A stretch of 64,000 bases of DNA, from the NCBI GenBank assembly GCA_002269645.1, contig NIVC01001874.1, positions 62,001-126,000 on the forward strand, in the 5' to 3' direction. The stretch comes from Macrostomum lignano. Its lineage: Eukaryota. Position numbers and translations under genes: made by a program. Below the pieces are notes generated by a model that was not told where the DNA came from, ran no database searches, and worked only from the letters and a program-made list of their open reading frames with translations. Shown here in pieces: positions 1 to 64,000 of the stretch; position 1 is the first letter of the stretch; every line of letters begins with the position of its first letter.

Positions 1-575
1 GATCCTCAGCTGATTGCCAGTCTCACTGCCAGATCCTCAGCTGATTGCCAGTCTCACTGCCAGATCCTCAGCTGATTGCCAGTATCCTGCCAGATCCTCA
101 GCTGATTGCCAGTCTCACTGCCAGATCCTCAGCTGATTGCCAGTCTCACTGCCAGATCCTCAGTTTATTGCCAGTATCCTGCCAGATCCTCAGCTGATTG
201 CCAGTCTCACTGCCAGATCCTCAGCTGATTGCCAGTCTCACTGCCAGATCCTCAGCTGATTGCCAGTCTCACTGCCAGATCCTCAGCTGATTGCCAGTCT
301 CACTGCCAGATCCTCAGCTGATTGCCAGTCTCACTGCCAGATCCTCAGCTGATTGCCAGTCTCACTGCCAGATCCTCAGCTGATTGCCAGTCTCACTGCC
401 AGATCCTCAGCTGATTGCCAGTCTCACTGCCAGATCCTCAGCTGATTGCCGGTCTCACTGCCAGATCCTCAGCTGATTGCCAGTCTCACTGCCAGATCCT
501 CAGCTGATTGCCAGTCTCACTGCCAGATCCTCAGCTGATTGCCAGTCTCACTGCCAGATCCTCAGCTGATTGCCA
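1..575. repeat. Minisatellite, 31-bp unit GATCCTCAGCTGATTGCCAGTCTCACTGCCA (truncated by window start)
   Basis: About 18 near-identical head-to-tail copies read directly. Confidence 0.97.
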
Positions 576-2381
576 CTACTCTCCCAGGACCACTCCAATA
601 GGATAAAAATCTGTGCACGCCTCACTGTATGAACGCTCGCCCACATTTATTCGCATTAGTTAATTAAAGCTTAAAATGCTTAGCTTAGCACACTAATTGG
701 TCTTATTACCGCTTACCTTAGCGCATGTCAACCTACGAGCGTATTAGTTTACCCTTGGTGTTCTTTAAACTACTTAAAACAGAATTATTTTTTATGAATT
801 CAGCCTTCTTCAGTCACTCAAATTCCGTAAAACAAAAGTGTTTTTTGCTTGTTGTTTAAAAAATTCTCGAATAGAAAACCAAACAACTACTTCGAGTAGC
901 TTGTTTTTAATAACAGTGTGCCAAAATATAAGCCATTTTTTATCTCAATAAGAGACGGCGGAGAGCACGCTCAAGCCTGTACAGAACTCACCCCAACACT
1001 TCGCTTCGCAGGCAGCCTGCAGGGGTGCTCAAATTGTACCCGTGTGCCAAAACCCCCGCCCCTCTCGCTAATCCCCCGTCCGCCAAGCCTGTCGGCAACA
1101 AGCTAGCTTAGTCTGATTGTTATCCCATCTGTCCCAAGTCTCAAATTGGTTTGAGTTGCGTTGCGCTCCGCAACTTGTGCAATTCCGCCGAGCGCAATGC
1201 GCTGCGCCAGGCGTTTTTGATGACTTGGCCCCCCTCTCCCCTCTCTGAGTCTCTCCTTGAATCGGCTAGGCCCGGTAATTTCACTTCAAGGGCGAGATGC
1301 AAGAGAGACGAGCCGAGCAGCCGTGTCGCACGCACCCTTCAAAGGGTGGCGACTTGCTTGAATTTGCCCTTTTTCCCCCTACTCAAAGGCGCACCTTTGT
1401 TACCAAGCTGCGCCTCCCAGCAGGTAGGTGTATTGTATCAATAGCGTTAATAATCATCTATCTGTAACTTTTATAACAGTTCAGCGGAACGGATCCATCG
1501 ACATTTGGCTTACTCGCTTATTTTTCATGTGTATTATATATAAGTACGTGAGTTAGATTCTGTTGACACACAGTTTAATGTACTGACCATGTAAATTTTG
1601 GGCACAGGGCATGCGCAGTGACACCTTGTCTGAAATAATAGCTTGGGAAATTTCCTATACTGTTAATTTCAAAGCTGCCGGATGGTCAGCAGAGCTGTCC
1701 TTGACTAATGTAGCATTTTTGCAGCCCATTTGGGCCTACACGCATTGAATACAATCCAATATATGTTTGTCAGAGTAATGGAGCTTTGTGTATGGTAGCA
1801 ATGGTGGTACATAAGTATTTAATTAAACCCAAACACGTGTTACAGCTGTGTAATGCAATTTATTTGAGCAAATTTCACTGTACCGCCAATCAGGTAAGTG
1901 GGAAGACTAGCAAGACGGAATAGTTGTTTAATTTAAATAGCGTCGCGCAAATTTAAGAGTTTATACCCGACTTTATCTACTGCGGTTAGTAGCGCACAAT
2001 TATTTTTTCAATATTAGTGAATAGCATTTTGGCAAGATTTAGTAGGATGATTATTTATTTTGGTTATAAATAGCCCTAGAAATAGCAGAAATAAACAATA
2101 TAAGTTTAGCTTTGTTAAAATGCACTAATTTTAACAGTCAGTTAAACTAGGATACGATTTTTCTCTCATTCCAAGTCTAACCTTGAATATTCAGTTGAAC
2201 TAGAAATTTAATTAGCAATAGGCTTCGAATTTTCTAAGTGGGTATTGGCGTTCGTTCGACCGTCTCTTGCAGCTGCAAATGAAGCATTGGATAAATAATC
2301 AGAGGTCCCTGGGACCGCTGATTCTTTGCATTGTTTTTCTGTTTGACGATCCTACAGACAATGCATTGTTTGTAGTATTGC

Positions 2382-2957
2382 TTTTGTCAGCCTAACTGAG
2401 AGTGGAGCCATCCAAAGTGAGAATTCTGCCTGCGCTGACTGCGAAGGGCCTGGCTGCGTGCAGCCTTAGTCTATGGGCCATAGACAATAAAGGACAAGCA
2501 AAGTGATAAAAAGCCATCCAATGTGAGAATCGATTGGTCTATGTGTCGTATTCTTTTATTTTTATACCTTCTGAGCCATATGACTAGCCAATAGCTTGAA
2601 CGGAATAACGGAAACAGGAACACACTTTGTTTGTCCTTTATAGTCTATGGCTCATAGACTAGGCTGGACGCAGCTAGGCCCTTCGTATTCAGCGTAGGCA
2701 GGATTCTCACATTGGATGGCTTTTTATCACTTTGCTTATCCTTTATAGTCTATGGCCCATAGACTAAGGCTGCACGCAGCCAGGCCCTTCGCAGTCAGCG
2801 TAGGCAGGATTCTCACATTGGATGGCTTTTTATCACTTTGCTTATCCTTTATAGTCTATGGCCCATAGACTAAGGCTGCACGCAGCCAGGCCCTTCGCGG
2901 TCGGCGTGGGCAGAGTTCTCACTTTGGATGGCTTTGTTCTCAGTTAGGCTGACAAAA
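2382..2957. mobile_element. Foldback/MITE-like element with terminal inverted repeats and internal ~105-bp subrepeats
   Basis: TTTTGTCAGCCTAACTGAG (2382) is inverted to CTCAGTTAGGCTGACAAAA (ends 2957). The left arm unit is the reverse complement of three tandem units at 2640-2940. No clear TSD. Confidence 0.7.
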
Positions 2958-2989
2958 CCTATAATGGATTGTTCTGCATTAAAAATGTG

Positions 2990-3790
2990 AATAATGATCG
3001 TCAAATTGCTAAACAATGCTCTCGTCCTCACTGCTTGAGACTATCATGTCTAAATGGAAATCTAGGGGTAAAACCTTAGAGCCGCTGTGCCAGTCTTGCT
3101 GCCATAGACAAGGGCTCTATTGCTTTGGCAAAGGTATATTGGCGCAGATTAAGTAATCAATACGTTATCAGTCTAGCTAATATGCAGCTTACAGTTCAAT
3201 AGTCTAAGGCCAAGTCCTGCTGATCCCACCGGCAGGAACGGATTACCATATGTTCAGTCAGGCTTCAGCAATCAGTGGCCTCTCTCTCAATGCATCATTC
3301 ATAACCAGAGTTCATTTTTTGCATTCGTTTTTTCCTTACAATAGCCGACTGGAATCTTAACTACCGCTGCGTGTTTTCTTGCTTACACAGTTTGAGAAAG
3401 TTTGCCAGATTCTGCATCAACCCCCCTGAGATGTTTTATATTGAAGCCATCATCCGCTTTTTCTATCCAAATTCCTTTCTGCTCTCCTATGAACCAGTTT
3501 TTTTCTTTTGAGCGCACAATGCTCACAAAATATTGGGCACAGTTTCTTTTCATATATATAATACTATAAGTAGAATGCTGAGCGACTGGTGGCTTAGTTG
3601 ATTGTTTTTTTAACGCTTTGATTTTTCTTCTCTAACTCTTGCTGATCGTTGATTTGCAGTAATTTCCGCGTTAGATTTGACCACTTTTTTAACGTTAGTT
3701 TCATGCTATGGAACAGTGACTGTGTGAACAGGTGAATTTTTTTAGCTCTCACCTGGTTTTTCTCTAGCTTAAATTTGCATCTCAGTGAAA
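2990..3790 (-). pseudogene. Possible heavily degraded non-LTR retrotransposon fragment (APE endonuclease-like)
   Basis: Minus-strand translation gives RTWP...RIDYLIC near 3140-3230, similar to the APE TW...RIDY motif, but with many stops. Confidence 0.25.
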
Positions 3791-3814
3791 GGTTATGACC
3801 GTTTTGAAGGAAAC

Positions 3815-5882
3815 TGGCAACCCCACGGAAAAATGGCAACCCCAAGGAAAAATGGCAACCCCAAGCAAAACTGACAACCCAAAGAGAGACTGACAACCCA
3901 AAGAGAGACTGGCAACCCAAAGAGAGACTGACAACCCAAAGAGAGACTGACAACCCAAAGAGAGACTGACAACCCAAAGAGAGACTGACAACCCAAAGAG
4001 AGACTGACAACCCAAAGAGAGACTGATAACCCAAAGTGAAACTGACAACCTAAAAAGAAACTGACAACCCAAAGAGAAGCTGGCAACCCAAAGAGAGACT
4101 GACAACCCAAAGAGAGACTGACAACCCAAAGAGAGACTGACAACCCAAAGAGAGACTGGCAACCCAAAGAGAGACTGATAACCCAAAGTGAAACTGACAA
4201 CCTAAAAAGAAACTGACAACCCAAAGAGAAAATGACAACCCAAAGAGAGACTGACAACCCAAAGAGAGACTGACAACCCAAAGAGAGACTGACAACCCAA
4301 AGAGAAAATGACAACCTAAAAAGAAACTGACAACCCAAAGAGAAGCTGACAACCCAAAGAGAGACTGGCAACCCAAAGAGAGACTGGCAACCCAAAGAGA
4401 GACTGGCAACCCAAAGTGAAACTGACAACCTAAAAAGAAACTGACAACCCAAAGAGAAAATGACAACCTAAAAAGAAACTGACAACCCAAAGAGAAGCTG
4501 ATAACCCAAAGAGAAGCTGGCAACCCATAGAGAGACTGACAACCCAAAGAGACTGACAACCCAAAGAGAGACTGACAACCCAAAGAGAAAATGACAACCT
4601 AAAAAGAAACTGACAACCCAAAGAGAAAATGACAACCTAAAAAGAAACTGACAACCCAAAGAGAAGCTGGCAACCCAAAGAGAGACTGACAACCCAAAGA
4701 GAGACTGACAACCCAAAGAGAGACTGACAACCCAAAGAGAGACTGGCAACCCAAAGAGAGACTGACAACCCAAAGAGAGACTGACAACCCAAAGAGAGAC
4801 TGGCAACCTAAAAAGAAACTGACAACCCAAAGAGAGACTGGCAACCCAAAGAGAGACTGATAACCCAAAGTGAAACTGACAACCTAAAAAGAAACTGACA
4901 ACCCAAAGATAAAATGACAACCTAAAAAGAAACTGACAACCCAAAGAGAAGCTGACAACCCAAATAGAAGCTGACAACCCAAAGAGAGACTGACAACCCA
5001 AAGAGAGACTGACAACCCAAAGAGAGACTGACAACCCAAAGAGAGACTGACAACCCAAAGAGAGACTGGCAACCCAAAGAGAGACTGACAACCCAAAGAG
5101 AGACTGACAACCCAAAGAGAGACTGACAACCCAAAGAGAGACTGGCAACCCAAAGAGAGACTGACAACCCAAAGAGAGACTGACAACCCAAAGAGAGACT
5201 GACAACCCAAAGAGAGACTGACAACCCAAAGAGAGACTGACAACCCAAAGAGAGACTGGCAACCCAAAGAGAGACTGATAACCCAAAGTGAAACTGACAA
5301 CCTAAAAAGAAACTGACAACCCAAAGAGAAAATGACAACCTAAAAAGAAACTGACAACCCAAAGAGAAGCTGACAACCCAAATAGAAGCTGACAACCCAA
5401 AGAGAGACTGACAACCCAAAGAGAGACTGACAACCCAAAGAGAGACTGGCAACCCAAAGAGAGACTGACAACCCAAAGAGAGACTGGCAACCTAAAAAGA
5501 AACTGACAACCCAAAGAGAGACTGACAACCCAAAGAGAGACTGACAACCCAAAGAGAGACTGACAACCCAAAGAGAAACTGACAACCCAAAGAGAAACTG
5601 ACAACCTAAAAAGAAACTGACAACCCAAAGAGAGACTGACAACCCAGAGAGACTGACAACCCAAAGAGAAACTGACAACCTAAAAAGAAACTGACAACCC
5701 AAAGAGAGACTGACAACCAAGAGAGACTGACAACCCAAAGAGAAACTGACAACCTAAAAAGAAACTGACAACCCAAAGAGAAACTGACAACCCAAAGAGA
5801 AGCTGACAACCCAAAGAGAGACTGATAACCCAAAGTGAAACTGACAACCTAAAAAGAAACTGGCAACCCAAAGAGAAGCTGG
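3815..5882. repeat. Minisatellite, 19-bp unit GACAACCCAAAGAGAGACT
   Basis: About 108 copies with recurring variants (AAGTGAAACT, CCTAAAAAGAAACT). Confidence 0.97.
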
Positions 5883-6319
5883 CAGCTCCAAGGGAAACCG
5901 GAAATATAATTGGAATTTTCAAGTAACAAAAAACTAAAGGCTATTCTTTGTGCAGTTCATTTTCAATTTAAAGTGCAGTTTTTGAAAAGGTATGCCGGCT
6001 GTTTCACCTAAACAAACCAAACCAAATTTGGTTACAAACCAAATAGTTTTAGTATGCTGGATATATACTAATGCGTCCAATAGCTCCTAAGCCTTTAACG
6101 ATATTTATCAAGTCCTTAATAGAGCTTTCCTAGAAAATGGAGTTCTTACTATTTGAATTAGTTTCACAACAGGTACCAGTCATATACTCCATGTCTATGA
6201 TTAACGAATTATTTCAAGTCTAAAAACTCAAACTCAGTGGTCAAATCATTTCTTTTGATCCCTTTTACCAGTTTTTCTATTTAGTCTTTGTGCAGAAATT
6301 TGTCACAGTAATACTTGGT

Positions 6320-6660
6320 CCTGTCAGCAGTGGCTGTGTCAGTAGTGGCTGTCAGCAGTGACTGTGTCAGCAGTGACTGTGTCAGTAGTGGCTGTCAGCA
6401 GTGGCTGTGTCAGCAGTGACTGTGTCAGCAGTGACTGTGTCAGCAGTGGCTGTCAGTAGTGGCTGTCAGCAGTGGCTGTGTCAGTAGTGGCTGTCAGCAG
6501 TGGCTGTGTCAGCAGTGACTGTGTCAGCAGTGACTGTGTCAGCAGTGGCTGTGTCAGCAGTGGCTGTGTTAGTAGTGGCTGTCAGCAGTGGCTGTGTCAG
6601 CAGTGGTTGTCAGCAGTGACTGTGTCAGCAGTGGCTGTCAGCAGTGGCTGTGTCAGCAGC
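6320..6660. repeat. Minisatellite, 13/15-bp units GTCAGCAGTGGCT(GT)
   Basis: Direct reading. Confidence 0.93.
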
Positions 6661-7069
6661 TGGACACAGTGAAGCGGACCAAGTAAACGTTTCCAGCCAG
6701 AAATCCGAATCCAACTCACTATGTATAGTTATTTCTAATGTATTCTTGCACCACTTATCTCTCACAATCTAACAAATTGTTTTGTACTTTAAAATACCGT
6801 TGCCAGTTCTCTCCAATTGTTTTGTACCGTAAACTGCATAGGAACAATAACTGAGCCTTCAGTATAAACTAAGTACATATTACTCATATTACTGCACTAA
6901 ATACTGTACTCTATTCACTTGTGAACGCGTGATGTCCTAAAACATTCTCTCCGTGAATCTTCTACTAGCGTGCGTGCGTTGCCATTGACAGCGGCCCAGT
7001 CTCCCAGGTCAAGATTGTTGCCACAAATTATCTTCAAAGCCAGCGCATGCACACGCCCCCCCCCCGCAG

Positions 7070-9415
7070 ACATGATTGACGGCATCGAGCTCTCCGGCTT
7101 CCACCTGATTGAGGAGGCCAATCCGCCTGGCCAGGAGAAGCGAAAGCTGGCATTCACAGTGCTGGAGCAGAGTGCCTACTTCTCCAGGGTGGAGTTCAAT
7201 ATGCTCGAGCAGAAAAAGGAGGACTCGGACAGGCACAAGTGAGGCTGTGCTAATTTTTGTGCATCTGGTTTAACACAATCGCTTATCTGATTAAACACAA
7301 AGTCGCCTATTTGGTTAAACACAAAGTCGCCCATTCGGTTAAACACAAAATCGCCCATTTGGTTAAACGAAAAATCTCCCATTTGGTTAAACACAAAATC
7401 GCCCATTTGGTTAAACACAAAATCGCCCATTTGGTTAAACACAAAATCGCCCATTCGGTTAAACACAAAATCGCCCATTTGGTTAAACGAAAAATCTCCC
7501 ATTTGGTTAAACACAAAATCGCCCATTTGGTTAAACACAAAATCTCCCATTTGGTTAAACACAAAATCGCCCATTTGGTTAAACACAAAATCTCCCATTT
7601 GGTTAAACACAAAATCGCCCATTTGGTTAAACACAAAATCGCCCATTTGGTTAAACACAAAATCGCCTAAGAATGGCCCCTTAGTCTTGATTAAACACAC
7701 GGGTCTATAGCTCTAGTCTATAATTACTTTTTGAACGAAAATAACAGTTTTTGTTGAATTCTGAGCCTCAGACAGCAGGTGTAGTGCTTCAGGCCAGTTT
7801 ACCTTCAACTAATTTCCTGCGTCAGCTCAAACAGAAGGAGAGAGAGAGAGAGCGGTCTCCTGAGCCGGTTCTCAATTACTGAGCTATTGTGTAAGACACA
7901 CATGAAGCTTATCAATGAGCTTTGAATCCAATTCGCTCTGTTGCTCATTCGATTGTAAATTAAATTATTTTTTATTCATCGCGTCGCTTTGCCGTCAAAA
8001 GAGAAAATATGATCGAATAAAATTAATTAATTCTGCTCTTCATCTGACCGGAAAGTCGGGAAATTCATTTTTTAGCTGCAACGTGGGTTCTGCAGACAAA
8101 ATTAAAAGTCAGGTAGCAATAGACTTAGGCTTTAGGACTGGCCTTGCACTTTCCCATTTCCAGGTGCACATTGTCTCTAGGCGACTATACTATTGCTGTG
8201 ACTCGAAACAGTCGGCCCGACGCAAAAAATGCCGCGGCCGAACAGATGCTTCAAGATGTTCAAGCCAAGTACCCTCTGGTATTGGTAAGCTTTTTGAATT
8301 CGGGACTTTGCTGCTCGATTTGGCTGAGTGATCGGGACTTTGCTGCTCGATTGGGCTGAGTGATCGGGACTTTGCTGCTCGATTTGGCTGAGTGATCGGG
8401 ACTTTGCTGCTCGATTGGGCTGAGTGATCGGGACTTTGCTGCTCGATTTGGCTGAGTGATCGGGACTTTGCTGCTCGATTGGGCTGAGTGATCGGGACTT
8501 TGCTGCTCGATTTGGCTGAGTGATCGGGACTTTGCTGCTCGATTGGGCTGAGTGATCGGGACTTTGCTGCTCGATTTGGCTGAGTGATCGGGACTTTGCT
8601 GCTCGATTTGGCTGAGTGATCGGGACTTTGCTGCTCGATTGGGCTGAGTGATCGGGACTTTGCTGCTCGATTGGGCTGAGTGATCGGGACTTTGCTGCTC
8701 GATTTGGCTGAGTGATCGGGACTTTGCTGCTCGATTTGGCTGAGTGATCGGGACTTTGCTGCTCGATTTGGCTGAGTGATCGGGACTTTGCTGCTGCTCA
8801 AGAGTATGCGTAGAAAGCGGGACCTGACTGCTGTTTAGCTCCAGAATGATTTCACTTAATTCAGACTTGATTGACAGGTAGAGTTTGAAGGCTTAGTCAG
8901 TGCCGGCCTAGTTAGCTCTGTACTCCAACAACTCACTGGCGCAGGTGACCCGCACCGATGAGGTCTGGCGTTCGAATCCTGACCAATTTCTGGCCCTGGC
9001 CGAACAGCCAGTGAACTTTGACCGGCCGCCGCCCTGCGATCGGCCAATGTTTGTCAGCGCCCGGTCCGCCGCCGGACACCTGGGCCTGCCAGCCTCGGCC
9101 GATCTGGCCACCGTGTTTGGCCGGTTTTTAGCCGCCTACGCCGGACACGCGGCGGTGGCCAGTCCGCTTGTGTTCTGCGGCCTGCAGCGGCCAGAGCGGC
9201 TGCTGCTGTATAGGGCGGCTATGGAGCTGCGGCTGGTGCGGGAGACTGTGCCCTGCGGCGGCGGCGGCTGCGGCGAGCCAGCGCTGGCTCTGGTTGCTAA
9301 GCCGTTGTCAGCCGCCACCCTGGTGCCGGCGCTGGTTCGTTTCGGTGACTGCGATCGGTACAGGCTGATCCCGGCGCCTGGCCGACTGCGCGAGACTGCG
9401 GCCGCGTTGCGCTGA
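7070..9415 (+). CDS. NKRF: NKRF-like protein, 3' part: join(7070..7238,8164..8284,8945..9415); dsRBD-like domain plus degenerate R3H C-terminus; 5' exons not found
   Basis: AG/GT sites at CGCAG|7070, 7238|GTGAGG, CCAG|8164, 8284|GTAAGC and GCAG|8945 join in phase (2, 0). The spliced peptide VLEQSAYFSRVEFNMLEQKKEDSDRHKCTLSLGDYTIAVTRNSRPDAKNAAAEQMLQDVQAKYPLVL fits the dsRBD-like block of NKRF as I recall it. The tail LVFCGLQRPERLLLYRAAMELRL...AATLVPALVRFGDCDRYRLIP resembles the NKRF R3H and C-terminus. Confidence 0.6.
7283..7668. repeat. Intronic minisatellite, 24-bp unit TTGGTTAAACACAAAATCGCCCAT
   Basis: About 16 copies in the first visible NKRF-like intron. Confidence 0.96.
8302..8797. repeat. 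Intronic minisatellite, 32-bp unit CGGGACTTTGCTGCTCGATTTGGCTGAGTGAT
   Basis: About 15 copies starting 17 nt after the 8285 donor. Confidence 0.96.
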
Positions 9416-9464
9416 CACATTGACACAAATAATGACATTATTATGAATCTAGCCGATTTCCCGT

Positions 9465-9722
9465 ATGTATACATGGATTCCCGTGAATTTATGTGGAGTT
9501 CCCGTGAATCTATATGGATTCCCGTGTATATTTTGTATGTATTTCCCGTGAATTTATGTGGAGTTCCCGTGAATCTGTATGGATTTCCCGTGAATCTATA
9601 TGGGTTTCCCGTGAATCTATATGGATTTCCCGTGAATCTATATGGATTTCCCGTGAATCTCCCATTACTGTTGGTGAATATGTGAATTTGCCATTAGTCT
9701 TGTACATGGACTTCCCGTGAAT
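9465..9722. repeat. Degenerate 21-bp minisatellite TTCCCGTGAATCTATATGGAT
   Basis: Direct reading; lies just 3' of the NKRF-like stop codon. Confidence 0.88.
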
Positions 9723-10564
9723 TTGCTTAGACTTTACTAACGGATTTGCTCGCCACGAGTTGAATGAATCTGTCTATAAAATGGACAGAATCACGCTCAG
9801 CCGCTATATATCGCGGATATTTCGCATGATAAGCCTTTTAGCTAGAGCTTGCATACTCAAATTATTACATGTACCTGCGTTAAAGTAAATAATGTACACC
9901 GAGTACCCATGATAGCGCGCATATTAACTGCTATATTTAAAGCTAGGTAAAAAAGTCATAAATCATAATTAGTGTCCCCGTCTGCCTCATCGCGTGCCTG
10001 CCGCCAACTTAGGCTGTCGAGGCATCGGTCGTCGGATCTGAAACTGTAGAAAAATGTGCGCACTGCGAGGGAGTTCGGCTTTTATTCGAACCAGAGTAGC
10101 CTATTGGGCATTTCAATAGCTCTATATATCTCTATCTACATCAATTCTGTGTCTTGTCGCTTTATACCAACTTCTATTGATTGGGCAAACAAGTCTCCGT
10201 TCCCAAATTATATTGATCGGATTGCCCTCTCTCTAAGCGGGACCCGATCTCACCCCCTCCCCTCCCTCTCTTCTGTAAATCTCTGATTTCAATTTGGCTG
10301 ACTGACCAACAAATCTTCATCTGACAGTAGACACCAACCTACTGGACTAGAGTTTGTCCATTGCTAATTCAGTCTAAAATAGTTTTTGTCCTATTTTGTA
10401 CTTTTGTGTTTATCGTCACTACAGACAGATTTTAGTGGCTCGCTGTGAAAGTCGTGAAAGTTCAATGTTCGGCGTATTTTTGTTTGTACGTAATTTGATT
10501 GTCAGTTTCTGTGTGTGTTTGACTGTTTCTGCTGTTGCAGTAGGCTTTTTGTAGTGGCGGATCT

Positions 10565-11450
10565 GTGTGCCACAGAATCACCTGGCGGAGGTGGGGCAAC
10601 TGGCACAGAATCACCTGGCAGAGGTGGGGCAACTGGCACAGAATCACCTGACAGAGGTGGGGCAACTGGCACAGAATCACCTGGCAGAGGTGAGGCAACT
10701 GGCACAGAATCACCTGGCGGAGGTGGGGCAGCTGGCACAGAATCACCTGGCAGAGGTGGGGCAGCTGGCACAGAATCACCTGGCAGAGGTGGCGGGCTGG
10801 TAGGGCAGCTGGCACAGAATCACCTGGCAGAGGTGGGGCAGCTGGCACAGAATCACCTGGCAGAGGTGGGGCAGCTGGCACAGAATCACCTGGCAGAGGT
10901 GGGGCAGCTGGCACAGAATCACCTGGCAGAGGTGGGGCAACTGGCACAGAATCACCTGGCAGAGGTGGGGCAGCTGGCACAGAATCACCTGGCAGAGGTG
11001 GCGGGCTGGTAGGGCAGCTGGCACAGAATCACCTGGCAGAGGTGGGGCTGGTAGGGCAGCTGGCACAGAATCACCTGGCAGAGGTGGGGCTGGTAGGGCA
11101 GCTGGCACAGAATCACCTGGCAGAGGTGGCGGGCTGGTAGGGCAGCTGGCACAGAATCACCTGGCAGAGGTGGGGCTGGTAGGGCAGCTGGCACAGAATC
11201 ACCTGGCAGAGGTGGGGCAGCTGGCACAGAATCACCTGGCAGAGGTGGGGCAACTGGCACAGAATCACCTGGCAGAGGTGGGGCAGCTGGCACAGAATCA
11301 CCTGGCAGAGGTGGCGGGCTGGTAGGGCAGCTGGCACAGAATCACCTGGCAGAGGTGGGGCAGCTGGCACAGAATCACCTGGCAGAGGTGGCGGGCTGGT
11401 AGGGCAGCTGGCACAGAATCACCTGGCAGAGGTGGGGCTGGTAGGGCAGC
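10565..11450. repeat. Minisatellite, 33-bp unit GGCACAGAATCACCTGGCAGAGGTGGGGCAGCT (longer variants with GGGCTGGTAG)
   Basis: Direct reading; 11-aa periodicity in the overlapping ORFs. Confidence 0.96.
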
Positions 11451-12439
11451 TTATCAATAAATTGAACCACGTCTTAATCCCCATGGATCCGCCACTAATA
11501 CCGTTATGCATCACGGAGGCTTTCAAAGTTCATTGCAATCAGAGTAGTTTAAATTGTACTCATTGAAACAAGCTGCAATCTCCTGTACTGCTATCGAGCC
11601 AAGCTGCGTCTTTAATAAACTGTGGTATAGAAGGTGCAAGTTAATCTGATCAAAGACGTAAGCAAAATGCTTGTCTCCATGTATTGTGTCGATATAGAAT
11701 ATAATGATTCTATATCGTATTTCGAGTTTATTATAATTTAAAATGTTGGAGCCTAATTATTGTTTTGCTTGATCCATTGATTTCTTATTATCCGCATTGC
11801 AGACATTTGACATTCGTTTCTGCTAGTCAAATTTGTTTATTTACGTTATTCCTATACTACCGTATTATAAATATAGTAAGCATAATAATAATAAATATTG
11901 GTGTCCCCCCTTCCACATGTCAAGCCTGTGCATTTTTCAATTCGGTCTCCCGGACCCTCTGATCAGATTATTTGTACTCCACTGTTGAAATCCTCAATTC
12001 AGTAATTAAATACACAGATGCAACTGAACAGCTCTCGCTCGAAGGAGGAGTCACAGCTAAACGCGCTTTCTCAATAATTGTCCTATCAAATTGCTTCAAA
12101 ATGAATAAATTTCAATTTTATTTATTAATTTAACACTATTGTATAAGGCTAATAAGTACTTATTTTTAGTTGCACTTGATTCCTATGTACGGGGGCAGTG
12201 CATTCGGCTGGGGTTTAGTGCGGCTCTATGCACTTTAGAGTTAGCAAGCTGCGGAAGCCGTAGTTTGGACCATTTGACTTCGGGCTACTCACTTACACCT
12301 CTCGATACTGTAGCCGTTTTAGCTGGATTGCTCGATTTTCAAGTACTCTGCTCTTATTCTCATATAGTGCAGTCCCCGCTTTGCTGCTGCATTGTATTCC
12401 ACCAGTCTTCTACTTTGTCTAACTGTCTGGTGTATTCTC

Positions 12440-13535
12440 TGCTCTACTCTACTCTCCCTCTCTACTCAACTCTACTCTACTCTCCCTCCCTACTCTACTC
12501 TCCCTCTCTACTCAACTCTACTCTACTCTCCCTCTCTACTCAACTCTACTCTACTCTCCCTCCCTACTCTACTCTCCCTCTCTACTCAACTCTACTCTAC
12601 TCTCCCTCCCTACTCTACTCTCCCTCTCTACTCAACTCTACTCTACTCTCCCTCCCTACTCTACTCTCCCTCCCTACTCTACTCTCCCTCCCTACTCTAC
12701 TCTACTCTCTCTCCCTACTCTACTCTTCCTCTATTCTACTCTCCCTCTCTACTCAACTCTACTCTACTCTCCCTCCCTACTCTACTCTACTCTCCCTCCC
12801 TACTCTACTCTCCCTCCCTACTCTACTCTCCCTCCCTACTCTACTCTCCCTCCCTACTCTACTCTCCCTCCCTACTCTACTCTCCCTCCCTACTCTACTC
12901 TCCCTCCCTACTCTACTCTCCCTCCCTACTCTACTCTCCCTCCCTACTCTACTCTCCCTCCCTACTCTACTCTCCCTCCCTACTCTACTCTCCCTCCCTA
13001 CTCTACTCTACTCTCCCTACTCTACTCTTCCTCTATTCTACTCTCCTTCTCTACTCAACTCTACTCTACTCTCCCTCCCTACTCTACTCTACTCTCCCTC
13101 CCTACTCTACTCTCCCTCTATTCTACTCTCCCTCTCTACTCAACTTTACTCTACTCTCCCTCCCTACTCTACTCTCCCTCCCTACTCTACTCTCCCTCCC
13201 TACTCTACTCTCCCTCCCTACTCTACTCTCCCTCCCTACTCTACTCTCCCTCCCTACTCTACTCTCCCTCCCTACTCTACTCTCCCTCCCTACTCTACTC
13301 TCCCTCCCTACTCTACTCTCCCTCCCTACTCTACTCTACTCTCCCTCCCTACTCTACTCTCCCTCTATTCTACTCTCCCTCTCTACTCTACTCTACTCTC
13401 CTTCTACTCTACTCCCTCTCTACTCTTCCTCCCCGCTCTACTCTCCCTACTCACTACTCTCCGTCTGTACTCTACTTTTCCTTCCCGCTCTACTCTCCCT
13501 TTGAACTCTACTCTGTCTCTCTACTCTCTCTACTG
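12440..13535. repeat. C/T-rich low-complexity minisatellite (CTCTACTCTACTCTCCCTCCCTA-type)
   Basis: Almost no G on the + strand; CTCTA/CTCCC modules. Confidence 0.95.
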
Positions 13536-14724
13536 ATTCTAATCCCTGCTCCTACAACTGCTTCCCTCTATTCCCATTCCTCTTTCACTTTCAGTATCTG
13601 TAGCACGAAAAGGCGCACAAATCAAGAGGCATTGACAGTCAATTTTGGTGCCATTCTGGTGCATTTATTGTTTGAATCTCCATCTCGATAATGCATGCAG
13701 CTCGAGTTAGTACTGCCAAGTCGGGAAAAGGACATAGTGAACTTTTTGAGTACAGTCACGACCAAGACGGAGCCGGATCGAAGGCGCCTTAGTTATCATT
13801 TCTGGATTCTGCAGACTCTATTTGATCGGAAGATCTTACGGTGTTTATCTTCCGTGTTTAGAGCAGAGCTCACCGTTTGACAGCCAAAACAGAAGGCCGC
13901 TCGCAAATCGTTGCAAATTTTGCTGGTTTTGACAGGATTTCCGGTCCCGTAATAGACTTTTGAATGGCACAAGTTTCCCGAGAATAGAGTTTAAAAATGC
14001 ATTAATAATGGACTATTAGGTTGCTGAACCGATTTAGGGAGATATTATTTGAATGGGGCTTCACCATAGAGCAGGGGTCGGCAAATTCCGCCCGGGATGC
14101 CTCTCTATCCGGCCCTCGGGTCCTTTGAAACTTAACAATAGTTTTGTGTCTCTTCTCAGCTCTCCTCTCCTCTCCTCTCCCCTCCTCTGGCCCTTGAGGT
14201 AAATATTTGCCTAAGTCAAGCAACACCCAACAATCAAGCAACACACTCTGCTTGCTTTCCGTCTCAGTAGCATTTCTTGATTTTTATTAACGGATTCTAA
14301 ATGTGTTCAGGTCCCCCGGTCTCAAATCATTTTTTGTTCTGCGTTTTAAGCTCTCTGATCAAATGCATTTCAATCAGCCTTGTTTGATTAATCATTTAGG
14401 AAATACATGGGAGATCAAGCTGTGTGCTAAGTGCTGTTTTTAAGCTTGCATTTTAGTCTTTTTTTTCATTAAATTCCGCATAAATTTAGCAGATCAAACC
14501 ATTTTTAATCTATTAGAATTCCAGATTCAGAATTTTCGCATTTTTATAACAATATCAAAGTTCCTTTCGTCCGGACAAAAAATTCATATGGCTTATACAC
14601 ATGTACGAGGACATTAGTAACTCTCCAACTTTCATTTGATAGCTCCTAGATCCCAATTCATCCTAGTTCTAGATCCTAGATTTATATTTTTATGTTTATG
14701 ATACCATACCCTACTACTAATTTC

Positions 14725-16425
14725 ATTTTAACGGCATTCAGAACCCAGTTTCAGACTCTTCAGAACCCAGTTTCATGCTATTCAGAACCCAGTTTCAGAC
14801 TCTTCAGGTTTCAGTTTAACGGCATTCAGAACCCACTTTCATGCTATTCAGGTTTCAGTTTAACGGCATTCAGAACCCAGTTTAATGCTATTCAGAACCC
14901 AGTTTCATGCTATTCAGAACCCAGTTTCATGCTATTCAGGTTTCAGTTTAACGGCATTCAGAACCCAGTTTAATGCTATTCAGAACCCAGTTTCATGCTA
15001 TTCAGAACCCAGTTTCATGCTATTCAGGTTTCAGTTTAACGGCATTCAGAACCCAGTTTAATGCTATTCAGAACCCAGTTTCATGCTATTCAGAACCCAG
15101 TTTCATGCTATTCAGGTTTCAGTTTAACGGCATTCAGAACCCAGTTTCATGCTCTTCAGAACCCAGTTTCAGACTCTTCGGGTTTCAGTTTAATGACATT
15201 CAGAACCCACTTTCATGCTATTCAGGTTTCAGTTTAATGACATTCAGAACCCAGTTTCATGCTATTCAGGTTTCAGTTTAATGACATTCAGAACCCACTT
15301 TCATGCTATTCAGGTTTCAGTTTAATGACATTCAGAACCCACTTTCATGCTATTCAGGTTTCAGTTTAATGACATTCAGAACCCAGTTTCATGCTATTCA
15401 GGTTTCAGTTTCATGCTCTTCAGAACCCAGTTTCAGACTCTTCGGGTTTCAGTTTAATGACATTCAGAACCCAGTTTCATGCTATTCAGGTTTCAGTTTA
15501 ACGGCATTCAGAACCCAGTTTCATGCTCTTCAGAACCCAGTTTCAGACTCTTCGGGTTTCAGTTTAATGACATTCAGAATCCACTTTCATGCTATTCAGG
15601 TTTCAGTTTAATGACATTCAGAACCCAGTTTCATGCTATTCAGGTTTCAGTTTCATGCTCTTCAGAACCCAGTTTCAGACTCTTCGGGTTTCAGTTTAAT
15701 GACATTCAGAACCCACTTTCATGCTATTCAGGTTTCAGTTTAATGACATTCAGAACCTAGTTTCATGCTATTCAGGTTTCAGTTTAACGGCATTCAGAAC
15801 CCAGTTTCATGCTCTTCAGAACCCAGTTTCAAACTCTTCAGGTTTCAGTTTAACGGCATTCAGAACCCAGTTTAATGCTATTCAGAACCCAGTTTCATGC
15901 TATTCAGAACCCACTTTCATGCTATTCAGGTTTCAGTTTAACGGCATTCAGAACCCAGTTTAATGCTATTCAGAACCCAGTTTCATGCTATTCAGAACCC
16001 AGTTTCATGCTATTCAGGTTTCAGTTTAACGGCATTCAGAACCCAGTTTAATGCTATTCAGAACCCAGTTTCATGCTATTCAGAACCCAGTTTCAGACTC
16101 TTCAGGTTTCAGTTTAACGGCATTCAGAACCCAGTTTAATGCTATTCAGAACCCAGTTTCAGACTCTTCGGGTTTCAGTTTAATGACATTCAGAACCCAG
16201 TTTCATGCTATTCAGGTTTCAGTTTAATGACATTCAGAACCCAGTTTCATGCTATTCAGGTTTCAGTTTAATGACATTCAGAACCCAGTTTCATGCTATT
16301 CAGGTTTCAGTTTAATGACATTCAGAACCCAGTTTCATGCTATTCAGGTTTCAGTTTAATGACATTCAGAACTTAGTTTCAGACTCTTCGGGTTTCAGTT
16401 TAATGACATTCAGAACCCAGTTTCA
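14725..16425. repeat. Composite minisatellite of related ~22-bp units (TTCAGAACCCAGTTTCATGCTA / TTCAGGTTTCAGTTTAACGGCA)
   Basis: Two unit types alternate in higher-order blocks. Confidence 0.95.
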
Positions 16426-17077
16426 TATCCTTCATCTTCACCTTTAGTTTTTTAGATTCTAGGTTGGATAGTTTTTGAGCATTTATTAAGGTTAAATGTG
16501 CAGCACCTGTATGCGTTCTGTGCATTCCGCATGAGAATCAGTACCCACTTTGCGTTGGCCAGCCTGCCTAGTTATTATCTGTCCTACCGGCAATTTTGTC
16601 CAGGAATCCCCTGTAAGCTGCAGCCAACAGGGTAATTACCATTCTAGTCAGCCTTGAGGCACCTGGCTCTGCCTGGCCTGGGATCAGCTTGTGTTTTTTT
16701 GCTCCTCGGCTGTACAGCCCGCCAGCTTGTTTGACAAAGAGCAGAGACAGAGAGAGAAAGAAGGAAGGCCAAATCGTGGACAGGCTAATCGCTGCGCGCC
16801 TTGAACTTGCGTGACCTCGCGAATCTGAGTGCATTATCTTTGCTGGGGCTTATCCGGTCAGTCTGTCACCGGTCTGTAAACACTGACCATCGGGCTGGGG
16901 ATTTATTGCCAGTTTGGTTTTGTTTTCCAGGAGTATAAAATGCTGCATCAATTTTAAAACTAAATGAAAAATTGATTATGCCTGCTGGATCACGAGATTC
17001 GCTTATCCGATCTTAACAATCTTCTGTCAGAAATGCTGCGCCGTAAGAATTAATGGTTTGAATTGGTAGATTGTGTA

Positions 17078-18290
17078 TGTGGTCATGGAACTCAAGGTCA
17101 TGTATGTAGGTCACGGGATTCAAGGTCATGTGTGTAGGTCACGGGATTCAAGGTCAGGTCATGTATGTAGGTCATGGGACTCAAGGTCATGTATGTAGAT
17201 CACGGGATTCAAGGTCATGTGTGTAGGTCAAGGGATTCAAGGTCATGTATGTAGGTCACGGGATTCAAGGTCATGTATGTAGGTCATGGGACTCAAGGTC
17301 ATGTATGTAGGTCACGGGATTCAAGGTCATGTGTGTAGGTCAAGGGATTCAAGGTCATGTATGTAGGTCACGGGATTCAAGGTCATGTGTGTAGGTCATG
17401 GGATTCAAGGTCATGTATGTAGGTCACGGGATTCAAGGTCATGTGTGTAGGTCAAGGGATTCAAGGTCATGTATGTAGGTCACGGGATTCAAGGTCATGT
17501 GTGTAGGTCATGGGACTCAAGGTCATGTATGTAGGTCACGGGATTCAAGGTCATGTGTGTAGGTCAAGGGATTCAAGGTCAGGTCATGTATGTAGGTCAC
17601 GGGATTCAAGGTCATGTGTGTAGGTCATGGGATTCAAGGCCATGTATGTAGGTCATGGGATTCAAGGTCAGGTCATGTATGTAGGTCACGGGATTCAAGG
17701 TCATGTGTGTAGGTCAAGGGATTCAAGGCCATGTATGTAGGTCATGGGATTCAAGGTCAGGTCATGTATGTAGGTCACGGGATTCAAGGTCATGTGTGTA
17801 GGTCAAGGGATTCAAGGCCATGTGTGTAGGTCATGGGATTCAAGGTCATGTGTGTAGGTCATGGGATTCAAGGCCATGTATGTAGGTCATGGGATTCAAC
17901 GTCAGGTTATGTATGTAGGTCACGGGATTCAAGGTCATGTGTGTAGGTCAAGGGATTCAAGGCCATGTATGTAGGTCACGGGATTCAAGGTCATGTGTGT
18001 AGGTCATGGGATTCAAGGCCATGTATGTAGGTCATGGGATTCAAGGTCAGGTCATGTATGTAGGTCACGGGATTCAAGGTCATGTGTGTAGGTCAAGGGA
18101 TTCAAGGCCATGTATGTAGGTCATGGGATTCAAGGTCATGTGTGTAGGTCATGGGATTCAAGGCCATGTATGTAGGTCATGGGATTCAAGGTCAGGTCAT
18201 GTATGTAGGTCACGGGATTTCAGGTCATGTAGATCATGGCGTTTAGATTCATCTAAGTCAAGGAATTCAAGGTCATGTAGGTCATGGGGT
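17078..18290. repeat. Minisatellite, 28-bp unit GGTCATGTATGTAGGTCACGGGATTCAA
   Basis: About 40 copies, some with a GGTCA insertion. Confidence 0.96.
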
Positions 18291-18494
18291 TCAGGATTTG
18301 AATCATGGGATACTAGATCAGTCCCTGTAATCTTGCATCGGGATAAAATTAATCAATTGTACTTAGTTTGACAATTTTTGTGTACAATATGCAGTATTGT
18401 GTACAATATCGCACCTTGTCGCACCTTTGCTTTGCTGGTTATCAATTTCTCCCTTCTTATTGTGAGTGTACTATGCATAATTTGCAGTTACAAC

Positions 18495-18680
18495 CTTTAC
18501 ACCTATCTACTCTAATCCCTGGACTCTTAAACCTTTCTTACCTTTCTATTAAATCCCTTTACTTTTACACGCTTCTACTCTAATCCCTGCACTTTTACAC
18601 CTTTCTACTCTAATCCCTGCACTTTTACACCTTTCTACTCTAATCCCTGCACTTTTACACCCTTCTACTCTAATCCCTGT
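18495..18680. repeat. Short 30-bp minisatellite CTTTTACACCTTTCTACTCTAATCCCTGCA
   Basis: About 5-6 copies. Confidence 0.85.
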
Positions 18681-19310
18681 CCTGTCGCAGGTTCTGTACT
18701 AGTTAGCACGCTACTGGTATTACAATGACTGACACTGAATGAATGAATCGCATTGTTGAACTTTTCAGTTTCTACACTCTTTATTATTTCTATTGCTACT
18801 GTGCCTCTTCCTTGATCCCATTTTTTCGATTTCCTTTCAACTGCATTTCGGCACCAATTGTTGCTTGCTGTGTTTACGAGACTGCCCTATTGTGTAGAGA
18901 TGTATGGACGGTACATGTATATATTTCCACCAAATGTAACTCTGACACTGATAGATCAACTATGCTACACATTTATGTTGCTAGTGTAAAATAATTTTCT
19001 ATTGTCCGTAGCGATGCTTTGCTCAAGTTGACGCGAAGGTCGAACACGTACGCAACAATGAAATGAAATTTTCAGAAATAAAGCATTTCGAAACTCAAAG
19101 AACTACAAATTTACAAACGAACGAAGGGGTGCTAAAATGAAAATGAAAACAAAGCGTCCGTTGCTATTTTTTAATGGAACAATTATCATGCCGTTCAGTA
19201 AGGTTCGACGGAAACTAGAACGAGCCGTCCGCTCTGTTTCACCACAAAGTGGCTGCTTCACTGCTCACACGGTCGGTGGAATGCAAAGTCACAGTGTCTT
19301 TGGTCTAGCC

Positions 19311-20506
19311 TCAACCGTTCAAGGCTAAGCTCTCTTGAGTCTCGCTTGGCCCAACGCCGCCAGCGCGTACCATCGGCTGCAGCAGGTAGCCGCCGTCTCT
19401 GTCGCCTCCTCGGCCGGCTCTGCCGCAGCAGCAGCAGCAACTAAAGTGGCCGCTACCGCTGCTGTGTCGGCAGTTCCTCTGGTAGACTCTGGCGTGCAGG
19501 CAGCAGCCAGTCACCATGCCGATGATGCACACGGATGCCGGCACAGTGAGCAGTATTACTGACGGGTGAATCGGAAAGTTGAACTTTTTCGGCAAAAGGT
19601 TCACGGCGGTGACTATTAATACAGCTAATACGGCCGCGCTGATCCACAGGTAGCGATGGGCGACCACCAACTCTTCACGGTCGCTGTCGGACAGCTGCAC
19701 GGACGAATCGCCGACTCGCAGGCATCGCAGCGCCGATCGGCCGGTGGACACGATTGCCTGATTTTATAAACGGGTTGTTTTTGCAAAGATTACTAAAAAG
19801 AAGCTTTTCTTCTTGAGTCAGGCGGTTCGGTCAAGTTGTGAAGGCAGCCTCCTGAGATGCTCTTGTTGGTCAGTCATGCTATGGAGACACCCGCCTGAGA
19901 TGCTCTTGTTTGTCAGTCATTCTATGGAGACACCCTCCTGAGATGCTCTTGTTTGTCAGTCATTCTATGAAGACACCCGCCTGAGATGCTCTTGTTTGTC
20001 AGTCATTCTATGGAGACACCCGCCTGAGAAGCTCTTGTTTGTCAGTCATTCTATGGAGACACCCGCCTGAGAAGCTCTTGTTTGTCAGTCATTCTATGGA
20101 GACACCCGCCTGAGATGCTCTTGTTTGTCAGTCATTCTATGGAGACACCTTCCTGAGATGCTCTTGTTTGTCAGTCATTCTATGGAGACACCCGCCTGAG
20201 ATGCTTTTGTTGGTCAGTCATGCTATGGAGACACCTTCCTGAGATGCTTTTGTTGGTCAGTCATGCTATGGAGACACCCGCCTGAGATGCTTTTGTTGGT
20301 CAGTCATGCTATGGAGACACCTTCCTGAGATGCTTTTGTTTGTCAGTCATGCTATGGAGACACCTTCCTGAGATGCTTTTGTTGGTCAGTCATGCTATGG
20401 AGACACCCGCGCAACTCACCGAGCGCAGTCTACTAGTATGCTTTTGACTCTCAACATCCAGAGTTTCCTTCTGTTTGTCCTGAGCTGAATTGTTTACCGG
20501 CAGCAT
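19311..20506 (-). CDS. Uncharacterised two-transmembrane protein, ~177 aa: complement(join(19311..19757,20420..20506))
   Basis: ATG at 20506 opens a 29-codon exon ending at a GTGAGT donor (20419). An in-phase ATCAG acceptor at 19758 continues into the GC-rich ORF with two hydrophobic segments (YLWISAAVLAVLIVTAVNLL; PSVILLTVPASVCIIGMVTGCCL) and a Cys-rich tail. Confidence 0.65.
19850..20410. repeat. Intronic minisatellite, 43-bp unit CCTGAGATGCTCTTGTTTGTCAGTCATTCTATGGAGACACCCG
   Basis: About 13 copies filling most of the 2-TM gene intron. Confidence 0.96.
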
Positions 20507-21214
20507 TGCTACAGTTCTTAGCTACAATGGAGCAGTGGGAAGTGCGTTCTGATTGTTTAGCAGCGATTCTTCAGGCAGGCAGGTTTAAAACAGCATTTTT
20601 AGGAATTTTTATACCCCCTCTCGCAGCCTCCCGGCTCCATCATCCCTTCTCCTCGCACATAGCTCGGATGCGGGATAATTCTCCCTTTTCGGCATTGCGC
20701 ATGCAATCCAGGCCGCCCGCAGCCAATGCCTCGGCTTGTGACGTAAATCGGCAAAAAAAGCACTGTGGCCAATGAATGCTGGAGTCAGTCAGCTGTTTCA
20801 GTACGATCGCGCATTCTGTTCGCTTTTATCCTTTCTGCAGTGTTTTCCCGTGTGTATACTGCCTGCGTGATTTTAATGCGGGCTTGAGCTTCTCGAGTTA
20901 CTCTGTCTCTCGCTTTTTGGGCTGTTGTATCTCTATGGCGAGATGTATCTTTCCGCAGTGGCTTCTCAGACTCACTTGCTGAGCCAACGCAGCTGCAGAC
21001 TGGACTGCGTTACTAGCTATCTTTGACGGAAATTACCCCGTATCCGAGATCCGGGGGCATGCGGGCTCGAAGATGTAGCCAAGATATATATTTTGTGTAC
21101 TTTGCAAATTGTAAACTTCGTTTTATCATTGCATATATCTTATGTGGTACCAGCTGTAAATTACGAGGCATTAATTAGTCAAGGAGACCGGCATTATACA
21201 TTATTAGACATTAG

Positions 21215-21470
21215 AATTCCAGCTTCACATGACAAGAATTCCAGCTTCGCATGGCATTAAAGTTCCAGTTCCAGTTACGTGACAAGAATTCCATTTTCGC
21301 ATGACATAAAAATCCCCCATTTTCACAGGACATAGGAATTCCATTTACACAGGACATTAGACTTCCAGCTTCACATGACATAAGAATCCCATCTTCACCT
21401 GACATAAGAATTCCAGCTTCACATGATGTTAAAATTCCAGTTTCACATAACATTAGAATTCTACTAGTTT
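21215..21470. repeat. Old degenerate ~30-bp tandem repeat (AGAATTCCAGCTTCACATGAC core)
   Basis: Recurring diverged core motif. Confidence 0.7.
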
Positions 21471-21967
21471 CATGCATTCAGCATTGCGTGGACTGCTGAG
21501 CACTAATAAAATTAGTTTTAGCTACGCAATTCTTTATAACCCTGAGCTGTAAATACACCATTATTACGTCGTAGGACTGTAAACAGAATTTTCCCTAATG
21601 GCACAGTGTATAGTTTAATATCTGCATCTTATGATCAGGGGAGGAGTCTATTTTATTTGGCCATCCGCCCTGACCGACCGACTCTTTGTCAAAGAGAAGA
21701 AGGTTCTTGCCTATTTTCTTTCTGGGCCCGGTCGTTAGCCACGTGCGGTTTAATTATCCGCCCCCTCTTTGATGATGCTTAAGAGACTGTCATAAATCAT
21801 TATTTTAATAGGGCAGTAATTGCTTTATTTATGCTCTCGCTCAACCAGCCTCCTTTCGTCTGCGAGCACGTTTTATTATTATAGAATGGCGGGTCATTGC
21901 TCTCTGTTTGTGTGTAGATTTTACTCATCTTTAGTTTTTATTTTTATACTTTCCTGTTTCGAAATCT

Positions 21968-22435
21968 TTCACCTGTCAGTAGAAATCGCCTCCCAGAATA
22001 TCGCCCTTCACCTGTCAGTAGGAAGCGCCTCCCAGAATATCGCCCTTCACCTGTCAGTAGAAATCGCCTCCCAGAATATCGCCCTTCACCTGTCAGTAGG
22101 AAGCGCCTCCCAGAATATCTCGCTTCACCTGTCAGTAGGAATCGCCTCCCAGAATATCGCCCTTCACCTGTCAGTAGGAATCGCCTCCCAGAATATCGCC
22201 CTTCACCTGTCAGTAGGAATCGCCTCCCAGAATATCGCCCTTCACCTGTCAGTAGGAAGCGCCTCCCAGAATATCGCCCTTCACCTGTCAGTAGGAAGCG
22301 CCTCCCAGAATATCGCCCTTCACCTGTCAGTAGGAAGCGCCTCCCAGAATATCGCCCTTCACCTGTCAGTAGGAAGCGCCTCCCAGAATATCGCCCTTCA
22401 CCTGTCAGTAGGAATCGCCTGCCAGAATATCGCCA
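21968..22435. repeat. Minisatellite, 39-bp unit TTCACCTGTCAGTAGGAATCGCCTCCCAGAATATCGCCC
   Basis: About 12 copies. Confidence 0.96.
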
Positions 22436-22769
22436 TATAGCTAGCTTACCACTAAAAATCGACTTCAGCTCACGAAGCTGTCTGTTTTCATTCTTTTTTC
22501 ACCGTCATATAAATTTTCCACAAATGTTATTTTAATTTTGTATATAAACCTTTCATCGCCGGCCATGTGAACGCTTTTGCATTGAAATGATAAAAAATAG
22601 ACTTGAATTATTCATTAGTGTTCGACTGTAAAATCCGGGCAATCTGGCCCAATGGGTAAAGGGGTGATAATGGACCAATGCGATCAAGGATTAGCAAGCT
22701 ATGCGAGTGCCAAGCCATGCAGATGCATTGCTGACAGATAGAATTAATCTGACACTAGGTCGGGCATTT

Positions 22770-22932
22770 GCGCTGAATCCAGCATATTTCCTTGCATCAT
22801 TCCGCACTGAATCCAGCATATTTCCTTGCGTCATTCCGCACTGAATCCAGCATATTTCCTTGCGTCATTCCGCACTGAATCCAGCATATTTCCTTGCGTC
22901 ATTCCGCACTGAATCCAGCATATTTCCTTGCG
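22770..22932. repeat. Minisatellite, 34-bp unit GCACTGAATCCAGCATATTTCCTTGCGTCATTCC
   Basis: About 4.5 copies. Confidence 0.92.
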
Positions 22933-23943
22933 CCACTTTGTGCTAAATGCACACCCCATCTTTGATAAAGATACACTATTAAAATCTTTTCCACTTGAAA
23001 TAATCGCACTCTTACGAGCTATCACCTTTTAAATATTCCTCGTGACGAAATTTATCACTAAACTCTTTGTTCGTCCCGAGCTTAAGGGAACTGCAAAGGA
23101 AAACGGTTTAGCAAATGTTTTTGCGTGATGCAAAACGCTGTGACGTATTTGTGTTCGTGTCTACCTGCTGCATTAGATGAGGGGTTTAATTGTGGGGGAT
23201 GGGGGAAGGAATAGTAGATAGCTTTCTCCTGCACTACAGCGGCTGTGTGAGGATGAATGAGGGCACTATGTCTGACTGCCCTTTCATTAACCAGCTGGTT
23301 CAGCATCGCGTCTTCTGTCTTGCACTGGACGGGTCGTGACGTCGCACAATAAGCGATCCTTTGTCACGTGCGTCTGTAGCTGTTTCTTTGACACCCCTGC
23401 ACTGTATGGATGCCACTGCGTGCTGTATTCAATTTGGTCTTTTCGTTTCTATAAATATATTTTTGAGTCTTGTAGCTGACGGGTGTCCTAATTATCAAAT
23501 ACGTTTCTTCTACTCTTAGTCTTAGGTGCTCGCTAGGGACACCGCGCTCGTCAGAGACGGGGTTGGTTGCTAATTGCAACTGTTGCAATAAAAATGCAAA
23601 AATACCAAGTCGCTTGCTGGCTACTTCCTTAACAGATTGTTGTATCGCAAATTAATCTATTCGGATCCTTATCCTGACTTTTTTGGACCATGGATTGTTT
23701 ACACTAGCAACTGCTTGAGACCAGCTCAACTAGCTCAACTAAATGATAACTGAATTAAATGCAATCACTTCACAACATGAAATGTCAATGGTTAAGTCAT
23801 GATAGTGTGGCAACTTCCGATCTCCTTTTCTTGCTTGACATTTCTGTTTGCCAGTCAGCACTCAGGCTTATTAGCTCAAGCATCATTAGTAACCCGCTAG
23901 TCCATTTGCCTCTAGTGCAAATAGCAATTAACTCCTCCCTCAG

Positions 23944-26900
23944 GCTGCCCCGGCCTGGACCGCCGGCCTTCTAGCGGTGCTGCTGCACCTGCTGCTATTC
24001 TACTCCATATTTGACATCTACTTCACCTCCGAGCTGGTCAAGTCCCGATCGTTTGTTCAACTGCGCACCGCCGAATCGCCCTATCCCGCCGGGGCGGACT
24101 CGGGGGCGGATGCCGGCGCGGCAACAGCCAAGCGCCTAGTCCTGTTCGTAGCTGACGGCATTCGGGCCGACAAAGTGTTTGGCAACCTGGACGCGATGCC
24201 GTTTTTAAAGTAGGATTTTTCTTCGTTGCTTGTGCTTTATCGTTGTATTTTCTCTACTGTTAGTAGTTTATTAATAACTTTAAACTAATACAGAGGAATT
24301 CGGCTTGAGAATTGTTTTCAAATGAGTCGATGTAGACTAGTAATAACTAGATGGGACCAGTCAGCATATTTGCGCATAAGCTACTTCCAGTTCAGTAGGC
24401 AGTTTAACTGGACGCATTTTAACGTATTTTAAGACGATACTCATTTATTGGCCCTCTGACCCCCCCACCCCCAGCCGCTCGGTTTTATTACCCTCGTCGG
24501 TGTTCCAGTCTAAAGCTGGCATGTACATTCTCAGTGGCTCTGGCTGGCTAATGTACATTACAGCTGCACGAATAGCCAGTTGTGTTGGCGTCTGTGAGTC
24601 ACTCCAACTGCCTGTCTTTTTACAAAATAGCTGACGCATTCTGCCTTGCTACTGAGCTGAAAGTAGAGACACAGTTTTAGCCAATATGGCTGAGTGGCCC
24701 ATCCAGTTGTTATAGTATTTGAGGTTGTACCGGAAGGACTGTCTACAGAAGACGACTGGTTTGTCCAGGACTGCGGGTTGTAAAAGAACTTTTGGTACTT
24801 TATAAAAAAACTGTAGTAAGTTTTTTGTTTTTAGCTGCAAAAATTGACACCTTGTTCTGTGCAGAGTACATCCACAGGAAACCAATGTGCTGTGCTTGGT
24901 CCGAAGAGCAGAGGCAGTTTGACAAGTTTATTGGCAGAAACTGGCAAAGGAAATTGCAGCTCTTTCTAACTCTCCACAGTTTACTTTTTAAAGCAGTTTT
25001 TTCTGCTCCGCGAAAAACCGCATATTAGAAAAAACACCAAATCGGGAAATCTTAGGCTTTAAAATATTTTTAATATCGATTATTTTGACGACTCAATTTT
25101 AATGGAGTTTTATAGCCCTGACTTTCTAATTTTTTCATCACCCCGTGACTGCATGTACTCTTACCCCCGGATCTCATCACCCCGTGACTGCATGTACTCT
25201 TACCCCCGGATCTCATCACCCCGTGACTGCATGTACTCTTACCCCCGGATCTCATCACCCCGTGACTGCATGTACTCTTACCCCCGGATTTCATCACGCC
25301 CCGTGACTGCATGTACTCTTACCCCCGGATCTCATCACCCCGTGACTGCATGTACTCTTACCCCCGGATTTCATCACCCCCGTGACTGCATGTACTCTTA
25401 CCCCCGGATCTCATCACCCCGTGACTGCATGTACTCTTACCCCCTGATTTCATCACCCCGTGACTGCATGTACTCTTACCCCCGGATTTCATCACTCCGT
25501 GACTGCATGTACTCTTAACCCCTGATTCCATCACACCCCGTGACTGCATGTACTCTTACCCCCGGATCTCATCACCCCGTGACTGCATGTACTCTTACCC
25601 CCGGATTTCATCACCCCGTGACTGCATGTACTCTTACCCCGGATCTCATCACCCCGTGACTGCATGTACTCTTACCCCCGGATTTCATCACCGACCCCCG
25701 CAGAGGCGTGCTGCGCCGCTCCGGCTCGTGGGGCCTGTCGCACACCCGGGTGCCGACCGAATCGCGGCCGGGTCACGTGGCCATCATTGCCGGCTTTTAC
25801 GAAGACGTGGCCTCCGTGACTAAGGGTGAGCGGGGTCTCTGGCCTGCGATGCGGGTTAGTTGATAATGGCATCACTAAGGTGTCAGAATGGTGTGCCATT
25901 TTAGTTCAATAGTCTCCTAAGTCTTCACTAAACTAACAGTCCGACATACGGCCCTGAACAGTCCTGAACATCCGCCCTGAACATTCGCCCTGAACATCCG
26001 CCCTGAACATCCGCCCTAAACATCAGCCCTGAACATCCGCCCTGAACATCCGCCCTGAACATCAACCCTGAACATCAGCCCTGATCATCATCCCTAAACA
26101 CCAACTATGATCATCATCCCTAAACACCAACTATGATCATCAGCCCTAAACACCAACTATGATCATCAGCCCTAAACACCAACCATGATCATCAGCCCTA
26201 AACACCAACCATGATCATCAGCCCTAAACACCAACTATGATCATTATCCCTAAACACCAACCATGATCATCAGCCCTAAACACCAACTATGATCATCAGC
26301 CCTAAACACCAACCATGATCATCAGCCCTAAACACCAACTATGATCATTATCCCTAAACACCAACCATGATCATCATCCCTAAACACCAACCATGATCAT
26401 CATCCCTAAACACCAACTATGATCATCAGCCCTAAACACCAACCATGATCATCAGCCCTAAACACCAACTATGATCATCAGCCCTAAACACCAACTATGA
26501 TCATTATCCCTAAACACCAACCATGATCATCAGCCCTAAACACCAACTATGATCATTATCCCTAAACACCAACCATGATCATCATCCCTAAACACCAACC
26601 ATGATCATCATCCCTAAACACCAACTATGATCATCATCCCTAAACACCAACTATGATCATCAGCCCTAAACACCAACTATGATCATCAGCCCTAAACACC
26701 AACCATGATCATCAGCCCTAAACACCAACCATGATCATCAGCCCTAAACACCAACTATGATCATTATCCCTAAACACCAACCATGATCATCAGCCCTAAA
26801 CACCAACTATGATCATCAGCCCTAAACACCAACCATGATCATCAGCCCTAAACACCAACTATGATCATCAGCCCTAAACACCAACCATGATCATCAGCCC

Positions 26901-29900
26901 TAAACACCAACTATGATCATCATCCCTAAACACCAACTATGATCATCATCCCTAAACACCAACCATGATCATCATCCCTAAACACCAACCATGATCATCA
27001 GCCCTAAACACCAACCATGATCATCAGCCCTAAACACCAACTATGATCATCAGCCCTAAACACCAACCATGATCATCAGCCCTAAACACCAACTATGATC
27101 ATCAGCCCTAAACACCAACTATGATCATTATCCCTAAACACCAACCATGATCATCATCCCTAAACACCAACCATGATCATCATCCCTAAACACCAACTAT
27201 GATCATCATCCCTAAACACCAACTATGATCATCAGCCCTAAACACCAACCATGATCATTATCCCTAAACACCAACTATGATCATCAGCCCTAAACACCAA
27301 CCATGATCATCAGCCCTAAACACCAACTATGATCATCAGCCCTAAACACCAACCATGATCGTCATCCCTAAACACCAACTATGATCATCATCCCTAAACA
27401 CCAACCATGATCATCATCCCTAAACACCAACTATGATCATCAGCCCTAAACACCAACTATGATCATCAGCCCTAAACACCAACTATGATCATCAGCCCTA
27501 AACACCAACTATGATCATCAGCCCTAAACACCAACCATGATCATCAGCCCTAAACACCAACCATGATCATCAGCCCTAAACACCAACCATGATCGTCATC
27601 CCTAAACACCAACTATGATCATCATCCCTAAACACCAACCATGATCATCATCCCTAAACACCAACTATTATCATCAGCCCTAAACACCAACTATGATCAT
27701 CAGCCCTAAACACCAACTATGATCATCAGCCCTAAACACCAACCATGATCATCAGCCCTAAACACCAACCATGATCATCATCCCTAAACACCAACCATGA
27801 TCATCAGCCCTAAACACCAACTATGATCATCAGCCCTAAACACCAACCATGATCGTCATCCCTAAACACCAACTATGATCATCATCCCTAAACACCAACC
27901 ATGATCATCATCCCTAAACACCAACTATGATCATCAGCCCTAAACACCAACTATGATCATCAGCCCTAAACACCAACTATGATCATCAGCCCTAAACACC
28001 AACTATGATCATCAGCCCTAAACACCAACCATGATCATCAGCCCTAAACACCAACCATGATCATCATCCCTAAACACCAACCATGATCATCATCCCTAAA
28101 CACCAACCATGATCATCATCCCTTAACACCAACTATGATCATCAGCCCTAAACACCTGCCCTGAACACCTGCAGCACTGAAAGAAGCTCTTAACCATTTC
28201 TGAAGCCAGGTACAAAGCAGAATCACTCAATCACAATTGAGCGCAACATGCTGAGCACTCTAATCGCTTTCATTTAATGTTCAATTTTTTAAATTTTTCG
28301 CAGGCTGGAGCGAAAACGCCGTTGAATTCGACCACCTGTTCAACCAGTCGCAGCGCACCTGGGCCTGGGGCAGCCCGGACATTGTGGACATGTTCGGTAG
28401 ATCCGCGCTGCACGTTCGGGCGCATAGCTACCCACCCGGGGACGAGGAGTTCGGCAAGGGGAACACGAAACTGCTGGACGCCTGGGTGTTCGACAGGGTT
28501 GAGGTGCCTGCCGCTGCTGTGTGGGGCATTGAGATGGGGCATCCAGCTTCTCCGGTGCTATGGGGGATATTGAGATGGGGCCCAAGCTTCTCCAGTGCTG
28601 TTTGGGATATTCTTCTTTCTAAGAAACGTGAGCTAGTTCTATGAAAAACTTTCCAGGAGTTTCTCCTCGCTCACGCAACCAACGGTAGCCGCAGGGAACT
28701 GCAGTCGGAAGGCATTGTGCTGTTTCTGCACCTGCTGGGCATGGACACCTGCGGGCATTCGCTGAAGCCGCACTCCAGGTGTGTTACTTCTGTGTGTTGA
28801 TTACTTCCCACAATCGCTTAGTATCTCACTGAAAGCGTGTCAGAGGTCATTGTAAGGCTTTGAAAGCTAGACGTCACTGACCTTCTGACCCAACTGTAGG
28901 GCATTACAGAGGTCATTGACCCCTGACCCAACTGTAAGGCGTCACAGAGGTCATTGACCCCTGACCCAACTGTAAGGCGTCACAGAGGTCATTGACCCCT
29001 GACCCAACTGTAAGGCGTCACAGAGGTCATTGACCCCTGATCCGACTGTAAGGCGTCACAGAGGTCATTGACCCCCGATTTGGTCAATAATTCTCTGACT
29101 CACCCAGGCCCCTAAAACTGGACACTGGCATTGCCAACTCCGCCCCGCGTCGCAGGGACTGCCTGCTGAATCAGCAGTTCGTTGACAGCGGTGTGGCTCG
29201 TATCTCCGCTCTGGTGTCCCGGGTTTTCCCGGACAACCGGACAGCCTTCCTCTTCACCTCTGACCACGGCATGACCGACTGGGGCTCGCACGGGTCCGGC
29301 CTGACGGAGGAGACCGAGACTCCCTTTGTGGCCTGGGGCGCCGGGATCCGCGGGCCTCGACAGCAGCAACAGCTGTCGCCGGAGTCACCGGCGCCGCGAG
29401 CCTCTGCCAAGTACGCCGATGGTGCGGGCTCCCCCGGCTGGGACATTGGCCAGGCCGACCTGTGCCCGCTCATGGCCGCCTTAATTAACGTCAGCGTGCC
29501 CGTTAACAATGTGGTGAGGCTTCCTGTGACCCAACCTGTGCCCTTCCTGTGACCCAACCTGTGCCCTTCCTGTGACCCAACCTGTGCCCTTCCTGTGACC
29601 CAACCTGTGCCCTTCCTGTGACCCAACCTGTGCCCTTCCTGTGACCCAACCTGTGCCCTTCCTGTGACCCAACCTGTGCCCTTCCTGTGACCCAACCTGT
29701 GCCCTTCCTGTGACCCAACCTGTGCCCTTCCTGTGACCCAACCTGTGCCCTTCCTGTGACCCAACCTGTGCCCTTCCTGTGACCCAACCTGTGCCCTTCC
29801 TGTGACCCAACCTGTGCCCTTCCTGTGACCCAACCTGTGCCCTTCCTGTGACCCAACCTGTGCCCTTCCTGTGACCCAACCTGTGCCCTTCCTGTGACCC

Positions 29901-32900
29901 AACCTGTGCCCTTCCTGTGACCCAACCTTTGCCCTTCCTGTGACCCTCAACCTGTGCCCTTCCTGTGACCCAACCTGTGTCCTTCCTGTGACCCAACCTG
30001 TGCCCTTCCTGTGACCCAACCTGTGCCCTTCCTGTGACCCAACCTGTGCCCTTCCTGTGACCCAACCTGTGCCCTTCCTGTGACCCAACCTGTGCCCTTC
30101 CTGTGACCCAACCTGTGCCCTTCCTGTGACCCTCAACCTGTGTCCTTCCTGTGACCCAACCTGTGTCCTTCCTGTGACCCAACCTGTGCCCTTCCTGTGA
30201 CCCAACCTGTGTCCTTCCTGTGACCCAACCTGTCTCCTGTGACCCAACCTGTCTCCTGTGACCCAATCTGTCTCCTGTGACCCAACCTGTCTCCTGTGAC
30301 CTAACCTGTCCCCTTCCTGCCCGTCAAAAAATTTACCCGGAAACAAAAATTCCGGGTTGAGGCCCGGATCAGCAGAATTGGACCCGGATCACCATTTTTT
30401 CCGGGGTTCTGATCCGGAATATTACATACCCCGGAACAAAGCCTGATCCGGAGGAAGAACAGATGATCTGGGTCGATTTCCCGGAAAATGTCACCCAGAT
30501 CAGAGCTTGTTCCGGGTCAACTCCCGGATCTTTCCCGAATCAGGTGGGTCTGGAAATTGGAAAAAAGGGAATATATCCACTACCATGGGGATATTTAGAG
30601 GAAGCCTCCGATGGAAAACCGCTGAATACAGACCCCAGCAAATGGTTATCCCATCAGGCAATCCCTGGCATCCGTTTGGTCAGCGGCGCGATTTCCTCTT
30701 GGAAATATTCTGAGGGGTAATAAAGCCTCAGTATGATGAGAGTAGAATTGGCAATTGATCTGCTTTTCGGAGGCACTGTAGCGTCCGTAATGTGAGGCTG
30801 AGCCCATCCTCCGTACAGGTGACAATTGAAGAAATGTTGCGCCCTGATTGTGTGCGAGAGTTTTGACTTCCACTGGCATGTAGTCTGTCACAGCTGCTTA
30901 GTGTGTCAACGGGCTGAATGTTTCTATTGTCATATTTGACGATTAAAAGCATAAATCAGCCAACCATATTGTTTGGCACAGCTGGGTGTCTAGACTGAGA
31001 TTGTGCATAGTTCCAAATAGCTCTAACTGGCCCAGTATTTAAAGCAGCTTCACTATTAAGATAGACGCAAATCCGAATTATGTTGGTACATGCTCCATTG
31101 GTTTGTCTAAGGCTATGTTTACCTGCGATGGATAATCAATCCTCGCTTCTGTTGTGGCTCAAGGCAGCTGCTAAGCTGACCTGCGATGGATTAATAACTA
31201 TTGCATAAATTAAACCGGTATACCGGGATAAGATTGATATGGACATTCTGCTAGCTTCATTGATGCTCTTAGATTGACGAAAAGGTTTGTACTTTTTGCG
31301 CCAATAAAAACTTTGGCTTCTGCCTTAAGGAATGCTAGAATTCAAGCCGCTTATTGCAAAAATTTCTTTCCTTTTAATTGGTGACCCGGATCCAGACACT
31401 AATCTGTACGATTCGCCCGGAAACTGACCCAGATCGAACCCTAATCCGTGAAATTCACCCGGAACACTTGGTTCTTTTCCGGGTCAAATTCCCGGAAATC
31501 AGTGTTCCCCGATCCGGTATTTTCGCCCGGAACATATTTTGCTGATCCGGCTCTCAGTTCCGGAACAAAAAAGTATGTAAGCCCGGATCATGAACAAAAT
31601 CCGGATTCATTACAGAATAGGCAAAATTTCCGGGAAAACCCGGAACCCCCAATTGCTCACACCGGAATCCCCAATTGCTCAAACCGGAACCCCCAATTGC
31701 TCATACCGGAATCCCTAATTGCTCAAACCAGAATCCCCAATTGCTCAAACCGGAACCCCCAATTGCTCACACCGGAATCCCTAATTGCTCAAACCAGAAT
31801 CCCCAATTGCTCAAACCGGAACCCCCAATTGCTCACACCGGAATCCCTAATTGCTCAAACCAGAATCCCCAATTGCTCAAACCGGAACCCCCAATTGCTC
31901 ACACCGGAATCCCTAATTGCTCAAACCAGAATCCCCAATTGCTCAAACCGGAACCCCCAATTGCTCACACCGGAATCCCTAATTGCTCAAACCAGAATCC
32001 CCAACTGCTCACACCAGAATCCCCAATCGCTCAAACCGGAATCCCCAATCGCTCAAACCGGAATCCCCAATCGCTCAAACCGGAATCCCCAATCGCTCAA
32101 ACCGGAATCCCCAATCGCTCAAACCGGAATCCCCAATCGCTCAAACCGGAATCCCCAATCGCTCAAACCGGAATCCCCAATCGCTCAAACCGGAATCCCC
32201 AACTGCTCAAACCGGAATCCCCAACTGCTCAAACCGGAATCCCCAATCGCTCAAACCGGAATCCCCAACTGCTCAAACCGGAATCCCCAACTGCTCAAAC
32301 CGGAATCCCCAATCGCTCAAACCGGAATCCCCAACTGCTCAAACCGGAATCCCCAACTGCTCAAACCGGAATCCCCAACTGCTCAAACCGGAATCCCCAA
32401 TCGCTCAAACCGGAATCCCCAATCGCTCAAACCGGAATCTCCAACTGCTCACACCAGGGCCTGCTCCCAGTTGAGATTCTCAGCGGTCCGGCCAGCCGAA
32501 ATGCCTGGCAACTGGAGCGAAACGTCCGACAGCTGGCTGCGGGCTTTTTAACGAAGCGCCGGGAAGCCTTCGAGACCAGGATTTTGCCCGGCTTTGCCGA
32601 ATTTCCCGACCTGCCTGGCGACGCCGGGCCGGACAGCGAGCTGGCGATGGCCGCTGCCGCCGCCAGGGCTGGCGACTTGCGGCTGGCGGTGAGTGGGTTG
32701 GGCTTTGGTGGGATGGGTTGGGCTTTGGTGGGATGGGTTGGGCTTTGGTGGGATGGGTTGGACTTTGGTTGGAGTTATGGAGTGACGCTGGGAAGGAAGG
32801 GGTGACGCTGGGAAGGAAGGAGTGACGCTGGGAAGGAAGGGGTGACGCTGGGAAGGAAGGAGTGACGCTGGGAAGGAAGGAGTGACGCTGGGAAGGAAGG

Positions 32901-35900
32901 AGTGACGCTGGGAAGGAAGGAGTGACGCTGGGAAGGAAGGAGTGACGCTGGGAAGGGTGGAGTGACGCTGGGAAGGGTGGGATATGCAAAGTACGTATGT
33001 CAAAATTATTATTTTAGCAGATCAATTATCCATCATTATGAGTGCCCTTAAATTTTGATATCTAAATAAATCTTCTCTTTCTACTTAGTCAGTAGAGCAT
33101 TGTCGATTTTACAAGATGTTTTTACATTTCAAGCTGACCGAAGTTCAGATACTCAGCGCCCGTGCTTGACTTTCAATTATGAATATTAAATGGATAAGAA
33201 TCTAAGCCTGGGGGGAGCAATCTTGATATTAGTCTTTCTTCTCTTTAGGCCGTGGATTAGCCCTGATAGCCTTACATGGACGCTTTGCAGCCATTTCTGG
33301 GCTAGAGACAGTTTCCTATGTCACCTGAACTGACCCCAGGTAGAATTCGATAAAGTCATTTTCGTCTTTTTCTCCGCCCCTTAATTAAATTACTTGCCTG
33401 AGTTTTGCTCCCCCTGTGCCCGCCAGATAAACCGGCTGACGACTCTGGGCCGGCTTTGCGTTGAAGGCATGCGCTACTATCACAAATATGACCGCGCCTA
33501 CCTGGGGTGAGCTCAAACACGTTACAGCCAGCTCAGACACATTACAGTCAGCTCAGGCACATTACAGTCAGCTCAAACACATTACAGTCAGCTCAGACAC
33601 ATTACAGTCAGCTCAGACACATTACAGCCAGCTCATACACATTACAGTCAGCTCAGACACAATACAGCCAGCTCAAACACATTACAGTCAGCTCAGACAC
33701 ACTACAGTCAGCTCAAACACATTACAGCCAGCTCATACACATTACAGTCAGCTCAGACACAATACAGCCAGCTCAAACACATTACAGTCAGCTCAGACAC
33801 ACTACAGTCAGCTCAGACACATTACAGTCAGCTCAGGCACATTACAGTCAGCTCAAACACATTACAGTCAGCTCAGACACAATACAGCCAGCTCATACAC
33901 ATTACAGTCAGCTCAGACACATTACAGTCAGCTCAGGCACATTACAGTCAGCTCAAACACATTACAGTCAGCTCAGACACAATACAGCCAGCTCATACAC
34001 ATTACAGTCAGCTCAGACACATTACAGCCAGCTCAGACACATTACAGTCAGCTCAGACACATTACAGCCAGCTCAGACACATTACAGTCCGTCCAGACAC
34101 ATTACAGTCAGCTCAGACACATTACAGCCAGCTCAGACACATTACAGTCAGCTCAGACACATTACAGTCAGCTCAGACACATTACAGTCAGCTCAGACAC
34201 ATTACAGTCAGCTCAGACACATTACAGTCAGCTCAGACACATTACAGCCAGCTCAGACACATTACAGTCCGTCCAGACACATTACAGTCAGCTCAGACAC
34301 ATTACAGCCAGCTCAGACACATTACAGTCCGTCCAGACACATTACAGTCAGCTCAGACACATTACAGCCAGCTCAGACACATTACAGTCAGCTCAAACAC
34401 ATTACAGCCAGCTCAGACACATTACAGTCAGCTCAGACACATTACAGTCAGCTCAAACACATTACAGTCAGCTCAAACACATTACAGTCAGCTCAGACAC
34501 ATTACAGTCAGCTCAGACACATTACAGCCAGCTCAGACACATTACAGCCAGCTCAGACACATTACAGTCAGCTTAGACACATTACAGCCAGCTCAGACAC
34601 ATTACAGCCAGCTCAGACACATTACAGTCAGCTCAGACACATTACAGTCAGCTCAGACACTCGCCACCCATTGCCATCAGATTCTACATCCTGCTCTCCT
34701 TTGCACTATGGATAATTTTCGTTGCCGTACAAATCGGCAAAGCTCATCTGCCCGGCTTGGCCGGACAAAAATCGGCCGGACTGGCCGAGCCCGCGCGTCG
34801 CCTCTGTTGTGGAGCTTTGGCAGCCTTGGCCGGCCTGCACTGCTGCCTGCTGTACGGTGCGTGCGGGGGACAGGCAGTGGGATCGGGACTGATTGAGATT
34901 GAGTCAGGGTGAGATTGAGTCAGGGTGAAATTGAGTCAGGATGGGATTGAGTCAGGGTGAGATTGAGTCACGGTGGGATTGAGTCAGGGTGAGATTGAGT
35001 CAGGGTGAGATTGAGTCAGGGTGAGATTGAGTCAGTGTGAGATTGAATCAGGGTGAGATTGAGTCAGTGTGAGATTGAGTCAGGGTGAGATTGAGTCAGT
35101 GTGAGATTGAATCAGGGTGAGATTGAGTCAGTGTGAGATTGAGTCAGTGTGAGATTGAGTCAGTGTGAGATTGAGTCGGGGTGAGATTGAGTCAGGGTGG
35201 GATTGAGTCAGGGTGGGATTGAGTCAGGGTGAGATTGAGTCAGTGTGAGATTGAGTCAGTGTGAGATTGAGTCGGAGTGAGATTAAGTCAGGGTGAGATT
35301 GAGTCAGGGTGAGATTGAGTCAGGGTAAGATTGAGTCAGTATGAGATTGAGTGGATGAGATTGACTGAGATTAAGACGAGGGGAGAATGACTCAAGTGAG
35401 ATAGACCACGTGAGTTTTAGATGGGTCTCCTAAATGACGATAAACGCTTCTCGTACCAGCCAATCACAACCCGCTCACCTAACTTCCTTTGTTCGCTCCA
35501 GTGGGCAGCCGGCCGCCCCTGCACTACCTGTACTGCCTGACACCGCACTGCCTGGCTCTGTGCCTGCTGTCAGAGTCCGGCTTCCTGCTGGCCTGCTGGC
35601 GCGCCCTGCTCCGCCGGGTGCCGCTGACCGGCCGCCGCACTCCGTTGGGCTTCGTCTGCGACCTGACCTTCATCATCGTTGGCCTGGAGCTGTGCGCGCT
35701 CAGCTTCACCAGCCGCCTGATGCTTTCGGCTGGCGTGTTCTGGCTCGGCGCCAACTATGCCCGCCTGCTGTGGAGGCGCCCACGCCTGCGCCAGCATCGG
35801 CCAGTTGTGGCCAGGTTCTTCGCGTCCTGCCTGGCTCTGTGCGCCTTCCCGCTGCTGCCCGTGGTTGGCGGAGTGGTGCACCCCCTGCTGCTGTGAGCTC

Positions 35901-38900
35901 CGCTGCTGGGATTGGGTCTGCTGTGTGACTCCCGGTGCTGGGATTGGGTCTGCTGTGTGACTCCCGGTGCTGGGATTGGGTCTGCTGTGTGACTCCCGGT
36001 GCTGGGATTGGGTCTGCTGTGTGACTCCCGGTGCTGCTGTCAAGTCGCGCCCAGTAAACGATGACAAGGCCGCCCGTGGGCTTGGTTTGAGTCAAGTACG
36101 AGGTTGTGTATTTGAGACAAGCGAGATATTGCAATGACAGTGAGTTACGAGGTGGTAGGTGGCGAGACCAATATATAGGCTTAAAAGACAAACAAGTAAG
36201 TGGGCTTAAAACTCAGAATCGACCACTACTGAATATTATCATGTCAAGGGGGAGAGAGAGAAAGTACACAGAGCAGCGTACACTGGAGTAGGCCGGTTTG
36301 GTTAGTTAGGCTGGCTGGCTAGTTAGAGTTACTCAATATTGGACTCAGGTCAGTCAGGTGCAGTACAGTACATCAAAACACGCCCGGCACCTCAGCTGCA
36401 ATTGGGTCTGCTGTGTGACTCCCGGTGCTGGGATTGGGTCTGCTGTGTGATCCCCGGTGCTGGGATTGGGTCTGCTGTGTGATCCCCGGTGCTGCAATTG
36501 GGTCTGCTGTGTGACTCCCGGTGCTGCAATTGGGTCTGCTGTGTGATCCCCGGTGCTGCAATTGGGTCTGCTGTGTGATCCCCGGTGCTGCAATTGGGTC
36601 TGCTGTGTGACTCCCGGTGCTGCAATTGGGTCTGCTGTGTGATCCCCGGTGCTGGGATTGGGTCTGCTGTGTGATCCCCGGTGCTGGGATTGGGTCTGCT
36701 GTGTGATTTTGGGATGATGCCAATTTAAAGTCCAGATCCTCGAATCTTATTTGTTAAACTTGCTATAGACTACTGGATTGTAGATTTTTTGTGTCTCTAA
36801 CTAAACTCTTTTGCCTTTTGCCTTTGCAGAGCCGTGCACACTGCTGCTGCAGCGGCCTACTCTGTTGCCTACCTCAGATCTGAGCCGGACGCCAAGCTGA
36901 TTGTACCTCTGTCTGTGAGTGCTGTGAGATGGAGGGGTCTGTATGAGAGAGGGAGATGCGAGAATGAGGGAGATGAGAGTGATGGAGATGAGAATGAGGG
37001 AGATGAGAGTGATGGAGATGAGAGAATGAGGGATGTGAGAATGAGGAAGATGCGAGAATGATGGAAGGTGGAAAGAGGGGACACTGCATGTTAGGCGAGA
37101 GCAAGGTAGCGTGTAAGGAAGCAGACGGCCAAAAGAAGGCCGGAACATACAAATTATTGCAAAAGTGCATCAAAGTGGCGCACCCCGGTCGCCGCAGGCC
37201 GCACAGTGCCTCCTGGCCGGCCTGATATCGGTGAGCACCCACACCGTGTACCACGGCCGGGACAAGCCGCTTGTTCTGCAGGCCGCCAGCTGGTGCCTAC
37301 TAGCAGCTGTCTTCCCTCTGATTGGCTGGACCAACTCTCGCCGGGTGTCTGTCAGCCAATCAGCGACTGGGTACTCCGGCCTGGCACCTTCCGTAGCCCT
37401 GCTGCTGCCTGTGTACGGACTGATGTGCATCAGCTACGAGGGCCTGTTCCTGCTGACCCTGGCCGTGTTCCTGGAGGCCTGGACGCGGATTGAATGCCTG
37501 CTGCTGATGACGCTGGCGGACGGCAGTGACGGAGACTGTAGCGCCGATGAGGCGGACGCAAAGCTGGGAAAAGAGCGGCTGGCGGTTGAGCGAGGACTGC
37601 GGACTCTGGGCGGCGGACTGCGGCAGAACCTCTGCTTTGTATCCTTGCCGTTATATTTGGTGTCATTCCCTGGTCGTTGACTCTCAGGTCTTTGCTAATG
37701 GTGTTTTGACCCCTGGCTCTCAGGTCTTTGTTAGTGGGTTATTAACCCCTGACCCTCAGGTCTTTGTTGGTGGGTTATTGACCCCTGACCCTCAGGTCTT
37801 TGTTGGTGGGTTATTGACCCCTGACCCTCAGGTCTTTGTAATTGAATTCCTGCCTAAGTCTTAGGTCTTTGCTAGTGGATTATTAACCTCTAACTTTCAG
37901 GTCTTTGTTAGTGGATTATCTATATTGACCACTGACTTTCAGGTCTTTGTTTGTGTATCATGGATACCCCGTATAAAAGTGGCACTGTCACATTTTGACT
38001 ATGTGACAGTTCTGTGACACTCAAATGACTGTATCACATGTGACCCTTCATTGTGACACTCAAATGTGACACTCGAAGAAACTGTCACCAGTGTGACCGT
38101 CGATGTGACACTCATGTGACAGTCGAAAACTGTCTCATTGTCTCATGTGTGACAGTCAATGTGTTGTCATGTGAACCCAAGTTGTACAACATTGTTTCCT
38201 AAGCGGGATGCCAGTGAATCAGTGATTATGATTGATTTATTAGTTTGCTCCTGAAATATCGTGCATGTACGTGCTTGACTGGATAAGTGGATTGTATTGC
38301 AGATGTGTATAACAATACACGTGGAAATACTTATTTGACTTGATGATTATGCACGGAATTTGAGGCACGTAATTAACATGTCTAATAACCATACCACCTT
38401 TGATAGAAAAATGATGCATCGGAAATATTACTCTACCAAATTGTTAGTTTTTTTACCATTGCTCAAAACAACTAAACACACGAGTCACATGGACGGTCAC
38501 ACTGGTAACAGTTTTTCTGAGTGTCACATTTGAGTGTCACATCGACTGTCACACTGGTGACAGTTTCTTCGAGTGTCACATTTGAGTGTCACATCGACAG
38601 TCACACTGGTGACAGTTTTTCTGAGTGTCACATTTGAGTGTCACATCGACTGTCACACTGGTGACAGTTTCTTCGAGTGTCACATTTGAGTGTCACATCG
38701 ACGGTCACACTGGTAACAGTTTCTTTGAGTGTCACATTTTAGTGTCAGATCGACGGTCACAGCGGTGACAGTATTTGAGTGTCACATAGACGGTCACAGC
38801 GGTGACAGTACTTCACTGTCACATGGACGGTCACAGCTGTGACAGTTTATTTGAGTGTCACATTTGAGTGTCACATCGACGGTCACATTAATAACTGACT

Positions 38901-39699
38901 GTCACAAGCGTGACAAGCAGTGTCACAATTTCGACTGTCACCAAAAAATGTGACAGTCCCACTTTCATACGGGTACTCAACTTTGAAGGTCTTTGTCAAC
39001 ATAAATTGCCACGCAGTTTTCCTTAACTCTGTCAGGGCATCAGGTATTCCTGTTGCTGTTGTCATTTTTTGGCACAGGCAACATTGCCAGCATCAACTCG
39101 TGAGCGACCTACCTCTTATTGGTTTTTTTGCTTATCTCACAAATCAGTGTTTAAACTTCATTGACATCTCCTTCGTTGTTTCAGATTTGATACATCCTCT
39201 GTGTACTGCTTCATCACTGTGTTCAGCCCCTTCACCATGGGCTTTCTGATGCTGATCAAGGTGGGTTTGTACTGCTAGTAAACTGGCCCGAGTAATCGCC
39301 CTTCTCACCCCAAATAATCGCCCTTCTCACCCCAAATAATCGCCCTTCTCACCCCAAATAATCGCCCTTCTCACCCCAAATAATCGCCCTTCTCACCCCA
39401 AATAATCGCCCTTCTCACCCCAAATAATCGCCTTTCTCATCCCGCAGATACTACTGCCCATGCTGACAGTAGGCATGGCATTCGCCATTCTGGCCCGCTC
39501 GCTCCTGGTGCTGGAGGTGCTGCTGTTCTCGGACATTCTGGCCGTGCATTTCTTCTTGCAAATCCGAGACCACGGCTCTTGGCTGGACATTGGGACCAGC
39601 ATCGGGCACTATGTAGTTGTCATGGCAACAACCGTAGCGTCTGTGGCTCTGCTAGCTGCTTCTAGGCTGCTGCTGCACCAGAGGAGTCGGCAACTCTGA
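23944..39699 (+). CDS. PIGN: GPI ethanolamine phosphate transferase 1 (PIG-N/Mcd4), 14 coding exons: 23944-24209, 25704-25825, 28304-28503, 28657-28778, 29156-29513, 32458-32688, 33427-33506, 34681-34856, 35502-35892, 36830-36914, 37198-37638, 39044-39099, 39185-39260, 39448-39699; start-codon exon not firmly located
   Basis: All 13 introns are GT-AG and phase-consistent, giving 2856 nt (951 aa plus stop). Motifs: [45 protein letters not shown] (catalytic Thr), [61 protein letters not shown]. Confidence 0.96.
25135..25692. repeat. Intronic minisatellite, 39-bp unit TCATCACCCCGTGACTGCATGTACTCTTACCCCCGGATC
   Basis: About 14 copies ending 11 nt before the acceptor at 25703. Confidence 0.96.
25950..28170. 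repeat. Intronic minisatellite, 26-bp unit ATGATCATCAGCCCTAAACACCAACT, with 13-bp monomers (CCCTGAACATCCG) at the edges
   Basis: About 80 copies in PIGN intron 2. Confidence 0.97.
28875..29075. repeat. Intronic minisatellite, 38-bp unit CAGAGGTCATTGACCCCTGACCCAACTGTAAGGCGTCA
   Basis: About 5 copies. Confidence 0.92.
29520..30315. repeat. Intronic minisatellite, 23-bp unit TTCCTGTGACCCAACCTGTGCCC
   Basis: About 34 copies starting 7 nt after the 29514 donor. Confidence 0.97.
31640..32457. repeat. Intronic minisatellite, 22-bp unit ACCGGAATCCCCAATCGCTCAA
   Basis: About 37 copies; the last unit ends in the acceptor ...CTCACACCAG. Confidence 0.96.
32694..32985. repeat. Two adjacent G-rich 20-bp minisatellites (GGGTTGGGCTTTGGTGGGAT; GGAGTGACGCTGGGAAGGAA)
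   Basis: Begin directly after the donor at 32689. Confidence 0.94.
33510..34660. repeat. Intronic minisatellite, 20-bp unit ATTACAGTCAGCTCAGACAC
   Basis: About 57 copies filling ~98% of PIGN intron 7 (33507-34680). Confidence 0.97.
34888..35370. repeat. Intronic minisatellite, 16-bp unit GAGATTGAGTCAGGGT
   Basis: About 30 copies. Confidence 0.95.
35905..36710. repeat. Intronic minisatellite, 32-bp unit GCTGGGATTGGGTCTGCTGTGTGACTCCCGGT, split by a solo LTR
   Basis: Copies at 35905-36037 and 36395-36710. Confidence 0.95.
36038..36394 (-). mobile_element. Putative solo LTR, 357 bp, TG...CA ends, 5-bp target-site duplication GCTGC
   Basis: GCTGC|TGTCAAG...CACCTCA|GCTGC. Removing the element and one TSD copy restores the repeat variant GGTGCTGCAATTGGG. 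TATATA on the minus strand suggests the orientation. Confidence 0.8.
37680..37950. repeat. Intronic 36-bp minisatellite CTCAGGTCTTTGTTGGTGGGTTATTGACCCCTGACC
   Basis: About 7 diverged copies. Confidence 0.88.
37967..38973. mobile_element. TA-flanked MITE/foldback element with internal GTGACA/TGTCAC subrepeat arrays
   Basis: TA|CCCCGTATAAAAGTGGCACTGTCACATTTT ... AAAATGTGACAGTCCCACTTTCATACGGG|TA. Subrepeats at 37985-38170 are inverted relative to those at 38480-38950. Confidence 0.8.
39293..39447. repeat. Intronic minisatellite, 22-bp unit TAATCGCCCTTCTCACCCCAAA
   Basis: About 7 copies; the last one is the acceptor variant TAATCGCCTTTCTCATCCCGCAG. Confidence 0.95.
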
Positions 39700-39707
39700 G
39701 TTACTAG

Positions 39708-41190
39708 ACTCTGGGATCTAGGACCTAGGATCTGGGATTTAGGATCTGGGACCTAGGATCTGGGATTTAGGATCTGGGACCTAGGATCTGGGATTTAGGA
39801 TCGGGGATCTAGGATTTGGGATTGGGGATCTAAGATCAGGAATCTGGGATCTAAGAGCTGGGATCTAGGATCTAGGATCTGGAATCTAAGATCTAGGATC
39901 TAGGATCGGAGATCAGGGATTTGAGATCTAGGATCGGGGATCTAGGATCTGGGATCTGGGATCTAGGATCTAGGATCTGGGATCTGGGATCTAGGATCTA
40001 GGATCTGGGATCCAGGATCTGGGATCTAGGATCTAGGATCTGGGATCTAGGATCTGGGATCTAGGATCTGGGATCTGGGATCTAGGATCTGGGATCTAGG
40101 ATCTAGGATCTAGGATCTGGGATCTAGGATCTGGAATCTAGGATCTGGGATCTAGGATCTGGGATCTAGGATCTGGGATCTAGGATCTGGGATCTGGGAT
40201 CTAGGATCTAGGATCTAGGATCTAGGATTTGAGATCTAAGGTCTGGGATCTAGAATCTAGGATCTAGGATCTAGGATCTAGGATCTGGGATCTAGGATCT
40301 GGGATCTAGGATCTGGGATCTAGGATCTGGGATCTAGGATCTGGGATCTAGGATCTGGGATCTAGGATCTGGGATCTGGGATCTAGGATCTGGGATCTAG
40401 GATCTGGGATCTAGGATCTGGGATCTAGGATCTGGGATCTAGGATCTGGGATCTAGGATCTGGGATCTAGGATCTGGGATCTAGGATTTAGGATCTGGGA
40501 TCGGGGATCAGGGATTTGAGATCTAGGATCGGGGATCAGGGATTTGAGATCTAGGATCGGGGATCAGGGATTTGAGATCTAGGATCGGGGATCAGGGATT
40601 TGAGATCTAGGATCGGGGATCAGGGATTTGAGATCTAGGATCGGGGATCAGGGATTTGAGATCTAGGATCGGGGATCAGGGATTTGAGATCTAGGATCGG
40701 GGATCAGGGATTTGAGATCTAGGATCGGGGATCAGGGATCGGAGATCAGGGATCGGGGATCAGGGATCGGAGATCAGGGATCGGAGATCAGGGATCGGGG
40801 ATCTAGGATTTAGGATCTGGAATCTAAGATCTAGGATCTGGAATCTAAGATCTAGGATCTAGGATCGGGGATCATGGATTTGAGATCTAGGATCGGGGAT
40901 CAGGGATCGGAGATCAGGGATCGGGGATCAGGGATCGGAGATCAGGGATCGGAGATCAGGGATCGGGGATCTAGGATTTAGGATCTGGAATCTAAGATCT
41001 AGGATCTGGAATCTAAGATCTAGGATCTAGGATCGGGGATCATGGATTTGAGATCTAGGATCGGGGATCAGGGATTTGAGATCTAGGATCGGGGATCGTG
41101 AATCTAGGATCAGGGATCAGGGATATATAATCTGGGATTTGGGATCGGGGATCTAGGGTCTAAGATATAGGATCTGGGATTGAGGATCTT
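39708..41190. repeat. GGATCT/GGGATCT-based complex microsatellite (6/7/13-bp and 31-bp higher-order units)
   Basis: Starts about 9 nt after the PIGN stop codon. Confidence 0.95.
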
Positions 41191-41823
41191 TTCTTGTGGT
41201 GGACATTAAATTAAATTAAATTAAAAATGAATGAATTTCACTCGGAGGCTCTGAGCCCACTGATGCGCTGTGCATTTCGCTGGCCTTTGGCTCTGTTTTT
41301 ACTCGCTTATTTAAATAATTTTTGTTTTAACGCAGCAGAACGCAGTGCCGGAAACGGCAGAGATTCAAATACACAAGCCTATACGAGCTACAAAATTGTC
41401 TCTCACTGCAGATAAAAATCAAGTGTAGAATAACAAAAAATGTTTTAATTTCACTTATCCCAGCTGTTTGAATTAATTAAATTGAATTGTCATCTTCAAA
41501 TTGACATTAAAATATTAGCTGATGAAAATTGTGACAGGGTTCAGTGCTTAGGGCCTTGGCCTGCCCATCCCCCACCCCAATGCAAGCTGCGCCATAGGCA
41601 AAACTCCTGATTAAATAGCTTTAATTCAGTTTATTAACTTCATTTCAATTAGGATCTCTCATTATTTAATCTGATTGTGTGTCACCCACCTGCCACTCCG
41701 CGCCCACCTTAGAGCCCTCACCTGAGATGTCTCTGGGCTTTCACACCTGCTGTCGCTGCCGCTTGTTGTTGCTGCTTCTGCTCAGGTGCAGCTAGAAGTC
41801 AATTGCTTCTGTTTTTCTGTTAT

Positions 41824-42090
41824 GGGGTTGTAGCCTAGTGGTCAGAGTGCCGGACTCACTACTTGAAGGTCGGAGGTTCGATTCCCGATCCCACTGAAAC
41901 AATTCGTGTCCTTGAGCAAGACACTTAAATCTGCTTAGCTTCAGTTCACCCAGCTGTAAAATGGGTGCCAGCATTAGCTGGGGTAATTGAGGGTGTGCGT
42001 GGCGACCCCCCAGTCCTTGGACTGAACAGCCGTACGCAGCCTTCAGATGCGCCACGCAATAGCTGCGGCTGAGCTGTCGGTTGCGCATCT
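41824..42090 (+). mobile_element. tRNA-derived SINE with CORE-like central domain
   Basis: A box TAGCCTAGTGG (41831), B box GGTTCGATTCC (41875), then GTGTCCTTGAGCAAGACACTTAA...CTGTAAAATGGG, resembling the MIR/CORE block. A second copy lies at 52277-52540. Confidence 0.85.
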
Positions 42091-43439
42091 GGCCTAATTG
42101 GGGCAGGTGTAATCAATTATTATTACTCTGTTTGAAGTGTTTTTCAGTAGCGCTCTTCTTACTGTGCTGGTATTCGCTCAGTACCCTATTACGCAGGCAA
42201 CCCTACCGGCGGGAACGTGTGTTTTGGGATGTCTGCAAGTGTGAGCTGTATTTCGGGATCTCTTATTGAATGTTTATTCTAGGATTTTTAATTGCTAGAG
42301 ATACGAAGCTCTACTCGGGATGAAGTTGTTTGCTGTTTACGGATTCTGCACGGCTCGCCCGCATTCGCGTCTCTCTCTCTCTCGCACGCACTCCTACGCA
42401 CTGCAACAGGTGTGCTGGGCTCAATGCTGCAGCGCCTGCTAATATCGCTAATGCAGCATGTGCCACTAAGCTCAATTTTGTCTCCGGTGTTAAATGAGCC
42501 GACCTAATCATCATATGCCAGGTGAACTCTCAAGATTTCCCAAGTGCACATATACACACCAGCCTTTTGCCAGCCTTTACTACTAGTATATTCCTTAATA
42601 AAGCAGACGACTTGCCCATTGAAAATCTCGCTCGGATGTCCATAGTCGACTGATGCTACCCGTTGAAGGTCCAGAAGCTCCGCCTGGGTGAAGGCCAGTG
42701 ACCAACGAAGTCAGGTTGACGTGCTGATGAAATTTGGAGGCTTGGGAAGGCCGCACCGAGGCGCAGTGCTGATTGGCGCACAGAGGTGTACTGAATGCAC
42801 TGGCGCTTATGGGAAAATCCGACCTGGCAGAATCGTTGAATGTCTGGACGGTCCGGAGGGCTGGCGACTTGATTCTTGTTTGAGAAGGTGCGCAACAAAA
42901 AGTTGGACCGTGTTCTGGTGTTTTGTGTGCCTGCGTTGCTTCCGTTCCGGCGCAGCAAAAAACTGTCGATGGGGGACCCCCTTGGCACGAGTAGTTCGAC
43001 TGTTAAAGCGAGGATATTTGGTCCAGTTTTATAACGATCAATAGTTTGCACATGTGAGTTTAGTTAGTTCGCTTCTACGAGCTAAGTTTGCTCGATGTTT
43101 TGACCTTAGCGAGCCTCGAAGCCAGATGTGTACTTCATTTTATTGTGTAGTTCACATGTACTTGTGAATTGTAAAACTGGGGGGGATGCTTAGTACATGT
43201 CGGCTAGTATCTGGGCAGACCTGAAAGCAGCTCTCGTTTACCATTCCCGCCACGTCTGCCTGTTTCTGTGCTGTAAAAAAATTGCCGCCAGGATATTTTT
43301 AGAGTTTTTCCCAGACTTCAAAGTGAAAATAATTTTATAGCGGCGTAGCAACCGAACCACTTCGAGTATCGCCACCTGGGCTCCAAGAAGCCAAATCGAT
43401 TTTCCCTAATCGTTTTTCTTGATCTGCTTCTTTTGAGCC

Positions 43440-43990
43440 TTCCATCTCTCACACCTGCATCCCCACCCTGAGCCTCTCCCCCGCCACCTCTCATCTGCAT
43501 CCCCACCCTGTGCCTCTCTCCATCTCTCACACCTGCATCCCCACCCTGTGCCTCTCCCCCGCCACCTCTCACCTGCATCCCCACCCTGTGCCTCTCCCCC
43601 GCCACCTCTCTCACCTGCATCCCCACCCTGTGCCTCTCTCCATCTCTCACACCTGCATCCCCACCCTGTGCCTCTCCCCCGCCACCTCTCACCTGCATCC
43701 CCACCCTGTGCCTCCCCCGCCACCTCTCATCTGCATCCCCACCCTGTGCCTCTCCCCCGCCACCTCTCACCTGCATCCCCACCCTGTGCCTCTCCCCCGC
43801 CACCTCTCACCTGCATCCCCACCCTGTGCCTCTCCCCCGCCACCTCTCACCTGCATCCCCACCCTGTGCCTCCCCCGCCACCTCTCACCTGCATCCCCAC
43901 CCTGTGCCTCTCCCCCACCACCTCTCACCTGCATCCCCACCCTGTGCCTCCCCCGCCACCTCTCACCTGCATCCCCACCCTGTGCCTCCC
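43440..43990. repeat. C-rich ~40-bp minisatellite (CTCTCACCTGCATCCCCACCCTGTGCCTCTCCCCCGCCAC)
   Basis: Direct reading. Confidence 0.94.
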
Positions 43991-46900
43991 ATGCTGTGCC
44001 TCTCCGCTCCCTGTAGTACAGACTTCACTATGTTTCTCACCATATTGACAATATTGCCCATTTAAAAGTACGGCAGCAAACCTGCAGCTGCCGCCTAGTT
44101 TTCTAAGCGCACTCGTCTGCTTCTCGCGCTTGATTTCCCAGTAACAGCTCGCATATTCAATACCGAACTTCTCACAAACTCATTTGCATTGTCAAACGCT
44201 GTTTTTATTTATAAATAATTTCTGGCTAGCATGGAAATATAGAGGAAGCCGGAAAATAGAATATTCGGAAGCTCAAAACAGCCAGTTCAAAACATGTAGC
44301 TTTTTGTTCTTTTTTGTTCACGGCGTAACGAAGTTGCTAGCCAAGTGATGGTGCTGTGCTAGCCGTGATGTAGGTGATGGTGCTAGACAGGTAGGTGATG
44401 GTGCTAGACAGGTAGGTGATGGTGCTATAGACAGGTAGGTGATGATGCTATAGACAGGTAGATGATGGTGCTAGACAGGTAGGTGATGATGCTATAGACA
44501 GGTAGATGATGGTGCTAGACAGGTAGGTGATGGTGCTATAGACAGGTAGGTGATGGTGCTATAGACAGGTAGGTGATGGTGCTATAGACAGGTAGGTGAT
44601 GGTGCTATAGACAGGTAGGTGATGATGCTATAGACAGGTAGATGATGGTGCTAGACAGGTAGGTGATGGTGCTATAGACAGGTAGGTGATGGTGCTATAG
44701 ACAGGTAGGTGATGGTGCTATAGACAGGTAGATGATGGTGCTAGACAGGTAGGTGATGGTGCTATAGACAGGTAGGTGATGGTGCTATAGACAGGTAGGT
44801 GATGGTGCTATAGACAGGTAGGTGATGGTGCTATAGACAGGTAGGTGATGGTGCTATAGACAGGTAGATGATGGTGCTAGACAGGTAGGTGATGGTGCTA
44901 TAGACAGGTAGGTGATGGTGCTATAGACAGGTAGGTGATGGTGCTATAGACAGGTAGGTGATGATGCTATAGACAGGTAGATGATGGTGCTAGACAGGTA
45001 GGTGATGGTGCTATAGACAGGTAGGTGATGGTGCTATAGACAGGTAGGTGATGGTGCTATAGACAGGTAGGTGATGGTGCTAGACAAGTAGGTGATGGTG
45101 CTAGACAGGTAGATGATGGTGCTGGACAAGTAGGTGATGGTGCTAGACAGGTAGATGATGGTGCTATAGACAGGTAGGTGATGGTGCTATAGACAGGTAG
45201 GTGATGGTGCTATAGACAGGTAGATGATGGTGCTGGACAAGTAGGTGATGGTGCTATAGACAGGTAGGTGATGGTGCTATAGACAGGTAGGTGATGGTGC
45301 TATAGACAGGTAGATGATGGTGCTGGACAAGTAGGTGATGGTGCTATAGACAGGTAGGTGATGGTGCTATAGACAGGTAGGTGATGGTGCTATAGACAGG
45401 TAGATGATGGTGCTAGACAGGTAGGTGATGGTGCTATAGACAGGTAGGTGATGGTGCTATAGACAGGTAGGTGATGGTGCTATAGACAGGTAGGTGATGG
45501 TGCTATAGACAGGTAGGTGATGGTGCTAGACAAGTAGGTGATGGTGCTAGACAGGTAGATGATGGTGCTGGACAAGTAGGTGATGGTGCTAGACAGGTAG
45601 ATGATGGTGCTATAGACAGGTAGGTGATGGTGCTATAGACAGGTAGGTGATGGTGCTATAGACAGGTAGATGATGGTGCTGGACAAGTAGGTGATGGTGC
45701 TATAGACAGGTAGGTGATGGTGCTATAGACAGGTAGGTGATGGTGCTATAGACAGGTAGATGATGGTGCTGGACAAGTAGGTGATGGTGCTATAGACAGG
45801 TAGGTGATGGTGCTATAGACAGGTAGGTGATGGTGCTATAGACAGGTAGATGATGGTGCTGGACAAGTAGGTGATGGTGCTATAGACAGGTAGGTGATGG
45901 TGCTATAGACAGGTAGGTGATGGTGCTATAGACAGGTAGATGATGGTGCTAGACAGGTAGGTGATGGTGCTATAGACAGGTAGGTGATGGTGCTATAGAC
46001 AGGTAGGTGATGGTGCTATAGACAGGTAGGTGATGGTGCTATAGACAGGTAGGTGATGGTGCTAGACAAGTAGGTGATGGTGCTAGACAGGTAGATGATG
46101 GTGCTGGACAAGTAGGTGATGGTGCTAGACAGGTAGATGATGGTGCTATAGACAGGTAGGTGATGGTGCTATAGACAGGTAGGTGATGGTGCTATAGACA
46201 GGTAGATGATGGTGCTGGACAAGTAGGTGATGGTGCTATAGACAGGTAGGTGATGGTGCTATAGACAGGTAGGTGATGGTGCTATAGACAGGTAGATGAT
46301 GGTGCTGGACAAGTAGGTGATGGTGCTATAGACAGGTAGGTGATGGTGCTATAGACAGGTAGGTGATGGTGCTATAGACAGGTAGATGATGGTGCTGGAC
46401 AAGTAGGTGATGGTGCTATAGACAGGTAGGTGATGGTGCTATAGACAGGTAGGTGATGGTGCTATAGACAGGTAGATGATGGTGCTGGACAAGTAGGTGA
46501 TGGTGCTATAGACAGGTAGGTGATGGTGCTATAGACAGGTAGGTGATGGTGCTATAGACAGGTAGATGATGGTGCTAGACAGGTAGGTGATGGTGCTATA
46601 GACAGGTAGGTGATGGTGCTATAGACAGGTAGGTGATGGTGCTAGACAAGTAGGTGATGGTGCTAGACAGGTAGATGATGGTGCTGGACAAGTAGGTGAT
46701 GGTGCTAGACAGGTAGATGATGGTGCTATAGACAGGTAGGTGATGGTGCTATAGACAGGTAGGTGATGGTGCTATAGACAGGTAGATGATGGTGCTATAG
46801 ACAGGTAGATGATGGTGCTGGACAAGTAGGTGATGGTGCTATAGACAGGTAGGTGATGGTGCTATAGACAGGTAGGTGATGGTGCTATAGACAGGTAGAT

Positions 46901-49198
46901 GATGGTGCTGGACAAGTAGGTGATGGTGCTATAGACAGGTAGGTGATGGTGCTATAGACAGGTAGGTGATGGTGCTATAGACAGGTAGATGATGGTGCTG
47001 GACAAGTAGGTGATGGTGCTATAGACAGGTAGGTGATGGTGCTATAGACAGGTAGGTGATGGTGCTATAGACAGGTAGGTGATGGTGCTATAGACAGGTA
47101 GGTGATGGTGCTATAGACAGGTAGATGATGGTGCTGGACAAGTAGGTGATGGTGCTATAGACAGGTAGATGATGGTGCTGGACAAGTAGGTGATGGTGCT
47201 ATAGACAGGTAGGTGATGGTGCTATAGACAGGTAGGTGATGGTGCTATAGACAGGTAGGTGATGGTGCTAGACAAGTAGGTGATGGTGCTAGACAGGTAG
47301 ATGATGGTGCTGGACAAGTAGGTGATGGTGCTAGACAGGTAGATGATGGTGCTATAGACAGGTAGGTGATGGTGCTATAGACAGGTAGGTGATGGTGCTA
47401 TAGACAGGTAGATGATGGTGCTGGACAAGTAGGTGATGGTGCTATAGACAGGTAGGTGATGGTGCTATAGACAGGTAGGTGATGGTGCTATAGACAGGTA
47501 GATGATGGTGCTGGACAAGTAGGTGATGGTGCTATAGACAGGTAGGTGATGGTGCTATAGACAGGTAGGTGATGGTGCTATAGACAGGTAGATGATGGTG
47601 CTGGACAAGTAGGTGATGGTGCTATAGACAGGTAGGTGATGGTGCTATAGACAGGTAGGTGATGGTGCTATAGACAGGTAGATGATGGTGCTGGACAAGT
47701 AGGTGATGGTGCTATAGACAGGTAGGTGATGGTGCTATAGACAGGTAGGTGATGGTGCTATAGACAGGTAGATGATGGTGCTAGACAGGTAGGTGATGGT
47801 GCTATAGACAGGTAGGTGATGGTGCTATAGACAGGTAGGTGATGGTGCTAGACAAGTAGGTGATGGTGCTAGACAGGTAGATGATGGTGCTGGACAAGTA
47901 GGTGATGGTGCTAGACAGGTAGATGATGGTGCTATAGACAGGTAGGTGATGGTGCTATAGACAGGTAGGTGATGGTGCTATAGACAGGTAGATGATGGTG
48001 CTGGACAAGTAGGTGATGGTGCTATAGACAGGTAGGTGATGGTGCTATAGACAGGTAGGTGATGGTGCTATAGACAGGTAGATGATGGTGCTGGACAAGT
48101 AGGTGATGGTGCTATAGACAGGTAGGTGATGGTGCTATAGACAGGTAGGTGATGGTGCTATAGACAGGTAGATGATGGTGCTGGACAAGTAGGTGATGGT
48201 GCTATAGACAGGTAGGTGATGGTGCTATAGACAGGTAGGTGATGGTGCTATAGACAGGTAGATGATGGTGCTGGACAAGTAGGTGATGGTGCTATAGACA
48301 GGTAGGTGATGGTGCTATAGACAGGTAGGTGATGGTGCTATAGACAGGTAGATGATGGTGCTAGACAGGTAGGTGATGGTGCTATAGACAGGTAGGTGAT
48401 GGTGCTATAGACAGGTAGGTGATGGTGCTATAGACAGGTAGGTGATGGTGCTAGACAAGTAGGTGATGGTGCTAGACAGGTAGATGATGGTGCTGGACAA
48501 GTAGGTGATGGTGCTAGACAGGTAGATGATGGTGCTATAGACAGGTAGGTGATGGTGCTATAGACAGGTAGGTGATGGTGCTATAGACAGGTAGATGATG
48601 GTGCTGGACAAGTAGGTGATGGTGCTATAGACAGGTAGGTGATGGTGCTATAGACAGGTAGGTGATGGTGCTATAGACAGGTAGGTGATGGTGCTATAGA
48701 CAGGTAGGTGATGGTGCTATAGACAGGTAGATGATGGTGCTGGACAAGTAGGTGATGGTGCTATAGACAGGTAGATGATGGTGCTGGACAAGTAGGTGAT
48801 GGTGCTATAGACAGGTAGGTGATGGTGCTATAGACAGGTAGGTGATTGTGCTATAGACAGGTAGGTGATGGTGCTATAGACAGGTAGATGATGGTGCTGG
48901 ACAAGTAGGTGATGGTGCTATAGACAGGTAGATGATGGTGCTGGACAAGTAGGTGATGGTGCTATAGACAGGTAGGTGATGGTGCTATAGACAGGTAGGT
49001 GATGGTGCTATAGACAGGTAGATGATGGTGCTGGACAAGTAGGTGATGGTGCTATAGACAGGTAGGTGACGGTGCTATAGACAGGTAGATGATGGTGCTG
49101 GACAAGTAGGTGATGGTGCTATAGACAGGTAGGTGATGGTGCTATAGACAGGTAGGTGATGGTGCTATAGACAGGTAGATGATGGTGCTGGACAAGTA

Positions 49199-50548
49199 CT
49201 CCGGCTGTCCGGAAAGTCGCGAGAATGTATTTAAAAAACCAGTCAGAACTATCAGAAAACACGATAACAGCACTAGTTGGTAATGTAATCTTTCCTTGTG
49301 TTGATTACAGCTTGGCAATGGTCAACGAGTCGCTGAACCTCTCTTTTCAAGCAATCTTCGTCAAGGCCTCTTGCCTATTGCAACGCAGCTTCTCGAAATT
49401 GATTGTGGTCGCTGAACACTCGCCTGGAGAAATCAGTCTTCATCCAACTGAACAAAAAACGGTCGCACAAATTGAAGTCTGGGCTGTAAGGACTCTGAAA
49501 CACCAGCTGAACTCCACGGGACTCCATGTACTGCTGCACAGAACGGGCCACGTGAGGTCGCGCATTGTCCCACTGCCAAAGAACATCCGACAGGTGAATT
49601 GGCCTTGACCTGAGAGTACGCCATAGGTCTCCGGTGTGCCGAATGAATTCAACTATGCCATTTGCATCAACAGTTTGCTTTGGGGCTGTGGATTCAATGG
49701 AGAAGCGCTTGTTTGGAGTAAAAGCAACCAGAAGCATTGTCTTTGCATTGCCGACTGAGTGCCTGACAACCTGGGGCCGATGATCCCCTTGGCCAAGCCA
49801 GCACCTGTTGTTTTGCTTTGTGCCAGTGTTGTTCAGGTACACCCACGTCTCATCCTCCACCACGTACTTGTCGCAAAAGTTTTCCATGCCCTTTGTTGTA
49901 AAAAAGCCTGCGGATTTGCTTGGCACAATTGATGCGAGCAGTCTTGTTCTCCTCGGATAGAGCATGCGGAACCCAGACGGCAGAAACGTTTCGAAGGTGC
50001 AAATCCTCAGTCAAAATTTCGTGCACTGTTGTTTTTCCAACTTCCAAAGTCAGCGAGGTCTCGGACACAAACTTTTGGATCCTCTTCAACAAGAGCTCGG
50101 CAGGTTTCGATCAGTTCCGCTGTCCTTGTTGACCGTGGCCGGCCAGTCCGAGGAGCTGAGACCGGGGAAATGCTTCGTCACAGAACTTCGAATACCATCT
50201 GTAAACCGTTGACTGACCTGGTGCAGCATCTCCATAAACTTTAAGCAGCTCGTCATGGCAGCTGAGAGCGGAGATTCCAAGACGGTATCTAGCATAGGCA
50301 TAACCCTGGAAGTCTTCCATTTTGAAGAACTCGCTGTCAAAATTTTCAAGCTTGATCACCGCGTTGCATTTGCTATTGAGCACTTTATACTGAGCTCGCC
50401 CCTGCCCCCAATTTTGCTACTAGAGTAACAAGAATTTTCACCATAGACATCTATGAGTCTATTATTGAAATTTTATGTGTGCCACGTCAACAGCTTGCTG
50501 CTTTCTTGCTTAATTGACACATTCTCACGACTTTCCGGACAGCCGAAG
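49199..50548 (-). mobile_element. Full-length mariner (DD34D) DNA transposon, 1350 bp
   Basis: TA TSD at 49197-49198 and 50549-50550. 30-bp TIRs CTCCGGCTGTCCGGAAAGTCGCGAGAATGT / ACATTCTCACGACTTTCCGGACAGCCGAAG differ at 2 positions. Confidence 0.96.
49273..50320 (-). pseudogene. Mariner transposase, disrupted (about three frameshifts plus a TAG at 49375-49377)
   Basis: HTH start MEDFQGYAYARYRLG..VYRWYSKF, then PRTGRP, WVPHAL, DETW, DNARPH and YSPDFNLCD, with exactly 34 residues between the second and third D. Confidence 0.93.
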
Positions 50549-51140
50549 TAGGTGATGGTGCTATAGACAGGTAGGTGATGGTGCTATAGACAGGTAGGTG
50601 ATGGTGCTATAGACAGGTAGGTGATGGTGCTATAGACAGGTAGGTGATGGTGCTATAGACAGGTAGGTGATGGTGCTATAGACAGGTAGGTGATGGTGCT
50701 ATAGACAGGTAGGTAATGGTGCTATAGACAGGTAGGTGATGGTGCTATAGACAGGTAGGTGATGGTGCTAGACAAGTAGGTGATGGTGCTAGACAGGTAG
50801 ATGATGGTGCTGGACAAGTAGGTGATGGTGCTAGACAGGTAGATGATGGTGCTATAGACAGGTAGGTGATGGTGCTATAGACAGGTAGGTGATGGTGCTA
50901 TAGACAGGTAGGTGATGTTGCTAGCCGTGAAATGCAGCCCAATTTCGCTACTCAGGTTTCTTCACAGTTTTATGAAGAAGCCTCAATCGCTACTGTCGGA
51001 GCTGCTCCTACGAGCGTACAAGAGACGTGTTTAAATTCAGATTTCAACACGCAGAGTTCAGACTACCCCAGTTGTCTCCTAAGTTAGGATTATCTAGGCG
51101 GAGGCGTGGGAGAAAAATAATTGTTTAAGAGCCGAGGCGG

Positions 51141-51188
51141 CCAATCATGGCGTAGGCTGGACTGATGAGGCGGGGAGTCTGTATAAAA
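51141..51188 (+). promoter_or_regulatory. Candidate Pol II core promoter (CCAAT, GC box, TATA) of the neuropeptide gene
   Basis: CCAAT at 51141, GGCGGG at ~51169, TATAAAA at 51182, about 110 nt upstream of the ATG at 51295. Confidence 0.6.
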
Positions 51189-51294
51189 AGCCTGGCATCC
51201 CCATGCAGCCTTCGCTGCCTTCTCACTGTTGAAGAGAAAACTCTTGCATTTTTCGAAAGAGGGAAGAAGCAACCAGGCAACTGAGAAGCCGGCC

Positions 51295-51741
51295 ATGTCC
51301 CGAGGAATCGCTGCTCACCTGCTGCTGTCTCTGCTGCTGCTCTCGTCCGCCTGCCTTCAGCCGCAGCCGGCCGCCCTGGCAGTCGCCGTCCCTGCCGCCG
51401 CCGCCGGTGACGACGCCTGTCAGCAGGCGCTTCGTCATCCGCGCGTCGAGGAGCTCGCCGACAGCGACGCCGCCCAGCTGACGGCCGTGTGCGCCTCCCA
51501 GGCAGCCGCCGACGCCGCCGCTGCCGCCGCCTCGGCCGCCTCGGCCGCAGTAGCGACCCTCCTGGCCGAGAGGCGTAGCAGCGGCGGCGACGGCCGCCAG
51601 CTGGAGAGTCGCCGGGTCCGTCAGGCCAAGCGGGACTTCCTGACCTCGCCGCTGTTCCACTATTCAAGAGTCCGCGTGGAGCCCGGCGACCAGCACAGGG
51701 CCGGCCAGATCCTCAGGGCCAACATCATGCGCTACGGCTGA
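51295..51741 (+). CDS. Neuropeptide precursor (148 aa) with one C-terminal 34-aa RYamide peptide; NKY-like
   Basis: Hydrophobic signal peptide MSRGIAAHLLLSLLLLSSAC; Ala-rich propeptide with 2 Cys; KR cleavage site; DFLTSPLFHYSRVRVEPGDQHRAGQILRANIMRY-G-stop (amidation signal). Confidence 0.82.
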   Translation: MSRGIAAHLLLSLLLLSSACLQPQPAALAVAVPAAAAGDDACQQALRHPRVEELADSDAAQLTAVCASQAAADAAAAAASAASAAVATLLAERRSSGGDGRQLESRRVRQAKRDFLTSPLFHYSRVRVEPGDQHRAGQILRANIMRYG

Positions 51742-52276
51742 GAAGCGAAGGCAACGCGAACACCTGCCGCCAGCTGACCATCGTCACTTAACCTGAGACC
51801 GATTAGCGAGCCCCAATGTCCCTTATTGCTGTTGTGCCTGTGCGCCTTGATGCAGTGTGCTCTAGGTGCGGCCCCAGCCTCTCTGTAGGTAATCGTTCGA
51901 TTTGATGAGAAATATAAACATGCAACTCGCGAAAGGTCAACGCTATTATTGAAGTTGCGCTGTTTCAAAGTTCTAAAAATGGGGCTTGGAGTGAAAGCCA
52001 AACTGTGTTGCATTTTTCTTCTGGTTTCTTCACAGCTTAAGGAGAGTTGCTCAAACAGAGCAATTTGCTGACTTCTGCTATCGGGTTTGAAACAGTTTGA
52101 GCCGAGGGGATTCAACAGTCACTTTGAGTCACCACAGTCACTTTATTTTAGTCACAACAGTCACTTTGAGTCACTTGTCAAAACAAGACTGAGCCTAAGC
52201 CTCAGATAAATTCTAGACTAAGCTGAAGCCTCAGACTTAACAATAGTAATAATTGATTACACCTACCCTAATGGGG

Positions 52277-52540
52277 AGATGTGCAACCGACAGCTCAGCC
52301 GCAGCTATTGCGCGGCGCATCTGAAGGCTGCGTACGGCTGTTCAGTCCAAGGACTGGGGTGTCGCCACACACCCTCAATTACCCCAGCTAATGCTGGCAC
52401 CCATTTTAAAGCTGAATGAACTGAAGCAATGCAGAGTTAAGTGTCTTGCTCAAGGACACAAATTGTTCCGAGTGGATCGGGAAACGAACCCCCGACTCTT
52501 CAGTCGTGAGTCCGACGCTCTGACCACTAGGCTACAACCC
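52277..52540 (-). mobile_element. Second copy of the tRNA/CORE-like SINE (inverted)
   Basis: Reverse complement aligns over ~265 bp with 41824-42090, with scattered mismatches. Confidence 0.85.
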
Positions 52541-52564
52541 GATCTCCTACAAGACGAAAGTTCA

Positions 52565-52950
52565 GCCCTAGACAAAGTCTAGTATAAGCTTTAGACTAAG
52601 CCTAAGCCTAGACAAAGTCTAGTATAAGCCTTAGACTAAGCCTAAGCCTAGACAAACTCTAGTAAAAGCCTTAGACTAAGCCTAAGCCTAGACAAACTCT
52701 AGTATAAGCCTTAGACTAAGCCTAAGCCTAGACAAACTCTAGTATAAGCCTTAGACTAAGCCTAAGCCTAGACAAAGTCTAGTATAAGCCTTAGACTAAG
52801 CCTAAGCCTAGACAAACTCTAGTATAAGCCTTAGACTAAGCCTAAGCCTAGACAAAGTCTAGTATAAGCCTTAGACTAAGCCTAAGCCTAGACAAACTCT
52901 AGTATAAGCCTTAGACTAAGCCTAAGCCTAGACAAACTAGTATAGGCCTT
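52565..52950. repeat. Minisatellite, 40-bp unit TAGTATAAGCCTTAGACTAAGCCTAAGCCTAGACAAACTC
   Basis: About 9 copies. Confidence 0.94.
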
Positions 52951-53644
52951 AGAATAAGCCCAGAAATCTCCTAGGCAAAGCCTAAAGCAAGTTCCTATAA
53001 TTCCGCATTTCTAGGCAGGCTTATGATAGCGGTTGTGCCCCCGTCACTCAGCAGCAAAATTCGAGACTGAATGTTTTGCATTATTAATTTAGAAGAGACA
53101 CTTGCAGCCAAGCGTTCACTATTACAGTTACTGCTTTTCACTTAATTCTGAGGTCAAGAGGCTTCTGTAAACCTGCGCCTTGGCAACCGAATTTCTGCTG
53201 CTAAAGACGCTGCTTGCCCAACCCGCCTAATCTGGTTGTCAGAGGAAATCCCAAAGCAAAGGCAGGGGCGCATTCGATAATAAGAGGGCTGCGTGTTGCC
53301 TGTCTCAATCCCGCCGACTGCTTCAGCTCTGATTAGAAGCCCGACTAGTTCCCGACCGGCAAATTTAACGCATTAATCGGCTGAGATGATTAATGCGAGA
53401 CCGAGATCAACTCAACAGGCTCAACTCCTCAAAGCACAGGTTTGCTTACAGTGTAATAACTCGAAATCCATTCGAGAGAGTTTCAGAGACTTCCAGCGCG
53501 CTGTTCTCTCCGCGGGTCTCCATGTTCAGTTAAAATAACGCTTGCAGTCTGCTTGTCAGCACTTACAGGTACATGTGTGTCTGGCTGCAGTATTTTCAAT
53601 GCACGCTCATGCCATTCAAACACATGTCAAAATGCTTGTGTATG

Positions 53645-54150
53645 CGAGCTTATATCATTAAATCTTATATCGTGGGCGCTTATATCATTAAATCTTATAT
53701 CGTGGGCGCCTATATCATTAAATCTTATATCGTGGGCGCTTATATCATTAAATCTTATATCGTGGGCGCTTATATCATTAAATCTTATATCGTGGGCGCT
53801 TATATCATTAAATCTTATATCGTGGGCGCCTATATCATTAAATCTTATATCGTGGGCGCTTATATCATTAAATCTTATATCGTGGGCGCTTATATCATTA
53901 AATCTTATATCATGGGTGCTTATATCATTAAATCTTATATCGTGGGCGCTTATATCATGGGCGCTTGTCTCATTCAAGCTTATATCATTCCAGCTTATAG
54001 CATTCAAGCTTATATCATTCAAGCTAATATCATGGGTGCTTATATCAAGGGCGCTTATACCATGGGCGCTTATATTATAGGCGCTTATTGTGAATTTATC
54101 ATGGGCGCTTATTGTGAATTTATCATGGGCGCTTATTTTGAATTTATCAT
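53645..54150. repeat. Minisatellite, 30-bp unit GCTTATATCATTAAATCTTATATCGTGGGC, decaying at the 3' end
   Basis: About 10 clean copies plus degenerate ones. Confidence 0.94.
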
Positions 54151-54939
54151 GAGCAATACTCGCTTCCATCCACTGAAGGGACTTTGATTACAAATTCAAT
54201 AAATTTTGCTTCTCCACTCCCTCTTTTGAAGTTGCTTTTGAATCTATATTCAAAGCTATATTCTGTTTAATCCCTATACCTTTTAGCCCGCGCCCACGAA
54301 TTCAGAATCTACAGTATGCATGGGGCATAAGATGGATTTGGATAAATTTGAGCACCTCGTATTTTACAGGTCAAATAGTCGAGACTTAGCGCTTAATGCC
54401 CAACACGTGGGGGCTTTGTTGGTCTCTCTGGCTGGTGGGCGATTCAAAAGTTTGGCGTGCAGATTTGGATTGTGCTAGAGAATACCCTGGCTTCCATATA
54501 TGGAAAGTCGGAGGCGATTTCCAAGCTTAAGTCTGACTCAATTGAGGACGGCTTTCCAGACTTGCCACGCTCTTTAATACCGACTTCTGCAGATGGGCAG
54601 CGCCAGCGGCTGGCTATGACGCACGGAGCTGAAGTGCATCGGGTATCAAATATCACCAGTGCACCAGAACAGACAATGGAGTTGTGGGCACAAGTTGAAC
54701 AATGCAATTGGAATTCTTAGAATTGAGAACTAGCTGGGATGAAGGGGAGAGCGAGAGGAGAGGGTGTGAGATGGACACATTGACTTAGCAAGCAGGAAAA
54801 CTTGCTAATTTCAGTCGCGGATTGCAAAAAGGGGGAGAGAGGGAGGCGAAGAAGAGAGGGAAAGAGAGGTATAGAGAGAGTGAGTGGGGTAGAGGAGAAG
54901 AAGTAGGGAGACTAGAGGGAGGAAAGAGAGTGAACGAGA

Positions 54940-56265
54940 TAGTGAGATACAGAAGTGAGAGTAGAGACACAGGAGTGAGAGTAGAGTGAGACACAGGAGT
55001 GAGAGTAGAGACACAGGAGTGAGAGTAGAGTGAGATGCAGGAGTGAGAGTAGAGTGAGACACAGGAGTGAGAGTAGAGTGACATGCAGGAGAGTAGAGTG
55101 AGACACAGGAGTGATAGTAGAGTGACATGCAGGAGAGTAGAGTGAGATACAGGAGAGTAGAGTGAGATACAGGAGAGTAGAGTGACATGCAGGAGAGTAG
55201 AGTGACATGCAGGAGAGTAGAGTGACATGCAGGAGAGTAGAGTGACATGCAGGAGAGTAGAGTGAGATGCAGGAGAGTAGAGTGACATGTAGGAGAGTAG
55301 AGTGACATGCAGGAGAGTACAGTGACATGCAGGAGAGTAGAGTGAGATGCAGGAGAGTAGAGTGACATGCAGGAGAGTAGAGTGAGATGCAGGAGTGAGA
55401 GTAGAGACACAGGAGTGAGAGTAGAGTGAGATGCAGGAGTGAGAGTAGAGTGAGACACAGGAGTGAGAGTAGAGTGAGATGCAGGAGTGAGAGTAGAGTG
55501 AGACACAGGAGTGAGAGTAGAGTGAGACACAGGAGTGATAGTAGAGTTACATGCAGGAGAGTAGAGTGAGACACAGGAGTGATAGTAGAGTGACATGCAG
55601 GAGAGTAGAGTGACATGCAGGAGAATAGAGTGACATGCAGGAGAGTAGAGTGACATGCAGGAGAATAGAGTGACATGCAGGAGAGTAGAGTGACATGCAG
55701 GAGAATAGAGTGACATGCAGGAGAGTAGAGTGACATGCAGGAGAATAGAGTGACATGCAGGAGAATAGAGTGACATGCAGGAGAATAGAGTGACATGCAG
55801 GAGAGTAGAGTGACATGCAGGAGAGTAGAGTGACATGTAGGAGAGTAGAGTGACATGCAGGAGAGTAGAGTGAGATGCAGGAGAGTAGAGTGACATGCAG
55901 GAGAGTAGAGTGAGATGCAGGAGAGTAGAGTGACATGCAGGAGAGTAGAGTGAGATGCAGGAGAGTAGAGTGACATGCAGGAGAGTAGAGTGATATGCAG
56001 GAGAGTAGAGTGACATGCAGGAGAGTAGAGTGAGATGCAGGAGAGTAGAGTGACATGCAGGAGAGTAGAGTGATATGCAGGAGAGTAGAGTGACATGCAG
56101 GAGAGTAGAGTGAGATGCAGGAGAGTAGAGTGACATGCAGGAGAGTAGAGTGATATGCAGGAGAGTAGAGTGATATGCAGGAGAGTAGAGTGACATGCAG
56201 GAGAGTAGAGTGATATGCAGGAGAGTAGAGTGATATGCAGGAGAGTAGAGTGAGATGCAGGAGAT
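54940..56265. repeat. Purine-rich minisatellite, 20-bp unit GCAGGAGAGTAGAGTGACAT (22-bp variants)
   Basis: About 63 copies. Confidence 0.96.
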
Positions 56266-56575
56266 TAGTCTGTTTTAGATTTTTATATCGGCACACAGTC
56301 TGAACTGCTAACTGAAGACGGAATTGAAAAGCAATATTTATAGCGATTCAAAAAACCATGCCAAAAAGCAGAAAGCCAAACTGCAGACAATCAACACAGC
56401 ACTTTTATTTAATTTGTCTCTATTTACAATGATGCAATTATGTCAATTTTGATTAGCAAGCAAATTATAGAAATCTAAGCCGGTGAAAGAATTGATGCAA
56501 AACAAAGAAGATATTTTATATATGTAATAAATATGCATATTACAGAAAAGGTAAGGTAATATTACTCTTGAGAAA

Positions 56576-57010
56576 TCAAACAGCTCGCTGGTACGCCAGC
56601 ACAAAGTCGACAATTTCAGGAGGCACCGGCTCCGACATGATGGCCGCCACAGCGGCTTCCCGATGCCGATCTTCACCGCCGGCCTCCCGATCCGCCGCCG
56701 GCAGCTGCCGCCGGTCCTTGGCTGCCTCAGCATCGTCCACCGTCGGCGTCGGCGTCTCAGCCGACCGCCGCTTCCGGCGCTTAATCTGGCGGGCCTGGCC
56801 GGCCCGGTGGCGCCGGTTGTTCAGCCAGGTGGTCACCTGCTTGACGGTCAGGCCGGTCACCTCGGCCAGGAATTGGCGCTCCGCGCGGGTCGGGTAGCGC
56901 CGCAGGCTGGCGTGGGCGGTCCAGGCCTCCAGCACCGCTAGGCAGGCGACTGGCAGAGCGCGAGGCTGCTGCTGCTGCTGCTGGTGGTAGCTGCTACCAG
57001 GGGAAACCAT
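56576..57010 (-). CDS. Intronless divergent TALE-class homeodomain protein (144 aa)
   Basis: LPVACLAVLEAWTAHASLRRYPTRAERQFLAEVTGLTVKQVTTWLNNRRHR: W-x8-YP spacing as in TALE, plus a W-x-x-N-R helix 3. ATG context CAACATGG, basic NLS-like IKRRKRR, AATAAA on the minus strand at ~56404. Confidence 0.85.
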   Translation of the reverse strand: MVSPGSSYHQQQQQQPRALPVACLAVLEAWTAHASLRRYPTRAERQFLAEVTGLTVKQVTTWLNNRRHRAGQARQIKRRKRRSAETPTPTVDDAEAAKDRRQLPAADREAGGEDRHREAAVAAIMSEPVPPEIVDFVLAYQRAV

Positions 57011-57519
57011 GTTGCGAAAGGAAAATTTCTTGAAGAGCCAGAACTCGACTCAGTTCGCTCGCGGGGCAATTTATGGATCCCAAGTGTTGGACTGGGGTTT
57101 ATATTGCCAGGCCTGGTGGCTTTTGGGGGGTTGGGGCCCTGGCAATCTTAATTCCCTCTCAATCATATTTTATCCCCTTTCTGTCCACCGTGTGACTCGA
57201 ACTTTGGAGTAACAATGAGGGACTTTAGCCTTATCTAAATTCCCTCGGCCGAAGTCCCATGTGCGCCCCTGCGCTTGCGTAACCAATTAGAGCAGAACTC
57301 AGCCAGTAACAAAGACTTATTTGTTATAAGCCAATGAGTTAAGAATTTGCTATGCAGTTTTCATTTCTCGTCTTTGTTTGAGTGGGACAGTGTGGAATTT
57401 CGGTGCTGCAGAGGTCTGTGGCTGGCTGCTTTATTTCGTTTACCATGCCGAATTGAATCGTGATGATTTCTTATAATTCTTCTCCCAATTTGATGCTCTT
57501 TTTCTCATTAATTCAGGTG

Positions 57520-57748
57520 TTGAAGAGGGTAGCGAGTGGCCCGCTGAAAGCCTCAGTGTGGAAGAGGGTAGCGAGTGGCCCGCTGAAAGCCTCAGTGTGG
57601 AAGAGGGTAGCGAGTGGCCCGCTGAAAGCCTCAGTGTGGAAGAGGGTAGCGAGTGGCCCGCTGAAAGCCTCAGTGTGGAAGAGGGTAGCGAGTGGCCCGC
57701 TGAAAGCCTCAGTGTGGAAGAGGGTAGCGAGTGGCCCGCTGAAAGCTG
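57520..57748. repeat. Minisatellite, 39-bp unit GAAGAGGGTAGCGAGTGGCCCGCTGAAAGCCTCAGTGTG
   Basis: About 6 copies. Confidence 0.95.
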
Positions 57749-58366
57749 CTATAAACAGGTTGCTATAAACAGGTTGCTATTAACATGTTCATAAACTGAC
57801 ATAACAGACTGTTGTACCATTAATAATGGAACTAGAATTCAGATTATAGATAGCAAAAAACCAAAGCAAAACAAATCGGAACATTAAAATCACTTCTTAT
57901 AATTATAGTAGCAAAAACAGCACATCATGACCTAGATTTTTGGAGGGAGGATAACTCCACTCAGTTGGGGAGAGCATCTAACAAGTTAGGATGCAAAAAA
58001 CGGCGGGAAAACTTGATTTTTAAAATCAGTGTTAAACAATAAAAAAAACTTCTCCGAAATGGAAAAGGGTGCTCCCACCGCTACTGATGACTTCAAAAAA
58101 ATAAAGTTAATCCTGTTTGACTAAAACTGGGGGCTGCGCAACAAGTACAGAGCATGCATACAGAAGCCTTTAAAAACATTTTTTATGATTTTAAAATAAA
58201 ATAACATCACGTACTCGTGTTTACTAATAAATAAGAGCAGAATTTTAGGGGAAAGGAGAGAGACTGCATGGAGACTGCATGAAAGGTGTATAAGAAGTGC
58301 AGAAAAGAAAGATGCGAAAGAGCTAGGAAACAGCTAGAAGGATTAAGAATTTATTATTTAATGCGA

Positions 58367-58524
<158 letters not shown>

Positions 58525-58649
58525 TCAGTCATCCTCAGTGCCGATCACAGCACTCTGAGTTGGTGTTCCACCCCACCGCTAGCAAGTTGCACATTGAAAC
58601 TAATAGGTTTGTGCAATTTAATGTGCGAAGCTTTAATCTAATTATTAGT

Positions 58650-59330
58650 TTGAAATCGTTTTTGCGACCATCTAATACGTGAAAAGATGCATCAGACCGT
58701 TGTCACAACCTAACAAGTGTGATCTTGAATCGCAGAACTCAGCCAGTAAAGTCTTGCTTTTGTGGGCAGGTGTCGCGTGGTTTTTCTTCTAGTAGGAAAC
58801 ACTCTGATCGACAGAGCAACGGAATTGACGGACAACACATGACTTGAGGGGAAGGGGGACACAACTGACTTAAATATAAGTCTGCTAGCTAGCAAACCGC
58901 GACCAATCTTCTCAGTACAGAACGCAATGTGAATCCGGCATTTTAGCCATTTATAAGAAAGGCTTTCTCGAACTTTCTTGAGAACCGAACCTATACCACG
59001 AGCAACAACACAGTGAAAGCGCGATGCGGAGGCATTTGATTAACCCAAATTTCCAGTTACAATGTACATGTAATTAGCCGGACAATCTTGGCATCAAAGT
59101 GTCACATCAGCACAAATAAACGTGTGTTTCCGGTAGATTTTCAACTGAGAGCTCTGCCGAGAGCAGTCAACTAGCTCAGTGTCCAGAATCGGAAGCTTCT
59201 TTTTCTCCACCCTCAAGTATGAATTCCATGATTGTCTGATGACAAACGCGTCATCCACGTATAGTAGCAGTAAATCCGCGGTGCTCAGTAGGACAGTTTC
59301 GACCAATTCTCTTCCCAATCAGCCATGCAC
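58650..59330 (-). pseudogene. Degraded Penelope-like retroelement fragment (RT C-terminal half/thumb)
   Basis: LLYVDDAFVI...EKKKLPILDTELV...LKIYRKHT, then GLIKCL...LING in shifted frames, matching the PLE pattern YVDD..LPFLD..VYRKPT..NGYP. Confidence 0.6.
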
Positions 59331-59905
59331 AGATCGACAAGAGCAGGAGCTGAAGGGCTACCTTTAAACACGCCGGAAGGAGCCAAACGAGACAAAGTCA
59401 GTTGCGAAAAGCAGGCAGCGGCCGAGAAAACGGATCCCAGTGGATCAAGCGAAGCATTTATTTATTAGTTTAAACGAGTTAATATTTATTGGTTCGTAAA
59501 AAGGAGATAAAAAAATTGAGAAATGGCGGCGGAGCCAAGCCTGGCCGGGTGCAGAGGCTTTAAGCTGGCCGGCGCGGCCAACACCCCCACACCTCAACCC
59601 CCCGCCAAAGTACAGTGATATGTACAGCGGCACCCTCCGGCGCGTCTAACACCCCTTACTCAGAGAGTAACGATTGCAATACTGCAGCCATCGATTTGGC
59701 GATATACTGGTTCTGATCAAAACATGAAAATCACGGAAACAACAAAACCTACTGTAAAAATTTCTTAGGAAGAGCGATCGAGCTTCGGAATATTCGGTGA
59801 TCACATTGGGAGAGCAAGTCGGTGGCAAGATCAATAGCAAATTTAAATGAAATTCTCAACTCACTGAAAAGCAATATTTATTCAATGCTATATACGTGAG
59901 TCGAA

Positions 59906-60187
59906 GGGGTATCACAAACCCGAAAAATCACAACTCCGAAAAGCGCTTTCCATCATAAACCCGAAATATCATAAGCCCGAAATATCATAACTCCGAAAGT
60001 TCTAGCTATGTCCAACACTATTTTGGTTTTCGGAGTTATGATATTTCGGGCTTATGATATTTCGGGTTTATGATGGGCGTTGCTATTAATTTCGGAGTTG
60101 TGATTTTTCGGGTTTATGATATTTCGGGTTTATATGATGGAAAGTGCTTTCGGAGTTGTGATTTTTCGGGTTTATGATGGCGACCCC
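59906..60187. mobile_element. Small palindromic MITE with GGGG...CCCC ends (Mutator-like)
   Basis: Arms built of CCCGAAATATCATAA / TTATGATATTTCGGG subrepeats. Flanks GTGAGTCGAA| and |GTGAGTCAA suggest an imperfect ~9-bp TSD. Confidence 0.65.
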
Positions 60188-60777
60188 GTGAGTCAAGTCA
60201 TCAGGTAGTCTCCGCGGCTGCACGCATATGCACATGTATAACAATTTATGTGTAAAACTAAAATAGTTTCAGTACATATAGCAGCTAAAAGTATAGAAAT
60301 AAATACACTACAAGTTTCTTTACATACAAAAATTTCTAAAAATAACCGTGGCTACTGTTTCTCGCCGAAACGAAAGAGGTGCTCATCCATCCCGTTTGAT
60401 CTTGATTCATCATTCTTGACCCTTAGAAAGCTTACGCCTAAGCCTATGAACTCCAAGAAGTTCAAGATCCTTATTCTTTTACATTCTTTTTTTGTTGTTT
60501 TTTGGCGAGGGCTTCTGTATGTAATGCTCAGGTCTTTAATATGAGCTTGGCTAAGTGAAATTAAAATTGCCACGGCTTGGTTTGTTCATCGTGGGAACAG
60601 CTGCAATCACAAGATTCACAATCGACAATAAACTTGAACCAAGTATAGTAGAGCCAAGGTTCCACTTTCAGTGCCATGCAGGTACCAGTTGTACCACGTA
60701 CGTACCAGAGGACCTCCTTGATGGAAAGGAGCCAGACCAGACTCAGCTAATATGGATCTCAGCTAATATGGATCTTA

Positions 60778-61165
60778 CAGTCGTTTCGGTGACAAGACGT
60801 TTCGGTGACAGTCGTTTCGGTGACAAGCAAAAGATACTGCAGTAGTGCAGCGCTTCTCTTCTGAAAGTAATCAGCTCAGCATATCGACGCATTAATTTAC
60901 GGTGTCAAGACCGCTGTGTCTACCATCTGAACGACCGTGCCTGCTCAAGACCGCTCGACCGCAATTGCGACTACCCTCCCCCGGAATTGAAGACCCGGCA
61001 GACGGAGTATCAAAGGAGAAAAGCGTTTTGAATCATTCGTAAAACTTTCCGGCTTTACGAGTGCCGAAATAACGAAGGTGGGAATTCAAAGTTCTAGAAA
61101 CCGCCCAACCAGAGTCACCAATTCTTTTCTCCGCCCCACCTCACGTCTGTCACCGAAACGACCGG
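60778..61165. mobile_element. TA-flanked MITE with GTCGTTTCGGTGACA termini
   Basis: TA|CAGTCGTTTCGGTGACAAGACG ... CGTCTGTCACCGAAACGACCGG|TA. Confidence 0.7.
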
Positions 61166-61831
61166 TACCCTCTAATATAGTATTCCATGAATTTTTAGCT
61201 TGGTTTGAATCATTTGATATGCCTAGGCAGTTTTGAAAATTTAGATGGTTCAATTTAGTCTACTAAGCCCCTAGGCCTAGTGCTTAGTAGACTAGGCCAG
61301 GGGCAGGCAAGGTTACCTATTTTTCACATTTTAAATTTTAATTTCAGGTGTCAAATTGGTTACCTTGTTTTTTAAGCAATTAGCTTCATTACGATATTAT
61401 GCTATATTTATAGTATTCAATTTTTAAATTAAGTTTCTTAACTTAAGTCTATAATTTTTTTTATATATCCTAAATTTTATTTGCAATATAATAGCAAATA
61501 GGCTAATTATATTTAGGTAATAATATAAATATTTTTTTTTGATTATTGTTTTTAATAAAGCAGTGCTTATCCCCATGGTACCATAAGAATAATTTCTGGC
61601 TTATTTTTTATAGTACAGTGGGAATAATTTTCTGTTTATCTACATAACATAGGCAAAATAGCCACCTCTTTGCCATAAGAATAGTTTCTATCTTCTCCAT
61701 ATGGTATAGGCCTACTGATAAAATAGCTATCTTATCTTCCTATAGGCTATACTTATGCCTACTTTAAGGAATAGTTAATGTCTTCTATATAACATAATGA
61801 CTAAATAGTCTATCCTGTCTTCTTAAAGATA

Positions 61832-62812
61832 TTTGCCATGACTAGGGACATGGTGGCCGTGCCTCTAACTCTATGTCTAAGGACACGGCTGCCATGTCCC
61901 TAGCTACCACACTACTCTGTGCCTAGAGCCATGGCGGCCATGTCTTTAGCTATGTGGACTCGCGGCATAGGGACGCAGCATGGGCATGTATGGGGACACG
62001 GCGGCCATGTTCTTAATAATCTACCACTCACATGCCTAGGGGCATGGTGGTTGTCTCTGAACAATGGGCTTTAAATGCAACATGATTTGATACATGTACG
62101 TAGGTAGCTTGAACATTGCCAGTAGTGTCCGTAAAGATAGTCAAATATTGTATCAATCAATCTTTTCCAATATACTAAAACTCACAAGTATATACTATGT
62201 TGTACATGCATCCGCTAACCGCCCCATTCTATGTTGGATGCGCTAACATAAATGTATATAAAGTAATTGCATGGCGCTACATGTATTTTTGTAAGGTACT
62301 CTAAGCATGGTAGGTAAGAAGTTCAATTCTTAAATTATATTTCTGCAAACAGTCAATTTCAACAAAAATGCTTGAGATATGTACGCATCAAAAAAAGCAA
62401 TAATAAATAAAACAACAAACGAACAAGTTTGTGCTTTCTACGACACAGTATACTTGTGCAATATAATAGTATAATTTAAAAGGAGTTTCAGTATATTGGA
62501 TTGACACAATATTTGACCATCTTTATGGACACTACCAGCAACGTTCAAGCTACCTTACATACATGTATCGAATCATGTTGCATTTAAAGCCCATTGTTCA
62601 GAGACAACCGCCGTGCCCCTAGGCATGTGAGTAGTAGATTAATAGGAACATGGCCGCCGTGTCCCCATACACACAGCGAGTCCACACAGCTAAAGACACG
62701 GCCGCCATGGCTCTAGGCACAGAGTAGTGTGGTAGCTAGGGACATGGCGGCCGTGTCCTTAGACATAGAGTTAGAGGCATGGCCGCCGTGTCCCCTCCCT
62801 AGTCATGGCAAA
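61832..62812. repeat. Long inverted repeat (foldback), ~330-350-bp arms with ~300-bp spacer
   Basis: 61832-62183 is the reverse complement, with mismatches, of 62483-62812; more degenerate symmetry continues outward. Confidence 0.88.
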
Positions 62813-63922
62813 AGATGTTATGTAATGAATAATTTACAGTTTGTTTTTCTAGTTTAATTGTAGTATAACAACTTATTCCTATAGTATATATAGAAGATAA
62901 GGTAGCTACCTTATCAGTGTGCCATGTGGATAAGATAGAAATAATAAAATTAGGGCCTTATCTGATTTTAATTATAAGGGAGATCCTAAAAGTAATGTCA
63001 TTATATATAACTTTGGCCAATTGGTTTTTACTGACATTAAAACCATATTAAAATGTACATAATGGGAATAGGGTTGCTATATACTAGACAACAAAATTAT
63101 GGGGTAGCTAACCAAGGAGTGAAAGTTAAGTAAGTCATCATGCACATGTTTATATACATTTTAACATCAGTAAAAACCAATTGGCCAAAGTTATTCTCAT
63201 GTCACTTGCTTGCAATACCTTTCATAAATATATTTAAACAATGGAAATAATCACTTAATAATGGTTTTATTTAGCAACAAAATGTTACTAAAACTTTTGA
63301 AATTAGAAAAATGTGAATAGGTTTATAAAGGATTTAGCATTAGGCCAAGGACATACTTTTATATAATAAAGTATATAATTACTCACCTCCATCTATGGGT
63401 GTTGTCCTCTTTTTAACATAGTTTTTATGTGCTAGACACATTTCTGCCATCATAGTCATCATAGATACTAAGGCAAGTTGGCTACACTTTCTTAACTAGC
63501 CTCAAACTGCTTCACCAACTAGTAGACCATTCTTTTATTGATTGCGTTAGCACTATAGATATAGATCAGGTTTGCATGGATCTAGACAGTTTGACTAAGA
63601 TTCCAAATGGAGAATATGGCATATTATTGCCTTTCTATAGAACAAATTGAATACTCATGTCCATGACATTAATACATCTTAAGTCATCCATGCTCTGCAA
63701 GTTTGTGCTGCCTTAGCTCTATTGATGCTTGCTTCTACCCAAGTCAGAATAGACTGCATATCTATGTAAATCTATAGCCAAGGGTGCTCAAATCATAACT
63801 TATTGTGCTGAGTAAGAATCACACAAACAATGGGACTTTTGACCTTAAAGAACTAAGATGAACCACTTTATGGGCAAAGGCAACTTATTATTAGCATCTT
63901 ATCAGAATATCCAATGGCGATT

Positions 63923-64000
63923 CACACACATGTAAGTCGCTATTGGACGGAATAGTAGTCACGTGACTGCTCTCAGCCAATAGCGACTTACATGTGTGTG
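63923..64000. repeat. Perfect 24-bp inverted repeat enclosing a palindromic GTCACGTGAC core
   Basis: CACACACATGTAAGTCGCTATTGG (63923-63946) and CCAATAGCGACTTACATGTGTGTG (63977-64000). Confidence 0.9.

What the first reader, a model, noticed from the sequence alone, without database searches (positions are those of the whole stretch)
37639..39043. Textbook U12 minor-spliceosome intron, swollen to 1.4 kb by a minisatellite and a MITE
Seen: GTATCCTT 5' site, TTTTCCTTAAC branch site, no pyrimidine tract, and a spliced product matching PIGN. An out-of-frame AG at 39034-39035 must be skipped. Established: these are the U12 consensus signals, and minor splicing has been lost in several lineages (e.g. 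C. elegans, S. cerevisiae). Inference: this organism keeps a functional minor spliceosome, which is informative if it is a flatworm, and GPI-anchor synthesis depends on it.
Basis: partly seen in the sequence, partly recalled or inferred. Interest (0 to 1): 0.75.

Follow-up and report, generated by a model that had tools for sequence, protein, structure and literature searches.

The report
Conserved U12 intron in flatworm PIGN
This is a genuine minor-spliceosome (U12-type) intron in the PIGN gene of the flatworm Macrostomum lignano, but it is the same ancient intron already catalogued in human and mouse PIGN, so it is a sound yet ordinary finding.

Summary
These are GTATCCTT at 37639-46, TTTTCCTTAAC at 39017-27, an out-of-frame AG at 39034-35 and an in-frame AG at 39042-43. 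Joining 37638 to 39044 gives ...LRQNLCF|[19 protein letters not shown]. This matches Pfam PigN as a single stretch (E 5e-44) and aligns to PIGN of other animals without a gap.

I scored the window against a matrix built from 76 human minor introns. The branch site is the best of 127,978 positions and equals the maximum possible score. The 5' site ranks second.

An intron at the same codon boundary carries U12 signals in a primate, a bird, a fish, an annelid, a scallop and one unidentified eukaryote. Human and mouse PIGN are listed as minor-intron genes with the same motifs.

The window comes from Macrostomum lignano or a near-identical relative, so the flatworm guess was right. Minor-spliceosome snRNAs are already documented in Schistosoma and Schmidtea, so retention in a flatworm is not new.

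Repeats fill 1248 of the 1405 intron bases: a 36-bp minisatellite and a 1-kb element with terminal inverted repeats. The unique remainder is about 157 nt. No RNA data were available to confirm the junction. Interest is low.

The parts
37166..37638 (+). PIGN exon upstream of the U12 intron. It ends ...[10 protein letters not shown] on a complete codon. The 5' boundary is approximate: the acceptor AG is at either 37164-65 or 37174-75.
   Evidence: tblastn with scallop and other PIGN proteins covers 37168-37620. This single exon spans what are four exons in the scallop.
37639..39043 (+). U12-type (GT-AG) intron, 1405 nt, phase 0.
37639..37647 (+). U12 5' splice site, GTATCCTTG. It would pair with U11 and U6atac.
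   Evidence: The matrix score is 13.05 bits, rank 2 of 127,978 positions.
37678..37919 (+). 36-bp minisatellite inside the intron: 6.8 copies, 81% matches. Degenerate copies continue to about 37950.
   Evidence: The unit is found nowhere else in the window.
37968..38973 (.). Non-autonomous transposon-like element, 1006 bp. It has 29-nt terminal inverted repeats (37968-96 and 38945-73), subterminal inverted repeats (38045-38114 against 38484-38882) and an internal 52-bp array at 38484-38787. It is flanked by TAC on both sides, a possible 3-bp target duplication.
   Evidence: It is the only copy in the window and its superfamily was not assigned.
39017..39028 (+). U12 branch-site box, TTTTCCTTAACT. 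The likely branch A is at 39025 or 39026.
   Evidence: The matrix score is 16.59 bits, rank 1 and equal to the maximum possible. The sequence is identical to the 12-mer scored 100 in the published table.
39034..39035 (+). Proximal AG, 9 nt after A39026. It is out of frame and must be skipped for a functional product.
39042..39043 (+). Functional 3' splice site (CAG|G), 17 nt after A39026.
39044..39099 (+). PIGN exon [18 protein letters not shown](S), followed by a U2-type GTGAGC intron at 39100-39184.
39185..39260 (+). PIGN exon (S)[25 protein letters not shown]. The next intron, 39261-39447, is filled by a 22-bp minisatellite at 39293-39443.
39448..39699 (+). Last PIGN coding exon, ILLPMLTV...HQRSRQL, with the stop codon TGA at 39697-39699.
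23944..29520 (+). N-terminal catalytic-domain exons of the same PIGN gene, lying around 23944-24209, 25702-25826, 28300-28500, 28655-28778 and 29150-29515. Boundaries are approximate.
   Evidence: Middle exons lie at 33418-33507 and 35492-35869.

Best explanation
The interval 37639-39043 is a U12-dependent GT-AG intron of the Macrostomum lignano PIGN gene, which encodes GPI ethanolamine-phosphate transferase 1.

Proposed mechanism:
- The 5' site GTATCCTTG would be read by U11 and later U6atac.
- The box TTTTCCTTAAC would be read by U12, with the branch at A39025 or A39026.
- The 3' end would be chosen by distance from the branch rather than through a pyrimidine tract.
- Functional mRNA uses CAG at 39041-43, 17 nt from the branch. 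This joins ...LRQNLCF to [16 protein letters not shown].

The intron is the orthologue of the minor intron known in human and mouse PIGN and was probably inherited at least from the bilaterian ancestor. In this lineage a 36-bp minisatellite and a 1-kb element with terminal inverted repeats inserted between the splicing signals. They raised the length from about 157 nt to 1405 nt without touching the signals.

Shown here: the motifs, the frame, the homology across the junction, the orthology of position and type, and the species.
Inferred: actual use of the junction in RNA, and the presence of working U11, U12, U4atac and U6atac in this species.
For: - Motifs and frame are as described.
- A matrix trained on 76 human minor introns, with PIGN left out, puts the branch box at rank 1 (the maximum score) and the 5' site at rank 2 of 127,978 window positions.
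- The spliced product matches Pfam PigN in one stretch across the junction, E 5.3e-44. It aligns without a gap to bird, scallop and other PIGN proteins.
- The same codon boundary and phase carry U12 signals in six other species:
  - primate, AFFL|GTATCCTTTG...ATTTCCTTGAC+10;
  - bird, GTATCCTTTT...TTTTCCTTAAA+10;
  - fish, GTATCCTTGG...TTTCCTTTAC+17;
  - annelid, GTATCCTTTA...ATTCCTTAAT+13;
  - scallop, GTATCTTTTT...TTTTCTTAAC+8;
  - an unidentified eukaryote, GTATCCTTTT...CTCCTTGAC+10.
- Human and mouse PIGN are listed as minor-intron genes with CTT|GTATCCTTT / ATTTCCTTGACT and CTA|GTATCCTTT / ATTTCCTTAACT (PMC6717393 Table S2). The primate locus carries exactly the human 12-mers at this boundary.
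- As a U2-type intron it would be poor: no G at -1, C at +5, and no pyrimidine tract.
- Species: the M. lignano fragment P0043 is 100% identical over 89 residues of exon 23944-24210.
- Flatworm relatives have minor snRNAs.
Against: - No transcript evidence was available, so the 37638/39044 junction rests on homology and frame.
- The proximal AG lies 9 nt from the branch A. The scallop orthologue appears to use an AG only 8-9 nt from its branch box. The proximal AG is therefore not excluded on distance alone and may be used some of the time.
- No minor snRNA or minor-spliceosome protein of this species was examined. Rfam finds none in the window, which says nothing about the rest of the genome.
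- M. lignano carries duplicated gene copies (my own knowledge). I did not show that this copy is the expressed one, although all exons I could map are open.
Confidence: 0.93

Rival explanations
1. The signals are a relic. The intron is now removed by the major (U2-type) spliceosome because this lineage has lost or is losing minor splicing.
For: - At the same position other eukaryotes have plain GTAAGT...YAG introns (loci L083, L084, L087). Conversion of type at this site has therefore happened.
- No minor snRNA is seen in the window.
Against: - The branch box matches the best-scoring human 12-mer at all 12 positions, and the 5' site is GTATCCTT. Such a match after more than 500 million years implies selection by U12 and U11/U6atac pairing.
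- The 5' site lacks the U2-type features and there is no pyrimidine tract.
- Other flatworms retain the machinery.
Confidence: 0.03
2. The minor spliceosome uses the proximal AG (39034-35) for a substantial fraction of transcripts. The resulting frameshifted, unproductive mRNA lowers PIGN output.
For: - That AG is 9 nt from the branch A.
- The scallop orthologue seems to splice at an AG 8-9 nt from its branch box.
- Orthologues use distances from 8 to 17 nt.
Against: - Using this AG destroys the invariant FFGTGNIAS motif, so it cannot give functional protein.
- From my own knowledge, U12 3' sites are most often 10-15 nt from the branch, and closer sites are used poorly.
- There is no transcript evidence either way.
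Confidence: 0.15
3. This PIGN copy is a decaying duplicate, and the intron signals are merely young enough not to have eroded.
For: - From my own knowledge, M. lignano has recent large-scale duplication.
- The UniProt fragment differs at two residues in the later exons, which is compatible with an allele or a paralogue.
Against: - Every exon mapped is open, including the last exon through to its stop codon.
- Conserved motifs are intact.
Confidence: 0.04

Closest known systems
Minor (U12-type) intron of human PIGN and mouse Pign. The human intron is chr18:62085265-62088755, listed in the Minor Intron Database tables of Olthof et al. 2019 (PMC6717393).
   Same: - Same gene and same codon boundary: ...FF[LF] | [11 protein letters not shown].
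- Same phase 0 and same GT-AG subtype.
- The same GTATCCTT 5' site and TTCCTT[AG]AC branch box.
   Different: - Length is 1405 nt against about 3.5 kb in human and 3.0 kb in mouse.
- The content is lineage-specific: a minisatellite plus a transposon-like element.
- The 3' site is 17 nt from the branch against 10 nt in the primate, with an extra out-of-frame AG in between.
U12-type introns in general (GT-AG subtype).
   Same: - A rigid 5' site, RTATCCTT.
- A TCCTTAAC branch box close to the 3' end.
- No pyrimidine tract.
   Different: Nothing unusual. The position +9 is G where T is commonest. Vertebrate examples such as VPS16 also have G there.
Minor spliceosome of Platyhelminthes: Schistosoma mansoni and S. 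japonicum snRNAs (PMC2770079), and Schmidtea mediterranea U4atac and U6atac (PMC6312358).
   Same: Same phylum. The presence of a well-kept U12 intron in Macrostomum fits the published retention of the machinery.
   Different: Macrostomum belongs to an early-branching free-living flatworm group (my own knowledge). I found no paper that mentions its minor introns.

Membership tests
U12-type (minor) spliceosomal intron | 5' splice site matching /RTATCCTT | tested here: met
   GTATCCTT lies at 37639-46. It scores 13.05 bits on a matrix from 76 human minor introns, rank 2 of 127,978 positions. The training median is 14.7 and the training minimum 4.3.
U12-type (minor) spliceosomal intron | Branch-site box TCCTTRAY within about 8-20 nt of the 3' splice site | tested here: met
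   TTTTCCTTAACT lies at 39017-28 and has the maximum possible score, rank 1. The in-frame AG ends 17 nt after A39026.
U12-type (minor) spliceosomal intron | No polypyrimidine tract between the branch site and the 3' splice site | tested here: met
   The intervening sequence is TCTGTCAGGGCATCAG.
U12-type (minor) spliceosomal intron | Removal depends on U11, U12, U4atac and U6atac | not testable with these tools
   There are no RNA data and no access to the rest of the genome. Rfam finds no snRNA in the window. Related flatworms have the snRNAs.
U12-type (minor) spliceosomal intron | The splice junction is used in mature mRNA | not testable with these tools
   The support is indirect only. The junction gives a gap-free alignment to PIGN orthologues and a single Pfam PigN stretch. 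No near-identical spliced protein turned up in the protein collection.
Orthologue of the vertebrate PIGN minor intron | Same position and phase in the aligned protein | tested here: met
   The primate, bird, fish, annelid and scallop loci and locus L002 are all split between ...F[FL] and [VI]F, seven residues before FFGTGN, in phase 0. The primate 12-mers equal the published human ones.
PIGN / Mcd4 family (Pfam PF04987 PigN plus an N-terminal phosphodiesterase-type domain) | Significant match to PigN, and to the catalytic domain | tested here: met
   PigN scores E 5.3e-44, 151 bits, against a cut-off of 25.4. The N-terminal exons hit PIGN proteins at E about 1e-90 with PF01663.
MITE (miniature inverted-repeat transposable element) | Terminal inverted repeats and no transposase gene | tested here: met
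   The terminal inverted repeats are 29 nt long and 93% complementary. Only short reading frames lie inside the element.
MITE (miniature inverted-repeat transposable element) | Many dispersed copies in the genome, a target-site duplication, and small size (usually under 800 bp) | tested here: inconclusive
   It is the only copy in 64 kb. At 1006 bp it is large for a MITE. The flanking TAC...TAC may be a 3-bp duplication, but that is too short to count as evidence.

The most novel reading that the evidence does not exclude
The out-of-frame AG lies 9 nt from the branch point and 8 nt ahead of the productive AG. It may be used by the minor spliceosome as a decoy, making PIGN output in this flatworm tunable through unproductive splicing. 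The 1.2 kb of repeats inserted into a formerly compact minor intron may add to slow or retained splicing.
Probability: 0.1. Interest if true: 0.35.

Novelty: new member of a known kind. Interest (0 to 1): 0.2.

Why it matters
It adds one clean, comparatively verified U12-type intron for Macrostomum lignano, a laboratory model flatworm. It also shows that the PIGN minor intron probably dates back at least to the bilaterian ancestor.

It is a handy marker. Annotation pipelines that assume GT-AG/U2 rules may mis-model this exon pair, and the intron could serve as a read-out if minor splicing is perturbed in this animal.

It does not change what is known about the distribution of the minor spliceosome, which is already documented in flatworms.

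Tried and rejected
- Rfam scan of the window for U11, U12, U4atac and U6atac gave no hits. This is uninformative, because those genes need not lie here.
- The second TTCCTTAAC, at 23625 (+), has an AG two bases after it, has no matching 5' site, and lies about 300 nt upstream of the first mapped PIGN exon. I treat it as chance.
- The best-scoring 5' site, ATATCCTTC at 16425, lies at the end of a minisatellite with no reading frame. I treat it as chance.
- Literature searches for Macrostomum with 'minor spliceosome', 'U12' or 'minor introns' found nothing relevant. The first PIGN searches hit only the surname 'Pigneux'.
- No solved PIGN structure could be used to read off the human sequence.
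- The albatross contig (L088) ends before the C-terminal exons.
- The fungal loci L005-L007 and most of the metagenome loci are intronless at this site, so they say nothing about intron type.
- I looked for other copies of the transposon-like element and of the 36-bp unit in the window and found none.
- I did not search for minor-spliceosome proteins of M. lignano. I had no trustworthy query sequence, and the protein search lists only the best 120 hits.
Full report
**1. What is in the sequence**

- GTATCCTT lies at 37639-37646 and TTTTCCTTAAC at 39017-39027.
- There is an AG at 39034-35 and a second AG at 39042-43.
- The 16 bases between the branch box and the second AG, TCTGTCAGGGCATCAG, are not pyrimidine-rich.
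- The upstream reading frame ends on a whole codon, ...[10 protein letters not shown], so the intron is phase 0.
- An exon starting at 39044 reads [19 protein letters not shown]. An exon starting at 39036 would read GIRYSCCCC and is out of frame.

The downstream structure is ordinary.
- A U2-type GTGAGC intron lies at 39100-39184.
- Exon 39185-39260 follows.
- The next intron, 39261-39447, is filled by a 22-bp minisatellite.
- The last exon ends with TGA at 39697-99.

**2. Is it more than chance?**

Each motif alone is not remarkable.
- GTATCCTT is expected 1.7 times per shuffled window and occurs once.
- TTCCTTAAC occurs twice.

To put numbers on the match, I built position weight matrices from the 5' site and branch-site 12-mers of 76 human minor introns. 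These came from Table S2 of Olthof et al. 2019 (PMC6717393), with PIGN left out. I scored every position of both strands.
- The branch box TTTTCCTTAACT is the best of 127,978 positions. It equals the maximum possible score and is identical to the 12-mer that the published table scores 100.
- The 5' site TTTGTATCCTTG ranks second.
- The rank-1 5' site, ATATCCTTC at 16425, sits at the end of a minisatellite with no exon. This shows that one motif alone can be a chance match.

The weight of the evidence is in the combination. The two best signals in 64 kb bracket exactly the junction that restores the PIGN reading frame.

**3. The gene**

- The spliced C-terminal product matches Pfam PigN in one uninterrupted stretch across the junction (E 5.3e-44).
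- It aligns to bird, scallop and other PIGN sequences with no gap at the junction.
- Homologues found with it are all PigN-domain proteins.
- N-terminal catalytic-domain exons lie on the same strand from about 23944 to 29520. Middle exons lie at 33418-33507 and 35492-35869.
- All exons I could map are open.

**4. The organism**

The best hit of the N-terminal query is a UniProt fragment of Macrostomum lignano PIGN.
- It is 100% identical over the 89 residues of exon 23944-24210.
- It even follows the window's sequence where that gene model reads through into an intron.

The window is therefore M. lignano or something nearly identical.

**5. Orthology of the intron**

I fetched PIGN loci from other species and read the same boundary. 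U12-type signals occur at the same codon boundary and phase in:

| Species (locus) | 5' side | Branch box and distance to the 3' end | Intron length |
|---|---|---|---|
| Primate Plecturocebus (L092) | ...AFFL\|GTATCCTTTG | ATTTCCTTGAC, 10 nt to TAG\|VFFLV | 3176 nt |
| Bird Fulmarus (L090) | GTATCCTTTT | TTTTCCTTAAA, 10 nt | 2698 nt |
| Fish Ameca (L089) | GTATCCTTGG | TTTCCTTTAC, 17 nt | 210 nt |
| Annelid Paralvinella (L091) | GTATCCTTTA | ATTCCTTAAT, 13 nt | about 147 nt |
| Scallop Ylistrum (L001) | GTATCTTTTT | TTTTCTTAAC, 8 nt | 365 nt |
| Unidentified eukaryote (L002) | GTATCCTTTT | CTCCTTGAC, 10 nt | about 180 nt |

- The primate 12-mers are exactly those published for the human PIGN minor intron. 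Mouse Pign is listed too.
- At the same position some other eukaryotes have plain GTAAGT introns (L083, L084, L087).
- A wasp, fungi and many protists have no intron there.

The position is therefore ancient, and the U12 type probably dates back at least to the bilaterian ancestor. Conversions and losses have occurred elsewhere.

In Macrostomum the neighbouring introns present in the scallop have been lost. One exon, 37166-37638, covers four scallop exons. The U12 intron was kept.

**6. The repeats**

- Tandem Repeats Finder reports a 36-bp array at 37678-37919, 6.8 copies.
- The repeat finder reports 29-nt terminal inverted repeats at 37968-96 and 38945-73, 93% complementary. Subterminal inverted repeats and a 52-bp internal array lie between them.
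- Together the two repeats occupy 1248 of the 1405 bases. The unique remainder is about 157 nt, close to the length of the annelid and L002 introns. 'Swollen' is a fair description.
- The element is 1006 bp and is the only copy in the window. Calling it a MITE is reasonable by structure, but the family is not demonstrated.
- Both insertions lie clear of the signals. The minisatellite begins 39 nt after the 5' site. The element ends 44 nt before the branch box.

**7. How it most likely works**

Removal is most likely by the minor spliceosome.
- U11 and then U6atac pair with GTATCCTT.
- U12 pairs with TCCTTAAC, leaving A39025 or A39026 as the branch.
- The 3' site is chosen by distance from the branch.

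As a U2-type intron it would be weak. It has T rather than G at -1, C at +5, and no pyrimidine tract.

The productive 3' site is 17 nt from the branch, the same distance as in the fish. The proximal AG is 9 nt away. The scallop appears to use an AG 8-9 nt from its branch box, so I cannot rule out some use of the proximal AG. That product would be frameshifted and would lack the invariant FFGTGNIAS motif.

These steps are inferred. No RNA data were available.

**8. Comparison with what is known, and novelty**

- Minor snRNAs are published for Schistosoma (PMC2770079) and for Schmidtea and other flatworms (PMC6312358).
- A pan-eukaryotic survey reports minor introns in Schistosoma (PMC10639083).
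- PIGN is a catalogued minor-intron gene in human and mouse.
- I found no paper that mentions minor introns in Macrostomum.

This is a new member of a known kind: the expected orthologue in one more species.

The statement that GPI-anchor synthesis depends on this intron should be narrowed to PIGN expression. From my own knowledge, mammalian cells without PIGN still make surface GPI-anchored proteins at reduced levels.

**9. Verdict**

The finding is correct and neatly conserved, but ordinary. Interest is 0.2.

Noticed in passing
window 1-64000 (for example 3594-5738, 7176-7700, 10462-11108, 12139-13536, 21820-22440, 25102-25656, 29550-30350, 31620-32470, 33500-34700, 43318-44048, 53553-54187, 54785-56296): The window is packed with long minisatellite arrays that produce spurious long ORFs on both strands. 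Almost every PIGN intron carries one. From my own knowledge, this fits the very repeat-rich M. lignano genome.
   Followed up: partly
window 37166-37638, compared with L001 6586-18242: One Macrostomum exon covers what are four exons in the scallop PIGN. The neighbouring U2-type introns were lost, while the U12-type intron just downstream was kept.
   Followed up: partly
L002 5500-5625: In the unidentified eukaryote's PIGN, a second intron begins GTATCCTTG after ...ILLSTS, just before the YEG motif. Its branch region is only TTTTCGTAAC. It may be a second or degenerate U12-type intron. Macrostomum has no intron at that position.
   Followed up: no
window 28500-28560, and protein P0043: The UniProt M. 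lignano PIGN fragment A0A1I... (P0043) appears to be mis-modelled. It skips the exon start [16 protein letters not shown]. It also reads through the 5' splice site after ...VFDRVE into intron sequence ([11 protein letters not shown]...).
   Followed up: partly
window 49375-49965 (-): An ORF of 196 aa matches the DDE_3 transposase domain (PF13358, E 4.7e-08). It is probably a fragment of a Tc1/mariner-like transposon.
   Followed up: partly
window 56576-57010 (-): An ORF of 144 aa carries a TALE-type homeodomain (Homeobox_KN, E 1.6e-08), so a homeobox gene lies downstream of PIGN.
   Followed up: no
window 16422-16433 (+): TTCATATCCTTC is the best-scoring U12-like 5' site in the window. It sits at the end of a tandem repeat with no reading frame, so it serves as an example of a chance match.
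   Followed up: yes
window 23932-23960 (+): The first mapped PIGN exon has no start codon in frame. It is preceded by CCTCCCTCAG, so the initiator ATG probably lies in a short exon further upstream that I did not locate.
   Followed up: no
L083, L084, L087 (metagenome contigs): These PIGN genes have a U2-type GTAAGT intron at exactly the boundary that is U12-type in animals. They may be examples of conversion between intron types at an ancient position. The organisms were not identified.
   Followed up: partly
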